In this document: positions 1 to 64,000 of the stretch, one piece after another
Layout of the letters: each line of letters begins with the position of its first letter
Position numbering within the stretch: the first letter of the stretch is position 1
Source: Octopus sinensis
Taxonomy: Eukaryota
Assembly (NCBI RefSeq): GCF_006345805.1
Contig: NC_043003.1
Coordinates: 101,432,001 to 101,496,000, forward strand
Direction of reading: 5' to 3'
Length of the DNA: 64,000 nt
Notes under the pieces: model-generated
Database searches by the model: none
What the model was told of the DNA's origin: nothing
The model's input: only the letters and a program-made list of their open reading frames with translations
Position numbers and translations under genes: made by a program

Positions 1-415
1 TGTGTCCTTTAATGTCCAATATGCGACAATTAGGCACGCGTTTGTTTGAGGTGTTGATTTTGTAGTATCGTGGTTCTCATAGTGCCATCCCATTCTAATC
101 TATACATATATTAGTTAGTGCTGCAATGAGCGCTGCAGAAAGGAGCAGGATGTGCTAAAACAGAACCTGATGCTAGTTCCATTTTAACTAACAAAGTCAG
201 AAAGTGCTGCAGCTTAAATAGTGAGACGGGAATCCACTTGACAATTTTCCTTTAGTATCTGCATTAAAGGAAACTTGTCCGCACACCTGTTTACGAAGCT
301 TCGATGGTCATACAAACATTGATTATGATACATATATTTTCATACATACAAACATAAATTTCGGTACGTATATAGATTGGAGTTTCTTACATACATTCAT
401 AGATTTTCATACATG

Positions 416-625
416 TTTCCTTTAATGCAGTTTCTAAAGGAAAATTCTAAAATGGATTCATGTCTCACTATTTAAGCTGCAGCACTTTCTGCCTTTGAGT
501 TAGTTAAAAAAGAACTAGCAACTGCATCTGTTTTAGCACATCCGGCTCCTGATGCTACCCTTAATTTATATGCATCAGATTATGTAGTTAGCGCTGTCTT
601 GCAGAACAACGTAGATGGTGAAACT
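416..625 (+). mobile_element. Ty3/Gypsy pol remnant (RT to RNase H connection)
   Basis: Manual translation from 491 gives AFELVKKELATASVLAHPAPDATLNLYASDYVVSAVLQ. This resembles the Gypsy motif AFxxLKxxLxxAPVLAHP...DASDYAVGAVLQ. There is an upstream in-frame stop. Confidence 0.7.
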
Positions 626-1220
626 AATTTTAAGGCCGCGTTTTGCTCGAACTCAGATATTTTTTTGCCATCGAAACCAAAATCCTTCTAATGCTCTATC
701 AGTTCTTGTTTCTTGGCCGCATGTTTTTGATCGTGAATATTCTGTCATCGCACTCCGAAGTTATTCAAACTTGATGTTAACAATTATTCCGAGATCTTTT
801 TATGACTGCACTGCCACAACCATCCTTGAACCATCACATGCACCTCCCTCGACTAAATACAAAGATTACCATAGTTACATAGAGTTATGTATATAAGGAA
901 ATCTATGTTTATACGAAAATCTACGTATATAAGAAAATTTTGGTACAAAAATCTATGCATGTATGGAAATCTACTTATGAAAATCTATGTATGTATGAAT
1001 ATCTGTGTATGAAAATCTATGTATGAAAATCTATGATTCTTCGAAAATCCATGCATGTGTAAAAATGTGTGTGTATGAAAATCTTTATATGAAAATGTAT
1101 GTTCGAAAATCTACGTCTGGGACAGGAGAATAAGCTGATCACACGTCCTTTCTCCTATCGCCGTGTCTCAACGCTATTGAGGAATGCTATAGAAGTTCTT
1201 CTTCATGTGCTTGAGGGAAC

Positions 1221-1765
1221 TTGCTCGGGTTTGTAAGGGAAATAACTATATAAGCATTTTTAGAGAGTTATAGCCAAAAATTAGCAAAAAATGCATTAAA
1301 AATGGAAAAAATATGATGGTAAATTATTTTTTAAATCGTTGACTCATTGTAGACATTTCTTAGAGAGTTACTTATCTTATATAATAGCGAAAAAATGCAT
1401 TAAAATGGAAAAAAACGATGGTAAATTCTTTTTAAATCGTAGATTTATGTAAACGTTTTCTTAAACGTTTATGTAAACGTTTTCAAGCCATGAAGTTGCA
1501 GTTCTAAAAAAACGCTGGTCTCCTTGACAACGCATTACGACGTTGATTTCCTTCCCCACAGGTGCAGGTGTGAGCGTTGACGCCAACTCCGCCGCCATCG
1601 ACACACGAAAAATTATGCGTAGACGCGCGCTAATAGACGCGCTAATATGAATCACGACTATAAGCTACCCGAATTTGGTTAAACTGCACCGCAAAATGTG
1701 GGAGTAGTTGGAATCTAAATCGAAGGGGACAGACACTCACACAACTACAGTTTTATATATATAGA
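1221..1765 (-). mobile_element. Non-autonomous Helitron (3' end clipped)
   Basis: Minus strand begins TCTATATATATAAAACTGTAGTTGTGTG, a Helitron-type TC start. The other end (1221-1400) matches 11355-11515, which carries an intact hairpin and CTAG. Confidence 0.65.
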
Positions 1766-1789
1766 TATACATAGCGCAGTAGTGGTGAG

Positions 1790-2050
1790 ATGTGACAGCA
1801 AAGAAAAGCCTACATTCACTCTCTGCATGCAATTAGACTCGGAAAGTTCGTGAGGAACCCATTGACCCAATTTGCTGACTTTTCCGATAGCACACAGGTC
1901 TCAATGAATGCTAGTTCCTCAACAGTTACGATGAGATTTTGTTCCACCAGGGATTTCAGGCTGTCCTTGTCGAGTTCTACAGATCTTTTAGGATGAGGCT
2001 CGTCTTGTAGGCTGTTCCAATATAGCTTTGAAAAAAATAGTTGTTAAAAT
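1790..2050 (-). mobile_element. mariner transposase fragment
   Basis: Minus-strand translation contains GKVSKLGQWVPHELSESNCMQRVNV, with the mariner WVPHEL motif at ~1845-1862. Frameshifted. Confidence 0.75.
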
Positions 2051-3158
2051 CGAAATGCCCTCTTGAAAACTTGCACTCTGAATAAGTAAAAGATAAAATT
2101 ACTACCTGCTTTTATAGCAAGTTAATATAAGTAGTTTATCCCATTCCCCTCTGATATTTAGTTCAAGCTGTACTCTTAAAAATGTTAGGTAAATTGTAAT
2201 TGAAGAAATTCTATATTGTAGATTTGTATAACTCCCAATGGGAGGCAGATAAAATCTGCCTTTTATAATGAGAGATATAAAATCGAAAAATGAAAATCTA
2301 TATATGTACGAAAATCTATGTTTGTATAAAAATCTTTGTATGCAAATCCATGTAAATATAAAATTCCTCTTTAGAAAATCTGTTTTGAATATTTATGCAT
2401 GAAAATATATGAATGAAAATCCATATATGAAAATCTATGAATATATAAAAATCTATATAGAAAAATTTATGTACGCAGATAAATATATATAAATCTGTCT
2501 GAAAATCAATATATTTATGGAGACCTTTGTTTGAAAATACGTATGAAAATGTATAAATGAAAATCTATGTACAAAAAATCTTTATATAAAAATCTTTATA
2601 GGAAAATCTATGTATTAAAATCTATGGATGAAAATCTGTGTATCAAATATATGTATAATATATGTTTCTGTGTAAAATCTATGCATTAAAATCTATGAAT
2701 GTATGAAAATCCATGTACGATAAGTTGCTTATGAATATCTATATACTTATGAAAAATTTATGTAGTAAAATATGTATGAAAATCTGTTTCAAATTCTGGA
2801 AAGGCGTAAGGAAGTTCCCTGAAGCACATGAAGAAGAAATTCTATAGCGTTCCTCAATAGCGTTGAGACGGCGAGAGAAGAAAGGACGTGGGATCAGCTC
2901 ATTCCCCTGTCCCAAACGTAGATTTCGAACATACATTTTCATATAAAGATTTTCATACACACATATTTTTACACATGAATGGATTTTCGAACAATCATAG
3001 ATTTTCATACATAGATTTTCATACACAAATTTTATACATACATAGATTTTCAAATATACACTGAGTTTTGTACGAAAATGGATTTTTTTTATATGTAGAT
3101 TTTCATACAAAGCTTTTCATATAAACATGGATTTCCTTATATACATAACTCTACGTAA

Positions 3159-4330
3159 CTATGGTAATCTTTGTAGTGACTTCTTCTTGGGTGAGTTGTA
3201 TCCAATGATGGGTGGCTTCTTCGAAGGAATCTATCCAGACTGTTTAAAGTTGATGGGATCCTTTTCTTCTTTGACATTTCTCAGGACAAGTGTAAATATA
3301 TGTTGTGATCTTCAATGTGGCAGGGGACAAGTCCGTGGTCCAAGTCTCGGATGGACCTTGAAGCTAAATCGTTTGGGTAAAGTAGGATGTATATTTTCCA
3401 CATCGTACAAATGATGTACCGCTCACGGCGATGCTGGAGGCGTTCGTGACTTTTGCTGCGTTTGAGTGGACTGGATTAAGTATTAAATACTTAATCCACT
3501 GTAAAACTTTTCCACGGATTCCAACATTTGCTAATTTCGAGAGTAGGTCTACACTGTCGAACGCTTTACTGACGTCAGAGTTCGATCCTGTTCCCAAGGC
3601 TTTGAGTACATCTTTAATGTGGTGTAAGAACTGTGTTAGATAGTCCCTGCGACAGCGAAAGCCATGCTGATTTCAATTTAGGAGTTTGTGGGTCTCGAGG
3701 ATGTGAGCTATCCTTGATCTTAACAATCTTTCAAACACTTTAATGATGTGGGAGGTGAGTGAGATTGGGTGATAGTTGACTGCGAGGGATCTGTTTCCCT
3801 TTTTGAAAACCGGGATGACCGACTGGGATAGAAACTGTTTCGGTATATAACCTGCGTCTAACGAGGTTGGTCAGAGGGACTGCAAATTGATAGCTACATT
3901 CCTTCAGGAGTCTAGCGGGAAATCTAGCAGAGTAATGTTTGATCTCATTTATTGCTGCTACGATGTCGGTGGCAGTGAAGGTTATGTCTGCGATTTTGTG
4001 TTAGGAGTCAACTTCTTTCGTTTCCTTCACGTCAATATTAGTGGAACACTGAAGACAGAGCAGTATTGTTTCTGCAGTATTTCTGCCATTTCTTTAGCAT
4101 CGTATTGGGGAAAGCCGTTATCATCAATCAAAGGCCCAATGAATTAGACAGTGGTTCTATGCTTATTTGCACAAGTATAGAACATTTTTGGGTTCTGTTT
4201 GATGTTTTTGATTACCCCAGCACTTTGATTTTCAATGTAGGTTTTCCGAGGTTTTCAGCTCTAGTGTTTTCATTGTTGTTCAATGTGCATGTTGTGTGTG
4301 TGAATATTTTAATTGGTTGGCGCCTGATGA
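3159..4330 (-). mobile_element. CR1/L2-group LINE ORF2 (RT and C-terminus) remnant, copy 1
   Basis: Minus-strand pieces DVSKAFDSVD..LLSKLANVGIRGKVLQWIK, HGFRCRRDYLTQ and C-terminal PIIGYNSPKKKSL. Disrupted. Confidence 0.8.
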
Positions 4331-5114
4331 GTGTTTTTTTTCTTTTTAGGGAGCCGGTTTCTGTTTGTGTTAGTAGATTTGTTGGGAGCAAACATATTTG
4401 TATACAGCAAATGTTGGAATCCAATACTATATTTGTATGGCTGTGTGGTAAGTAGCTTGCTCACCAACCACATAGATTTTAAAACATAACAGAGATTCCT
4501 CTACATATATTTTCATACATACATATATTTTCATACGTTCACTTTCATACATAAATTTTCGTACATACATCAATTTTCATACATAACAAAATTTTCAAAC
4601 ATAGAATTTCATGCATACATGGATTTTTATACATACATACTTTGATACATAATTAGATTTTCAAACATAGAATTTCATACATACATAGATTTATTACATA
4701 TATAGATTTTCATACATACCAAGATTTTTATACATATTTAGATTTTCATAAATACATAGATTTTTAACATACATCGATTTTCATACGTAGATTTTGATAC
4801 ACACATAGATTGTCATATATATTTTCATACATACATTGATTTTCATATATACATAGATTTTCATACAAAGATTTTCATACATCGATATTCATACATACAT
4901 AGATTTTCATACTTAGATTTCCGTACATACCTATACATAGATTTTTATTCATTCATAGATTTCCATACAAACATGATCTTTGATACATAAATTTTCGTAC
5001 TTTTTCATGCATAGATTTCATGCATAGATTTTTATATATCAATTTTTATACATATGTTGATTTTCACACAGATTTTCACGCATTTAGATACATGGATTTT
5101 CACACATAAGGTAT

Positions 5115-5350
5115 CTAACCCTCACCCTAAACCTAGCGCTAACCCTAAACCTAAAGCGAAGCCTGAGCCTGATACTAACCCCTACCGAAACCCTAACCCT
5201 AAACACTAAACAATGACCCTGACCCTGACCTTAACCCTAACACTAACAGTAAAATAAGGTATTTTACCCTAACCCTAACCCTAACCCTAACTATAGCCAT
5301 AGCACTAGCCCTAACACTAACCCTAGCCATAGCCCTAACTCGAACCCTTA
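5115..5350 (-). repeat. Degenerate interstitial telomere-like (TTAGGG)n tract
   Basis: (CCCTAA)x4 perfect at 5267-5290, flanked by ~200 bp of variant hexamers (CCCTGA, CACTAA, CCCTAG, CCATAG). Confidence 0.8.
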
Positions 5351-6157
5351 CATTTTTATACAAACATACATTTTCATACTTAAATAGATTTTCATACATA
5401 AGTTTCCATATTTAAATACAAACATAGATTTTCATACTTACATACATTTCCATACATAGGTTATCATACGTAGGTTTTCATACATAAATTTTCGTACATA
5501 AACTCTTAAACATCCAAACATTTTCATACGTAGATTTTCATATATCAATTTTTATACATAGATCTTTATGCATTTATACATTTACATACATATATTTTCA
5601 TACATGCATCGATTTTCATACATACATTGTTATCATAAGTAAATTTTCAAAGAGATTTTTATGCAGATACTAAAGGAAAATTCTCAAGTGGATTCCCGTC
5701 TCACTATTTGAGCTGCATCACTTTTAAGTTAGTTAAAATGGAACTAGCATCAGTTTCTGTTTTAGCACATCCTGCTCCTTTCTGCAGCGCTAATTGCAGC
5801 ACTAATATTAGAATGGGATGGCACTATGAGAACCTTTGACCACGGTACTACAAAATCAACACCTCAAACAAACGCGTGCCTAATTGTCGCATATTGGACA
5901 TTAAAGGACACAACTTGAACAAAGCTTCATAAACCGGTGTGTCAGAAAGTGATGCAGCTTAAATAGTGAGACGGGAATCCACTTGAGAATTTTCCTTTAG
6001 TATCTGCATTAAAGGAAACTTGTCCGCAAACATTGATTATGATACATATATTTTTATACATATAACTTTCATACATACAAACATAAATTTCCGTACGTAT
6101 ATAGATTTTAATACATACATAGAGTTTCTTACATACATTTATAGATTTTCATACATG

Positions 6158-6359
6158 TTTCCTTTAATGCAGATGCTAAAGAAAATTCTAAAATGGATTC
6201 TTGTCTCACTATTTAAGCTGCAGCACTTTCTGAGTTAGTTAAAAAGAACTAGCAACTGCATCTGTTTTAGCACATCCGGCTCCTGATGCTACACTTAATT
6301 TATATGCATCAGATTATGTAGTTAGCGCTGTCTTGCAGAAGAAAGTAGATGGTGAAACT
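6158..6359 (+). mobile_element. Ty3/Gypsy pol remnant, second copy
   Basis: Near-identical to 416-625; lies in the duplicated block 5941-6690. Confidence 0.7.
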
Positions 6360-6761
6360 AATTTAAGGCCGCGTTTTGTGCCGCACCGAATTGACAGTCA
6401 TGGACTAAATTTCTTGTTATCATCCTCCGATTAAAGCAAACCTTTAGGTAGCACACTGGCATTAATTTAAAGTTTTATGTTGCTCGAACTCAGATATTTT
6501 TTTGCCATCGAAACCAAAATCCTTCTAATGCTCCATCAGGTCTTATTTCTTAGCCGCATGTTTTTGTTCGTGAATATTCTGTCCCTGCACTCCGAAGTTA
6601 TTCAAACTTGATGTTAACAATTATTCCGAGATCTTTTTTTGACTGCACTGCCACAACCGTCCTTGAACCATCACATGCACCTCCGTCGACTAAATCTTGT
6701 TACGAGATCATTTTGGTTATTTGGTATATAACTTGTAATCTAAAGCCACAAGGAAGAGCAT

Positions 6762-6906
6762 TTGTAGTCACGTGTTTTGTTGTGCGTAGAAGCATCGTCA
6801 TTCTTCAGTGTGCGTGTGCGAGGTTTGAATCTTGTGGAAAGGCATAAGGAAGTTCCCTCATGCACATGAAGAAGGGAGGCACATAAAATCTGCCTTTTAT
6901 AATGAG

Positions 6907-6937
<31 letters not shown>

Positions 6938-7011
6938 CATATATTATAGACATATATATATATATATACATGTATATATATACATATATTATAGACATAT
7001 ATATATATCCA

Positions 7012-7045
<34 letters not shown>

Positions 7046-7448
7046 CATACATATATATATATATATATACACTACATATATATATATATATATTATATAT
7101 ATATACATATTTGTAGTCACGTGTTTTGTTGTGCGTACAAGCATCGTCATTCTTCAGTGTGCGTGTGCGAGGTTTGAATCTGTGGAAAGGTATAAGGAAT
7201 TCCCTCATGCACATGAAGAAGGGAGGCGGATAAAATCTGCCTTTTATAATGAGATATATATAATATATATATATATATATACATATATTATAGACATATA
7301 TATATATTACATGTATATATATACATATATTATAGACATATATATATATCCATATATATATATATATATAACATATATATATATATATACCATACATATA
7401 TATATATATATAATACACATACATATATATATATATATATACACATAC

Positions 7449-7492
<44 letters not shown>

Positions 7493-7495
7493 TAC
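6762..7495. repeat. Two ~350-bp tandem units, each ending in a (TA)-rich compound microsatellite
   Basis: GTAGTCACGTGTTTTGTTGTGCG...CTGCCTTTTATAATGAGATATA occurs at ~6763 and ~7113, each followed by a similar TA/CA tract. Confidence 0.8.
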
Positions 7496-8332
7496 ATAAA
7501 ATCGAATAATAAAAATCTATATATGTACGAAAATCTTTGTATGCAAAGCCATGTAAATATAAAATTCATCTTTAGAAAATCGGTTTTGAATATTTATGCA
7601 TGAAAAAATATGCATGAAAATCCCTATATGAAAATCTATGAATATATAAAAATCTACATACAAAAATTTACGTACGCAGATAGAAAATCAATACATTTAT
7701 GGAAACCTCTGTTTGAAAAGACGTATGAAAATGTATAAATGAAAATCTATGTACAAAAAAAATATTTATATCAAAATCTTTATAAGGAAATCTATGTATT
7801 AAAATCTATGGATGAAAAATCTATGTATAAAATATATGTATAATATATGTTTCTGTATAAAATCTATGAATGTATGAAAATCCGTGTACGATAATTTGCG
7901 TAAGAATATCTATATACATATGAAAAATTTATTTAGTAAAATATGTATGAAAATCTGTTTCAAAATCTGGAAAGGCGTAAGGAAGTTCTCTCAAGCACAT
8001 GAAGAAATTCTACAGCGTTCCTCAATCGCGTTGAGACACGGCGAGAGAAGAAAGGACGTGTGATCAGCTTATTCCCCTGTCCCAAACGTAGATTTTCGAA
8101 CATACATTTTCATATAAAGATTTTCATACACACACATTTTTACACATGCAGGGATTTTCGAACAATCATTGATTTTCATACATAGATTTTCATACACAAC
8201 TTTTCATACATACATAGATTTTCAACTATACATAGAGTTTTGTACGAAAATGGATTTTTTTTATATATGTAGATTTTCATACAAAGATTTTCATATAAAC
8301 ATGGATTTCCTTATATACATAACTCTACGTAA

Positions 8333-9560
8333 CTATGGTAATCTTTGTAGTGACTTCTTCTTGGGTGAGTTGTATCCAATGATGGGTAGCTTGTCTGGTA
8401 TTCTTTGAAGGAATCTATCCAGACTGTTTAAAGTTGATGGGATCCTTTTCTTCTTTGACATTTCTCGGGACAAGTGTAAATTTGGCAGAAGACAAGTCCG
8501 TGGTCCAAGTCTTGGATGGACCTTGAAGCTAATATTTAAATCCTTTGGGTAAAGTAGGCAGTATATTTTCCACATCGTAAAAATGATGTACCGCTCACGG
8601 CGACGCTCGAGGTGCTCGTGACTTTTGCTGGGTTTGAGTGGACTCCATCAACTACATGTTCTACACTGGATTTAATACTTAATCCAGTGTAGAACATGTA
8701 GTTGATGGAGTCCACTGAAACCCAGCAAATACTTAATCGAGTGTAGAACTTTTCCACGGATTACAACATTTGCTAATTTCGAGAGTAGGATGTCATGGGT
8801 CTACCCTGTCGAACGCTTTACTGACGTGAGAGTTCGATTTGTTCCCAAGGCTTTGAGTACATCTTTAATGTAGTGTAAGAACTGTGTTAGATAGTCCCTG
8901 TGACAGCGAAAGCCTTGCTGATTTGAATTTAGGAGTTTGTGGGTCTCGAGGATGTGAGCTATCCTTGATCTTAACACTCTTTCAAACACTCTAATGATGT
9001 GTGAGGTGAGTGAGATTGGGCGATAGTTGACTGCGAGGGATCTGTTTCCCTGTTTGAAAACCGGGATGACCGACTGGTATAGAAATTGTTTCGGAATATA
9101 ACCTGCGTCTAACGAGGTTGGTCAGAGGGACTGCAAATTGATATCTACATACCTTCAGGAGACTAGCGGGAAATCTAGCAGAGTAATGTTTGATCTCATT
9201 TATAGCTGCTACGATGTCGGTGGCAGTGAAGGTTATGTCTGCGATTTTGTGTTAGGAGTCAACTTTTTTCGTTTCCTTCACGTCAATATCAGTGAAACAC
9301 TAAAGACAGAGCAGTATTGTTTCTGCAGTATTTCTGCCATTTCTTTAGCATCGTGTTGGGGAAAGCCGTTATCATCAATCAATGGCCCAATGAATGAGAC
9401 AGTGGTTCTATGCTTATTTGCACAAGTATAGAACATTTTTGGGTTCTGTTTGATGTTTTTGATTACCACAGCTCTTTGATTTTCAATGGAGGTTTTCATC
9501 GAGGTTTTCAGCTCTAGTCTTTTCATTGTTGTTCAATGTGGAATATTTTAATTGGTTGGC
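8333..9560 (-). mobile_element. CR1/L2-group LINE remnant, copy 2
   Basis: Duplicate of 3159-4330. ORF pieces FERVLRSRIAHILETHKLLNSNQQGFRCHRDYLTQFLH and LDRFLQRIPDKLPIIGY. Confidence 0.8.
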
Positions 9561-9874
9561 GCCTGATGAGTGTTTTTTTTTTCTTTTAGGGAGCCGTTTT
9601 CTGTTGTGTTAGTAATTTGTTGGAGCAAACATATTTGTATACAGCAAATGTTGGAATCCTATACTATATTTGTATGGCTGTGTGGTAAGTAGCTTGCGCT
9701 ACAACCACATAGATTTTCATACATAACTTAGATTCCTCTACATATATTTTCATATATACATATATTTTCATACGTTGACTTTCATACATAAATTTCCGTA
9801 CATACATCAATTTTCATACATAATTACATTTTCAAACAGAATTTCATGCATACATGGATTTTTATACATACATA

Positions 9875-10260
9875 ATTTATTGCTGCTACGATGTCGGTGG
9901 CAGTGAAGGTTATGTCTGCGATTTTGTGTTGGGAGTCAACTTCGTTCGTTTCCTTCGCGTATTGACGTGAAGGAAACGAACGAAGTGGGAACACTGAAGA
10001 CAGAGCAGTATTGTTTCTGCAGTATTTCTGCCATTTCTTTAGCATCGTGTTGGGGAAGGCCGTTATCATTAATCAATGGCCCAATGGGTGAGACAGTGGT
10101 TCTATGCTTATTTGCACAAGTATAGAACACTTTTGGGTTCTGTTTGATGTTTTTGATTACCCATTGTTCCTCCACAGCTCTTTGATTTTCAATGGAGGTT
10201 TTCATGGAGGTTTTCAGCTCTAGTCTTTTCATTGTTGTTCAATGTGAATATTTTAATTGG
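9875..10260 (-). mobile_element. CR1/L2-group LINE remnant, partial copy 3
   Basis: ORF 9936-10232 (KNIKQNPKVFYTCANKHR...AKEMAEILQKQYCSVF) repeats 9278-9526 and ~3950-4300. Confidence 0.75.
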
Positions 10261-10364
10261 TTGGCGCCTGATGAGTGTTTTTTTCTTTTTAGGGAGCCGG
10301 TTTCTGTTTGTGTTAGTAGATTTCTTGGGAGCGTGTTTATAGCAAACATATTTATATAAGTATA

Positions 10365-10770
10365 GGAGTGGGTGTGTGGTAAGTAGCTTGCTAACCAACC
10401 ACATGGTTCCGGGTTCAGTCCCACTGCATGGCATCTTGGGCAAGTGTCTTCTGCTATAGCCCCGGGCTGACCAATGCCTTGTGAGTGGATTTGGTAGACG
10501 GAAACTGAAAGAAGCCTGTCGTATATATGTATATATATATATATATGTATGTGTGTGTTTGTGTGTCTGTGTTTGTCCCCCTAGCATTGCTTGACAACCG
10601 ATGCTGGTGTGTTTACATCCCCGTCACTTAGCGGTTCGGCAAAAGAGACCGATAGAATAAGTCCTGGGCTTACAAAGAATAAGTCCCGGGGTCGATTTGC
10701 TGGATTAAAAGGTGGTGCTCCAGCATGGCCGCAGTCAAATGACTGAAACAAGTAATAGAGTAAGAGAGTA
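10365..10770 (+). mobile_element. tRNA-related SINE with internal TA/TG microsatellite
   Basis: Head GTGTGGTAAGTAGCTTGC..GGTTCAGTCCC (A/B-box-like), body TTGGGCAAGTGTCTT, tail CCAGCATGGCCGCAGTCAAATGACTGAAACAAGTAA. Other copies of the family occur in the window. Confidence 0.8.
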
Positions 10771-10782
10771 TATATATATATA

Positions 10783-11273
10783 TACGTACGTACGGAAATC
10801 TATGAAGGAAAGGAAGATAACTAAAAAAATTACTTTAGAGTTACTTCCCTTGAATTAGAAACTAAAATGCAAGGGAAATAACTCTAGAAGTGATTTTTTA
10901 GTTCCTTTTCATACATAGATTTTCATCCAGACTTTCATACAAACAGATTTTAATACATACATAGATTTTCATAAATACAAAATCTTTGTATGAAAATTTG
11001 TGTGAAAATCTATGTATGAAAATCTATGTATTTATGAAAATCTATCTATGTATTAAAATCTATGTATGGAAATCTATGTATGTATTAAAATCTGTTTGTA
11101 TGAAAGTCTGTGGATGAAAAGCTATGTAAGTATAAAAATCTACGTATGAAAAGGAGATAACTAAAAAAATCACTTCTAGAGTTATTTCCCTTGCATTTTA
11201 GTTTTTAACATTCAACTCTAAAGTAATTTTTTTAGTTATCTTCCTTTCCTACATAGATTACCGTACGTACGTA
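10783..11273. mobile_element. ~490-bp fold-back (palindromic) non-autonomous element
   Basis: Left arm TACGTACGTACGGAAATCTATGAAGGAAAGGAAGATAACTAAAAAAATTACTTTAGAGTT mirrors right arm AACTCTAAAGTAATTTTTTTAGTTATCTTCCTTTCCTACATAGATTACCGTACGTACGTA. The interior is also inverted about ~10978. Confidence 0.75.
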
Positions 11274-11335
11274 TGTATATACTTATATAAATATGTTTAA
11301 ATATTTATATATATATAAATATATATATAAATATA

Positions 11336-11515
11336 CTAGCAGTATCGCCCGGCGTTGCTCGGGTTTGTAAGGGAAATAACTATATAAGCATTTTTAGAGA
11401 GTTATAGCCAAAAAATAGCAAAAAAATGCATTAAAAATTGAAAAAATTAAGGTAAATTTTTTTTTTAAATCGTTGACACATCGTAGATATTTTTAGAGAG
11501 TTACTTCCCTTATAT
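11336..11515 (-). mobile_element. Helitron 3' terminal fragment
   Basis: CTAG at 11336-11339 with subterminal hairpin CCCGGCGTTGCTCGGG (11348-11363). Same family as 1221-1765. Confidence 0.75.
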
Positions 11516-11539
11516 AGTCATATAGATATATATATATAA

Positions 11540-14500
11540 GTGAGCTTACGGGTCGGCCCACGCTGGATAGTCACGCCCTAGCTGAACGTCGTTCCCCAAG
11601 GGGCTCCAGACTGTATTGAGTGTTAGCAGTCGGCAGGTGGATGTCTCTTGCATCGTCCGTGAAGATGCCTGACTCCTCAGCCTAAGACGCCTGGAGCCCG
11701 GCGGGTGGTCTCCGCCTTCACGCCATGTTGCTTTCACGTTTCGATTAATCGCCGAAGCGCCGCCAGCGGCTGGCCTGCTCCGGTCGCCCGTTGTTCCGCC
11801 GCGCTACCGTGCCCGATATCGAAAGAATGAACCTAAGCTCGCGTAATCGCCCACATACACTTGGACGTAGCTGCGATTGATGCCGGAAGGCTGTCACGAG
11901 ATACAAACGGTCGATATAAGCGACGTGTTCCGTCGCGTAAATTCCTCAAAGAAGACAAATGTGGCTAGTATTTGTAGGAGCCTCCTGTGCCAGGCCTGCG
12001 CCAGTCGCTCGGACCTCCGCCTGCGCTACTGTGCCCGATATCAAAAGAACGAACCTAAGCTAACGGTATCGCCCGCGTACACGTGGTCGTACCCGCGACA
12101 TATGTCGGAAGGGTGTCACGAGATACACGCGGTCAATACAGCGACGTGTTCCTTCGCGTAAATTCCCGAATGATGACAACTGCGGCTAGTATAGGTAGGC
12201 GCTGCCAGCGGGAGGCATGCGCATGTAACCTGGAGCTCCTCCGCGCTACCGTGCATGTACGAATCGAAGCTAGCAGTATCGCCGACGCACACGTGGACGT
12301 AGCCACGACCGATCCCATCAGTCGCCGGGAGTCTGTGGCGATATGCACCAGGTAAATACAACGACGTGGTCCGACCTGTAACTTAACGGAAACAGACCCG
12401 TGAGCTTACAGGTCGGCCCACGCCGGATAGTCACGCTCAAGGTGGCCGTCGCACCCCAAGGGGTTCCAGACTATATTGAGGGCTAGCTGTCAGCAGGTGG
12501 ATGTCTCCGGCATCGATCGCCAAGATGCCTGACACGTCAGCCTAATACGCCGTCAGCCCGGTCACTGCGGCTAGTATAGGTAGAGGCCGGCAGCGATAGG
12601 CCTGCGCCAGTCACCCGGAGCTCCGACGCGCTACCGTGCCCGATATAGAAAGAAGGAATCGAAGCTAGCGGTATCGCTCACGTACTCGTGGACGTAGCCG
12701 CGACCGTTCCCGTCAGTCGCCGGGAGTCTGTTGCGATATGCACCTGGTAAATAAAACGACGTGGTCCGACTCGTAACTTAACGGAAACAGACCCGTGAGC
12801 TGACGGGTCAACCCATGCTGGATAGTCACGCTCTTGTTGACAGTCGCACCCCAAGGGGGTTCCGAACTATACTGAGGGTTAGCATTCCGCGGGAGGATGT
12901 CTCCGGGTTCGTTCGGCAAGATGCCTGAGTCGTCAGCCTAACACGCAGTCAGCCCGTGCTTTCACCGTTCGGGGCCCCAAGCGGCAGGCCTGCGCCGGTC
13001 GCCCCTTGCTCCGCTGCACTACCGTGCCCGATATCGAAAGATACCAGCGGTCCATACAGTAACGTATGCCGTCCCATAAATTCCGATGCCGTCAGTCACC
13101 GGGTAAATACAGCGACGTGGTCCGACCTGTAAGTTAAAAAAATCAGATCCTTAAGCTTGTGGGTTTGCCCCGGTTGGATAGTCACGCTCCAGGTAACCGT
13201 CGCACCCCCAGGGGTTCCAGCGCGGCGGAGGAACGGGCGACCGGCGCAGGCCTGCCGCTGGCGGCCCCGCGGCGCGTCGTCGGACAGGGGGAACGAGGTG
13301 GCGTTAAAGCTGCGGCCGCCCGCCGGGCTCACGGCGTCTCATACAGACGATCACGGTGACATTCGTCTGCCGAACGATCACGGTGACATTCATCTGCCGA
13401 CTGCTAGCCCTCAATATAGTCTGGAACCCCTTGGGGTGCGACGGTCACCTAGAGCGTGACTATTCAGCCTGGGCCGACCCGTCAGCTAACGTGTCTGTTT
13501 CCGTTAACTTACGTCGTTGTATTTATCAGGTGCATATCGCCAGACTCCCGGCGACTGACGAGATCGGTCATGCTAGGTCCACGTGTACGTGGACGATACC
13601 GCTAGCTTCGATTTGTTCTTTCTTTATCGGGGACGGTAGCGAGGCGGAGATCCGGGCGACTTGTGCAGGCCTGCCGCTGTCGGCTACTACCAATACTAGC
13701 CGCAGTTGTCATCTTTCGGGAATTTAGGCTAAGGAGCACGTCGCTGCATCGACCGCTTGTATCTCGTGACAGATTTCTCGCGTCAGTCGCGGCTACGTCC
13801 ACGCGCACGTGTGCGATACCGCGAGTTTCGGTTCCTGCTTTCGATAGCGCGGCGGAGCAACGGGCGTCCGGCGCAGGACTGCCTCTGACGAGCCCGCGGC
13901 TAGTAGTCGAACAGGGATAGCATGGCGCAACCCCACCTCTGGCGGCCCCTACCTATACTAGCCGGAGTTGTCATCTATCGGGAATTTATGGGACGGACCA
14001 CGTCACTGTATCGACCGCTTGTATCTTGTGACAGACTTCCGACATCGGTAGAGGGTACGTCCAAAAGTACGTGGGCCATACCGCAAGCTAAGGCCGAGTA
14101 ACGGACGAGCAGCGCCGGCCTGCCGTTTGCGGACCCGCGGCGCGTAGTCGAACGGTGAAAGCACGGCAGCGTGAAGGCCGCGACCACCCGCTGGGCTAAC
14201 GGCTTCTTAGGCTAAGCATCTTACCGAATGATCCCGGAGACATCCACCGACCGACTGCTCGCCCTCAATATAGTCTGGATCCCCTTGGGGTGCGACGGTC
14301 AACTAGAGCCTAACTATATAGCGTGGGCGATAACGCTAGCTTCGATTCGTTCTTTCTATATCGGGTACGGTAACGCGGCGGATTCCGGGTGACTGGGGAA
14401 GCGCTGCCGCTTTCGGCTCCTACCTAAATTAGCCGCAGTTGTCATCTTTCGGGAAATTACGCGAAGGAACACGTCGCTGTATCGACCGCTTGTTTCTCGT

Positions 14501-16080
14501 GACAGCCTTCCGGCATCGGTCACGCGTACGTGGATTATACCGCGAGCTTAGATTCGTTCTTTCGATATCGGGCACGGTTGCGCGGCGAAGCAACGGGCGA
14601 CCGGCGCAGACCTGCCGCTGGCAGCCCCTACCTGTTCTAGCCGCAGTTGTCATCTTTCGGGAATTTACGCGAAGGAACCCGCCGCTGCATCGACCGCGTG
14701 TATCTCTTGATAGACTTCCGGCATTGGTCACGGGTACGTCCACGTGTACGTGGGCGATACCGCTAGCTTAGGTTCGTTCCTTCGATATCAGGCAAGGTAG
14801 CACGGCGGAGCATCTGGTGACTAGCGCAGGCTGCCCCTACCTATACTAGCCACAGATTTTCATCTTTCGGGAATTTTCCCCAGGGAAGACGTCTCTGTAT
14901 CTCGTGACAGCCTTCTGGCATAGGTCCCGGGTACGTGGGCGATACCGCTAGCTTAGTTTCGTTCTTTCGATATCGGGTACGGTAGCGAGGCGGCGCTGCG
15001 GCGATTAGTCGAAACGTGAAAGCAAGATGGCTTGAAGGCGGTGGATACCCGCCAGGCTCACGGCGTCTTAGGCTGACATCTCAGCTATTTTGCTGAACGA
15101 TCCCGGAGACATCCACCCGCCGACTGCTAGGCCTCAATATAGAGCCCCTTGGTCTGCGACGGTCACCTAGAGCGTGACTATCCAGCCTGGGCCGAACCGT
15201 CAGCTAACGGGTTAACTTCCGTTAAGTTACGGGTCGGAACTTGTCGTTGTATTTACCAGGTGCATATCGCTGTATCGACGCTTGTATCTCGTGACAGAGT
15301 TCCGGCATCGGTCGCGGCTACCTCCACGCGTACGTGGGCGATACCACGAGTTTCGGTTCGTGCTTTCGATATCGGCCGCTGGCGAGCCCGCGGTGCATAG
15401 TCGAACAGGGAAAGCAATGTGCAACCCAACCTCTTGCGGCCCCTACCTGTACTGGCCGAAGTTGTCATCTTTCGGAAATTTATGGGACGAACCATGTCTC
15501 TGTAAGGACCGCTTGTCTCTCGTGACATACTTCCGGCATCGGTCGAGGGTACGTCCAGGTGTACGTGGGCGCTACCGCAAGCTAAGTTTCGTGCTTTCGA
15601 TATCGGGCACGGTAGCGCGGCCGAGGAACGGCGACCGGCGCCGGCCTGCCGCTTGCGGCCCCGCGGCGCGTCGTCGAATGGTGAAAGCACGGCGGCGTGA
15701 AGGCGGTTGCCACCCACCGGGCTGACGGCGTCTTAGGCTGACGACTCATGCATCATGCCGAACGATGCTGGAGACATCCACCTGCCGACTGCTAGACCTC
15801 AATATAGTGTGGGCCGACCCGTAAGCTCACGGGTCGTTTCCGTTAACTTACGGGTCGGACCACGTCGTTGTATTTACCAGGTGCATACCGCAACAATATC
15901 CCGGCGACTGACGGGATTAATCGCGGCTTCATCCACGTGTACGTGGGTTATACCGCTAGCTTCGATTCGTTCTTTCTATATCGAGCACAGTAGTGCGGCG
16001 GAGCTCCGGGAGACAGGGGCAGGCCTCCCGCCGGTGACCCCGCGACGCGTAGGCGAACAGGGAAAGAGAGGTGGCGTCAA
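11540..16080. repeat. GC/CpG-rich modular satellite with internal inversion
   Basis: Recurrent modules (GGAGACATCCACC..CTCAATATAG..CCCCTTGGGG; GTTGTCATCTTTCGGGAATTT; TTCGATATCGGGCACGGTAG; CACGTCGCTGTATCGACCGC). Reverse-complemented in 11540-~13220, forward in ~13225-16080. Confidence 0.85.
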
Positions 16081-16180
16081 NNNNNNNNNNNNNNNNNNNN
16101 NNNNNNNNNNNNNNNNNNNNNNNNNNNNNNNNNNNNNNNNNNNNNNNNNNNNNNNNNNNNNNNNNNNNNNNNNNNNNNNN
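16081..16180. other. Scaffold gap (100 N)
   Basis: Run of exactly 100 N, a typical placeholder for a gap of unknown size. Confidence 0.98.
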
Positions 16181-17881
16181 GATCAATGTACAACCTGACT
16201 GGGAAATGTCTGTGGTGTTGGTGAGCCTGTTAGACAATATTCAACAATCTGATCATCTACCTTTGATACATGGTCTTGTCTATTTAACTGGATGTACTGG
16301 AGCTGTCCAAACTTGACAATTTTTGAGAAATTGAGAAATATGACCCATTCTGCATAGTGGCTGTCCTATGCTGATTTGATCTCAGTACTATCTTGTAACA
16401 AAATAATCATCAATCACACATTACCATCCCATTGTATTTATTTGCAGTTTGATTTATGAGCACAATACAGTGCCAGTGATATAACTGTGAGCCTGACTTT
16501 TTTTCTGACTTACCCAGTTGTGTTCCATTGGAGCACATTATTTTTACACCACAAGTGTCTCGTCTCTTTTATTTGACTATCAGTTTGGAATGATGTGAAT
16601 TCCGTAATCCTCTCAATTGTAGGAACACTGTTAAAGCTTTTGCTTTGTGCCATTTATCTCCAGAATGTCTTAATACTTTGAAGGGCTTTGAATTCAAATG
16701 CTATATTCTAACAAATCAGAGCTACCATTACTTAGAACAGGCACTTATTTCTGCTCTACAGTATGGTATTTACAACTAAATGTATTAAGCCATTTGGAAG
16801 TTAAGTTTTCTTAGTTCCAGGCACTACGTGATACTCACAACATAACACAACACACAAACTGCTCTTTTTGGCTTGTCTGTTTTCTAATCAACCAACCTAT
16901 TGATGTTTAAAATATAAAAACTTTCTGTAACACTTTATGGATCATTGTCAAAACTCTTTATATAACTGTGGAGTGAAACGAAATTAAGTCAACCAGGAAT
17001 TGAACATACACACCAGACTCAGCTTGTGATGAAAGCTTACCAACACTTGAGGAACTTGCACAGATGAAATAAGCTAAGTAGTATAAATATGTTGTCTTGG
17101 AGTTCACAACATATCCAGGAATTGAGAAAGACACTATTTTTCATGTTTATGTTTTATGATTTTTAATATTTGTGTTTTACTCTGATACATAAAAAATATT
17201 CTATCTGTTTTCAAACATAGTATAATACATTATCTTGTGTCCTTCCTTTTTTAAGATGTTACAGTGTGATTTAATTGAAATTTAGCTGCTCTTTTTTTTA
17301 CCTGGTCAGGCTACTGTGTAATGGTTACTTTTATGATGTGAGAGAACACAGGAATCTATAGTGCTAGACTAGATATTTAACCACAACTAATCCTCTATTT
17401 TATGTTCAAATTCTATTGGATTTGTCTTTTTGTATCATCAGGGGCTAATAAAATATATACAAATAAAACATTGGGTTTGATCCATCATCGTCATTTTGTG
17501 TCCACTTTCCATGCTACAAAAGGAAGATTCTGATAAGATTTTTTTCTTTTTTTAGTATGGAAAAAATGTAAAGTAATGATGGTGTTAATGTGTTCAATCA
17601 AGGTTGTTTGATGTTATGTTAAACTGGTTGAATTACTACAGCAAATTTTGAACCTCACTGTTCTGAGTTGAAATCCTGATAAGTTTCATTTTGCCCTTGA
17701 AGTTTTTTTTTGGTTGGGAGGTGGGGAGGTTCATATAAAATAAACAATGATGTTGATGACTGTGAATGTTCTGCAATTACCTTAATTACACCCCTCCTCA
17801 TTTTTCTAAAAGGTTTGCTCTTAATGTCTACTTAAAAAGAGATTTAATTTACTATTTTCTTTTTGTTTTCAAATTTAACAG

Positions 17882-18079
17882 ATGAACCAGTCTATATACC
17901 AGATATTCTCATTAAACTCGGGTCACATAATTCTTGTGTATGAGAATGGTTCTATTGAACTTCTTACCAGTTCAGAATCTTTTAAAGGACAGCTTTCTGC
18001 CAATGATAAGTTGAAATGGTGCTGGGCTGGTTCAAATGACCAGGAACTATTTCTTTTTCTTGTAACAGAAAACCAATCA
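17882..18079 (+). CDS. NOL11: NOL11 homologue, internal exon A (198 nt, phase 0/0)
   Basis: Polypyrimidine tract and AG at 17880-81, donor GTAAGT at 18080. Encodes MNQSIYQIFSLNSGHIILVYENGSIELL...KLKWCWAGSNDQELFLFLVTENQS, resembling the vertebrate NOL11 segments VYRILS..LVLFKEG and IKW..LIFITEK (from memory). Confidence 0.8.
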
Positions 18080-19469
18080 GTAAGTATATGTACTTTGTGC
18101 TTGATATGCACTGTCATTCTATAGATCAAATGAATGGGAAGGGGATTTGGTTTGAAGAGATACAGTTCTTTGTGCCAAGAAAACCATTACTAATGCCATC
18201 GTCTTCATGTGTTTTGAGTTTGGTCCCACTGCATGTCATCTTGGGCAAGTGCTTTCTACTCTAGCTTCAAGCTGACCAATGCTTGCATGTATTGCATAGT
18301 GTTTATTGAGGCAAATTTTCTGTGGCCAGATGCCCTTCCTGTCACAAGCCCTCACTTGTTTTCAAGCAAGGTAATATTTCTCCACTTCCCCAGCCAGACA
18401 TGTTCCTATACAATATTGGAAATGAATGATTCTGATTGTGTGTCAGTGATACTCATGTACTGCCATCATGCAAAGTCAAGACAAAGACACGCACACACGC
18501 GCATGCACACACACACACACACAGACTGGAAGAACTCAGCCCAAAACCATGTGGGGAAACAGAATTGCTAAACACACAGCCAAACCTGCATGTGTGCATG
18601 CACACGCACACACATAGATTGATGGACAAGCTGTCAGACACATTGATTGAATGATTGCTATGGCTATATGTTTAAGAAGTTTGCTTCTCAATCACAAGGT
18701 TCAAGATTCAGTTGCTGCATAGTATCTTGAGCAAGTGTCTATACCTTGGGTGGGCACACTTATGCCTTGTGAGTGAATCTGGATAAATGGAAACTGTGTG
18801 GAACCCAGATGGATGGATTGTTTCTGTGATTCAAAGGTCTAAGCTCATCATATTTGTGTGCCACTGACTCAGTCTGTGAATTGCTTTAAAGGTACATGTG
18901 TCTGTGGAAGACTCAGACATTTAGATGCTAATTCAGTAAGTTTGGTATTTCAGTTAATGAAACAACTAAAAACTCATGATCAGGAATTCTGACCAAGATC
19001 ATTTTATCATGTGTTATATTTGTGTTAGTATTTTGTGTGTATGAATGTCTGTTCATCATGTCTTCATTAATATTGTTTGAGAAAAGTCAATGACATTTAC
19101 ATTCTTCAATGAACAAAATCCCAGTATTTCAGCTACTTCAAATGCTTCAGTGTAAAAGGGCTTGTGGAATAAAAATACCATACTTGAAAAACAAGTGAGG
19201 ATTGGCAATAGAAAAAGCATCCAACCTTTAGAAAAAATTGTCTTTAATAAGTCTTGTCTAACCCATGCCAGCATGGAAAAATAGATGTAAAAGTAATGAT
19301 TGTATGTGTGTGAATTCAATTTTGGTATAAACCTTATGGTTTGCTTTACAAAGCTCATCTGTAGGCATTGGCTAACAAATGCTATCATACAATAAGATCA
19401 ATCACATCACTGGATATCTAGAATTCCATAATATTCATAGTTTATACAAAAACATGAATAATAGATGCA

Positions 19470-19620
19470 GGCATGGCTGTGTGCTAAGAAGCTTGCTTCC
19501 CAACTACATGGTTCAATCCCACTGCATGGTACCTTAGACAAGTCTCTTCTACTATAGCCTCAGGCCAACCGAAGCCTTGTGAGTGAGTTTGGTAGAGGGA
19601 AACTGAGAGAAACCTGTCAT
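19470..19620 (+). mobile_element. SINE 5' half (same family as 10365-10770)
   Basis: ATGGCTGTGTGCTAAGAAGCTTGC...GCCTTGTGAGTGAGTTTGGTAGAGGGAAACTGA. Confidence 0.7.
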
Positions 19621-20139
19621 ATATCTATATATATAATGTGTATATTTATGTATAATTATAATAAAGGGTGCTGAATTGACAATGCCTGTATGCTAGAAAT
19701 AGATGCCAAGTGGACTACAAACGACTTACATTATTACTCTGTTACCACAAGGCTGTATGTGAGGAAAATGGACAGAAAGGATTTATAAAATATTGACAAC
19801 TCTATATCTTAAGATTTCATTGTTTGCAATATTAAAAATGCTTTCCAATCTTCAGCTGGGTAAACCTCTTGTAAATAAACGAGAAATACATATACATACC
19901 ATAGCTATACAGTCAAACAAATACAAGTATATACATGCATTTCACACATGTATACAAAGTAAAAGTCCAAACATCCATTTCAGCCAGAATAATTCTGCAG
20001 CAAATATGTTTGTGGAGTGAATGACGCCCTTTATTATGATTATACTTAAATATAAATTAACCAATATGGTGTTGTTAGTATGCTGGCCACTGATAAATCA
20101 TTAAATAATGACTTTATCTTAATTATATATATATATATA

Positions 20140-20340
20140 TCTGTCTGTATTTGTCCCGCACCACTGCTTGACAACCAGTGCTGGTGTGTTTACATCCCCA
20201 TAACTTAGCGGTTTGGCAAAAGTGACCGCTTAAAAAAAGTAGTAAGTCTTGGATCAATTTGTTCAACTAAAAACCTTTCAAGGCAGTGCCCCAGCATGGC
20301 CACAATCACATGACTGAAACAAGTAAAAGATAAAAGAATA
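20140..20340 (+). mobile_element. SINE 3' half
   Basis: GCTTGACAACC..GGTGTGTTTACATCCCC...CCAGCATGGCCACAATCACATGACTGAAACAAGTAAAAGATAAAAG. Confidence 0.7.
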
Positions 20341-20893
20341 GAAAATGTATTGAGCAACACAACTTTAATGCATAACACTATAATTGTTTCAATGTCAATT
20401 CACTGAAGTATTATATAAAATATAAATTGGCACATTATTTTGTTGTTCCAGCAGCACTGGTGAATGTCATCTCTTCAGGGGAAACCACAAAAATCATGCA
20501 TCTCACTAAATATATACACCTTCCAATAATACAGTTCTTAGTAATTTACTGTCATACAAACAATAAAAACACCAGAACCATTACAACATAAATCACAAAT
20601 TTAGCATTGCCCACTAGGAATTTTAGGAAAAAGAATAAAGATATAACATGTATGCAATATGTATGTGTGTGTGTATAAGATATATTTATATATATTGTCA
20701 GTGTTTTTTTTTTTTTAGATGAAATCAAATTGGTAGCAAGCTAAGTGTAATTATATTTATGTATTATACAGTGTATATATCAAGTTGACTTGTCTATTTG
20801 TTATCCTATCAGTTTGCCTCTCCCCTTCTCTCTCCTTCCTAATGTATGGATACTTCTATAAAAATATCATCACCCATTCTTTTCACTCTACAG

Positions 20894-21038
20894 CAGTGGA
20901 CCATATGGACTTACCAATATTCTTTGGAAAATAGCACGTGGCATTCCAACTCAGTAATGCTTCCAGACACAGAGGGCAGTTTACTCACCTGTTGCTGTAG
21001 TGTTAACACACAAAATAGAGTGACTTTTTACACTTTCT
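20894..21038 (+). CDS. NOL11: NOL11 homologue, exon B (145 nt, phase 0/1)
   Basis: Acceptor CTACAG|CAG, donor GTAAGT. Encodes QWTIWTYQYSLENSTWHSNSVMLPDTEGSLLTCCCSVNTQNRVTFYTF. Phase matches both neighbours. Confidence 0.8.
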
Positions 21039-21049
21039 GTAAGTAAACA

Positions 21050-21330
21050 CCTCATGTCAACCAAAATCTTGTGAGTGGTTTTGATAGGCGGAAACTGAAA
21101 GAAGCCTGTTGTGTGTGTATGTCTGTGTGTGTGTCTGTATTTGTCCTCCCACCATCACTTGACAACTGATGTTGGTGTATTTACATCCCTGTAACTTAGT
21201 AGTTCGACAAAATAGACTGACAGAATAAGTACTAGGCTTACAAAGAGTAAGTCCTGGGGTCAATTTCATTGACTAAAAACTCTTTAAGGTGGTGCTACAG
21301 CATGGCCGTAGTCAAATAACTAAAACAAAT
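21050..21330 (+). mobile_element. SINE body and 3' half
   Basis: CTTGTGAGTGG..GGAAACTGAAAGAAGCC..(TG)n..CAGCATGGCCGTAGTCAAAT. Confidence 0.7.
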
Positions 21331-21338
21331 AGAATATA

Positions 21339-23724
21339 CAGTAGTGCCCTGGTGTTTGTTGGGGTTACATTCTTATAGCACCCACAAATAGTGAAAAACA
21401 GCGAATATTGGACATGGTCCATAAAAATGCCCATAAATGTCAAAATATGTTTTACATATCCTTAGGGGTTAGCCATATTTAAATGGCAAATATACTTCAT
21501 GATGTGTTGCAGCTACTGTTTATACCTCGCTCAGAGATTTATTATATATATATTTAATAATAATTTAATAAAAAATAAAATAAAATATATGGTTACTCAT
21601 GAATAATGAATGATATTAATTTAAGACGATGATAATGAAAGTAATGACTGCAAGGCAAAGATTATTCACAGCTCTTCAGCTGTTTCAGGGGATGTCGTAT
21701 CTTCGTGCAAGGCTTTCTTGGTGGGCTTGAGGAGCATCGTGATGGGAAGTTGCTGTTGTTGTTTCTTCATGGTCTGAGGAGAGTTTTATATGTCTGCATG
21801 GTGGCATTGATGCCATTTTTTAATTGGAGAGACTGAACCATATAGGGATACCATGCTTCTGCCTACCCTTGCAATTCCTTTGCTGTCCTTAAAAGGTCAG
21901 ACAGACATTCAACTGCCTGGCCCACCTCATCCTCCTCTGGATCTGGCACTTCCTCCTCTTCTTTTTCAGCAGACTTTGTTAACCCCAACAAATCTTCATC
22001 TGTCAGGGTTTCAGAGTGGGCATCGATGAGGTCGTCAAAACCTTCGCTACCAAATACCTTTGCCAGTTTCACTGCATTGTTGACAGCCACATCAACCTGA
22101 ATATTTTCAGGTGAGAAACCCTCGTAGTCCTGGACACACTCTAGCCACACTTTCTTCCAGCATGTGATGAGGGTTTCTTTTTCATGTCTTTAAAAGCAGC
22201 TTGGATAACTGACAGGCTCATTGCGATTGTGAGGTTATGCCAGTACTTCTTTAACTGAAAATTCTTGTCTTAATCCATTGCATCCACAAAGTGTTGGAGA
22301 GATCCAGGTGTAAAGTGCCTTGAAGGCATGGATCACGCCTTGATCTATAGACTGGATGCGGAATGTGGTCTTGGCAGGAAGGAACTTGACTTGGGCTCCC
22401 TCATGACTCAAATCCAAACAATGACCACCAGCATTATCCATCACAAGCAACAGCTTGAATTCCATGCATACGTTTTGGAGGTATTCTTTGGCTTGAGGGA
22501 TGAAGCATTGGTGAAACCAATTCAAAGTTAAACTTTTGGTAATCCAGACCTTGGGGTTATGCATCCAGTAGACAGGCAGTAGGATTTTATTATTTGTGAA
22601 AGCCACACATAATTAGCATCACTCTGTCCTTCTGTGCCTTAAATCCTGGGGCTCTGGCTTCGTCTTTCATGATGTGCATTCTGGAAGGCATCTTCTTCCA
22701 GAACAAGCCAGCCTCGTCCATATTGAAAACCTGTTCCAGCTTCTATCCCTTGTCCTTGATGATCTCCCTGAAGGTCACGAGGTACTTCTCATTGGCTTCT
22801 TTGTTGGCTGATGGTGTCTCTCCATGCAGGAAACACTTTATTTTAAACTGTTTCTGGAAACACTCAAACCATCCCTTGCTGGCTTGAAAATCTTCGGGCT
22901 CCATTTCCTCTGTCGAACTGCTTGTATAATTTCAGCACTTTCTCACAAATCGTGTTACTGCTCAAGGGGATGTTTTTCTTCTTTCAGTCACTATTCCACA
23001 ATGCCAAGGCAGATTCCATTCTGATGAAGTATTTATTCCTCACTATCGTTATCTTTTTGGCACTTTCACTGAGTTACTGCTGTGGTGATCCTGATCGCCA
23101 TCTCATTCTTCTTTATGTAGTATATGGTGCTTTTGTTGACAACATAATAGCGACCTACTGCAGCATACTTTACCTTCCCGGAACATATCCAGCAATTTAC
23201 CTTCTCATGGAGCATCATATTCTTTTTCTGGCACTTAGGTTCACTGCCAGAAGCCTTAGAAGGTGTAGGGTGTTTGGGCGGCATTTTAGGGCTTTAATAA
23301 CATGCTACAAAAAACACAGCACTCAACAAAATACTTGAGGTAGCTACTGGACACAGTTTTTCCCCAAAAAAGCCTACAAAATCTTCCTTTTGTCTAATAT
23401 GCACATACCACCAATAGCAGACTGAGCAGAGATTAAAAATGATCATGATTTTGAAATATTTAGTTTGTATTACCGCTAGATACTATAATCTATACTTCAA
23501 TAATAAAAGAGAGAGGGACCAGCAAGTGACCTAATTTCAATGAGGCTATATTGGCTAACGACCTTAAAAATTATGCTGTTGAAATAAACTATGTGTATGA
23601 TCAAATGTAGTGATGATTTTAAAAAGGCACTGGTATAAAATTAATGTTCAGTCTTGTGTTGTATATATCTTTCATCTGTCATTGCTAGCCCAAGCAATAC
23701 TGGTACGATACACTGTGTATGTAT

Positions 23725-23784
<60 letters not shown>

Positions 23785-24239
23785 TGTATGTATGTATGTA
23801 TGTATGTATGTATGTGTGTGTGTGTGTGTGTGGTGTGTGTGTGGTGTGTGTGTGGTGTGTGTGTGTTGTGTGTGTGTGGTGTGTGTGTGTGTGTGTGTGA
23901 AATATTGATAGATGTTGCTATACTAATTAGCAACCTTTGATTGAAAGCAGGAACAAGAGATAGAAGATACAGTGTACTTGTATCTAAAACAATCAAATGA
24001 TGTGATGCACAGCTATTCTAATCAGAGGAAGCTTCAACTGTGAAGAAGTGTCTCCAGTAAGCCGGCAAATACAGCATATTGTTATTAATAATTTAACCAT
24101 AAAAAGTGTAAAAAAATATATATATATATATATATATTGCCACGAAAAAGCCATAAAAAATTGCAGACGATATTAGCGATTCCATGAACAATTATCAGTT
24201 CTGTACATGCTGAACCATGAATAAGCAGGGATACACTGT
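21339..24239 (-). mobile_element. pogo/Tigger-like DNA transposon, degraded transposase (21863-23284)
   Basis: ORF pieces: CENP-B-type HTH MPPKHPTPSKASGSEPK..YAAVGRYYVVNKSTIYYIKKNE, DDE region VYWMHNPKVWIT..LLVMDNAGGH..FLPAKTTFRIQSIDQGVIHAFKALY, and an acidic tail. TA|CAGTAG left end. The right end at ~24239 (GCAGGGATACACTG) is tentative. Confidence 0.8.
23715..23900. repeat. Compound microsatellite (TA)n(TATG)n(TG)n
   Basis: Directly visible. Confidence 0.9.
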
Positions 24240-24248
24240 GTGTGTATG

Positions 24249-24281
<33 letters not shown>

Positions 24282-24392
24282 ATAATACTAACATGATAAA
24301 AAGAAACATAAAAGCAAATGAGCACATATGTCTCACCAATCCAATATAAAACTGACGTATTACTATCAACTGATATATTTTCCTTTTGCCAG

Positions 24393-24551
24393 GGTCAACA
24401 AAATATGTATTTAGAACTGACTTGACACTTCAGTCTCTGCTATACACCAAGAAACTTTATTTCCTTAGTTCTGTGTCTGATAAGTCCACATCCATGTTAA
24501 CATTGGATGCAAACCATTTTGCAATTGTTCCTGTGAAAACAGACAATCAAG
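24393..24551 (+). CDS. NOL11: NOL11 homologue, exon C (159 nt, phase 1/1)
   Basis: TTTTGCCAG acceptor, GTAAAT donor. Encodes (W)STKYVFRTDLTLQSLLYTKKLYFLSSVSDKSTSMLTLDANHFAIVPVKTDNQ. Confidence 0.8.
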
Positions 24552-24689
24552 GTAAATATTTTTTTTTTTGATTTGTTATATATTCATATGTTATATGCAT
24601 ATATTGTATGTAAAAGTGCATGTGTTTGGGTACACACAGTTGTTCATTGTTTGTGCTTTATTTGTATCTTGCCCATACAAGTACTAGAT

Positions 24690-25340
24690 GATGTGTATAG
24701 TGAGGAGGAGGAAGAGATGGCAACTTATAACATAAAAGATAGCTGGGAGTTTTTACAAGACAGCCTGTGAGTTAGAGGCTCGTTCTGTGACAGGAGCAAG
24801 GTTTCAACCAGGAAGAAAGGGGCATGGTAATGAAATGGTGTGGCTGATAGAGCTGTAAAAGCTAAAAGACAGGCCCAAAATGAATAGAAGAAAATGGGAT
24901 ACAAAGAAAAAAAAACCCATCAGGTTGATAGAAAAGATGTTTGAAGGAGAGGAGCTAAAAGAGGTTTGCTAATGGTGTCTGGTATGAAGTAAAGTGTGTG
25001 CTGTATGAATCAGAATAGGTGTGAAGAAAATTCTTCCAAATACCCAGAAAATTCCATAGAAGTAATTAAAATTTTCTGTTACCTAGGGGACCAGATTTGT
25101 TGTGGAGCAGGGCATTCTGAAAGCAAAGTAGCTAGAGTAAGAACTGAGTGAAAAATAATTCAGGGAGTTTATTATTTCTGCTGCAACAAACAAATTTTCT
25201 CTCCAAATAATGGGCTGAAAGCATGATGCTAGCAAGACACAGGCACTGAATGCATAGTGTGTGTGAAGGCCAGAGAGAAATGAAGTAAAGATATTTCACT
25301 GAATGTATAATGTCAGTATGCATAAAATATTCTTCTCAAT
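24690..25340 (+). mobile_element. Old RTE-type LINE remnant
   Basis: Contains an FCYLGDQI motif (~25075-25100) like the other RTE fragments. Heavily decayed. Confidence 0.5.
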
Positions 25341-26009
25341 TTTGGTACAAGGCCAGCAATTTTGAGGGGATGGGGATGTTGATTATATTGACCTCAGTGC
25401 TCAATTTGTACATATTTTATTAATCCTGAAAGGATAAAAGGCAACCTTATAATTAAATACGTATGTCTCACTTGTGATAAAAATAATTAAGAAAATGAAC
25501 TAAAAATTCAATGAATAATAATAAATAAATAAATAAAATCTGTTGTAGGAAATACAACATTATTTTGCTGATGTACCCCTGTGGAACAATTGAATTGTTT
25601 ATGTCTTCTAGAGAAGCCGTTACAATGGTTTAGACATGTAAAATATAGGGATGGTCATAAATGATATTTGTTGGTGGGTACCAGAGGGACTACTAATGGT
25701 AGAAATGTACAAAAGGTGAGTGCCAAAAAATGGAAAATAGATAGTACATTGTGTAGAAATCACATGAAGGGAGTGATATCAAATCAAATACCAAAAGGTT
25801 AAACCTCAAGAATGTGAGGTTATATTAAGACTGACAGGCTTTATTGAAAATTCACTGATCACATGCCAGCAAGTAAAATGGTTATGAAACCAATGATATG
25901 ATAGTGAGGATGTTAGTATTTTGTTGTGCTAGGTAACAGATGAGCTGATTGTTTGTTTATCTTTTTTCAAATTGCTTTAAAATTTTCTTTAATTTCCTCT
26001 CTTTGCCAG

Positions 26010-26092
26010 AGGGTGTTGGTATTTTTGATGCTCACTTTGGAACAATGACAGCATGGCAGCCAATACCTCACTCAATCTTTTCCCAACCAAAG
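26010..26092 (+). CDS. NOL11: NOL11 homologue, exon D (83 nt, phase 1/0)
   Basis: CTCTTTGCCAG acceptor, GTAAAC donor. Encodes (E)GVGIFDAHFGTMTAWQPIPHSIFSQPK, similar to NOL11 ECLSVWNIKFQTLQ. Confidence 0.85.
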
Positions 26093-26799
26093 GTAAACTG
26101 TGATTATTTGTTAGATTCTATATTCCACCTTCTCTGAGACTGAAAAAATTCCTGTATAATTTAAGTAGAAAACATAGTTGAATGTGATGGTTGGTAAACT
26201 TAATATTTCAATTGAATGGTAGAATAATCTTTTGTTAAAAAGATATAAACAACAGTGTGTCAAAGTTATTTCTTCAGTATCAGATAAAAGAATAAAAAAT
26301 ATACACAAGAGACAACCAAACACTTAACTGTATGTATATGTATATACACACAGGCATACATGTTAAGTATTATATGCATATAGCATTTATAGATTAATAT
26401 TTGTAGTGAATGTGACTACTAACCCTTGATCATAACTTCAGATCTCACTGCCCTTATTGTGTGTACCTTATTAAGTCATTTAACTCTGCCACACTGTTCC
26501 TCACTGAAGTAAGAAATAGGTTTCACTCCTACTTCACAGCTGAGGTGTGCTACATCTCTAAAAACATATTTACAGTATTTATCCTCATCATAGTTTAACA
26601 TCCATTTTCCATGCTGGCATGAGTTTGACGGTTTGACTGATGTTTGGAGAGCCAGCGGCTTTACTTGACGCAACAGGTCTTCTCTAGCATATCATATCAG
26701 CTGACACATCAAGGATATATATATATATATATATAGATATATATATATATGTATATATATATATACACACACACACATACATACATGTATATGCACACA

Positions 26800-28010
26800 T
26801 CATCGTTTAACATCCACCTTCCATGCTAGCATGGGTTGGACGATTTGACTGAGTTCTGGCGAACCAGACTCCAATCTAATCTGGCAGAGTTTCTACAGCT
26901 GGATGCCCTTCCTAACGCCAACCACTCCAAGAGTGTGGTGGGTGCTTTTATGTGCCGCCAGCACGAGGGCCAGTTAAATGGTACTGGCAATGGCCACACT
27001 CAAATGGTGCTTTTTATGTGCCACCTGCACAGGAGCCAGTCCATTGGCACTGGCAATGACCTCGCTCAAATGTTTTTTTTTTCACATGCCACCAGCACAA
27101 GTGCTATTAAGGTGACGCAGGTAACGATCACGCTCAAATGGTGTTTTTAACGTGTCCTTGGCACGAAGGCCAGCTTGTTTCTCTGGCAACGATCTCACTC
27201 GTATGGTACTCTTAGCACTCCACTAGCAACGGATGCCAGTCACCGAGTTTGATTTTGATTTCGATTTCACTTGCCTCAACAGGTCTTCGCAATCGAGTTT
27301 GATTTCGATTTCATTTGCCTCAACTGGTCTTCGCAAGCAGAGTTTAGTGTCCAATGAAGGAAAGGCACACATAAGTGGACTGGTTACTCACCTGGCAAAG
27401 GCCACAAGGTTATGGCCTCACTTGCTCTTGCCGAGTCTTCTCAAGCACAGCATATTTCCAGATATACATATGCATACACACACACATATCATTATCATCG
27501 TTTAAGGTCCGCTTTCCATACTAGCATGGGTTGGACGATTTGACTGATGGATGGCGAACCAGATGGCTGCACCAGGCTTCAATCTTGACCTGGCAGAGTT
27601 TCTATAGCTGGATGCCCTTCCTAATGCCAACCACTCCGAGAGTGAAGTGGGTGCTTTTTCCATGCCACCAGCATGAGGGCCAATCAGCTAGCACTGGCAT
27701 CGATCAAGCTTGAATGGTGCTTTTTACATGCCACTAGCATGGGAGCCAGTCAGGTGGTACTGGCACTGACCAGGCTCAAATGGTGCTGTTTACCTTCCAC
27801 CGTCTCAGGTGCCAATCAGGCAACACTGGCATTGGCAACACAACGACTTCACTTGCCTCAACAGGTCTTCGCAAGCGCAGTTTATTGCCCAATGATTGAA
27901 GATTACTCTTAAATGGGTTGGTTGTGCTGTACTGACATAGGCCACGGTTACGGTCTCAGTTGGTTTGTCGGGTCTTCTCAAGCACAGCATATATTCAAAG
28001 GTCTTGGTCA
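26800..28010 (-). mobile_element. Two tandem copies of a short repeat, probably an RTE-LINE 3' tail in reverse
   Basis: (CAT)n-CGTTTAA..CATGCTAGCATGGGTTGGACG..CAGCTGGATGCCCTTCCTAAYGCCAACCACTCC at ~26800 and ~27490. The same head occurs at ~52160, 58543 and 60402. Confidence 0.6.
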
Positions 28011-28084
28011 CTTGTCATCGCCTTGGTGAGGCCCAACATTCGAAGGTCATGCTTCACCACCTCATCCCAGGTTCCCTCTACTGC

Positions 28085-28620
28085 TAGGGTGTGACACATT
28101 TTCACACAGCTATCTTCATCCATATGCAACACATGACCATACCAGCACAGTCATCTCTCTTGCACACCACATCTGACGCTTCTTATGTCCAACTTTTCTC
28201 TCAGGGCGCTTACACTCTGTCGTGTATGTACACTGACATTACACATCCAGCAGAGCATACTAGCTTCTTTCCTTGCAAGCTTACACATGTCCTCAGCAGT
28301 CATGGCCCATGTTTCACTGCCATGTAGCATGGCTGTTCACACACATGCATTATACAGTCTACCTTTTACTCTGAGTTAGAGGCCCTTTGTCACCAGCAGA
28401 TGTAGGAGCTCTCTCAAATTTGTCCAGGCTATTATTCTAGCAGCTACACTCCCAGAGCATCCACCCCTGATACTGACTTGGTCACCTAGGTAATGGAAGC
28501 TATTGACTACTTGTAGTTTTTCCTCCTAAAATGTGACAGAAGCTGTTTTCTACACATTTTCAGTGTTTATTGCCCTTTAGTATTTGCCACACACAAAAAC
28601 TATCTTCCCAGTTAATCTTC
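28085..28620 (-). mobile_element. RTE LINE RT C-terminal fragment
   Basis: Minus translation contains VVNSFHYLGDQV, VKGRLYNACV*TAMLHGSETWAM and WYGHVLHMDE. Confidence 0.75.
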
Positions 28621-28969
28621 CTTTGATATTGCTGTACCTCTTGTGTCCATAGCTTACACTTGGTACATCTTACAGAGTTTCTACCTACACCTTTTTACTG
28701 ATCAAGCAGGTTCATCAAGCTGAATGTATTTGTTGTTTGTCTGTCTTCATACACACACACAACACACACACACACACATATATATATGAATATATACATA
28801 TACATACATACATGCATATATTTTTATATAAAGGTTGTGTAAGATATTTGAGGACAAATTTATGTTCATAAAAAAAAAATCTATGATAACAGATAATAGC
28901 TTTATTTATCAAAACATGCTATGAGGATAAAAATAAACCTTCTTTTCTTTAATGTTATTCAATAAAGCC

Positions 28970-29990
28970 ACCCTCAGCTTCAACAACTGCTTCTATATGA
29001 GATCTAAATAATCTACATGCTCAAATCAAATGGTCCTGGTTCATTTTGGACATCACTCTAACTATTGCCGCTTTCAAAGAATCTTTGGTGCTATGGGCGT
29101 GTTCATTGACCGCTCTCTTAACAATGTTCCACTTGTAATATTCCAATGGATTGAGATCTGGAGAATTAGGAGGCTAAATGTTAGGAGTTACGTGATCATG
29201 AAAATTTTCAGCCATCTATTCCTCTGCCACTAGAGCCATGTGTAATAGTGCAGAGTTTTACTGAAACACATATGGCCTTCCATTACATACACTGTCTATC
29301 CAGGGCTTAACAATTATTTCCCGGATTTCAATATAGATGGCAGAGTTAACTCTAAGGCCTTGCGGTAAGAAGTAAGGAGGCATTACATGTCCTTCATTGC
29401 TGACAACTCATGACAGTTGCAGGAAATTTTGCATGCATAACACTTGGAACTTCAGAAGGGTCTGCACATAACCATCTGTCATTTCTTCTATTAGCTTTTT
29501 GATCTTGGTCGAAGTTTTTCTCATTAGAGAAAAACCAAATTAAACCTTCTGCTGGATTTTTCAGTTTGTTTAAGAACCTTTTAGATCTGATGTGATTTTC
29601 TTTTACTTTTAGTGACAAACCAACCTTTCCTCAGATGGTGGAAAGGTTATGTCTTCATGGACAACATTTCTGACTGTTCCTTCTGACACACGGAAATCTT
29701 TTGTAATTGTCCTTATGGACTTTCTGGGATTATAATCAATGGTCTGTTGAACTTACTGGATAAATTCAAGTGTTCTGATGATTTCAGAGCATTTAGAATG
29801 CTTTTTATGCTTTGATACTGGTGATATGTTTTCATCTTCAGTCTCTAGCTCCTCACAAACTCTGTAGACGAAAGATCTGGCAACTTTTAAAAATCGAGAT
29901 ATTTCACTATGCTCAGCCTTTATAACCACAATAACAGCATGCTTCTTCCTTTCTTGAGTAAGCTGAGGGTCTGCTATTATTTTCTGAAAC
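28970..29990 (-). mobile_element. Tc1/mariner-superfamily (maT/DD37D-like) transposase remnant
   Basis: EISRFLKVARSFVYRV (HTH), WFFSNEKNFDQDQKANRRNDRWL and PPNSPDLNPLEYY motifs, with stops and frameshifts. Confidence 0.75.
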
Positions 29991-30607
29991 AAAGATTGGG
30001 ATAAAATTAATAAGAAACAACTATGCCCTTCTGCACATGTGAACATGTGAAAATATATGCTGATAATTTCAGACACTACAAAAAAAATATTATTTATTCA
30101 AACCAGTTCTTATCCAGCAAGTCTTTGATCAAAGTGTTTTATCCTTTGCATCAGACATTCCGTCTAGGACTTCATTCATTTTACATGTTTTCTATGCTAG
30201 CATAGGTTACAAGACATTATTGAGGCAATGTGTTAAAGCAAGATGCCCTTCCTGTCACTAACTCTTGTTTTTCAAGTGATCTCTTATGCCATGTAGTTAG
30301 ATTGGGACTAGAGTTGCAAAGTACCACAAATATAATGTCCTTTTTTCTTAAGATGATTGGATGTATATGAAGGTTTGGCTGCTATTTTTAGCAGGCCAGG
30401 TGACCATATAGAGCCTCCCTTGTTAACTCAACTTTACTTAGCTTTATTAACTGACAAGGTAATTTGATGGTCAGAGAATTTCTTTACCAAATTACATTTA
30501 GACTGTTTCTTTAGTTTCATTATATCATTTTTACACAAATTCATGTCTTTTAGAATCTGTATTTTGAATGCTGATTTGAATGTCTGCAACTGTACATTAT
30601 TTTGCAG

Positions 30608-30787
30608 CTTTTTTCAAGTAATGGCCATCTATTCACTGCATGTGATAAAGATTTACTTGCATACTCATATCACTTGGAATCTTCCACTCTATCCAACCTA
30701 ATGTGCAATACATATCAACTGGCACACGATCAAAACCTTTTGCGAGTTGTACCAATGCATACCAAGTGGGATGTTCATTCAACATAT
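30608..30787 (+). CDS. NOL11: NOL11 homologue, exon E (180 nt, phase 0/0)
   Basis: TTTGCAG acceptor, GTAAGT donor. Encodes LFSSNGHLFTACDKDLLAYSYHLESSTLSNLM..., similar to NOL11 LWYYGEHLF...YKCEVSSLA. Confidence 0.85.
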
Positions 30788-31327
30788 GTAAGTAGATTTC
30801 CAGTCACTTTTACTCTTTTTTATTATTATTATTATTGTTGGTTCTTTTTAAGGTGGCTCACATAACCACACCTTCATTATGCATTTTGAGTGTTTGCACT
30901 TCATAGTGTATATGTGCACATAATTGCAGGAATTTGCAATTTTTCACAAATCTTGACTTCAGACTTAGTCCGTGTTGTGAATTCATAGGGTTATACATAT
31001 TTATACACTAGGTTGAGATTTCCTTCAACATGAAACCAATGGTAGCCTTCTTAACCCACAAATAAGGAATATTTATCCACCAATGCAGTTTTGTGATGAG
31101 CACTTTTTCTCTCTGTTCAGCATTAACACACACACACTCACAGCAGGTTTCCATACAATTTCCATCTATCATGTCCACAATTCATCTACAAGGCATTGGT
31201 TCAGCCAGGGGCTATAGTATAAACAAAAGAAAAACACGCAAGGTGCTGTGCAGTGAGTAATCTGAAATTACATGGTTGCAAAGCAAGCTTCTTAATCATG
31301 CACCCATGCATACATTTAAACAAGCAT

Positions 31328-31400
31328 CTCCCCAATGGGGAACCAAACCCCAGTCTCCAGCATGGCAGGTAGAGATACTTATCATTATAGTACTATTGTG
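31328..31400 (-). pseudogene. Decayed tRNA(Asp)-like sequence
   Basis: Minus strand TAGTACTATAATGATAAGTATCTCTACCTGCCATGCTGGAGACTGGGGTTTGGTTCCCCATTGGGGAG aligns by eye to the eukaryotic tRNA-Asp(GTC) consensus. The A/B boxes are mutated and the anticodon reads GCC. Confidence 0.5.
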
Positions 31401-31871
31401 TTCTTCATCCATAAGGGATGTTATCACTGGACAAATACCACAGTAAATCTGTCTCTCAATGTATTTTCATTAAATGTGATATAGTAATGGCTATTTTAAT
31501 TTTAATGCTGCTTCTGTTACATATAACTGACGCGTGTGTGCGTTGTGTGTCAGTTTACATTTATGCTTCTGAGAAATATCACACAGCTATGGATGCTATT
31601 GCTCTCATTTTCCCTGTCAATGAGTCAACTGCTGATTTTGCATTTTTGAAGATGTGTGGAATAAAATATCTCTTGTTTGAAAAACCAGCAAGGGTTAGTG
31701 ACAAGAAGAACATCTGGCTGTAAAACAATGTCTCAGTATATTCATGTAACTCATACTAGCATAGAAAAACAGACATAAAGAGAAACGGAATTGAATGATA
31801 TTTTATTTCTTCTGTATATTATTTCAGGTCAAGTCATTGCATTATATTTCCTTTTGTTATTCTTCTTTCAG

Positions 31872-31940
31872 TCAGATGAAAAAGTCAGTGATGAAGAAGC
31901 AATCCAAAACTTGTTTACAAAATTGTTTGACTTTCAACAA
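31872..31940 (+). CDS. NOL11: NOL11 homologue, exon F (69 nt, phase 0/0)
   Basis: TTCTTCTTTCAG acceptor, GTAAGG donor. Encodes SDEKVSDEEAIQNLFTKLFDFQQ. Confidence 0.7.
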
Positions 31941-32316
31941 GTAAGGAAACTTTTTGTTTAATAACTTGCAATATTAGTCCAATTCATGCCAGCATGGAAC
32001 ATGGATGTGATGTTCAATGATGAGATGTTAGCTCTAAATGGGGCTGGATATTGGGAGAGGTTCTTGGTAGGGTCTCTAGTTATTTCTTATTTCCACAAAA
32101 AATGCAATCACTGTTTAGAGTTGAAGCAGAACTGCCTACAAAGCACATTATCCAATTTATATATATATATATATATCAAAATAAGCAACAAGGATAGCCA
32201 AAGATAGTGTAGTACAATCGTTTCATGCTACTTCATTTAATTAAACAATGTAAGTATTACATCAGTTTTAAAATAACTTAAGTACCATATTCATCTGAAT
32301 CTAAATTTTTGCTGTA

Positions 32317-32356
<40 letters not shown>

Positions 32357-32936
32357 GAGGGCATTATACATACATGCCAGAAGGCATTATACATACATGC
32401 CAAACGCTAAGAGGGACAATCAGTCATTTCTACCAAAAATATTACTAATCCCACCGAATGCAATTTTTCAAAGTAAGACATTTAAAAATATAGACCTGTA
32501 TCACAGTGATTTCATACTTACGTAATCATCAGCAGGCCTGAATGTATTATAAATAAACAACGACGCTGCCCCGCTTAAGCCGATCAGCTACTGATCAACA
32601 TCAACGAAGCACATGGGTGAGTTTACATATATTACATCCGGGTAAATGGCAAACTTTTACGAATTGCATTTCGGGAGAGGAAAAGTTTTTTCGGAATAAA
32701 AATTTAGCAATTAAGGACAACTACTTAATAAGGAAAACTTAACAAGAAATTGTCAGGTAGATAGCGTAAAAACCTCATAAGAGAAAAAATTTCGAAAATA
32801 ATTATTTCTTATTGAACATATTAATTTATATATAGAGGGCATTATACATACATGCCAAACGCTAAGAGGGACAATCAGTCATTTCTACCAAAAATATTAC
32901 TAATCCCACCGAATGCAATTTTTATATATATATATA

Positions 32937-34152
32937 CTAGCTTAAAAGCCACCCAATTGGGTGGCTTTTAGGCAAGTGGCCCTGAATGGGAAGATCTGTA
33001 AACAGATCTCTGACTTGTTTTGGAGAATTTGTTGCAATTGCTTCCAGAGTCACATCTCAATGTTGTCGCAAAAAATCATGTAAAAGAATCGCCAAAAACA
33101 ATCGCAGTAATGAAAACATAGGAATCCAAAATTTCAGGAGTGTTGGTCCAGATTTGTCCCGGAATGTTTTTAATTTACTCATGGAGTTAGCCTTTAGATT
33201 ATAATATTTGTTATACAAAAAATTTGTTACAAAAAAGTCTCGTAAAAAAATCAGTGAAAACAATCACGGTAATAAAAACGTAATAATCCAAAATTTCAGG
33301 AGTGTTGGTCCAGATTTGTCCCGGAATGTTTTTAATTTACTCATGGAGTTAGCCTTTAGATTATAATATTTGTTATACAAAAAATTTGTTACAAAAAAGT
33401 CTCGTAAAAAAATCAGTGAAAACAATCACGGTAATAAAAACGTAATAATCCAAAATTTCAGGAGTGTTGGTCCAGATTTGTCCCGGAATGTTTTTAATTT
33501 ACTCATGGAGTTAGCCTTTAGATTATAATATTTGTTATACAAAAAATTTGTTACAAAAAAGTCTCGTAAAAAAATCAGTGAAAACAATCACGGTAATAAA
33601 AACGTAATAATCCAAAATTTCAGGAGTGTTGGTCCAGATTTGTCCCGGAATGTTTTTAATTTACTCATGGAGTTAGCCTTTAGATTATAATATTTGTTAT
33701 ACAAAAAATTTGTTACAAAAAAGTCTCGTAAAAAAATCAGTGAAAACAATCACGGTAATAAAAACGTAATAATCCAAAATTTCAGGATTGTGCGTCCAGA
33801 TTTGTCCTGGAATGTTTTTAATTTACTCATGGAGTTAGCCTTTAGATTATAATATTTGTTATACAAAAAATTTGTTACAAAAAAGTCTCGTAAAAAAATC
33901 AGTGAAAACAATCACGGTAATAAAAACGTAATAATCCAAAATTTCAGGAGTGTTGGTCCAGATTTGTCCTGGAATGTTTTTAATTTACTCATGGAGTTAG
34001 CCTTTAGATTATAATATTTGTTATACAAAAAATTTGTTACAAAAAAGTCTCGTAAAAAAAATCAGTGAAAACAATCACGGTAATAAAAACGTAATAATCC
34101 AAAATTTCAGGATTGTGCGTCCAGATTTTGCCTGGAATGTTTTTAATTTACT
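32937..34152 (-). mobile_element. Helitron 3' portion carrying a tandem array
   Basis: CTAG (32937-40) in a TA context, next to a perfect 28-bp palindrome TAAAAGCCACCCAATTGGGTGGCTTTTA (32943-32970). Confidence 0.7.
33100..34152. repeat. 162-bp tandem repeat, ~6.5 near-identical units
   Basis: ATCCAAAATTTCAGG starts at 33124, 33286, 33448, 33610, 33772, 33934 and 34097. Confidence 0.95.
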
Positions 34153-34191
34153 CAGAGTCAACCTGATTCCAAAATGGTATGATATGTTTAA

Positions 34192-34425
34192 GGCGGCGAG
34201 CTGGCAGAAACGTTAGCATGCCGGGCGAAATGCTTAGCGGTATTTCGTCTGCGTTACGTTGTGAGTTCAAATTCCACCGAGGTCGACTTTGCCTTTCATC
34301 CTTTCGGGGTCGATAAATTAAGTACCAGTTACGCACTGGGGTCGATGTAATCGACTTAATACCTATGTCTGTCCTTGTTTGTCCTCTCTGTGTTTAGCCC
34401 CTTGTGGGTAGTAAAGAAATAGGTA
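34192..34425 (+). mobile_element. Young tRNA-related SINE (second family)
   Basis: GGCGGCGAGCTGGCAGAAACGTTAGC..GAGTTCAAATTCC (B-box-like)..GCCTTTCATCCTTTCGGGGTCGATAAATTAAGTACCAG. Decayed relatives at ~43400-44110 and ~44780-44890. Confidence 0.8.
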
Positions 34426-36304
34426 TGATATGTTGGAAAAAGTGTGATACACTGACATTCACATTTATTATATCAGATATTTTTAATTTTGGGGAAACTT
34501 TCATCATCATCCATCATTTTGAATCCGGTTTTGTCCCCGTTAACAGCGGTGGCCAGATCTCCCTCAGTGCCATGGCAACTGCCCTCGCACCATCTTGCCT
34601 GATTATGGGCGTCCTCCTTTTTCAAGCCAACCCTCCCAGTCTCTTCCCACATTTTCCTCGGTCTATCTAGCTTTTGCTGTCGATTTACCTCAAACTCTAG
34701 CACCTTCTTCAGAACATGCTCCTCACCCCTCCTCAACACATGCCCATACCATTTGCCCTTGCCAGCCATTCTACTGATTTCTCCAACCCCAGCATCCCCA
34801 TCAAGTCTTCAGTCCTCCTCTTATCAAACAGCCTCACACCACACATTTCTCTCACCATTGCTCTCTCAGTCCTTCTCAAAATTACCATCTCTCTCTCTCT
34901 TTCTCTCAAACACCATGTCTTGCTCCCATACAGCATTGCAGCTCTCACACAACTCCTATAGACCTTTCCTTTCATCTTCAATGAGAACCTTTTCCCATAT
35001 AACAAAGCTTCACATTCCCTGAACTTCACCCAGCCAAGTCTCACTCTTGCTGTCACAGCTGCTTCACACCCACCACTTACATCTACCCTACCTCCCAAAT
35101 AACAAAACCCTCTCACCATCTCCAGCTCATCACATAGTGTTTCCACTGACTTCACCAGCCCTCCAGCTCCTTTCTCACATCTTCCACAAACAAACTCTTT
35201 TTCCAGTCTTGGGATCACCTTCTTCATTTTTGTACATCTACCATGAATCCATTTCTCACATTTTGTATACAACACCGCATTTGCCATTACCCTCCTCCCA
35301 CAGACACCACATTGATCCACCTTACTCACTAACACTTCTCCTTCCACCCCACTCACCATCACCTTTGTCTTTCCGAGGTTTACCTTCAAACCCTTGCTTT
35401 CAAATGCATCCTTCCATTTCCAAAACTTCTCCTTCAATTCCTCCATCATCTCACTCATCAGAACAAGGTCATCTGCATACAGTATCCTCATTAGCAGTCC
35501 CTCTCTTCCACTCTCCGTCACCACATCAAGCACTATTGCAAACAACAATGGTGACAGCTCTGATCCAATTCTCACTCGTCTTTAACCCTTATACAAACTC
35601 ATCATTGCTCTCACTTTTACCTTTAGTACACCTCTCTTCCTCAACGCCCACTCAATCACCTTCCTTGGAACCCTATCAAATGTCTTCTCCAGATCAACGA
35701 AGCACACGTACAACTCCTTCCCTTTATCTCAGTATTCCTCCTGCAATCTCCTTACAATGAACACTGCATCTTTTGTCCTCCTTCCTGGAATAAAACCAAA
35801 TTGCATTTCGTCCACATTCACCCCTTTCCAAATTCTCCTCTCCAACACCCTTTCTACTATCTTCATTGCATGCTTTACTCTTCTATACGCCCCACAACGC
35901 ATCACATCTCTATTCCCCTTGAAGATCGGTACCACCACACTTAATGCCCAATCATCTGGCATTCCTCTCCCATCCAGTACACCCTGGCAGAGCTCCATCA
36001 TCACAAAAATCCTTATCTTTCCACTTGCAGTTATCATTTCTACACTTACTTCTGATGGACCAGCTGCCTTTCCTGTTTTCATTTCCTTCACTGCCTTGAC
36101 TACTTCTTCCCAACTAACTCTCTCCACTGGCCCCTTCACTTCCATCCTCTGATCCCATTCACTCTCCACATTCATAATTCCCTCCAAACTCTTCCCCTGT
36201 CCTTCTCACTAAAATTTAACCTTCCATCACTCCCACTCATGCATCTTCCTCGCTCAACATCTCTTCCATCATTTTTCATTGATTTAATAAATCTAAACAC
36301 TCTA

Positions 36305-36435
36305 CATTATTTACATTTGATGGATATTTGTCCTCATCTTGTTTGTTGTTAACATAATGTTTCTTTAGCTTTCTTCAGGTGTCTTCGGGAAATTTAGAAC
36401 CTGGGTTCTCATTCTTAAGGTATTTTTCGATGGTA
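36305..36435 (-). mobile_element. Penelope-like terminal-repeat fragment (inverted partner of 37770-37940)
   Basis: Reverse complement reads TCGAAAAATACCTTAAGAATGAGAACCCAGGTTC..CCTGAAGA..GAAAC..GAGGACAAATATCC, matching 37770-37900. Confidence 0.55.
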
Positions 36436-36515
36436 TTGTTATTCAACCCATGCTGGCCGTTCAACCCATGCTAGCATGGAAAACAGACATTAAACGATAA
36501 TTATTATTATTATTA

Positions 36516-37699
36516 TCTTACATATTAAAACTGAAAATGTCTGTGTGTATGTGTATTGTCCTCGTTTTGTGCCAAAATGTGAGAAGGTGGCTTGACTGAT
36601 TTTTCTTAAACTTCACATGCACATTGTTTACGTGTTTGGAGAGGTTTTAAGTATAAATTGACTTCGAAAAAATGTTCGGGTAAATGGCGGGAGGAATAAC
36701 ATTTGGGCATGAGTGAACGGTAGAAATAAAATTTTTAAGCTTCTAAGGGAAATAACCCATTCATTTTCAGTATGCTTATTTCTTAGTATTTGAACTATTT
36801 TAGTTATTTTCTCAATTTATCCAGTACAACGCTTAAACAAGTAAATAGTATTCTTCTAAACAATAAATCCACTTATTTCGGTTAGTGACTTATTCACGAA
36901 TATACCAACTCTAGTGCTGCTGAGGGTAATATTCTCTGGGAACGCACAAAAGCTTTTTTCACAGTTAATTATTTTGAATTGTTATTATCTCATATCTGAT
37001 TAGCCTGTTATTACATAACATGTTTCAGGATTTTAGTATACATACCTTATTAGTATTTCCTCCTAAAATTTTTTTCTCTGGGCTACTTTATTTGAATTCT
37101 TACTATAGGGTAACTAAATTCATGTTATTACATAACTGACTTCACAATTTGAGTATTCATAACTTATTGGGAATTCCTAAAAACATCCTTTGTAAGACAG
37201 TTCGGTATTCTCAATAAATACACAAAAACTGTTTTAAGGGCTACATACTTTGTATTGTTACTGGATTAGCGAAACAATTATGAGAACGGAACCAAGGGAT
37301 AAGCCCCGCTTTCCCGGGAATTACCGGGTATGTCAGCTACTATATATATATATATATATGCTTATTATAGCCTCAGGCTAACCAAAACCTTGTGAGGGGA
37401 TTTCGTATTCAGAAACTGAAAGAAGACTGTCATATATGTGTATGTGTGTGCGTATCTTGTGTTTGTACCCCCACCATTGCTTGGCAACTGATGTTGCTGT
37501 GTTTACATTCACGTAACTTAGCAGTTTGGTAAAAGACACTGGCAGAATGAGTACTAGGCTTACAAAGAATAAATCCTCTGGTTGATTTCTTCAACCAACG
37601 GCTGTGCTCCAGCATGGCCACAGTCACATGTCTGTAACAAGTAAAACCATAAAAATCTATGCCATTTTAATCCCTAGTAAGACCGGGTATCTCTGCTAG
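36516..37699 (+). mobile_element. Non-autonomous Helitron with two 3' termini and an included SINE (~37360-37650)
   Basis: A|TC start within (ATT)n. Hairpin CCCGGGAATTACCGGG then CTAC at 37313-37340. Second hairpin-like CCCTAGTAAGACCGGG then CTAG|T at 37672-37699, after which (ATT)n resumes. Confidence 0.65.
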
Positions 37700-37769
37700 T
37701 TATTATTATTGTTCAGGTCACTGTTTGATTCCAATCAGTGACCTGAACAATGATAATAATAATAATAAT

Positions 37770-37940
37770 ATCGAAAAATACCTTAGGAATGAGAACCCAG
37801 GTTCAAAATTTCCCCAAGACTCCTGATGAAGGCTGGAGGGTATGTCAGCCGAAACGTGTTAACAACGAACAAGTTGAGGACAAATATCCATTGAATGTAA
37901 ATAATGTAAATAATTCCTCATCTCTTAAATATAGAACTCT
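37770..37940 (+). mobile_element. Penelope-like terminal-repeat fragment with hammerhead-like core
   Basis: CTGATGA-A-GGCTG-N10-CAGCC-GAAAC at 37823-37855. Confidence 0.55.
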
Positions 37941-38398
37941 AAACACTCTGGGTTCTCATCCAATCTGTGCAACCTCTCCTTAGCCTCCTTCCTTATAAAT
38001 CTTACAACCACCCTCTTTGCATGATTCTTCATGATATTATACCTGGCTCTCATTTGTTCAGTCCTATTATTACATAAAGCTTTGTGTGCCGCCTTCCTTA
38101 CTATTGCATCGCTCACCTTCTCATTCTACCACCACGTATCTCCTCGATCTGTCCTACCCTTCGTCCTTTCACACACTTTGTCATATGCCTTTAAGTATCC
38201 TTTCTTTAAAAGACTTCCACAGATCTGGTACCTCGGTGCTTACCAACTCTCCAACTCTTTCCTCAAATCTTGGTCTTGTTTCTTCTTCCACACCTTTCTC
38301 CACTCAACTATTCTCTTTCTCACAAGTCAGCAACCACCAACCTGTGCTGCAACTCCCCTGGTATTCACATCTCTCAGATATTTTCTGTTTTTCCTGCT

Positions 38399-39209
38399 GG
38401 ATCTTTTCACTTTGACCGGCAGATATTTAAAATAATTTTTTTGTAACTAAACACTTTTAAACTTCTTATACTGGTAGAATGTGTTTATAAAACATCTTTT
38501 GCTCTTGGCTTTCTTGAGAAAATTCTGTAGTTTGTAAGTTATTTGTTGTTTAATTTCGGGAATTTCAACCAATCAATGATATCTATTGTGGTGAAAACGA
38601 TTTATGCCGTAATGTGTCAACAACAATTATTTCCGATGTCATATAAAATTGTCCCTGTTATTTATGAGAAAGAAAGATACCCTGTGGCCATAAAGTGAGG
38701 GGTCACTCGTAAACAGAGCTGGGTAACAAAACCGTTCCCTCTTTAGTGTCCACCCATAATTATGACCCTAGTATCGATCTATTGCATTTCAATCTGTTTT
38801 AGGGCTAAGGTTTGGGTTAGGAGTGGGGGGAAGGTTATCTTTTTTTCTTCAGAAATGTAAATAAACCCAATCTGTTTCTTAAACGAATATGTAATATGTG
38901 TATCTGTGCAACAGAGGAAAATTAAAACTGCATTTGTAAATAACGGACAATTTCATATGACACCGGAAATAATTGTTGTTGACACATTACGGCAGAAATT
39001 GTTTTCACCTCAATAGACGTCATTGATTGGTTGAAATTGCCAAAATCCAAGAAATTAAAGACCAAATATCTTACAAACTACAGAATTTTCTCAAGAAAGT
39101 CAAGAAAAAAAGATGTTTTATAAACACATTCTACCAGTATACGAAGTTTAAAAGTGTTTAGTTACAAAGAAATTATTAAAAAAATCTGCCAGTCAAAGCG
39201 AAAAGATCC
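38399..39209. mobile_element. 811-bp MITE with ~265-bp TIRs and 8-bp TSD
   Basis: Ends GGATCTTTTCACTTTGACCGGCAG / CTGCCAGTCAAAGCGAAAAGATCC. Flanks TTCCTGCT and TTCCTGCC. The RTE reading frame continues across the insertion. Confidence 0.85.
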
Positions 39210-40679
39210 TTCCTGCCAACCAACGTGAAATCAATCTCTGTCTCCTTCCTTCCTGCACACTGAAAGTCACCCTTTTCTCTGTTTTCCTAAACCATGTATT
39301 CGCCACGCACAACTCTTTCTCATCACAAAACTCCAACAGTATCCTTCCTTCCAAATATCTCTCCCCAATTTCATTTCCCCCATGCATACCCTCAAAGCCC
39401 TGGATCCATTTCCCAACATGTCTGTTAAAATCACCCATGCCCAAAACCAATTCATCTACCCTATGTAAGTCCCGCTCAATCACCATTTCAGCAAAGAACT
39501 ACCCTTTCTCAGCGATCCCTCTTCCACTTTGCAGACCATACCCACAAATCACCCTCACCACTTCTTCAAATGCTAACACTACTGTCATCACTGTCACTCT
39601 TTCTCCTGACCTCCACCACCTTCTCACAGATTTTTTCTTTCACCAAAACTCCCACACCTCCAGTACCCATGCTATTTCCTGACCACCACAACGTTGTACC
39701 TTCTTCCCTTGACCCCCACAAATCTTGCACCCTGGCCCCTCCACCTAACCTCCTGCACACAATACACATCCACCCTCCTCTTCCTCAATTCCTCATGCAC
39801 CTCAGTTCCCCTTCCACACAGACTGCCCACATTCCAACTTCCCAATCTCATCCCATCAGCCATCATAAGGCAAGTCATGCTTGCGCAATCTTCTTTTTTC
39901 AGGTAGGCAGGTGCAACCCACCCCGACCTTTGGGCTGGCTGGCTAGTGCCCATTCTCCTTTGCTATTATCATGAGGCATTTTCATAGCTTACCCCCAACC
40001 TCAGTTTCTAGAAATGAGTGGTCCAGAGACCAAAGCCTCTACCACGATTTTTAAGAAACTTTATTTCAATTAAAGTGTGTGTGTGTGTATGTATATATGT
40101 GTGTATATATTACTAAAGAAAGCAAAAAATAAAACAAAAATGATAGTGTTCAGTATGTTGGTGACAAGAATTTCTGCCAAAGAGACATAGTTAAACAGTC
40201 ATACATCATCTCCCTCTTTCTCTCCCTCTCTTTGTTTATCTTCACCACCACACTCACTGTCTATGCCTACTATTACTCTCTCCCCATCATGAGGAATAGT
40301 AGGAATGTCATTGAATAGTGTGACACACTGACACAGAAATTAGTTTTTGCATTTATTATATTAGATATCTTGTCTTTTTAGGAATGTGAGATTACTTGGA
40401 GTGGATTCCCAGTTCCTTCATTTCTGCCCCTTTTAGTCACCTCTTATACCATGCAGGGAATACAGCGACTGCATTCTACCATCCCCCTCCCCCAGTCGCA
40501 GAGCGGGTTTGCTAGTTAACCCATACATAGCTGGGGCTCTTACAGGAGCTACCACTCCTAGCCAGGATAGACCTAGGAATAATAGTGCCTAAGAGGTGGT
40601 TCCACATTCCTCAGACCCTGAAACCAGAGCCCCAGAGTCCTACTATTGGATGTAGTTTAGAGTCATACCCAGGACAATT

Positions 40680-42060
40680 GGAAGGGAAGAGGTGAGGGAA
40701 TCATTGTAGAAGATGGCAAACCGGAAGGCACTAGATAAAGATGGGTGTACAGTGGAATGCCTAAAGAAAAAAGGAGTGACAGTGATTGAATGGTTAGTGA
40801 AGCTTATGAATGTTTGTTATATGGCTGGAAGGGTACCAAAGGACTGGTGCAGTGCCTGTATAGTGCCACTCACTGTACAAGGGGAAAGGGGATAAATGTC
40901 TGTGTGGAAATTTTAGGGGTATAAGTCTGTTCTGTGTTGTTGGTAAACTGTATGGGAGAATTCTGATTGTAAGGATGAAAAACCAGACAGAGAATGTACT
41001 AGGAGAGGAGCAGTGCGGTTTTAGGAGTGGAAGTGGGTGTACAGATCAAATTTTTGTAGTAAGGCAGATGTGTGAGAAGTTTTTGGTTAAAATAGGGATG
41101 TGTATTGGGCCTTTATGGACCTAGAGACAGCATATGAACATGTGGCAGGTGTTGCGGTTGTATGGAGTAAATGGTAGATTGTTGAGAGTGGTACAGAGTT
41201 TTTATAAAGAAAGTAGGGTGGGTGGTGAAGTGAGTGAGTGGTTTGTGAAGGTGGGGTTAAGACAGGGTTGTGTGATGTCTCCGTGATTGTCTAATTTATA
41301 TATGGATGATGTGGTGAGAGAGGTGAATGCTAGAACCTTTGGTAGGGGACCCCAGATGGTGGGAAAAATTGGATAGAAACAGTGAGTCAGTTGTTGTTTA
41401 CTGATGATACAGCACTGGTGGCAGATTTGGAAGAGCAACTGAGGAGACTGGTGGTAGAGTTTGGAAGAGTTTGTGAGAGGAGGAAACTGAAAGGGAATTT
41501 AGCTAAGAGTAAGGTGATGAGATGTTCGAGAGATGGAATGGCTGGTAGGATGGATGTGAGTATAAATGGTGAGATGTTAGAGGAGGTGAGTGTTTTTAAG
41601 TATCTGGTATCACATGTGAGTGTGGATGGTGGGGTTGGCTGAGGAAGTGGGATACAGAGTGAGGGAGGGGAGTAAGATACTTGGAGTTGTGAACGGTATG
41701 CTGAGAGATAAAAGGTTGAGTATGAGGGCATGATTGTGCCGACGATGTTATATGGTGCAGATGTCTGAGGGCTATGGTTGGTGTCAGAGATGGATAGGAT
41801 GAGGAATGAGGAGGTGCGACGGTGAGCAAGGATGAGAGAAAACTAACAATCAAAATGGATAGACGAATGTTGAGGTGGTTTGACCACATGGAGAGGATGG
41901 AGGAGCAGATGGTAAGGAGGGTGATGAAGACAGGCGTGGTAGGCAGAAGAACCAGTGGCAGACTTCAGTTTGTGTGGATGGATGGAGTGAGGGAGAGAAG
42001 CAAGAGAGTTTATATGTGATAGGAAAGCTTGTAGAGTGTTTGTGGATGGATGAATGGATT
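40680..42060 (+). mobile_element. Second RTE-type LINE RT remnant
   Basis: VPKDWCSACIVPL, EEQCGFRSG..TDQIFVVRQMCEK and QLLFTDDTALVAD. Many stops. Confidence 0.8.
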
Positions 42061-42740
42061 TGATGTTGCTCAAAGGGGTACCAAACCAGCATATGTTGTT
42101 GGGCCCCGCTACTGATATTGAGGGTTAAGTTCTATGTGTTGACCCGAGCACCATATGGGGCTCACCTCTTTGAGCTGGGAAATGAATGGAATGCTTGGTG
42201 TGTGTCTTGTTATGGCCACACCCTCCTAAAAAGAAAAAATGGGGAATAGGCCTGCATGTGTATGTATATATACACGTGTGTGTGTGTGATTATATATATA
42301 TAATTTCTTTGAACTGTTTCAGCTTTAAAGCTGTGCTCATGCTGGGGCACATATAAGGCAGGATAGGAAAAGAAGTGTTTTAGTTTCCCTAATCTTTACA
42401 GTCAAAACACATTAAGCTTTCTGTGGATAGAGAAAACAATGGTATTGCTCTGTTTAGCTTTGTTGATATAAAAATATCTGTCCTACCAACTATAAATATT
42501 GACTACAGCTCATCACTTTAGCTATGCGGAAGGACTTTAAAGTAATGTTGTCTAGCTCTTTCATACAGAGATTGCACCTGCTAATTATAGTTATGACTGG
42601 GCTAAGGGAAAACACAATATATTGTAGTTAAACTCATTTGTATACAAATCACTGAGTGAAGAGGATAACAATGTTTTTGTAATGAATGTGTTTTAGATTT
42701 TATTTTTAATTTGTTTTGTTTTTTCTTTTATTCACTTTAG

Positions 42741-42928
42741 AAATCCTGTCAGTCTAGTTTCCAGTCTCACCTGGACAAACTATTTCAAATATTGTCACAA
42801 GAACAGAACCAGCATTGGTGGGCCAGTGTTCACATGATCAAATTAATTGTGACCAGTTGTAATAAAGATGACCTCTTGTCTATAAAACAGTTCACCACAC
42901 TCATAGAGTCAGGTTCTTTACCTCTACA
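42741..42928 (+). CDS. NOL11: NOL11 homologue, exon G (188 nt, phase 0/2)
   Basis: TTCACTTTAG acceptor, GTAAGT donor. Encodes KSCQSSFQSHLDKLFQILSQEQNQHWWASVHMIKLIVTSCNKDDLLSIKQFTTLIESGSLPL. Confidence 0.8.
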
Positions 42929-44298
42929 GTAAGTAACCTCAACATTTTTGTCAGCTTTCACAGACCTGTGAGGATGTTACCTTTTTCGTTTTTCTTTTCT
43001 TCTGTTTTTTTTCTCATCTTTCATACCAGTCAAGTCCTGGTATTTATTTTAAGAACTAAACCCATCCCTAACCTATTAGCATTCAAACTGGCCTTATCTG
43101 GCCTAGATATGCTACTTGCTTTATGTTCTAGCCAGCCAGATCCAGTCTATCACATCTACACTTCAATGCTAGTATAAAATCTATCACGTCATCAATTTCA
43201 AAGCTACAAAATGATGCATGATTAATTAATGTGAATGAAAAGTGTTACATTTGACAGCATGATCTGAATGTTAAAGGACTTAAATATGTTGCTTGTGCCT
43301 TTGTTAAAAATAACCATCATTATTGTAGTGTATTGGCAAAACCATTTCAGCCTCTCTGACAAAATGCTTTGTGATAGTTATGGCTCTTTGCATTTAGAGT
43401 TCAAATGGCTCTAGTGTCAACTATATCTTTCCTCCTTTCTGGGTCAATAAAAATAAAGTACCAGTCAAGTACTGGGGTTGCACTACTCAATAAACCCTTT
43501 CCCTCAAAGATTATTGTTCTTGTGCTTAAACTAGAAACCATTCTTTGGTTCAAGCTGGTAGAATTGTTAGAGAATTGAACAAAATGCCTTGTGCTATTTG
43601 TTCTGGTTCTATATTTTCTGAGTTCAATTCCCACCGAGATCAACTTTACCCATCATCTTTCCAGGTTCAATAAAACAGAGAACCAGTCAAATACTGGGGT
43701 CAATGGTATCAACTAAGGGTTGATAAAAATAAAGTACAAGTACTGGGGCTGTAGTGCTCAATTAATCCCTCCCCTCAAAATTGCTGACCTTGTGCCTAAA
43801 TTAGAAATCATCATCATCATCATTATTATTATTATTATGAAGGCAATGAATTGGCAGAATCATTTAGTGCATCAGACACAATGCTTGGCAGCATTTTGAC
43901 CATCCTCATATGCTAAGTTAAAATTCCCCAAGGTCAATTTTACCTTTCATCCTTTCAAGGTCAATAAAATAAGTACCAGTTACACACTGGGTTGATGTAA
44001 TTGACTAATCCCCTCCTCCCAAATTTCAGGCCTTGTGCTTTTTGTAGAAAGGATTATCATTAGTTCAAATCCTGCCAGAATTGACTTTGTCTTTCATGCT
44101 TTTGGTATTGATGAAATAAAAATTAGTCAATGTATTAGGGTTAATTTTTTTAATGCCTCCTCCCCTTGAAAAACTCATTTTGTGCCAAAAAAGGAAACTA
44201 TTATTATTGATATTTAATATAGTTGTTCTTTGGTACCCAACTCATTTATCTTACATATATTATTTTTAAAAAAACATCTTTTTCTATTCCTTTTCTAG

Positions 44299-44424
44299 GT
44301 GTTTGCCAGATTTGATTAATTCTCTCATTAAGAAAAAGGAACCAAGTCTTGTGGATTTAGCTGTGAAAAAACTTTCAGATATCCCGGAAATTTGTTTAGC
44401 AAATATCATAAAATTTTATCTTAG
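44299..44424 (+). CDS. NOL11: NOL11 homologue, exon H (126 nt, phase 2/2)
   Basis: TTTTCTAG acceptor, GTAAGT donor. Encodes (Q)CLPDLINSLIKKKEPSLVDLAVKKLSDIPEICLANIIKFYL, closely resembling NOL11 LCPDLMEIALKKKDVQLL..FPDIPESVTCACLKIFLS. Confidence 0.9.
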
Positions 44425-45677
44425 GTAAGTTGGCTGGTGCATGGACATGTGCATACACAAGAAGTCCAGTTGGTGAGGAGCAAATAAAGTTATAAGTCTT
44501 CCGATGCACAGTGTGAGCTTTAAGAAAAGGAGAGTGGAGTATGACATGAGTGGGTAATAAACCATCTTCAACTGAGCTAAGTGAAGTAGGCAGAATTATT
44601 GCCTTACTCAGAGAAACAAAATAATAGCAGTGAGTAAGGCTTTAGCTCATGATCATATGAGCTATAGTAGCAATAGTAGACATGCATCTGAACTGATGTG
44701 GTATGATCAATATAGATGTAGTATTTTTAGTGTCCTTTCTGTTAGTATTGCCAAAGGCTCTAGATTAGCACAATGAGTCAAGTGATGAACAAAAAACTTG
44801 CATTATTTAGTCATGTTCTGAGTTCAAATTCCACCTGGTTCAAGTTACCCATCTAAGGTTGATAAAAGAAGTACCAGTCACCAGCTAAGCTCAATATGTG
44901 TATGTGTCCATGTATAAAATCCTTATTATTGTAGCCAATGTTGTTCAAGTGGTGATGTTCTTGATACATTTCATCTTCAAAAATATGTTAGAAGGTCTCA
45001 CTTATTAACATCATTATTAAAGAGAACGTGTTAATGATTATTTTAGCATCTGCATTGTTGTTGTTGTTGCCTCTGCCACCACCATCACCCATATTAATTG
45101 TTTTGGACAGAACTATAACTTAGAGGTAGCCTATAAAACACACCACAAGACTCATTATTATTCTGTGTGTGACTCTATTGTCTGTTGTGTGCAAGATCTC
45201 TTAAGAAATAAGTCTTTTGTATAAGGTTCCTATTGTGGAAGTAAATGGATGATTTAGCTGCTATGTTCAGTTTAAGGACTATGTACAGAAGCATTGTTAT
45301 TCACAGAATGCTAGGGAGTGGCTGTGATGGTCTGTAGCATACATTCATCTTTTGCCTTATTAAATTATATGCAAATATTTGTATAATTACTTATTAGATT
45401 ATATGCAGATATTCATATAATTAATATAAATATCCCACTAATTCCTGAAGGGAGACACAGGAAAAATCATTAATGAGTCATAGATATTTTAACTGATATA
45501 GATATATTTAAAAAATTGAGAAAATGAACTACAAAACATCAAAATATTAATCTGGCACTTTAATGGAAACTGACAAAGAGTGTATGTAAAATTATAACTT
45601 ACCAAAACATTCAAATGACTTTCAAATTCCTCTAGAGTTGCCTCCATCCATTCTGCTCTGTGCTCAAACAACTAATA

Positions 45678-45799
45678 CAGTGGTTCTCAACCCTTTTATT
45701 TAAATGACTTTTCCCTGCTTAATCCTTATGTATATATAAATGAAATTTTGAATTTAGTTCACGGACTCCCCTTTGCGGGCCCTGGGTTGGGAACCACTG
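45678..45799. mobile_element. Short hAT/Charlie-like MITE
   Basis: TIRs CAGTGGTTCTCAACCC / GGGTTGGGAACCACTG (1 mismatch). No clean TSD. Confidence 0.6.
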
Positions 45800-45831
45800 A
45801 AATATCTTTTTTTTTTTTTTTTATGGGACTA

Positions 45832-48350
45832 CTAGCAGAAGCACCCAGGAATGAAATTGTTCCTTATATATTGAAAGAATAAAGCAAAATATGTTGTATA
45901 GAAATTTATTATTCTATATTCAATTTATTCTTCAATTGGGAAATCAACTCTGAATTCATAATACAAAAGAAATAAAATAATAATAATAAAGAACGAAAAT
46001 ATAAGATTTACCACTTTTATGAAGGGCGATAAATTCTATCACATATGCTGAAGGAAATTATGTAAGTGCTTCTGGTTAAACAACATTCTTTGTTTTCTGG
46101 TTTGGAGCATAGACAAATAATTCTTGTGAAGTACCAACCCTGGGGCAACCAACATAAAGTTGACCATGAGAAAAGCAAGGCTCAATTAAGTGCAAGCCAA
46201 TAGATTCCAAAGTCTGACCTTGAGCTTTCTTAATAGACATTGCTAAGCAAAGTCACACTGGGAATTGTGTTCGTTTGAACTTAAATGACGTCTGTTGGTT
46301 TGATTGGAATTCTTGGAATGAAAACCTCTTCCCCAGAGGGACATCCAATGATGATAGTAACGTCTGTCACTTTAAGTGATAATGTCTTCACAATCAACCT
46401 TATCCCATTGCATAATTTAGGAGGAAATAAGTTTCTTAGAAGTATTATTAGGACTCCTACCTTCAGAAAAAGTTTGTGGAGGAGTTCCAGGTGGCTTGAG
46501 AATGAGGAACTCTATTGGGTAATGGACAGCATGATTTTCATCAAGGACTGAATCAACTGATTTGTACTCCTTTATGACTGTTGGAATCTTATTCATTAAA
46601 TTATGGTTAATACTGTCTCATTTTTTTTGAGCAAGAATTGCCGTTTCACACAACCATTTATGTGAATTATAATTATTACCTAAGTCTGGAAATACCCTGT
46701 TCTTCAATTTGGCTGGGGAATTCACCACCATGGCAATATGAGCCAAATTGATATCACCCTTCCCATCAAATGGTACTTTCCCATTTCCTAATTGGAGGAG
46801 CCAGGTTGAAAACTTTTTTGCACATTGGTCCCCATGTAATAAAGCTCGCACATTAGTAATGAAGGAGGATTTCTGTACTTTATTCCATAGGTTTGAAGAC
46901 TTAATACATACTTTTATTTCATCAAGTGTTGTTCATCTCAGAATGACTGGTAATGTCTGTCTGGTCTCCTGATAAAACTAATTTATCTCCTTCCATAGGT
47001 TTATTGTTGCCTCTTATATCCTGTAAGGTCTTGCACCTCTGTGTGACATGGTACATTCATCCCAAATGATCAGGTGGTGTTCACACAACACTTCTGCTGA
47101 ACCTGAACCATTGCTTATGTTACAGATTGGACTGTTATTTTTGACCATGTTTAGCAGTAATTTAAAAGCTGAATGAGCTGTTCGTCCTCCTGGGAGAATG
47201 GTGGCAACAATGCCAGACAGTAGTACAGCAACTGCAATTCTTTTTTGTTGCCTTACCTTGGAGAGAAGCAATGCTACAAATGTTTTACCTGTGCCACCAG
47301 GAGCATCATGAAAGAAAATTCTACTTTTTTTCTCTGATTGACGAAATAATTTTATCATATGCACAACATTGTTCTGGAAGAAGTTTAGGTTCGTGTTCAT
47401 TCACAAATGCAACCAACTCTGTGGTATAATTTATCTCTCTTGCTATGTCTCTTGAAGTTAAACCACTTATTTGACAGTGTTTTTGACAGTCTAGAGCCAG
47501 ACTCTTGCAAATTTTTGCCTCCCATGGCCAAAACTTGATCCTCAATTTCAATCAGTGCTTCATTAAAAATCGTTTCAGAGAACTCAGTATTGATATAAAT
47601 GGATTTGCCTGGTGAACTGCATAGGGTCTGCCAAGTTGATATATGTTCAGTATAACTGCAGAAAGGTTACAGAATTTCCAAGGAGAATCTGGTATTGATG
47701 TTTTAGTCAATGTAATGTCCGTGCTCATCATTTTCTAAAAAACCTTGTTGATAGCATGCTTTCCTATAAGTTTCTCACACATGACCATTTACCTTCCTCA
47801 AATCTTGGAATGATTTGGGACCACATACTTTATGCAAAAGGAGCTGTAAGTAGTAGCATTCTGTTTGGTTTGGGTGGACACAGTAAACTCTTGCAAGAGC
47901 ATCAGCTCATGTTTCCTCTTGTGCCATTTATTGTTTCTCCAGCTGTAATACTTGGGTAATTGTGAGTAAAGGAGTTTTCTTGCATCTTTTATCTACTTGA
48001 CACAACTTTTAAAAAGGAAGGCAGTAAGAGTTCTTTTGAAGAAAGTGCTTGTTGCATAGCTGTTTGTTTTGTAAAGATAACTCTGTGGCTGTAATCTAGA
48101 CGGACTCTCAGATGAATGATGGTTGTGTGCCTCTCATAAATGGGAAAATTGAAGATGTGCCAAAAAGCCTCATTGGTACTGATGTATCTTCCTCTGTCAT
48201 ACTGCGCAACTTCGTCATTTTTATTTATCTGTTGACTGCCATTCTGTATAAGAGTGTATGTTGCAGCATCTAAACCTTTGTTTATATATTTGCAAGCATA
48301 ATTAATACAGTTAACAGAGTTGCAGAAGTCCACTTTGACTACCTGTACTC
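45832..48350 (-). mobile_element. Autonomous-type Helitron remnant (RepHel: Rep end and PIF1 helicase), pseudogenised
   Basis: CKYINKG..DEVAQYDRGRYISTNEAFWHIFNFPIYERH (47989-48333), Walker A DAPGGTGKTF..LPGGRTAHSAFKL..IIWDECTMSH (47014-47400), LLQLGNG and FIPRIPI. CTAG terminus candidate at 45832. Confidence 0.9.
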
Positions 48351-48696
48351 ATCTTTGCTTCACTGTAGAATACTGATCATCTACGTCTTCGGAAACTTTT
48401 TGGAAAATTAAAATGGGGATTAAATGAAAAAATGAGTTATGTGAATATCTTCATGCACACACAAATACATACAGTATCAAACATCAGATGAAATGGATGT
48501 ATGTATATGAGAGAGAGAGAGAGCGAGTGAAGGGGTGTGTTGTCATGTATATGTACATACATAAATATGCATACATCTTTTTTGTATGTGTGTATGTGAG
48601 AGAGAGAGAGTGCCACTTAGACGTCATTCTTTCTCTCTCTCTGTCTCTCACACACATACATACAAAAAAGATGTATGCATATGTATTTATGTATAC

Positions 48697-48709
48697 ATGA
48701 CAACACACC

Positions 48710-48760
<51 letters not shown>

Positions 48761-48765
48761 CTCTC
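48697..48765. repeat. (CT)n microsatellite
   Basis: Directly visible at ~48714-48760. Confidence 0.85.
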
Positions 48766-49430
48766 TCATACACACACACATACATAAATGTATACAAATG
48801 TAAATACAAAAACACACAAGTGCATGTGTGACTGACAACAAATACATAGAGCTGAACATGGTGCACAAAAAGTAATTAAATAAAAACTTTTTACTGAGTG
48901 TGCAGATTCAGGGGAAACTTGTGAACTTAGTAGATAATTCTTTCAGTAATTTATTGTAGTTGTTTGCACATAGTGAATTAAAACTTGAAATGGAAACATT
49001 GAAATAGTGAGTGAGAGATTTCGTTGTTGCTACGTCACTACCAGAAGTTGACATTTTAAAGAAGTGAATCATATATATAAAACACTATTATTTATCTTTA
49101 ATTAAAAAAAATAAACTGAAGAGCCTATTATGTATCCGAGGTCAAATTATTCATATATCCCAAGTATGGAAGCAATTTGCACAGCCGTTTTCACATGAAA
49201 AGCAAATATACTCACACACATATACATACATAGGTGTATTTTATATAAGATATATATATATATATATATATATATTAAGAGATAAGACCAAAAGAGATAT
49301 CACTGCAACTGACTATTAACAACCAGTCATGTGACTTGAGTCAAGAGACTAAGCTCCTGAAACAATATTCCCAAACAGTCACATTCTGTCACAACTAAAC
49401 TTATGTGTTTATTTTGCTTTTACTTCATAG

Positions 49431-49556
49431 CATTGATGAACTTAGTAATGGGGAACAGCAACTAGAAAATAACCACGAAGAAATGGAAGTTGATAAACCA
49501 GAAGATTCTGCAACCTTTGAAAGATGTCCTTTGAATCAGCAGACAGCAGCATATTT
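49431..49556 (+). CDS. NOL11: NOL11 homologue, exon I (126 nt, phase 2/2)
   Basis: TTCATAG acceptor, U12-type donor GTATCCTTT. Encodes acidic (S)IDELSNGEQQLENNHEEMEVDKPEDSATFERCPLNQQTAAY. Confidence 0.85.
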
Positions 49557-50209
49557 GTATCCTTTTTACAGAATGTCACTTAACTACACATTTTACATAC
49601 ATGTTTCAATGACAGGGACTTTGTATTGGCTTTATTTTTTTTATAGTAATTATGAGAGACCTTTCTTAATGCTAATAACTCAGCTGCAAGGCAAAAATAC
49701 AATTTGTCTATTATCTAAGACTGAAGCAAGCTGTGTTACTTGACCAAAGGCACAATACTGTGACTTTGGTAGTATTTGAATTAACAATGTAGTGATTAGT
49801 AAATTATTCAGTTACTTAATCTTATGAGTACAGCTGGTCCTTTATTCTGGATTCTATAGTATTATACTAACGTGAAATGAACAGCCACTGGATATAACAT
49901 CAGTTCATTACAGATTATATTCTTCAGGTGATAGTGTATCAATGCCTTTATAACTAAGTAGGCTGAGATATATATAATAAGCAATCTTGCATTTAAATTG
50001 CAGTAAAATGCCTGAAGTGGATATGAATTCACAACACAAAAGATGTCAGATTTTGAAGCAGATAAAGTATGAAACATATGCATGAAAGTAAAAATGTGGG
50101 GAGGGTGAGGTGTGTAAATCAAATATGTTTTAACTGGGTTCCTTTCTTGCTTTTTTTCTCCTTTTAATGTGTCTATAAAAATTAAAGTATCACCTTAACA
50201 AGGGCTCAG
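49557..50209 (+). other. U12-type (minor spliceosome) GT-AG intron, 653 nt
   Basis: 5' site GTATCCTTT (49557-49565) matches the U12 consensus RTATCCTT. Branch site CCTTAAC at 50193-50199, 10 nt before the intron end. No polypyrimidine tract. Splicing restores the frame (TT+A = Leu). Confidence 0.9.
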
Positions 50210-50288
50210 ATGTCAACTTTTATCCTATCCATTTAGTGATGTATATTTAAGTCATGCTATGAAAACACTTCCTTTTAAATATGCTGTG
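50210..50288 (+). CDS. NOL11: NOL11 homologue, exon J (79 nt, phase 2/0)
   Basis: Encodes (L)CQLLSYPFSDVYLSHAMKTLPFKYAV, similar to NOL11 [22 protein letters not shown]. Donor GTAAGT. Confidence 0.85.
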
Positions 50289-50614
50289 GTAAGTTTTTGT
50301 CCCATCAATATCTTTGTTATCCACCACAGTATCCTATGTTACCTTTAATCAGTATCTCTATCACAAAGCACCAGTACACCTTTAACCTATCATCAACATT
50401 TCCATTACACACTTTCAGAATATCTGTGATCCACCCTATTATCTACCACTTTATAGTTTATAATATTATTAAAACAAAGAAGATACAGTGTATGTGTGTT
50501 TTCATGGCTATCATGATTTTCTTGTGATACATTTTACTTATTAAAGTTTCAAGATGAAATGTAAGGAATGTGTGATGTGGTGATCTTAAGCTTTGTACAT
50601 ATCTTAAATAGGTG

Positions 50615-50785
50615 TGGCTGTGTGGTAAGAAGCTTGCTTCCCAACCACATGGTTTCAGATTCAGTCCCACTGTATGTCACTGTGGGCAGGTGCCTTCTAC
50701 TATATCCTCGGGCTAACCAAATCATTGTAAGTAGATTTGGGAGACAAAAACTGAAAGAAGCCTATCGTGTGCATGTATGTATGAT

Positions 50786-50790
<5 letters not shown>
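50615..50790 (+). mobile_element. SINE 5' half (family of 10365-10770); its 3' half resumes at ~51710-51870 after the mariner
   Basis: GTGTGGCTGTGTGGTAAGAAGCTTGCTTCCCAACCACATGG...AAACTGAAAGAAGCC. The 3' half CCAGCATGGCC-like tail follows 51690. Confidence 0.7.
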
Positions 50791-50824
<34 letters not shown>

Positions 50825-50825
<1 letters not shown>

Positions 50826-51690
50826 GGGTGGTATCAAAAAGTTCCTGGCCTAGTTCTGTAGAGTGCCAACAGATAGCATCACACAGTTCCATATACAGTG
50901 TGCCAAGTGACATCGCCGTGCTTACTTCGCAAGTTGTGAAATTTGTGTTTTTGTGATCACTTGTATGCTATAGTCTGCAGTTTTTGTCATGGACAGGAAC
51001 AAAGAGCCAACGTGAAATTTTGTGTTAAACTTGGAAAGTCTGCTACAGAAACATTGAGCATGCTTCGGCAAGCTTACAGGGACGAGGCAATGGGTCATAT
51101 GCAATGTTTCAAGTGGCACAGGTGCTGCAAAAGCAGAAGAACATCCCTGGAAGATGAGCAATCTGGAAGACCTGCCACAAGCGTAGCCCCCGGAAATGTG
51201 GTATTGTGCATCAAGAATTCATCCCTCAGGGCCAGACCATCAATTGAGGGTTCTACTGCGATGTTTTAAAGTGTTTAAGGGAAGTCATTTGGTGAATGCA
51301 ACCAGATCTGTGAGGCGCAAAGAATTGGATTCTTCATAATAACAACAGACCCTGTCACCAAGCTCTCTTGCCAAAAATAATTTGGTATTGCTTCCGCACC
51401 TGCCTTATTTGCCAGATTTAGTACCTGCTGGCTTCTATCTCTTCCCCAAGATAAAAATGTAGCTCAAAGATCACCTTTTTAACACTGTTGTTGAGATCAA
51501 GAGCAAATTGCAGAAGGTTCTTAACTCATGGAAAATGACTTCCCAGTCAGATTCCAAAAGTGGCAGGAATGCTGGGACCAGTTCATAACTGCAAGGGGAC
51601 TATTTTGGAGGAGGTGATGTTAAAACTTAGGTAAGGAAGTTATTTTTTTATTAAATATAACTAATCCGGGAAACTTTCAATACCATCTCG
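50825..51690 (+). mobile_element. Internally deleted mariner with TIRs and TA TSD
   Basis: TA|CGGGTGGTATCAAAAAGTTCC ... GGAAACTTTCAATACCATCTCG|TA. EQRANVKFCVKLGKSATETLSMLRQAY, VHQEFIPQGQTIN and PYLPDLVP motifs. Confidence 0.85.
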
Positions 51691-52769
51691 TATATATATG
51701 TGTGTATATGCTGGTGTTTGGGTACCCCTGTAACTTAGTGGTTCAGCAAAAGAGACTGATAGAATAAGTATCAAGCTTTTAAAAAATAAGTACTGGGGTT
51801 AATTCATCTGACTAAAATTCTTCAAGGCTGTGCTCCTAGCATGGCCATGTCTAATGGCTGAAACAAATAAAGGATATAAGAAATCAAGTAAATTTTGGGG
51901 TTTCTTAGCTTCATCTATTTGGCATAGGGGTAGGTTATGTTTTACAGTTTTCATTGGTCCAATCACTGGAAACAGAGGAGTAGACTCATTAGAAATAAGT
52001 GTAATGCACAAAATATTCTATTAATTGCTATCATCATAGTTTTAAATATCCACTTTTCCATAGTTCAGATGGAATCTGTTGATTTTCTGTGGTTGGGCAT
52101 TCTTCCTGTCACCAACCATCACCTGTTTTCAAGCAAAGTACTATTTCCCTATAGCCAGGCATCTTTTCACAGATAATCATCATTATCATCACCATTTAAC
52201 ATACGTTTTCCATACTGATATGAGCCAGTCAGCCTGAGGAATGTGCCATGCTCCAATGTTTACTTTGGCATAATTTCTACAGCTGGATGACCTTCCTGAC
52301 ACCAACCAATTCATAGAGTGCAAGACAGGCACTAGTGAGGTCAAAAAGTAACTTGCAAGACAAGATTCCTTGATTGGGTGGAGTGTAATATTAAGGGAGG
52401 TGGCTTTATGCCAGGTATTCAAAGGTTAAAATATAATAGAGGGACAGAAACAAGTGTCTTCTTGTAGAGGAGATATATCGCTACCCCAGTTGGCAAAGGA
52501 GAGAAGATGGTGAAGAGGTGTTATAGTGAACCCTTAAGTTACAGTTAAGTGACCTGTGGGGACACTGTATTTCATTATGCGACCATAATATACTACAAAA
52601 TATAAATGCTTTTATAAGTCAGCACTGTGATGGCAGTGCTATTACATCACGTGTTAATGTTATATTTACAAATTTTCTCATTATTGTGTACGTTTGGCAT
52701 ACTTGGATATGAAATGTCATAACAAAATCAGTGCTGGCTATAATTTATATTGAGTTTGTGGTTGGTTAA

Positions 52770-55349
52770 CCCTTTCATTACTATATTTCTGACCAAAAAA
52801 CACCCCTCATGAGTTTCAATTAAATTCTAAAATAATCATGAATTTAGACTAGTTTCATTAAACAACTCTAACTTTTTTACTTATCAACATATTTATGTGA
52901 TATTTGGAACAGAAGGGTTCTTAATCAATTCCATTGCATAATTTTTGTCTCAAAGTGACTCTAATTACAGGTAAATCCAGGTAAACTGAGCAAAAGGTAA
53001 AAATATCAAAATTTTGTTTAAACATTACCATAGAAAATAAGTCCTCAGCTAATATTTAATTGAGGTATGCAACAAAATTTTGATATAGAAGAATTGTGCA
53101 CATCACTAGATTATCAGTTGAATTTAATGCACAGAAGAACAGGTGTACCATAAAGTTAAAATAAACTAAAATACTGGAATTTGTTTTTTAAGAAAACTAG
53201 AAAATTAAATACAACTGAATGAAATTCATGTATGTGTGTGAACACATACATGAATACACAGGAACATATATAATAAAGATTTACAATAGAAATTAAATCA
53301 AAACTTGTCACTCACCTTACAGGCAAATTAAAATAAAAAGTTAAAACTAAGTAAATTTGAAAAATATTTATACAATCTAATTATACATATATACAAACAA
53401 TATTTACATTATATTTCTATCATGGAAAGTTGTAAAACATCCCACTCTACATACTGCAACCTTGCAGAATGCACATTGGAAGGACGTTTCAACTGGCCGT
53501 CCACTGGGAGTTTTTCTTTGTTGATGTAGACATTCATGGCACTGCCTTTTGCGACCCGATTTTTTCTAATTTATGTAGATCGGCTGAACTCAGAGGAATA
53601 TCTCTCTGGCAGGTTTTGCTTTTCCTTCCTGCAGTTATTTTTTTTTTTTTTTTGAGGAATATCCTGCCCTCAACTGCATTGCTACATCTGCCCGGAACTG
53701 CAGATGGTCGCACCACTTGCGAACCCCTCCTGATTTGGTATATAATATAAATGCATTTACAATGCTCATGTTTACTATATACCAAACCAGGTATCGCCAC
53801 CATTTATTACCCGGTCTACCAACCGGATAATAACTCCTCATCTGGTTCAGCCGATCCACACCGCCCATGTACCTGTTATAATCAAGGTTCACAAACAGAG
53901 TGCCATTTTCATCTACACATGGTTGTGCACTGGTAGATAGAAAATTTATCTGCCTCTTATCTCTGTATGCGGTCGCTAGCAGATTTCCTTTCTGCCGTTG
54001 GATTATTTCACCTCTTTTTTTTTAATTTTGCTTTTTTTATATCCAACGGCAGCCCCTTTCTATTAGCAATTACTGTAGAACACGTATATGTTGCCACAGC
54101 TTCTAAATCCTCCGCAAGTTTGACCGAACTAAAAAATTGGTCAAAACATAATATTCGGCCCTGGTTATGGTATGGAAGAGATAAATTCCAGACCACATCG
54201 TACCCTAGGCCGTGCTGACTAACATTATTGTCTCTTTTCCCTGTATAGAAGCTAAATCCACAGCAGTACCCAGTATTTGCTTCACATATTTTCCAAACTT
54301 TGATCCCCCATTTTGTGGGCTTTCCTGGCATATACTGTTGAAAACGTACTCGGCCTTTATAGCCCACCATACCCTTATCGACGAATAAATACCTTCCAGG
54401 GTTGTAAAATATTTTGTAGGCATTTTGAACACCATCAATGAGGGGTCTTATTTTAAATAAGGGATCAAAGTTTGGTTCTCCACATACGGGGGTACTGCTA
54501 GTGTCTCTTATGTGTAAATATTGATTTAGTTTTATAAATCTTATTCTGGTCATTATATTGGAAACATATTCATCGCCAAAAGGTTCCTGTTTGCTCCAGT
54601 AATTTGTAATTCTGGGCAACTGCCTTATGCCCATAATAATATTTATAGCAAAAAATGCCCGCATTTCGTCTATGGTTGTTGGGTACCACAAGCTATCTTT
54701 TTTTTCGAGCTTGTTTACTTTCTGCATAATGATTCGTCTCCACAGTTATTGCTTCAAACAAGCATGCTGGAAATAATTTTAAAAAAAAAGTCTATTGGTC
54801 TCGCTTCCTGAGAAAGACTATGGGTAGACCCTGTCTCCTCAGAAAAATCGTTAATAGACACTTTTTTTAAATTATTACTCCATTCTGGTGTAAAATTATC
54901 CTTGTTGTCTGTATCGCTGCTTTCAGTTTCTGATGAATCACTTTCAGTTTCAGAATCGCTTTCGGATTCTGAAATATCTGATTCAAATTCATCCACGACG
55001 TGCTTTTCTGCTTCATCCATTCTTCTCCTCGAAATCTCCATATCTTCTATTGAAAAACCTTCAAATTCGGAGTCACTGCTTGATAGTATAAAACTCCTCT
55101 CCATTTTGAAAGTTGAAAAAAATTACCGTTGATAAAAATGTGGAAAAAAATCTTCCAAAATAGCATGCCAAACAATGTCGGATACAATAACTCAACTGTT
55201 AGCAAAGTGAAATCACATGTTTTAACGAGCGTACCAACGAGATTTGGGTTCAAATTTACATTTAAATAACAATAGCTTCTCTCGGCCGGGTTAGTAACAT
55301 GAACCAAAAAATTTTTCGGCTAGGTACAGCCGGGTTAGTAACGAAAGGG
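52770..55349 (-). mobile_element. Full-length piggyBac transposon (2580 bp)
   Basis: TTAA TSDs at 52766-69 and 55350-53. 13-bp TIRs CCCTTTCATTACT / revcomp CCCTTTCGTTACT. Subterminal direct repeat GCCGGGTTAGTAAC at ~55284 and ~55329. Confidence 0.95.
53404..55104 (-). pseudogene. piggyBac (PGBD4-like) transposase, ~565 aa, with 5 apparent frameshifts
   Basis: Acidic N-terminus, catalytic motifs FVDKGMV / CFDQFFSS / GGVDRLNQ, and C-terminal Cys-rich RKRQCHECL..QCAFCKVAVCRVGCFTTFH then TAA. Confidence 0.9.
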
Positions 55350-55519
55350 TTAATGGGTTGGATGGGTGCTGGTGAAGGAGCAAAAACTCCTGAAATATGG
55401 TATATACACTCATTACTCATTTTTCATCTTTGATCTCATTATTGTTTGCATTTGGTGTACTTGGATACCAAACATCATAACAAAATCTGTGCTGACTTCA
55501 ATTTCTATAGAAAATCTGT

Positions 55520-55960
55520 AGAGATAACCTTAGCAATAAGGTGAATATAAGAGAAGTGGTCCAGAGGATTGGACAGGATGAATGGGTTGGTAAGTTTGCA
55601 AGAGTGAGAGAAGAGTGGTGGATGAATAGAGCTGGGGATAGAGGTGAATGCAGTGAAGGGGAACATGAGTGGAGGTGTGATAAATGGTGAATATCAGTCT
55701 GGAGAAAGACAAAGGAAATAGGATTGAGACAGTGAAGTGGCAGCACAGGTGATGTGGAGTTTGAGCAGTGTGTGAAAGATGCTCAATGACAGGGATGAGG
55801 TCAGAAGTACATAGATGTAGAAATACTGGGAGACAAACATGTGTAGTGGGGAGCTGTCATTGGCAGAATGAAAGAGTATGAAGGGGCCATCCAGCAGAAA
55901 ATGAGATGGTAAGAGATGATACTGAGAAGGTGAGAACCAAAATAAGTGACTCATGGGAGC
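55520..55960 (-). mobile_element. Possible old CR1/L2 3'-end remnant
   Basis: Minus strand has a pyrimidine-rich stretch with AATSLSQSYF, loosely like the CR1/L2 C-terminal VASLSLFY motif. Weak. Confidence 0.35.
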
Positions 55961-56394
55961 ACAAAGTGGTGGTGGATAGATTGGGTGCTTTTAGGGCCTC
56001 ATTTGTGCCAAGATGGATGGGTCTTCTCGAGCACAGTAAATCACTTATCACGATCTTTTGTCATCTCCATGAGACTCAACATCCACAGCTCGTTCTTTAT
56101 TACTTCATCCCGCATATATGTATGTGTGCGTCCCTCTTTGGCATGATGGATCTCAAAGTAGACAAAGCTATAAATAACATAGATATACACAGAAGACTTG
56201 ATCAGCCTAGGAGTATAGTCAAACACACTTACCCATGATGCCATGCATTGGGACTTTACTAAAGACCATGTAGTTGGAAAGCAAACTTGGTAACCACACA
56301 GTCATACTTGCACCTAAGACATTTAAATCATTGTAATAATTTCTGAAATTAATTTCAGATACTAATCTCAACTTAATTAATCTCTTTTATTCAG

Positions 56395-56478
56395 ATATTG
56401 CTGAAGTTTCTAAATTACCAGCTACTAGAAGCGTCCATATTACCCAAATCTGATGTGTCTACTCCGGCTGTAACAAAA
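56395..56478 (+). CDS. NOL11: NOL11 homologue, exon K (84 nt, phase 0/0)
   Basis: TCTCTTTTATTCAG acceptor, GTAAGT donor. Encodes ILLKFLNYQLLEASILPKSDVSTPAVTK, similar to NOL11 LFLKYLYFLY...PPTLNQ. Confidence 0.85.
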
Positions 56479-56970
56479 GTAAGTTATTTCATCTTCTGAC
56501 AGGGAATGCTTATTTATTTATCAACTTTTATTATTCAATTGTTTTTTGTTTTTCTTTAACATCCATTTTTCATGATGTTGGTTAGCATAGGTGGAAAGGT
56601 TCAGTTAGACATCTGTTTTATAACTGCTGGACTAATAAACAATGAAATTTTGAATGTTACTTTTTATTTTTCAGTCAAGTGTACAGGATTTGGCAAACTG
56701 AGTAATATTTCTGGCCTCAAGACACGCGCGCAGACACACACAGACACACACACACACAGAGTCTGCAGCAGAGTTTCAACTTGTCACATTGTTGGTTCTA
56801 GTCTATTAAACATGCCCCCCACACACATTTGATGTACAATACATATGTATATATATGTATATATATATATATATGTACATATGTATGTGTATATATATAT
56901 ATAAATTCAGGGTGAATACTTGATAACTGTAAGCACCTGTATATGCCAGTTGGTAGTGTAGGTGATAGGG

Positions 56971-57316
56971 TATATTTATCATAAGAAAAACAGGATGCAA
57001 AGGATTTAGCGGTACATATGTTTCTGGCTTTATTCGACAGTTTATATCGAGTGATAAACGGTATGGACGCTTTGTTTTTGTTTTGGTGTCTCGCTCTGCT
57101 GTATACGACTATGAAGATTCGCATCCCCAACGAAACTTGTATTTTTCTCAAACTTATAATGTAATACATGTCTTTGGTGTGGTAATTGTGCACAGCTGAG
57201 GAAGGCTATTGACATACGTATTACATCAATTATGCATCGATATAAACTGTCCAATAAAACCAGAAACATATGTTCCGCTAAATCCTTTGCATCCTGTTTT
57301 TCTTTTGATAAATATA
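56971..57316. mobile_element. 346-bp MITE with ~80-bp TIRs in a TA context
   Basis: TATATTTATCATAAGAAAAACAGGATGCAAAGGATTTAGCGG... mirrors ...CCGCTAAATCCTTTGCATCCTGTTTTTCTTTTGATAAATATA. Confidence 0.8.
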
Positions 57317-57952
57317 TAAATATATATATACATATATATATATATATGTACGTATGTATATATGTATGTGTATGTATATATATATATATATGTACGTATG
57401 TATATATGTATGTGTATGTATATATATAATATATATATATATATATATGTATATGTATATGTATGTATATATGTATGTGTATGTATATATGTATGTATAA
57501 TGTATGTGTATGTATATAATATGTATGTATATGTATGTGTATATATATATTATGTATATATGTATGTGTGTATTATATATATATGTATATGTATGTGTAT
57601 GTATATATATATATGTATGTATGTATGTGTATGTATATATATATATGTATATATGTATGTGTATGTATATATAATGTATATATGTATGTGTATGTATATA
57701 TATATATATGTATAGTGTATGTGTATGTATATATATATATATGTATATATGTATGTGTATGTATATATATGTATATATGTATGTGTATGTATATATATAT
57801 GTAGTATGTGTATGTATATATATGTATGTGTATGTATATATAATATATATGTATATATGTATGTGTATGTATATATATGTGTATGTATAATATATATATA
57901 TATATGTATATATGTATGTGTATGTATATATATGTATATATGTATGTGTATG

Positions 57953-57985
<33 letters not shown>

Positions 57986-58081
57986 GTATATATGTATGTG
58001 TAGGTATATATATATATTATGTATATATATATATGTATATATGTATGTGTATGTATATATATGTATATATGTATGTGTATG

Positions 58082-58112
<31 letters not shown>

Positions 58113-58323
58113 GTATGTATATATATATGTATGTATGTGTATGTATATATATATATATGTATGTATGTGTATGTATATATGTATGTGTATGTATATATGT
58201 ATATATGTATGTGTATGTATATATGTATATGTGTATGTATATATATATATATGTATATATGTATGTGTATGTGTATGTATATATGTATATATGTATGTGT
58301 ATGTATATATATGTATGTGTATG

Positions 58324-58354
<31 letters not shown>

Positions 58355-58393
58355 GTATGTATATATATATATATGTATATATGTATGTGTATG

Positions 58394-58424
<31 letters not shown>

Positions 58425-58427
58425 GTA

Positions 58428-58462
<35 letters not shown>

Positions 58463-58465
58463 GTA

Positions 58466-58500
<35 letters not shown>

Positions 58501-58505
58501 GTATG

Positions 58506-58536
<31 letters not shown>

Positions 58537-58542
58537 GTATGT

Positions 58543-59799
58543 CATCATCATCATCATCGTTTAACGTCCGTTTTCCGCGCTAGCACGGGTTGGACGGTTT
58601 CGACCGGGGTCTGGGGTGCTCAGGACTGCTCCAGTCTAGTCTGGCAGTGTTTCTACAGCTGGATGCCCTTCCTAATGCCAACCACTCCGCGAGTGTAGTG
58701 GGTGTTTTTTACGTGCCACCTGCACAGGTGCCAGAGGGGTCTGGCATCGGCCACGTTCGGATGGTGCTTTTTATGTGGGTGGGGGGGGGTACGAAAATAA
58801 TAGGGGAGCACCAGTGGGGAGGGGTGGTTCAGAGAAATGATGACAGGTTCTAGGCAAGTAGAAGTAGGGATATCAAGAGAGGGGTAATGCATGGTGAAAT
58901 AGCGTGTTGAAGAGGGGGGGTTTCGAAGAGTAGACACCTATAATGATGGTGGAGAAAGCGACATCCGGTATAGATGGAACAAAAATATAGAGATATCCGG
59001 TATTGGTGGTGGGGCTGGGCAAGGGCGGTTGCACCGGGAATATCGAAGGTTGAACTTTAGAGAAACGGGCGGGAATGGCGATGTTTTTAGGGTGGCATGT
59101 AGAAAGAAAAGGAAAGCAAAGCAGATTGGTGGTTATAAGTTCAAAACATTTAAACGGTAGACAAATGTATGTATGTATGAAATAGAAGGGAGAAATCTTA
59201 GCCTGCTCATGGACATCGCTGCAAGTCAGGGGAAGAAATGATAGTGAATGGTGGAGATCGAATTAAAGGGAATATGCGAAGGTTGAACTTTAGAGAAACG
59301 GGCGGGAATGGCGATGTTTTTAGGGTGGCATGTAGAAAGAAAAGGAAAGCAAAGCAGATTGGTGGTTATAAGTTCAAAACATTTAAACGGTAGACAAGTA
59401 TGTATGTATGAAATAGAAGGGAGAAATCTTAGCCTGCTCATGGACATCGCTGCAAGTCAGGGGAAGAAATGATAGTGAATGGTGGAGATCGAATTAAAGG
59501 GAATATGCGAAGGTTGAACTTTAGAGAAACGGGCGGGAATGGCGATGTTTTTAGGGTGGCATGTAGAAAGAAAAGGAAAGCAAAGCAGATTGGTGGTTAT
59601 AAGTTCAAAACATTTAAACGGTAGACAAATGTATGTATGTATGAAATAGAAGGGAGAAATCTTAGCCTGCTCATGGACATCGCTGCAAGTCAGGGGAAGA
59701 AATGATAGTGAATGGTGGAGATCGAATTAAAGGGAAATGCGAAGGTTGAACTTTAGAGAAACGGGCGGGAATGGCGATGTTTTTAGGGTGGCATGTAGG
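58543..59799. repeat. 1.25-kb cassette copy 1: RTE-tail-like repeat, G-rich spacer, ~232-bp tandem repeat x3.2
   Basis: GAAGGTTGAAC starts at 59045, 59278, 59509 and 59741. Confidence 0.9.
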
Positions 59800-59939
59800 T
59801 GTATGTTATATATATATGTATATATGTATGTGTATGTAATATATTTATATATATGTATATATGATGTGTTATGTATATATATATTATATGTATTATGTAT
59901 GTGTATATGTATATATATGTATATATGTATGTGTATGTG

Positions 59940-59970
<31 letters not shown>

Positions 59971-60187
59971 GTATGTATATATATATGTATGTATGTGTGA
60001 TGTATATATATATTATATGTATGTTATGTGTATGTATATATGTATGTGTATGTATATATGTATATATGTTATGTGTATGTATATATGTATAGTGTATGTA
60101 TGTATATATATATATTGTATATATGTATGTGTATGTGTATGTATATATGTATATATGTATGTGTATGTATATATATGTATGTGTATG

Positions 60188-60218
<31 letters not shown>

Positions 60219-60222
60219 GTAT

Positions 60223-60254
<32 letters not shown>

Positions 60255-60291
60255 ATGTATATATATATATATATTATATATGTATGTGTAT

Positions 60292-60323
<32 letters not shown>

Positions 60324-60324
60324 A

Positions 60325-60359
<35 letters not shown>

Positions 60360-60401
60360 GTATGTATAATATATATATAATGTATATATGTATGTGTATG
60401 T

Positions 60402-61643
60402 CATCATCATCATCATCGTTTAACGTCCGTTTTCCGCGCTAGCACGGGTTGGACGGTTTCGACCGGGGCTGGGGGTGCTCGGGACTGCTCCAGTCTAGTC
60501 TGGCAGTGTTTCTACAGCTGGATGCCCTTCCTAATGCCAACCACTCCGCGAGTGTAGTGGGTTTTTTACGTGCCACCTGCACAGGTGCCAGAGGGGTCTG
60601 GCATCGGCCACGTTCGGATGGTGCTTTTTATGTGGGTGGGGGGGGTAAGAAATATATAGGGGAGCACCAGTGGGGAGGGGTGGTTCAGAGAAATGATGAC
60701 AGGTTAGCAAGTAGAACGTAGGATATCAAGAGAGGGGTAATGCATGGTGAATAGCGTGTTGAAGAGGGGGGTTCGAAGAGTAGACACCTATAATGATGGT
60801 GGGAGAAGCGACATCCGGTATAGATGGAACAAAAATATAGAGATATCCGGTATTGGTGGTGGGGCTGGGCAAGGGCGGGTGCACCGGGAATATGCGAAGG
60901 TTGAACTTTAGAGAAACGGGCGGGAATGGCGATGTTTTTAGGGTGGCATGTAGAAAGAAAAGGAAAGCAAAGCAGATTGGTGGTTATAGTTCAAAACATT
61001 TAACGGTAGACAAATGTATGTATGTATGAAATAGAAGGGAGAATCTTAGCCTGCTCATGGACATCGCTGCAAGTCGGGGAAAAATGATGGTGAATGGTGG
61101 AGATCGAATTAAAGGGAATATGCGAAGGTTGAACTTTAGAGAAACGGGCGGGAATGGCGATGTTTTTAGGGTGGCATGTAGAAAGAAAAGAAAGCAAAGC
61201 AGATTGGTGGTTATAAGTTCAAAACATTTAAACGGTAGACAAATGTATGTATGTATGAAATAGAAGGGAGAAATCTTAGCCTGCTCATGGACATCGCTGC
61301 AAGTCAGGGGAAGAAATGATAGTGAATGGTGGAGATCGAATTAAAGGAATATGCGAAGGTTGAACTTTAGAGAAACGGGCGGGAATGGCGATGTTTTTAG
61401 GGTGGCATGTAGAAAGAAAAGGAAAGCAAAGCAGATTGGTGGTTATAAGTTCAAAACGTTTAAACGGTAGACAAATGTATGTATGTATGAATAGAAGGGA
61501 GAAATCTTAGCCTGCTCATGGACATCGCTGCAAGTCAGGGGAAGAAATGATAGTGAATGGTGGAGATCGATTAAAGGAATATGCGAAGGTTGAACTTTAG
61601 AGAAACGGGCGGGAATGGCGATGTTTTTAGGGTGGCATGTAGG
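60402..61643. repeat. 1.25-kb cassette copy 2
   Basis: Same order and same end points as copy 1. GAAGGTTGAAC starts at 60896, 61124, 61355 and 61585. Confidence 0.9.
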
Positions 61644-61649
61644 TGTATG

Positions 61650-61680
<31 letters not shown>

Positions 61681-62181
61681 GTATGTATATATGTATATAT
61701 GTATGTGTATGTATATATATATATGTATGTGTATGTATATATATATGTATGTATATATGTATGTGTATGTATATATATATATATATGTATGTATGTGTAT
61801 GTATATATATATATATATGTATGTATGTGTATGTATATATATATATATGTATATATGTATGTGTATGTATATATATATATGTATATATGTATGTGTATGT
61901 ATATATATATATGTATATATGTATGTGTATGTATATATATATATGTATATATGTATGTGTATGTATATATATATATATGTATATATGTATGTGTATGTAT
62001 ATATGTATATATGTATGTGTATGTATATATATATATGTATGTGTATGTATATATGTATGTGTATGTATATATATATGTATGTGTATGTATATATATATAT
62101 GTATGTATATATGTATGTGTATGTATATATATATATATATGTATGTATATATGTATGTGTATGTATATATGTATGTGTATG

Positions 62182-62214
<33 letters not shown>

Positions 62215-62733
62215 ATATGTATGTGTATGTATGTATATATATATATGTATATATGTATGTGTATGTATATATATATATATGTATATATGTATGTGTATGT
62301 ATATATGTATATATGTATGTGTATATATATATGTATGTATGTGTATGTATATATATATATATGTATGTATGTGTATGTATATATATATATATGTATGTAT
62401 ATATGTATGTGTATGTATATATTTATATATGTATGTATATATGTATGTGTATGTATATATTTATATATGTATGTATATATGTATGTGTATGTATATATAT
62501 ATATATGTATGTATATATGTATGTGTATGTATATATATATATGTATGTATATATGTATGTGTATGTATATATATATTATATATATGTATATATGTATGTG
62601 TATGTATATATATATATAATATGTATGTATATATGTATGTGTATGTATATATATATATATATGTATGTAATATGTATGTGTATGTATATATATATATATA
62701 TATGTATGTATATATGTAATATGTATGTGTATG

Positions 62734-62764
<31 letters not shown>

Positions 62765-62783
62765 ATATGTATATATGTATGTG

Positions 62784-62824
<41 letters not shown>

Positions 62825-62883
62825 ATATGTATGTGTATGTATATATATATATATATATATGTATGTATATATGTATGTGTATG

Positions 62884-62914
<31 letters not shown>

Positions 62915-62925
62915 ATATGTATGTG

Positions 62926-62966
<41 letters not shown>

Positions 62967-63294
62967 ATATGTATGTGTAATGTATATATATATATATATA
63001 TGTATGTATATATGTATGTGTATGTATGTATGTATATATGTATGTGTATGTATATATATATATATATATGTGGTATATGTATGTGTATGTATATAATATA
63101 TTATATATATATATGTATGTGTATATATATATATATATATATGTATGTATATATGTATTGTTATATATATATATATATATGTATGTATATATGTATGTTA
63201 TGTATGTGTATTATATATATATATATATATGTATGTATATATGTATGTGTATGTTATATATATATATATATGTATGTATATATGTATGTGTATG

Positions 63295-63328
<34 letters not shown>

Positions 63329-63539
63329 ATATATGTATGTATATAGTATGTGTATGTTATAATATATATATGTATGTGTATGTATATATATATTATCTGT
63401 TGTGATGTTATGTATATATATATATTATGTATGTATATGTATGTGTGTATATATATATATATATATATTATGAATATATGTATGTTGTATCTATATAGAT
63501 ATATTATATATATATAATATATATATGTATGTATATATG

Positions 63540-63578
<39 letters not shown>

Positions 63579-63588
63579 ATATGTAGTG

Positions 63589-63623
<35 letters not shown>

Positions 63624-64000
63624 GTATATAATATATATATATGTATGTATATAGTATGTGTATATATATATGTATATATATATGTATATATATATGTATG
63701 TATGTGTATATATATATATGTATATATATATGTATGTATGTGTATATATATATATAGATATGTATGTATATATGTATGTGTATATATATATATATATATA
63801 TATGTATTATATATGTATGTGTGTGTATTATATATATATATTATATAATCTAATGCATGTATATATGTATGTGTGTATATTATAATATATATATAGCATG
63901 TAATATGTATGTGTATATATATATATATCTATATATATGCATGTATATATGTATGTGTATATGTATATATGTATGTGTATATATATATATGTATGTGTAT

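What the first reader, a model, noticed from the sequence alone, without database searches (positions are those of the whole stretch)
49557..50209. U12-type minor intron in the NOL11 homologue
Seen: donor GTATCCTTT, branch site CCTTAAC 10 nt from the intron end, no pyrimidine tract, and the frame and NOL11 similarity restored across the splice. All other donors are U2-type (GTAAG/GTAAA). At 653 nt it is the shortest of the 10 complete introns (others 1.1-10.8 kb), and I see no TE in it. Established: U12 introns are rare, often ancient and can be rate-limiting. Inference: an rRNA-processing factor under minor-spliceosome control in a mollusc, with intron length possibly constrained.
Basis: partly seen in the sequence, partly recalled or inferred. 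Interest (0 to 1): 0.75.

Follow-up and report, generated by a model that had tools for sequence, protein, structure and literature searches.

The report
Ancient U12-type intron in octopus NOL11
The 653-base intron is a genuine minor-spliceosome (U12-type) intron in the octopus NOL11 gene, but it is the same intron already known in human NOL11 and is kept at the same codon from sponges to vertebrates, so it is real and ordinary.

Summary
Window 49557-50209 is intron 9 of an octopus NOL11 gene. It has donor GTATCCTTT, branch site ACCTTAAC with 11 nt between the branch A and the exon, no pyrimidine tract, and phase 2. The nine other complete introns, and two further downstream, have GTAAG/GTAAA donors and pyrimidine tracts.

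The same genome encodes U11, U12, U4atac and U6atac snRNAs, and their recognition sequences are complementary to this intron's signals. I mapped NOL11 gene structures in ten other animals: cuttlefish, bivalve, limpet, brachiopod, annelid, hemichordate, skate, teleost, toad and sponge. In all ten, the intron in the same alignment column and phase, followed by the same 79-nt exon, has U12-type signals. None of the 155 other introns does.

Human NOL11 has been listed as a U12-intron gene since 2007, with a GT-AG subtype intron in the 3' part of the gene. Octopus sinensis minor introns have already been surveyed genome-wide.

The orthologous intron ranges from 167 to 4774 nt, sits mid-rank in most genes, and is second longest in the sponge. 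Control of NOL11 by the minor spliceosome is untested in octopus. Low novelty.

The parts
17882..64000 (+). NOL11 gene body within the window. Exons lie at 17882-18079, 20894-21038, 24393-24551, 26010-26092, 30608-30787, 31872-31940, 42741-42928, 44299-44424, 49431-49556, 50210-50288 and 56395-56478. The last two exons lie beyond the window, at window-equivalent 70057-70167 and 71616-71738.
   Evidence: Exact mapping of the 557-aa Octopus NOL11 protein P0001. Pfam gives Nol11_C 56.2 bits and NOL11_N 40.9 bits, both above the 25-bit cut-offs.
49431..49556 (+). Exon 9 (126 nt), encoding ...IDELSNGEQQLENNHEEMEVDKPEDSATFERCPLNQQTAAY plus the first two bases (TT) of Leu426.
49557..50209 (+). Intron 9, a U12-type (minor) GT-AG intron of 653 nt, phase 2.
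   Evidence: It is single-copy in the genome.
49557..49565 (+). U12-type 5' splice site GTATCCTTT, a 9/9 match to the consensus. Positions +4 to +10 (UCCUUUU) are complementary to nt 2-8 of the genome's own U11 snRNA (5'-UAAAAGGGU). UCCUU is complementary to AAGGA of its U6atac.
   Evidence: Duplex energy is -6.9 kcal/mol with U11 and -8.1 with U6atac; the other nine donors reach no better than -4.0 and -4.3. It matches only 3/9 positions of the U1-type consensus CAGGTAAGT, against 6-8/9 for the others.
50192..50199 (+). Branch-point sequence ACCTTAAC, 7/8 to TCCTTAAC. The putative branch A is 50198. CCUUA and C pair with GUAAGG of the genome's own U12 snRNA (5'-AUGCCUUAAACUAAUGAGUAAGGAAAAU), leaving A50198 bulged.
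   Evidence: There are 11 nt between the branch A and the exon.
50208..50209 (+). 3' splice site AG, with no pyrimidine tract before it (45% Y). The earlier AG at 50201-50202 lies only 3-4 nt from the branch A.
50210..50288 (+). Exon 10 (79 nt), encoding CQLLSYPFSDVYLSHAMKTLPFKYAV. It is followed by the U2-type donor GTAAGT at 50289. The exon is exactly 79 nt in all 11 species compared.

Best explanation
Window 49557-50209 is a bona fide U12-type (minor-spliceosome) intron of the GT-AG subtype in the octopus orthologue of NOL11, a nucleolar small-subunit processome protein.

Inferred mechanism, following established minor-spliceosome biology. The U11/U12 di-snRNP recognises the intron as a unit. 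U11 pairs with the 5' splice site (G)UAUCCUUUU. U12 pairs with the branch sequence ACCUUAAC and bulges A50198. No pyrimidine tract or U2AF-type recognition is needed. U4atac/U6atac.U5 then joins, U6atac replaces U11 on UCCUU, and the AG 11 nt downstream of the branch A is used as the acceptor. This joins TT|A into Leu426.

The intron is orthologous to the known human and mouse NOL11 U12 intron and was already present before sponges and bilaterians diverged. If it is retained, translation runs 62 codons into the intron to a stop at 49741-49743. That would remove the last ~130 residues (most of Nol11_C) or expose the mRNA to nonsense-mediated decay.

Shown here: the signals, the reading frame, the snRNA genes and their complementarity, and the orthology. 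Inferred: actual use of the minor spliceosome in vivo, and any rate-limiting effect.
For: - The sequence signals sit exactly on the junction.
- The junction reproduces the database protein P0001 at 100% identity. The protein alignment of 11 species has no indel there.
- The donor is 9/9 to GTATCCTTT and only 3/9 to the U1-type consensus. The branch site is 7/8. Pyrimidine content is 45%.
- The same genome has U12 (126.6 bits), U11 (94.5), U6atac (96.9) and U4atac (83.8), all above the Rfam cut-offs. Their recognition sequences are intact.
- Donor duplexes with its own U11 and U6atac are far stronger than for the other nine donors.
- In Sepia, Tegillarca, Patella, Lingula, Owenia, Ptychodera, Bufo, Leucoraja, Megalops and the sponge Corticium, the intron in the same alignment column and phase has a GTATCC-type donor (GTATCT in Lingula) and a CCTTAAC-like branch site with 10-16 nt between the branch A and the exon. 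That is 11 of 11 at this column.
- None of the 155 other introns in these genes passes both criteria.
- The downstream exon is 79 nt in all eleven species.
- Literature: human NOL11 is listed among U12-intron genes (PMC1874599). Its U12 GT_AG intron is at chr17:67738355-67738931 and is retained on RBM41 knockout (PMC11039992 Table S6). Mouse Nol11 is listed as a minor-intron transcript (PMC12589426).
Against: - No transcript evidence from octopus was available, so use of the junction rests on gene models and on protein conservation across the junction.
- intronIC itself could not be run. My classifier is a simple consensus-match count.
- The branch site has A instead of T at its first position.
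- U12-branch-site duplex energy did not separate this intron from the others, because A-rich U12 sequence pairs with any pyrimidine tract.
- Human orthology of position is inferred from three other vertebrates plus the published human coordinates. It was not aligned directly.
Confidence: 0.93

Rival explanations
1. This is an ordinary U2-type intron whose ends resemble U12 signals by chance and which is removed by the major spliceosome.
For: GTATCCTT and CCTTAAC-N6-12-AG each occur elsewhere in the window at chance frequency. GT-AG termini are compatible with both spliceosomes.
Against: The donor matches only 3/9 of the U1-type consensus and there is no pyrimidine tract. Both motifs coincide with the one frame-preserving junction. 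The same two motifs recur at the same codon in 10 of 10 other animals and in 0 of 155 other introns. All four minor snRNAs are present.
Confidence: 0.02
2. The annotated junction is wrong. Transcripts would then use another donor or acceptor, or the exons belong to a mis-predicted model.
For: The gene model P0001 is computational and is demonstrably incomplete at its N-terminus. No RNA-seq was available.
Against: Any other in-frame pair would introduce an indel into a block that aligns without gaps in 11 species. It would also change the invariant 79-nt exon. Of the three positions that give the same protein, only 49556^50210 has canonical ends. Independent annotations in ten other genomes place the intron at the same spot.
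Confidence: 0.02
3. The intron is U12-type and serves as a selected regulatory valve. Slow or regulated minor splicing would limit NOL11 output and so couple ribosome biogenesis to minor-spliceosome activity, with intron length under constraint.
For: The type and position are retained from sponge to vertebrates in 11 of 11 sampled lineages. Retention gives a premature stop. The human NOL11 U12 intron was the strongest retention event on RBM41 knockout, with delta-PSI 0.21.
Against: Length is not conserved: it ranges from 167 to 4774 nt, is mid-rank in most genes and second longest in the sponge. No internal sequence is conserved. All sampled species belong to lineages that retain minor introns. 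A pan-eukaryotic survey argues that such retention is largely explained by neutral processes and gene age (PMC10639083). Nine U2-type intron positions in this gene are shared just as widely, so conservation of position alone is not special.
Confidence: 0.15

Closest known systems
The U12-type GT-AG intron of human NOL11 (chr17:67738355-67738931, hg38) and mouse Nol11
   Same: Same gene family and same GT-AG subtype. It lies in the 3' part of the gene within the Nol11_C region. Three other vertebrates (Bufo, Leucoraja, Megalops; intron 14 of 17) have it in exactly the octopus alignment column and phase, followed by the same 79-nt exon.
   Different: Different species. The length is 653 nt against 577 nt in human. 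The branch site starts with A rather than T. The human position was not aligned directly here.
U12-type (minor, formerly 'AT-AC') introns in general, as classified by intronIC and catalogued in U12DB, IAOD and MIDB
   Same: A rigid 5' splice site /GTATCCTTT, a TCCTTAAC-like branch site 10-15 nt from the acceptor, no pyrimidine tract, non-zero phase, and location in an old housekeeping gene that is rich in introns.
   Different: Nothing of substance. It is a textbook example of the more common GT-AG subtype.
Genome-wide minor-intron survey that included Octopus sinensis (Larue and Roy 2023, PMC10639083)
   Same: The same organism group was scanned with intronIC and used in a pairwise conservation matrix together with human and Lingula.
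   Different: The held text and supplement contain no gene-level table. I therefore could not confirm that this particular intron is in their list.

Membership tests
U12-type (minor-spliceosome) intron, GT-AG subtype | 5' splice site matching /[AG]TATCCTT(T) | tested here: met
   GTATCCTTT at 49557-49565, 9/9. The other nine donors score 2-6/9.
U12-type (minor-spliceosome) intron, GT-AG subtype | TCCTTAAC-like branch-point sequence about 10-15 nt upstream of the 3' splice site | tested here: met
   ACCTTAAC at 50192-50199, 7/8, with 11 nt between branch A 50198 and the exon. No U2-type intron in the 11 genes reaches 7/8 in that window.
U12-type (minor-spliceosome) intron, GT-AG subtype | No polypyrimidine tract between branch site and acceptor | tested here: met
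   45% pyrimidine in positions -25 to -3, against 64-91% in the other nine introns.
U12-type (minor-spliceosome) intron, GT-AG subtype | The organism possesses the minor-spliceosome snRNAs U11, U12, U4atac and U6atac | tested here: met
   All four are found in the same genome above the Rfam gathering scores: 94.5, 126.6, 83.8 and 96.9 bits.
U12-type (minor-spliceosome) intron, GT-AG subtype | Complementarity of the 5' splice site to U11 and U6atac, and of the branch site to U12 | tested here: met
   The genome's own U11 (5'-UAAAAGGG), U6atac (AAGGAGAGA) and U12 (GAGUAAGGAAAA) were read. Donor duplexes are -6.9 and -8.1 kcal/mol, against no better than -4.0 and -4.3 for the other donors. The U12 duplex energy was not discriminating, so branch-site pairing was judged by inspection only.
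U12-type (minor-spliceosome) intron, GT-AG subtype | The orthologous intron is U12-type in other species | tested here: met
   10 of 10 other animals have it in the same alignment column and phase. Published for human and mouse.
U12-type (minor-spliceosome) intron, GT-AG subtype | Removal in vivo depends on the minor spliceosome; the junction is seen in transcripts | not testable with these tools
   No octopus transcript data or perturbation data could be reached.
U12-type (minor-spliceosome) intron, GT-AG subtype | intronIC (PWM plus SVM) probability above threshold | not tested
   intronIC and its matrices are not installed. A consensus-match proxy was used instead.
NOL11 (nucleolar protein 11, t-UTP subcomplex of the SSU processome) | NOL11_N (PF08168) and Nol11_C (PF20998) domains above the curated cut-offs | tested here: met
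   Nol11_C 56.2 bits and NOL11_N 40.9 bits, cut-offs 25. NOL11_N covers only profile positions 105-333 because the model lacks the first exons.
NOL11 (nucleolar protein 11, t-UTP subcomplex of the SSU processome) | Orthology to named NOL11 proteins | tested here: met
   The best relatives in 1.8 billion representatives are proteins named nucleolar protein 11 from molluscs, Lingula, annelids, echinoderms and vertebrates. The ten octopus introns sit at, or within two alignment columns of, intron positions in the other animals; six positions are shared by all ten bilaterians.
NOL11 (nucleolar protein 11, t-UTP subcomplex of the SSU processome) | Role in pre-rRNA transcription and processing | not testable with these tools
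   The function is inferred from vertebrate literature only.

The most novel reading that the evidence does not exclude
The NOL11 U12 intron, kept in type, codon position and phase since before sponges and bilaterians diverged, could be a selected throttle. It would tie small-subunit processome supply, and hence ribosome production, to minor-spliceosome activity in all animals, with retention producing a premature stop. Octopus would then offer a non-vertebrate system to test that coupling.
Probability: 0.12. Interest if true: 0.5.

Novelty: already known. Interest (0 to 1): 0.15.

Why it matters
The finding matters little beyond correct annotation. It confirms that the octopus NOL11 model is spliced correctly at this junction. 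It also shows that a well-known vertebrate minor intron is orthologous across Metazoa, including a sponge. That gives one more data point on the antiquity of minor introns in ribosome-biogenesis genes.

The practical by-products are more useful to annotators. The octopus NOL11 model lacks about 100 N-terminal residues because its first exons sit on an unplaced contig next to a scaffold gap. The comparison across species also removes the suggestion that the length of this intron is constrained.

Tried and rejected
- Six-frame Pfam searches of the whole genome with NOL11_N and Nol11_C did not hit the window at all. The exons are too short individually. The NOL11_N hits instead revealed the missing first exons on contig C12985.
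- An Rfam scan of the window found nothing, so the intron hosts no snoRNA or other known RNA.
- A profile search with a 35-sequence alignment returned only the two cephalopod proteins. Orthologues were taken from the all-against-all HMMER search instead.
- Look-ups for the coral Montipora, for both proteins, found no gene on record. A sponge served as the non-bilaterian instead.
- Duplex energy between the last 40 intron bases and U12 did not discriminate, because pyrimidine tracts pair with the A/G-rich U12 segment. I dropped it as a criterion.
- BLASTN of the octopus intron against the ten orthologous introns found no conserved internal element.
- The supplement of the pan-eukaryotic survey held no gene-level list.
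- I considered and rejected a chance U2-type look-alike, a wrong junction, and constrained intron length. Reasons are given under the rival explanations.

Full report
**The observation**

The window is G000:C7:101432001-101496000 of a 2.72-Gb, 13,516-contig genome. Its exons are 100% identical to a 557-aa protein recorded as 'Hypothetical predicted protein [Octopus vulgaris]' and, in UniRef, as 'Nucleolar protein 11, n=2 Tax=Octopus' (P0001). From memory, the assembly statistics fit Octopus sinensis.

Reading 49300-50500 shows ttt|GTATCCTTTTTAC at 49557. It also shows tcACCTTAACaagggctcAG|atgtca ending at 50209. Exhaustive junction search against P0001 gives eleven exons and ten complete introns in the window. 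The introns are 2814, 3354, 1458, 4515, 1084, 10800, 1370, 5006, 653 and 6106 nt.

Intron 9 (49557-50209) is phase 2 and splits Leu426 as TT|A. Of the three cut positions that would give the same protein, only 49556^50210 has GT...AG ends. The other nine donors are GTAAGT, GTAAAT, GTAAAC or GTAAGG, with pyrimidine-rich 3' ends of 64-91% Y. Intron 9 has 45% Y. Two further introns downstream of the window are also GTAAGT and GTAAGA.

**Chance**

GTATCCTT occurs three times in the window against 2.4 expected. CCTTAAC-N6-12-AG occurs twice against 2.7 expected. The motifs alone are therefore unremarkable. What is not chance is that both fall on the single junction that restores the frame, and that the same holds in every orthologue examined, as described below.

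**The gene**

P0001 scores 56.2 bits on Nol11_C and 40.9 bits on NOL11_N, both with cut-offs of 25. A HMMER search of 1.84 billion representatives gave 127 relatives. Those with names are 'nucleolar protein 11' from bivalves, limpets, Lingula, annelids, a hemichordate, sea urchins, skate, teleost, toad, lizard, lamprey, coral and sponge.

**The splicing machinery**

The same genome carries all four minor snRNAs above the Rfam gathering scores: U12 at 126.6 bits, U11 at 94.5, U6atac at 96.9 and U4atac at 83.8. Their sequences were read:

- U11 begins 5'-UAAAAGGGU.
- U12 begins 5'-AUGCCUUAAACUAAUGAGUAAGGAAAAU.
- U6atac contains AAGGAGAGA.

Intron positions +4 to +10 (UCCUUUU) can pair with U11 nt 8-2, and UCCUU with AAGGA of U6atac. 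In the branch site, CCUUA and C pair with GUAAGG of U12 with A50198 bulged. The pairings were worked out by inspection.

Computed donor duplexes are -6.9 kcal/mol with U11 and -8.1 with U6atac for intron 9. The other nine donors reach no better than -4.0 and -4.3. The donor matches only 3 of 9 positions of the U1-type consensus, against 6-8 for the others.

**Orthologous introns**

I fetched the NOL11 genes of ten other animals and mapped each protein exactly onto its gene:

- Acanthosepion (Sepia) pharaonis, cuttlefish
- Tegillarca granosa, bivalve
- Patella caerulea, limpet
- Lingula anatina, brachiopod
- Owenia fusiformis, annelid
- Ptychodera flava, hemichordate
- Bufo gargarizans, toad
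- Leucoraja erinacea, skate
- Megalops cyprinoides, teleost
- Corticium candelabrum, sponge

In a MAFFT alignment, all eleven genes have a phase-2 intron in the same column, inside the L/I/F codon that precedes (C/N/R)-x-(L/I/V)-(L/I). In all eleven it is followed by an exon of exactly 79 nt.

The ten orthologous donors are GTATCCTTG (Sepia, Patella, Ptychodera), GTATCCTTT (Tegillarca, Owenia, Leucoraja), GTATCTTTT (Lingula), GTATCCTGT (Bufo), GTATCCTGC (Megalops) and GTATCCATA (Corticium). The branch sites are TCCTTAAT, ACCTTGAC, GCCTTAAC, TCCTTAAC, TCCTTAAT, TTCTTGAC, TCCTTAAT, ACCTTAAC, TCCTTAGC and ACCTTAAC. Between 10 and 16 nt separate the branch A from the exon.

I applied the joint criterion 'donor at least 7/9 and branch site at least 6/8 in the correct window'. 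Eleven of eleven introns at this column pass, and none of the 155 other introns does. The intron is therefore U12-type throughout and was present before sponges and bilaterians diverged.

**What is already known**

- Human NOL11 was listed among U12-intron genes in 2007 (PMC1874599).
- Its U12 GT_AG intron is at chr17:67738355-67738931. It was the strongest intron-retention event in RBM41-knockout cells, with delta-PSI 0.21 (PMC11039992 Table S6).
- Mouse Nol11 is listed among minor-intron transcripts (PMC12589426).
- Octopus sinensis was one of the species scanned with intronIC and used in the conservation matrix of the pan-eukaryotic survey (PMC10639083). That survey also reports that molluscs are relatively rich in minor introns and that conservation among animals is substantial.

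The octopus intron is thus an orthologue of a known feature in a genome already surveyed for this class.

Length constraint is not supported. The orthologous intron measures 653, 1354, 882, 167, 269, 4774, 3883, 216, 807, 254 and 781 nt. Within each gene it ranks 1/10, 8/15, 9/14, 1/15, 6/14, 8/14, 9/12, 8/17, 6/17, 8/17 and 20/21 by length (the skate rank was recomputed by hand). In the sponge it is 781 nt against a median of 67 nt.

In octopus the intron is short because it is free of insertions. It matches only itself in the genome. The larger introns hold DDE_1, RVT_1 (plus PHD), PIF1-helicase and piggyBac-type DDE_Tnp_1_7 remnants, as well as long microsatellites. No internal intron sequence is conserved between species.

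'Minor-spliceosome control' remains an inference. Retention would read 62 codons into the intron to a stop at 49741-49743, which is compatible with nonsense-mediated decay or a truncated protein. No octopus expression data were available. Nine U2-type intron positions in this gene are conserved across as many species. Conservation of position by itself is therefore not evidence of a regulatory role.

**Verdict**

This is a real, textbook U12-type GT-AG intron. It is orthologous to the known NOL11 minor intron of vertebrates and ancient in animals. It is correctly spotted, but it is neither new nor surprising.

Noticed in passing
window 16081-16180; G000:C12985 (L002 1492-1644 and L001 1501-1617, minus strand): A 100-N scaffold gap lies 1.7 kb upstream of the first annotated NOL11 exon, whose acceptor is CAG|ATGAAC at 17881/17882 and which corresponds to Sepia exon 4. 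The first two coding exons (76-79% identical to Sepia residues 1-51 and 45-83) were found only on an unplaced 25-kb contig. The 557-aa database model is therefore N-terminally truncated by about 100 residues; Pfam NOL11_N starts at profile position 105.
   Followed up: partly
window 12000-16080: A GC-rich block (58-59% GC against about 35% elsewhere) abuts the gap and contains a 208-bp unit repeated twice at 14330-14739. Its nature (CpG island, satellite or collapsed repeat) was not determined.
   Followed up: no
window 22238-22612(-), 34736-35581(-), 41346-41639(+), 46621-47400(-), 53638-54745(-): Transposable-element remnants lie inside NOL11 introns 2, 6, 8 and 10. They are a DDE_1 endonuclease, a reverse transcriptase with PHD finger, a weak second RT fragment (20.3 bits, below the 29.6-bit cut-off), a PIF1-like helicase (Helitron-like) and a piggyBac-type transposase at 204.8 bits. 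They account for much of the size difference between these introns and the U12 intron.
   Followed up: partly
window 56479-64000 and beyond: Intron 11 is about 13.6 kb, running from 56479 to window-equivalent 70056. Its first 7 kb is almost pure TA/CA-type microsatellite; GC falls to 15% at 62-64 kb with strong G-over-C skew. The last two NOL11 exons lie outside the window at C7:101502057-101502167 and 101503616-101503738.
   Followed up: partly
whole genome G000 (for example L023, L024): At least 43 U6atac-like sequences score above the Rfam cut-off. U11 has five matches above its cut-off, U12 three and U4atac one. This suggests a U6atac-derived retropseudogene or SINE-like family in octopus.
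   Followed up: no
L015 1-1548, L016 1-176, L017 1-203: SMG1 lies head-to-head immediately upstream of NOL11 in the bivalve Tegillarca, the limpet Patella and the brachiopod Lingula, a conserved lophotrochozoan gene pair. Whether this holds in octopus could not be checked because the NOL11 5' end is on an unplaced contig.
   Followed up: no
proteins P0070, P0091, P0113: NOL11-like proteins, mainly over the Nol11_C region, turn up outside animals: Phalansterium (Amoebozoa, E=1.3e-7), Hemimastix (E=5.6e-6) and Fonticula alba (E=3.2e-4). From memory, NOL11 is usually described as metazoan-specific.
   Followed up: no
L027 4355-5135 (Corticium candelabrum): In the sponge, whose NOL11 introns are mostly 52-140 nt, the orthologous U12-type intron is 781 nt, the second longest of 21. 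This is the opposite of the octopus pattern.
   Followed up: yes

What the first reader, a model, noticed from the sequence alone, without database searches (positions are those of the whole stretch)
52766..55353. Full-length piggyBac whose transposase is broken only at homopolymer runs, possibly intact and active
Seen: perfect TTAA TSDs, 13-bp TIRs, the three catalytic Asp motifs and a complete Cys-rich C-terminus. Manual reconstruction finds no nonsense codons. The five frame breaks can each be placed in a homopolymer: T4A9 54777-89, T8 54698-705, T9 54015-23, T16 53638-53 and T6 53560-65. Removing one base at four sites and adjusting T16 gives one ORF of ~565 aa. Inference: these are long-read indel errors left unpolished in a multicopy repeat, or slippage in a very young copy. 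Either way the family is a candidate active cephalopod piggyBac and a potential transgenesis tool.
Basis: partly seen in the sequence, partly recalled or inferred. Interest (0 to 1): 0.75.

Follow-up and report, generated by a model that had tools for sequence, protein, structure and literature searches.

The report
Old, dead octopus piggyBac transposon copy
This is a complete-looking but dead and fairly old copy of an octopus piggyBac "jumping gene": its reading-frame breaks look like real slippage mutations, not sequencing errors, so it is an ordinary transposon fossil.

Summary
The element spans 52766-55353 with its transposase on the minus strand. It has TTAA duplications, a 14-bp terminal inverted repeat with one mismatch, a DDE_Tnp_1_7 core with all three Asp, and the Cys-rich tail. 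Its six frame pieces tile a 563-aa oyster homologue end to end without a stop.

Four of the five frame breaks are A/T-run expansions: +1, +1, +1 and +8. The fifth is misplaced. T6 has the family length, and the lesion is a 2-bp loss in the adjacent C-run at 53555-57.

"Possibly intact, very young, unpolished errors" is not supported.
- The nearest genomic copies are 91-93% identical.
- The copy's own branch is about 2.5-2.9%, roughly 7-8 My.
- It carries three private 8-15-bp indels outside homopolymers, a CpG change in one TIR and 28 private amino-acid changes, including Glu-to-Lys beside the first catalytic Asp.
- Its indel-to-substitution ratio (0.12) is the family median.
- An independent run reproduces the extra base at 54698-705 exactly.

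Only part of the family-level idea survives. Two other insertions, L004 and L012, are 99.4% identical with different flanks. L004 has a ~580-codon frame with a single stop. No uninterrupted copy was found.

The parts
52766..52769 (.). TTAA target-site duplication at the transposase 3' end
   Evidence: Read directly. Empty-site paralogues of the host repeat have a single TTAA.
52770..52783 (-). 3'-end terminal inverted repeat, CCCTTTCATTACTA. The A at 52777 is a private CpG-type change from the family G.
   Evidence: Inverted repeat I4 is 94% complementary. Most other copies carry G here.
52784..53403 (-). 3' untranslated and subterminal region. It carries a private 9-bp deletion near 52912, a 1-bp deletion near 53335 and an 8-bp insertion near 53241 that creates a 14-nt palindrome. 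The part up to about 53120 is shared with a very high-copy non-autonomous derivative.
   Evidence: private indels; I14; depth about 4700 times single copy at 52768-52884.
53404..53554 (-). ORF piece F with the stop codon at 53404-06: the Cys-rich C-terminal domain (zf-Tnp_2)
   Evidence: Pfam PF13842, 1.6e-5. Aligns to oyster homologue residues 511-562.
53555..53557 (-). Frame break 5: C3 here against C5 in the family, a 2-bp loss.
   Evidence: Copy alignment. Paralogue contigs carry "CC put in behind 53554".
53559..53637 (-). ORF piece E: linker between the catalytic core and the Cys-rich domain
   Evidence: Frame 2. Aligns to homologue residues 481-516.
53638..53653 (-). Frame break 4: T16 on the plus strand against 8 in nearly all other copies (+8)
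   Evidence: Contigs are cut here, so reads could not test it.
53654..54014 (-). ORF piece D: C-terminal part of DDE_Tnp_1_7, with the third catalytic Asp (GGVD, codon 53856-53854)
   Evidence: Pfam 2.7e-11. piggyBat and T. ni alignment.
54015..54023 (-). Frame break 3: T9 on the plus strand against 8 in most copies (+1)
54024..54697 (-). ORF piece C: main part of DDE_Tnp_1_7. It holds Asp1 (codon 54379-54377, followed by the private Glu-to-Lys at 54376-74) and Asp2 (54142-54140, flanked by the private Phe-to-Cys and Arg-to-Gln).
   Evidence: Pfam 3e-60. piggyBat 9c0f 7e-25..
54698..54705 (-). Frame break 2: T8 on the plus strand against 7 in 16 of the 17 other copies aligned there, 6 in L007 (+1). 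Confirmed in an independent run.
   Evidence: X3 record 21 spans 54675-54772 with 0 differences and 0 gaps. The stretch is unique in the genome.
54706..54776 (-). ORF piece B
   Evidence: Frame 1. Aligns to homologue residues 106-130.
54777..54789 (-). Frame break 1: T4A9 low-complexity stretch, one base longer than in most copies. The region also varies among copies.
54790..55104 (-). ORF piece A: acidic, Ser-rich N-terminus starting at the ATG at 55104
   Evidence: Aligns to homologue residues 6-111.
55105..55335 (-). 5' untranslated and subterminal region. It has a private 15-bp deletion near 55162 and a 14-nt subterminal direct repeat (55285-98 and 55329-42).
   Evidence: D10.
55336..55349 (-). 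5'-end terminal inverted repeat in the family state
55350..55353 (.). TTAA target-site duplication at the transposase 5' end
52540..52765 (.). Left half of the high-copy host repeat into which the element inserted
   Evidence: depth.
55354..55600 (.). Right half of the host repeat
   Evidence: depth.

Best explanation
This is a structurally full-length but inactivated copy of an octopus piggyBac (PGBD4-like) cut-and-paste transposon. It inserted at a TTAA inside another repeat, about 2.6 kb downstream of a NOL11 exon and antisense to that gene. It has since decayed neutrally for a few million years. The five frame breaks are real germline mutations from replication slippage in mononucleotide runs: four A/T-run expansions and one 2-bp C/G-run contraction. 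They accumulated alongside about 40 substitutions and several larger indels. The copy cannot make transposase. At most it could be a passive substrate, and one of its TIRs is also mutated.

Shown: the anatomy, the divergence, the indel pattern, and one break confirmed in independent data.
Inferred: that the other four breaks are equally real, and the age in years.
For: - Nearest paralogues are 91-93% identical, and 88% at protein level.
- The terminal branch is 0.025.
- There are 42 private substitutions in 482 codons, 28 of them non-synonymous. These include Glu-to-Lys beside Asp1, where nearly all other copies and piggyBat have Asp-Glu.
- There are 8 private indels. Three of them (15, 9 and 8 bp) lie outside homopolymers and cannot be homopolymer miscalls.
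- One TIR carries a CpG-type change.
- The indel-to-substitution ratio is 0.12, which is the median of 21 copies, and indel density correlates with branch length.
- The T8 run is reproduced exactly by a single-copy-depth contig of another organism label and study. That stretch is unique in the genome.
- L004 and L012 show 0 gaps over 1654 bp spanning three of the same runs, so the assembly is not homopolymer-noisy here.
- Having zero stops is unremarkable: P is 0.12-0.19 for 42 random substitutions.
- With the published octopus calibration of JC 0.09 for about 25 My (PMC13282606), a branch of 0.025-0.029 gives roughly 7-8 My.
Against: - Only one of the five runs could be checked against independent reads. 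The contigs served were about 100 nt and break in repeats, and T16 was skipped outright.
- pN/pS on the private branch is 0.52 (binomial p 0.039 against a naive neutral split). Part of that branch may therefore predate insertion, and the post-insertion age may be smaller than 2.5%.
- Only the best 40-150 of 1300-3900 first-look candidates were scored, so a closer copy could in principle have been missed.
Confidence: 0.85

Rival explanations
1. The frame breaks are assembly artefacts, long-read homopolymer miscalls that were never polished. On this reading the real locus encodes an uninterrupted transposase of about 565 aa.
For: All five breaks lie in mononucleotide or low-complexity runs, and there is no stop codon. 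Four of the five could not be tested with the contigs served.
Against: - The testable run is confirmed in independent data.
- A +8 expansion and a 2-bp loss are not typical single-base miscalls.
- The same runs are assembled in frame in L004 and L002, and identically in the twins L004 and L012.
- The indel load matches the copy's substitution age.
- Even with all five breaks removed, the copy would still carry 28 private amino-acid changes and a TIR change.
Confidence: 0.06
2. The copy is broken, but its transposase is still made by transcriptional or ribosomal slippage on the long A-runs, as in some bacterial IS elements.
For: Four breaks lie in runs of 8-16 A in the mRNA sense.
Against: The other copies have the in-frame run lengths, so the frameshifted state is private and not a conserved design. 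Five independent corrections per molecule would be needed. No such mechanism is known for piggyBac, to my knowledge.
Confidence: 0.01
3. The copy is dead, but it is still mobilised in trans by a living transposase of the same family.
For: Both termini and the TTAA are present. The family spawned very high-copy non-autonomous derivatives. One sublineage moved at about 0.6% divergence.
Against: One TIR carries a substitution. No uninterrupted transposase frame was found among the scored copies. Pieces specific to this copy were found in all four runs laid, with no clean empty-site joint.
Confidence: 0.08

Closest known systems
piggyBac superfamily transposons: T. ni piggyBac (PDB 6X67/6X68) and Myotis piggyBat (PDB 9C0F)
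   Same: TTAA target duplication. CCC...GGG terminal inverted repeats of 13-14 bp with a subterminal repeat. A single ORF of about 565 aa with an acidic N-terminus, a DDE_Tnp_1_7 core with three Asp, and a C-terminal Cys-rich domain.
   Different: The core is distantly related to both, by phmmer only (7e-25 and 1.4e-21). This copy has five frameshifts and a TIR mutation, so it is not autonomous.
"piggyBac transposable element-derived protein 4-like" proteins of bivalves, such as the 563-aa Ostrea edulis protein P0003
   Same: These are the closest proteins found. They are 60-61% identical to the family's longest ORF over its whole length and collinear with all six pieces of this copy.
   Different: They come from a different mollusc class and are uninterrupted. 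Whether they are transposon copies or host genes was not examined.
Octopus vulgaris piggyBac families listed as "recently active" (6 families, 474 insertions at 2% or less from consensus; PMC13282606)
   Same: Same superfamily and same genus-level host. The listing shows that young piggyBac insertions in octopus are already on record.
   Different: This copy exceeds that 2% criterion on its own branch (0.025-0.029). Whether its family is one of the six could not be checked, because no sequences were available here.

Membership tests
piggyBac superfamily (element) | TTAA target-site duplication | tested here: met
   TTAA at both ends. Host-repeat paralogues have a single TTAA at the same point.
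piggyBac superfamily (element) | Short terminal inverted repeats beginning CCC and ending GGG | tested here: met
   14-bp TIR with 13 of 14 bases matching here. It is perfect in sister copies.
piggyBac superfamily (element) | DDE_Tnp_1_7 transposase core with three catalytic Asp | tested here: met
   PF13843 at 3e-60 and 2.7e-11. The Asp residues align to the piggyBat and T. ni structures. Numbering of the catalytic residues is from memory of the T. ni structure paper.
piggyBac superfamily (element) | C-terminal Cys-rich DNA-binding domain | tested here: met
   PF13842 at 25.8 bits against a cut-off of 24. Aligns to homologue residues 511-562.
Autonomous (potentially active) piggyBac copy | Uninterrupted transposase reading frame | tested here: not met
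   Five frame breaks. One is confirmed in independent data.
Autonomous (potentially active) piggyBac copy | Both TIRs in the family state | tested here: not met
   G-to-A at 52777 in the 3'-end TIR.
Autonomous (potentially active) piggyBac copy | Excision and integration activity | not testable with these tools
   Needs a bench assay.
Recently active insertion in the sense of PMC13282606 (2% or less from consensus, 90% or more of full length) | 2% or less divergence | tested here: not met
   Terminal branch 0.025. 42 of about 1446 coding sites differ from the sister-group majority, or 2.9%. The length criterion is met.

The most novel reading that the evidence does not exclude
The sublineage represented by L004 (C10:71630734-71633325) and L012 (C4:74775741-74777392) is still alive in the species. 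The two copies are 99.4% identical with different flanks. One has a ~580-codon frame with a single stop, and the other carries a sense codon at that position. If an uninterrupted master copy segregates in octopus populations, it would be a naturally active cephalopod piggyBac.
Probability: 0.2. Interest if true: 0.5.

Novelty: new member of a known kind. Interest (0 to 1): 0.15.

Why it matters
As it stands, very little: this is one more decayed DNA-transposon copy in a repeat-rich octopus genome.

The practical lesson concerns method. Frameshifts placed only in homopolymers are not by themselves a sign of assembly error. Slippage is also the main natural source of indels, and the substitution age and non-homopolymer indels of the same copy decide the matter.

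The family-level lead has modest applied interest. A 2026 preprint on transgenic cuttlefish reports that moth piggyBac gave no expression while Minos and Sleeping Beauty worked (10.64898/2026.09.23.753964). A native cephalopod piggyBac would therefore be a reasonable thing to test, though it is not an urgent gap.

Tried and rejected
- **Read laying:** it served only short Logan contigs of about 100 nt that break at repeats. Only the T8 run could be judged, T16 was skipped, and no contig bridged a flank-element junction. Presence/absence polymorphism therefore could not be assessed. The listed "joints" across the element have 20-28-nt sides and come from other copies of the host repeat.
- **The look-up of encoding contigs:** I had meant to look for the exact 239-aa ORF bounded by two of the frameshifts in other assemblies.
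- **PF08168 (NOL11_N) search of the genome:** found nothing. I could not establish whether the element is intronic or lies beyond the end of NOL11.
- **Earlier-findings search by sequence:** blank.
- **Large protein search:** it returned no octopus protein of this family; the best hit was 61%, from bivalves. I do not read this as absence of intact copies, because transposon ORFs of animal genomes are mostly not in that collection.
- **Programmed or transcriptional slippage:** rejected because the out-of-frame run lengths are private to this copy.
Majority states were used only inside scripts to count differences.

Full report
**What is there**

The stretch 52766-55353 is a 2588-bp element bounded by TTAA on both sides. 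Inside the TTAAs lie 14-bp inverted termini. The transposase 5' end (55336-49) carries the family state, reverse complement CCCTTTCGTTACTA. The 3' end (52770-83) reads CCCTTTCATTACTA, with one mismatch at 52777.

The coding strand is the minus strand. Three-frame translation gives six open pieces that follow one another in the frame order 0, 1, 2, 0, 2, 0.
- Pfam places DDE_Tnp_1_7 on pieces C and D (3e-60 and 2.7e-11).
- Pfam places the piggyBac zinc-finger domain zf-Tnp_2 on piece F (1.6e-5, above the curated cut-off).
- phmmer against solved structures finds piggyBat (9C0F, 7e-25) and T. ni piggyBac (6X67, 1.4e-21). The alignments show the three acidic positions conserved: VD(K)G, FD(Q)FF and GGVD.
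- The six pieces tile a 563-aa Ostrea edulis "PGBD4-like" protein from residue 6 to 562 without a missing segment.
- The 545 codons counted contain no stop.

**The target site**

Both flanks belong to another high-copy repeat (depth). Uninterrupted copies of that repeat (L044, L049, L052) read straight through the junction with a single TTAA, so the TTAA pair is a genuine duplication made on insertion.

The U12-type intron of NOL11 noted earlier (s1-112879) begins with GTATCC at 49557 on the plus strand. The element therefore lies about 2.6 kb downstream of it and is antisense. I could not establish whether it sits in an intron.

**Where the frame breaks are**

I aligned this copy with 20 other genomic copies of at least 82% identity.

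| Site | This copy | Other copies | Change |
|---|---|---|---|
| 54777-89 (T-rich, low complexity) | one base longer | shorter in most; region itself variable | +1 |
| 54698-705 | run of 8 | 7 in 16 of the 17 other copies aligned there, 6 in L007 | +1 |
| 54015-23 | run of 9 | 8 in most | +1 |
| 53638-53 | run of 16 | 8 | +8 |
| 53555-57 (C-run) | C3 | C5 | -2 |

The real lesion is the loss of two bases from the adjacent C-run, which paralogue contigs also show as "CC put in behind 53554". The net change is +9, which is why the first and last pieces share a frame.

**Are the breaks assembly errors?**

Five lines of evidence say no.
1. The 98 nt from 54675 to 54772, which span the run of 8, are reproduced with no difference and no gap by a contig at single-copy depth. 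The contig is X3 record 21 at depth 7.3, against flank contigs at 5.4-8.8. The run has a different organism label, sample and study from the likely source run. That 98-nt stretch is unique in the genome. The next best match is 93% and one base shorter.
2. The copy has eight private indels. Three are a 15-bp deletion near 55162, a 9-bp deletion near 52912 and an 8-bp insertion near 53241. All three lie in ordinary sequence, so they cannot be homopolymer miscalls.
3. Across 21 copies, private indel density rises with terminal branch length (Spearman 0.57, p 0.007). This copy's ratio of indel events to substitutions, 0.12, is exactly the median.
4. The same runs are assembled in frame in L004 and L002. 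The near-twins L004 and L012 show no gap at all over 1654 bp that include three of the runs. The assembly is not visibly noisy at these homopolymers.
5. A +8 expansion is not a typical single-base miscall.

The other four runs could not be tested directly. The served contigs are about 100 nt long and stop at repeat branch points, and the T16 region was skipped.

**Is it young?**

No.
- The best other copies are 91-93% identical including gaps and 4.5-6.6% different in substitutions. At protein level the best is 88%.
- The terminal branch is 0.025.
- Against the majority state of its nine closest relatives, the ORF has 42 private substitutions in 482 codons: 14 synonymous and 28 non-synonymous.
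- The non-synonymous changes include Glu-to-Lys directly after the first catalytic Asp, where nearly every other copy and piggyBat keep Asp-Glu. They also include changes on both sides of the second Asp, and Leu-to-Pro, Arg-to-Trp, Arg-to-Cys and Pro-to-Leu.
- pN/pS is 0.52, somewhat below a naive neutral split (p 0.039). Part of this branch probably belongs to the still-selected master lineage before insertion, so the post-insertion age is at most about 2.5-2.9%.
- With the calibration used for Octopus vulgaris repeats (JC 0.09 for about 25 My, PMC13282606), that is on the order of 7-8 My at most.
- The absence of stop codons is not informative. About 1.6-2.1 are expected from 42 random substitutions, so zero has a probability of 0.12-0.19.

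**The family**

The family was very successful.
- Depth over the 3' terminal 120-350 bp, over 54055-54405 and over 55225-55341 is hundreds to thousands of times single copy.
- These three peaks coincide with the segments of a deletion derivative seen next to copies in L026 and L006. The terminal 355 bp alone has many copies at 91-95%.
- Most transposase-bearing copies are heavily decayed, with many CGA-to-TGA stops.
- Two copies stand out. L002 has a 449-aa ORF with one frameshift in the same T-rich stretch.
- L004 has a frame of about 580 codons interrupted by a single TAA.
- L004 and the 5'-truncated L012 are 99.4% identical over 1654 bp. Their similarity stops exactly at the element end, so they are separate insertions made recently. 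L012 has a sense codon where L004 has the stop.

This is the only support for a possibly still-active family. No uninterrupted copy was among the 94-150 scored candidates, and only a fraction of the first-look candidates was scored.

**Comparison with what is known**

The element meets every structural criterion of the piggyBac superfamily. It fails the two criteria for an autonomous copy that could be tested here: an open frame and intact TIRs.
- Its nearest protein relatives are bivalve "PGBD4-like" proteins at 60-61% identity, followed by shark proteins at about 47%.
- Young piggyBac insertions in octopus are already reported: 6 families and 474 insertions at 2% or less divergence in O. vulgaris (PMC13282606). 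I could not check whether this family is among them.
- For the tool idea, a 2026 preprint on transgenic cuttlefish found that moth piggyBac gave no expression while Minos and Sleeping Beauty worked (10.64898/2026.09.23.753964). A native piggyBac would be of some use but would not be a breakthrough.
- The genome is 2,719,151,902 bp in 13,516 contigs. From memory these figures fit the Octopus sinensis assembly, but I did not test that.

**Verdict**

This is a real, complete-looking piggyBac copy that is dead and a few million years old. Its frame breaks are best read as natural slippage mutations. It is ordinary. The one lead worth keeping is the young L004/L012 sublineage.

Noticed in passing
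L004:1501-4092 (G000:C10:71630734-71633325) and L012:1501-3154 (G000:C4:74775741-74777392): Two insertions of a sister sublineage are 99.4% identical over 1654 bp with no gaps, and their similarity ends exactly at the element terminus. L004 has a ~580-codon frame with a single TAA. L012 has a sense codon at that position but is cut off after 1654 bp. These are the youngest members seen.
   Followed up: partly
window 52768-53118, 54055-54405 and 55225-55341; L026:390-1504; L006:3818-4952: Contig depth at these three segments is hundreds to thousands of times single copy. They match the parts kept by a deletion derivative of the element (about 1-355, 1341-1574 and 1946-2588 of the plus-strand element). 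This points to a very high-copy non-autonomous offspring family.
   Followed up: partly
L026:1480-1530: Two piggyBac-type elements abut and share one TTAA at 1501-1504, terminus against terminus. This resembles the TTAA-linked arrays that earlier notes describe elsewhere in this genome.
   Followed up: no
G000:C2:97066339-97067688; also C2:155537148-155538050 and C26:20374647-20375468: Other piggyBac lineages (56-58% identical) have long uninterrupted frames of 493, 428 and 417 aa. They could be intact transposases of other families or domesticated PGBD-like genes.
   Followed up: no
Proteins P0001-P0009: The closest proteins to this cephalopod family are bivalve proteins (oyster, scallop, pearl oyster) and unnamed metagenome proteins at 53-61% identity over the full length. 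This may reflect slow evolution or horizontal transfer among marine molluscs.
   Followed up: no
window 53224-53255: The private 8-bp insertion creates a perfect 14-nt palindrome (53224-37 against 53242-55) that the other copies lack. It looks like a small templated, inverted-copy repair event.
   Followed up: no
window 52540-52765 and 55354-55600: The host repeat around the element is itself high-copy. Its halves match each other and other loci in both orientations, as in a hairpin or MITE-like element. It may be the hAT-type MITE of the earlier notes, but this was not tested.
   Followed up: partly
Runs X9 and X11-X16: Several small runs guessed to be RNA hold 24-32% of the sampled words of 52300-55800.
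   Followed up: no
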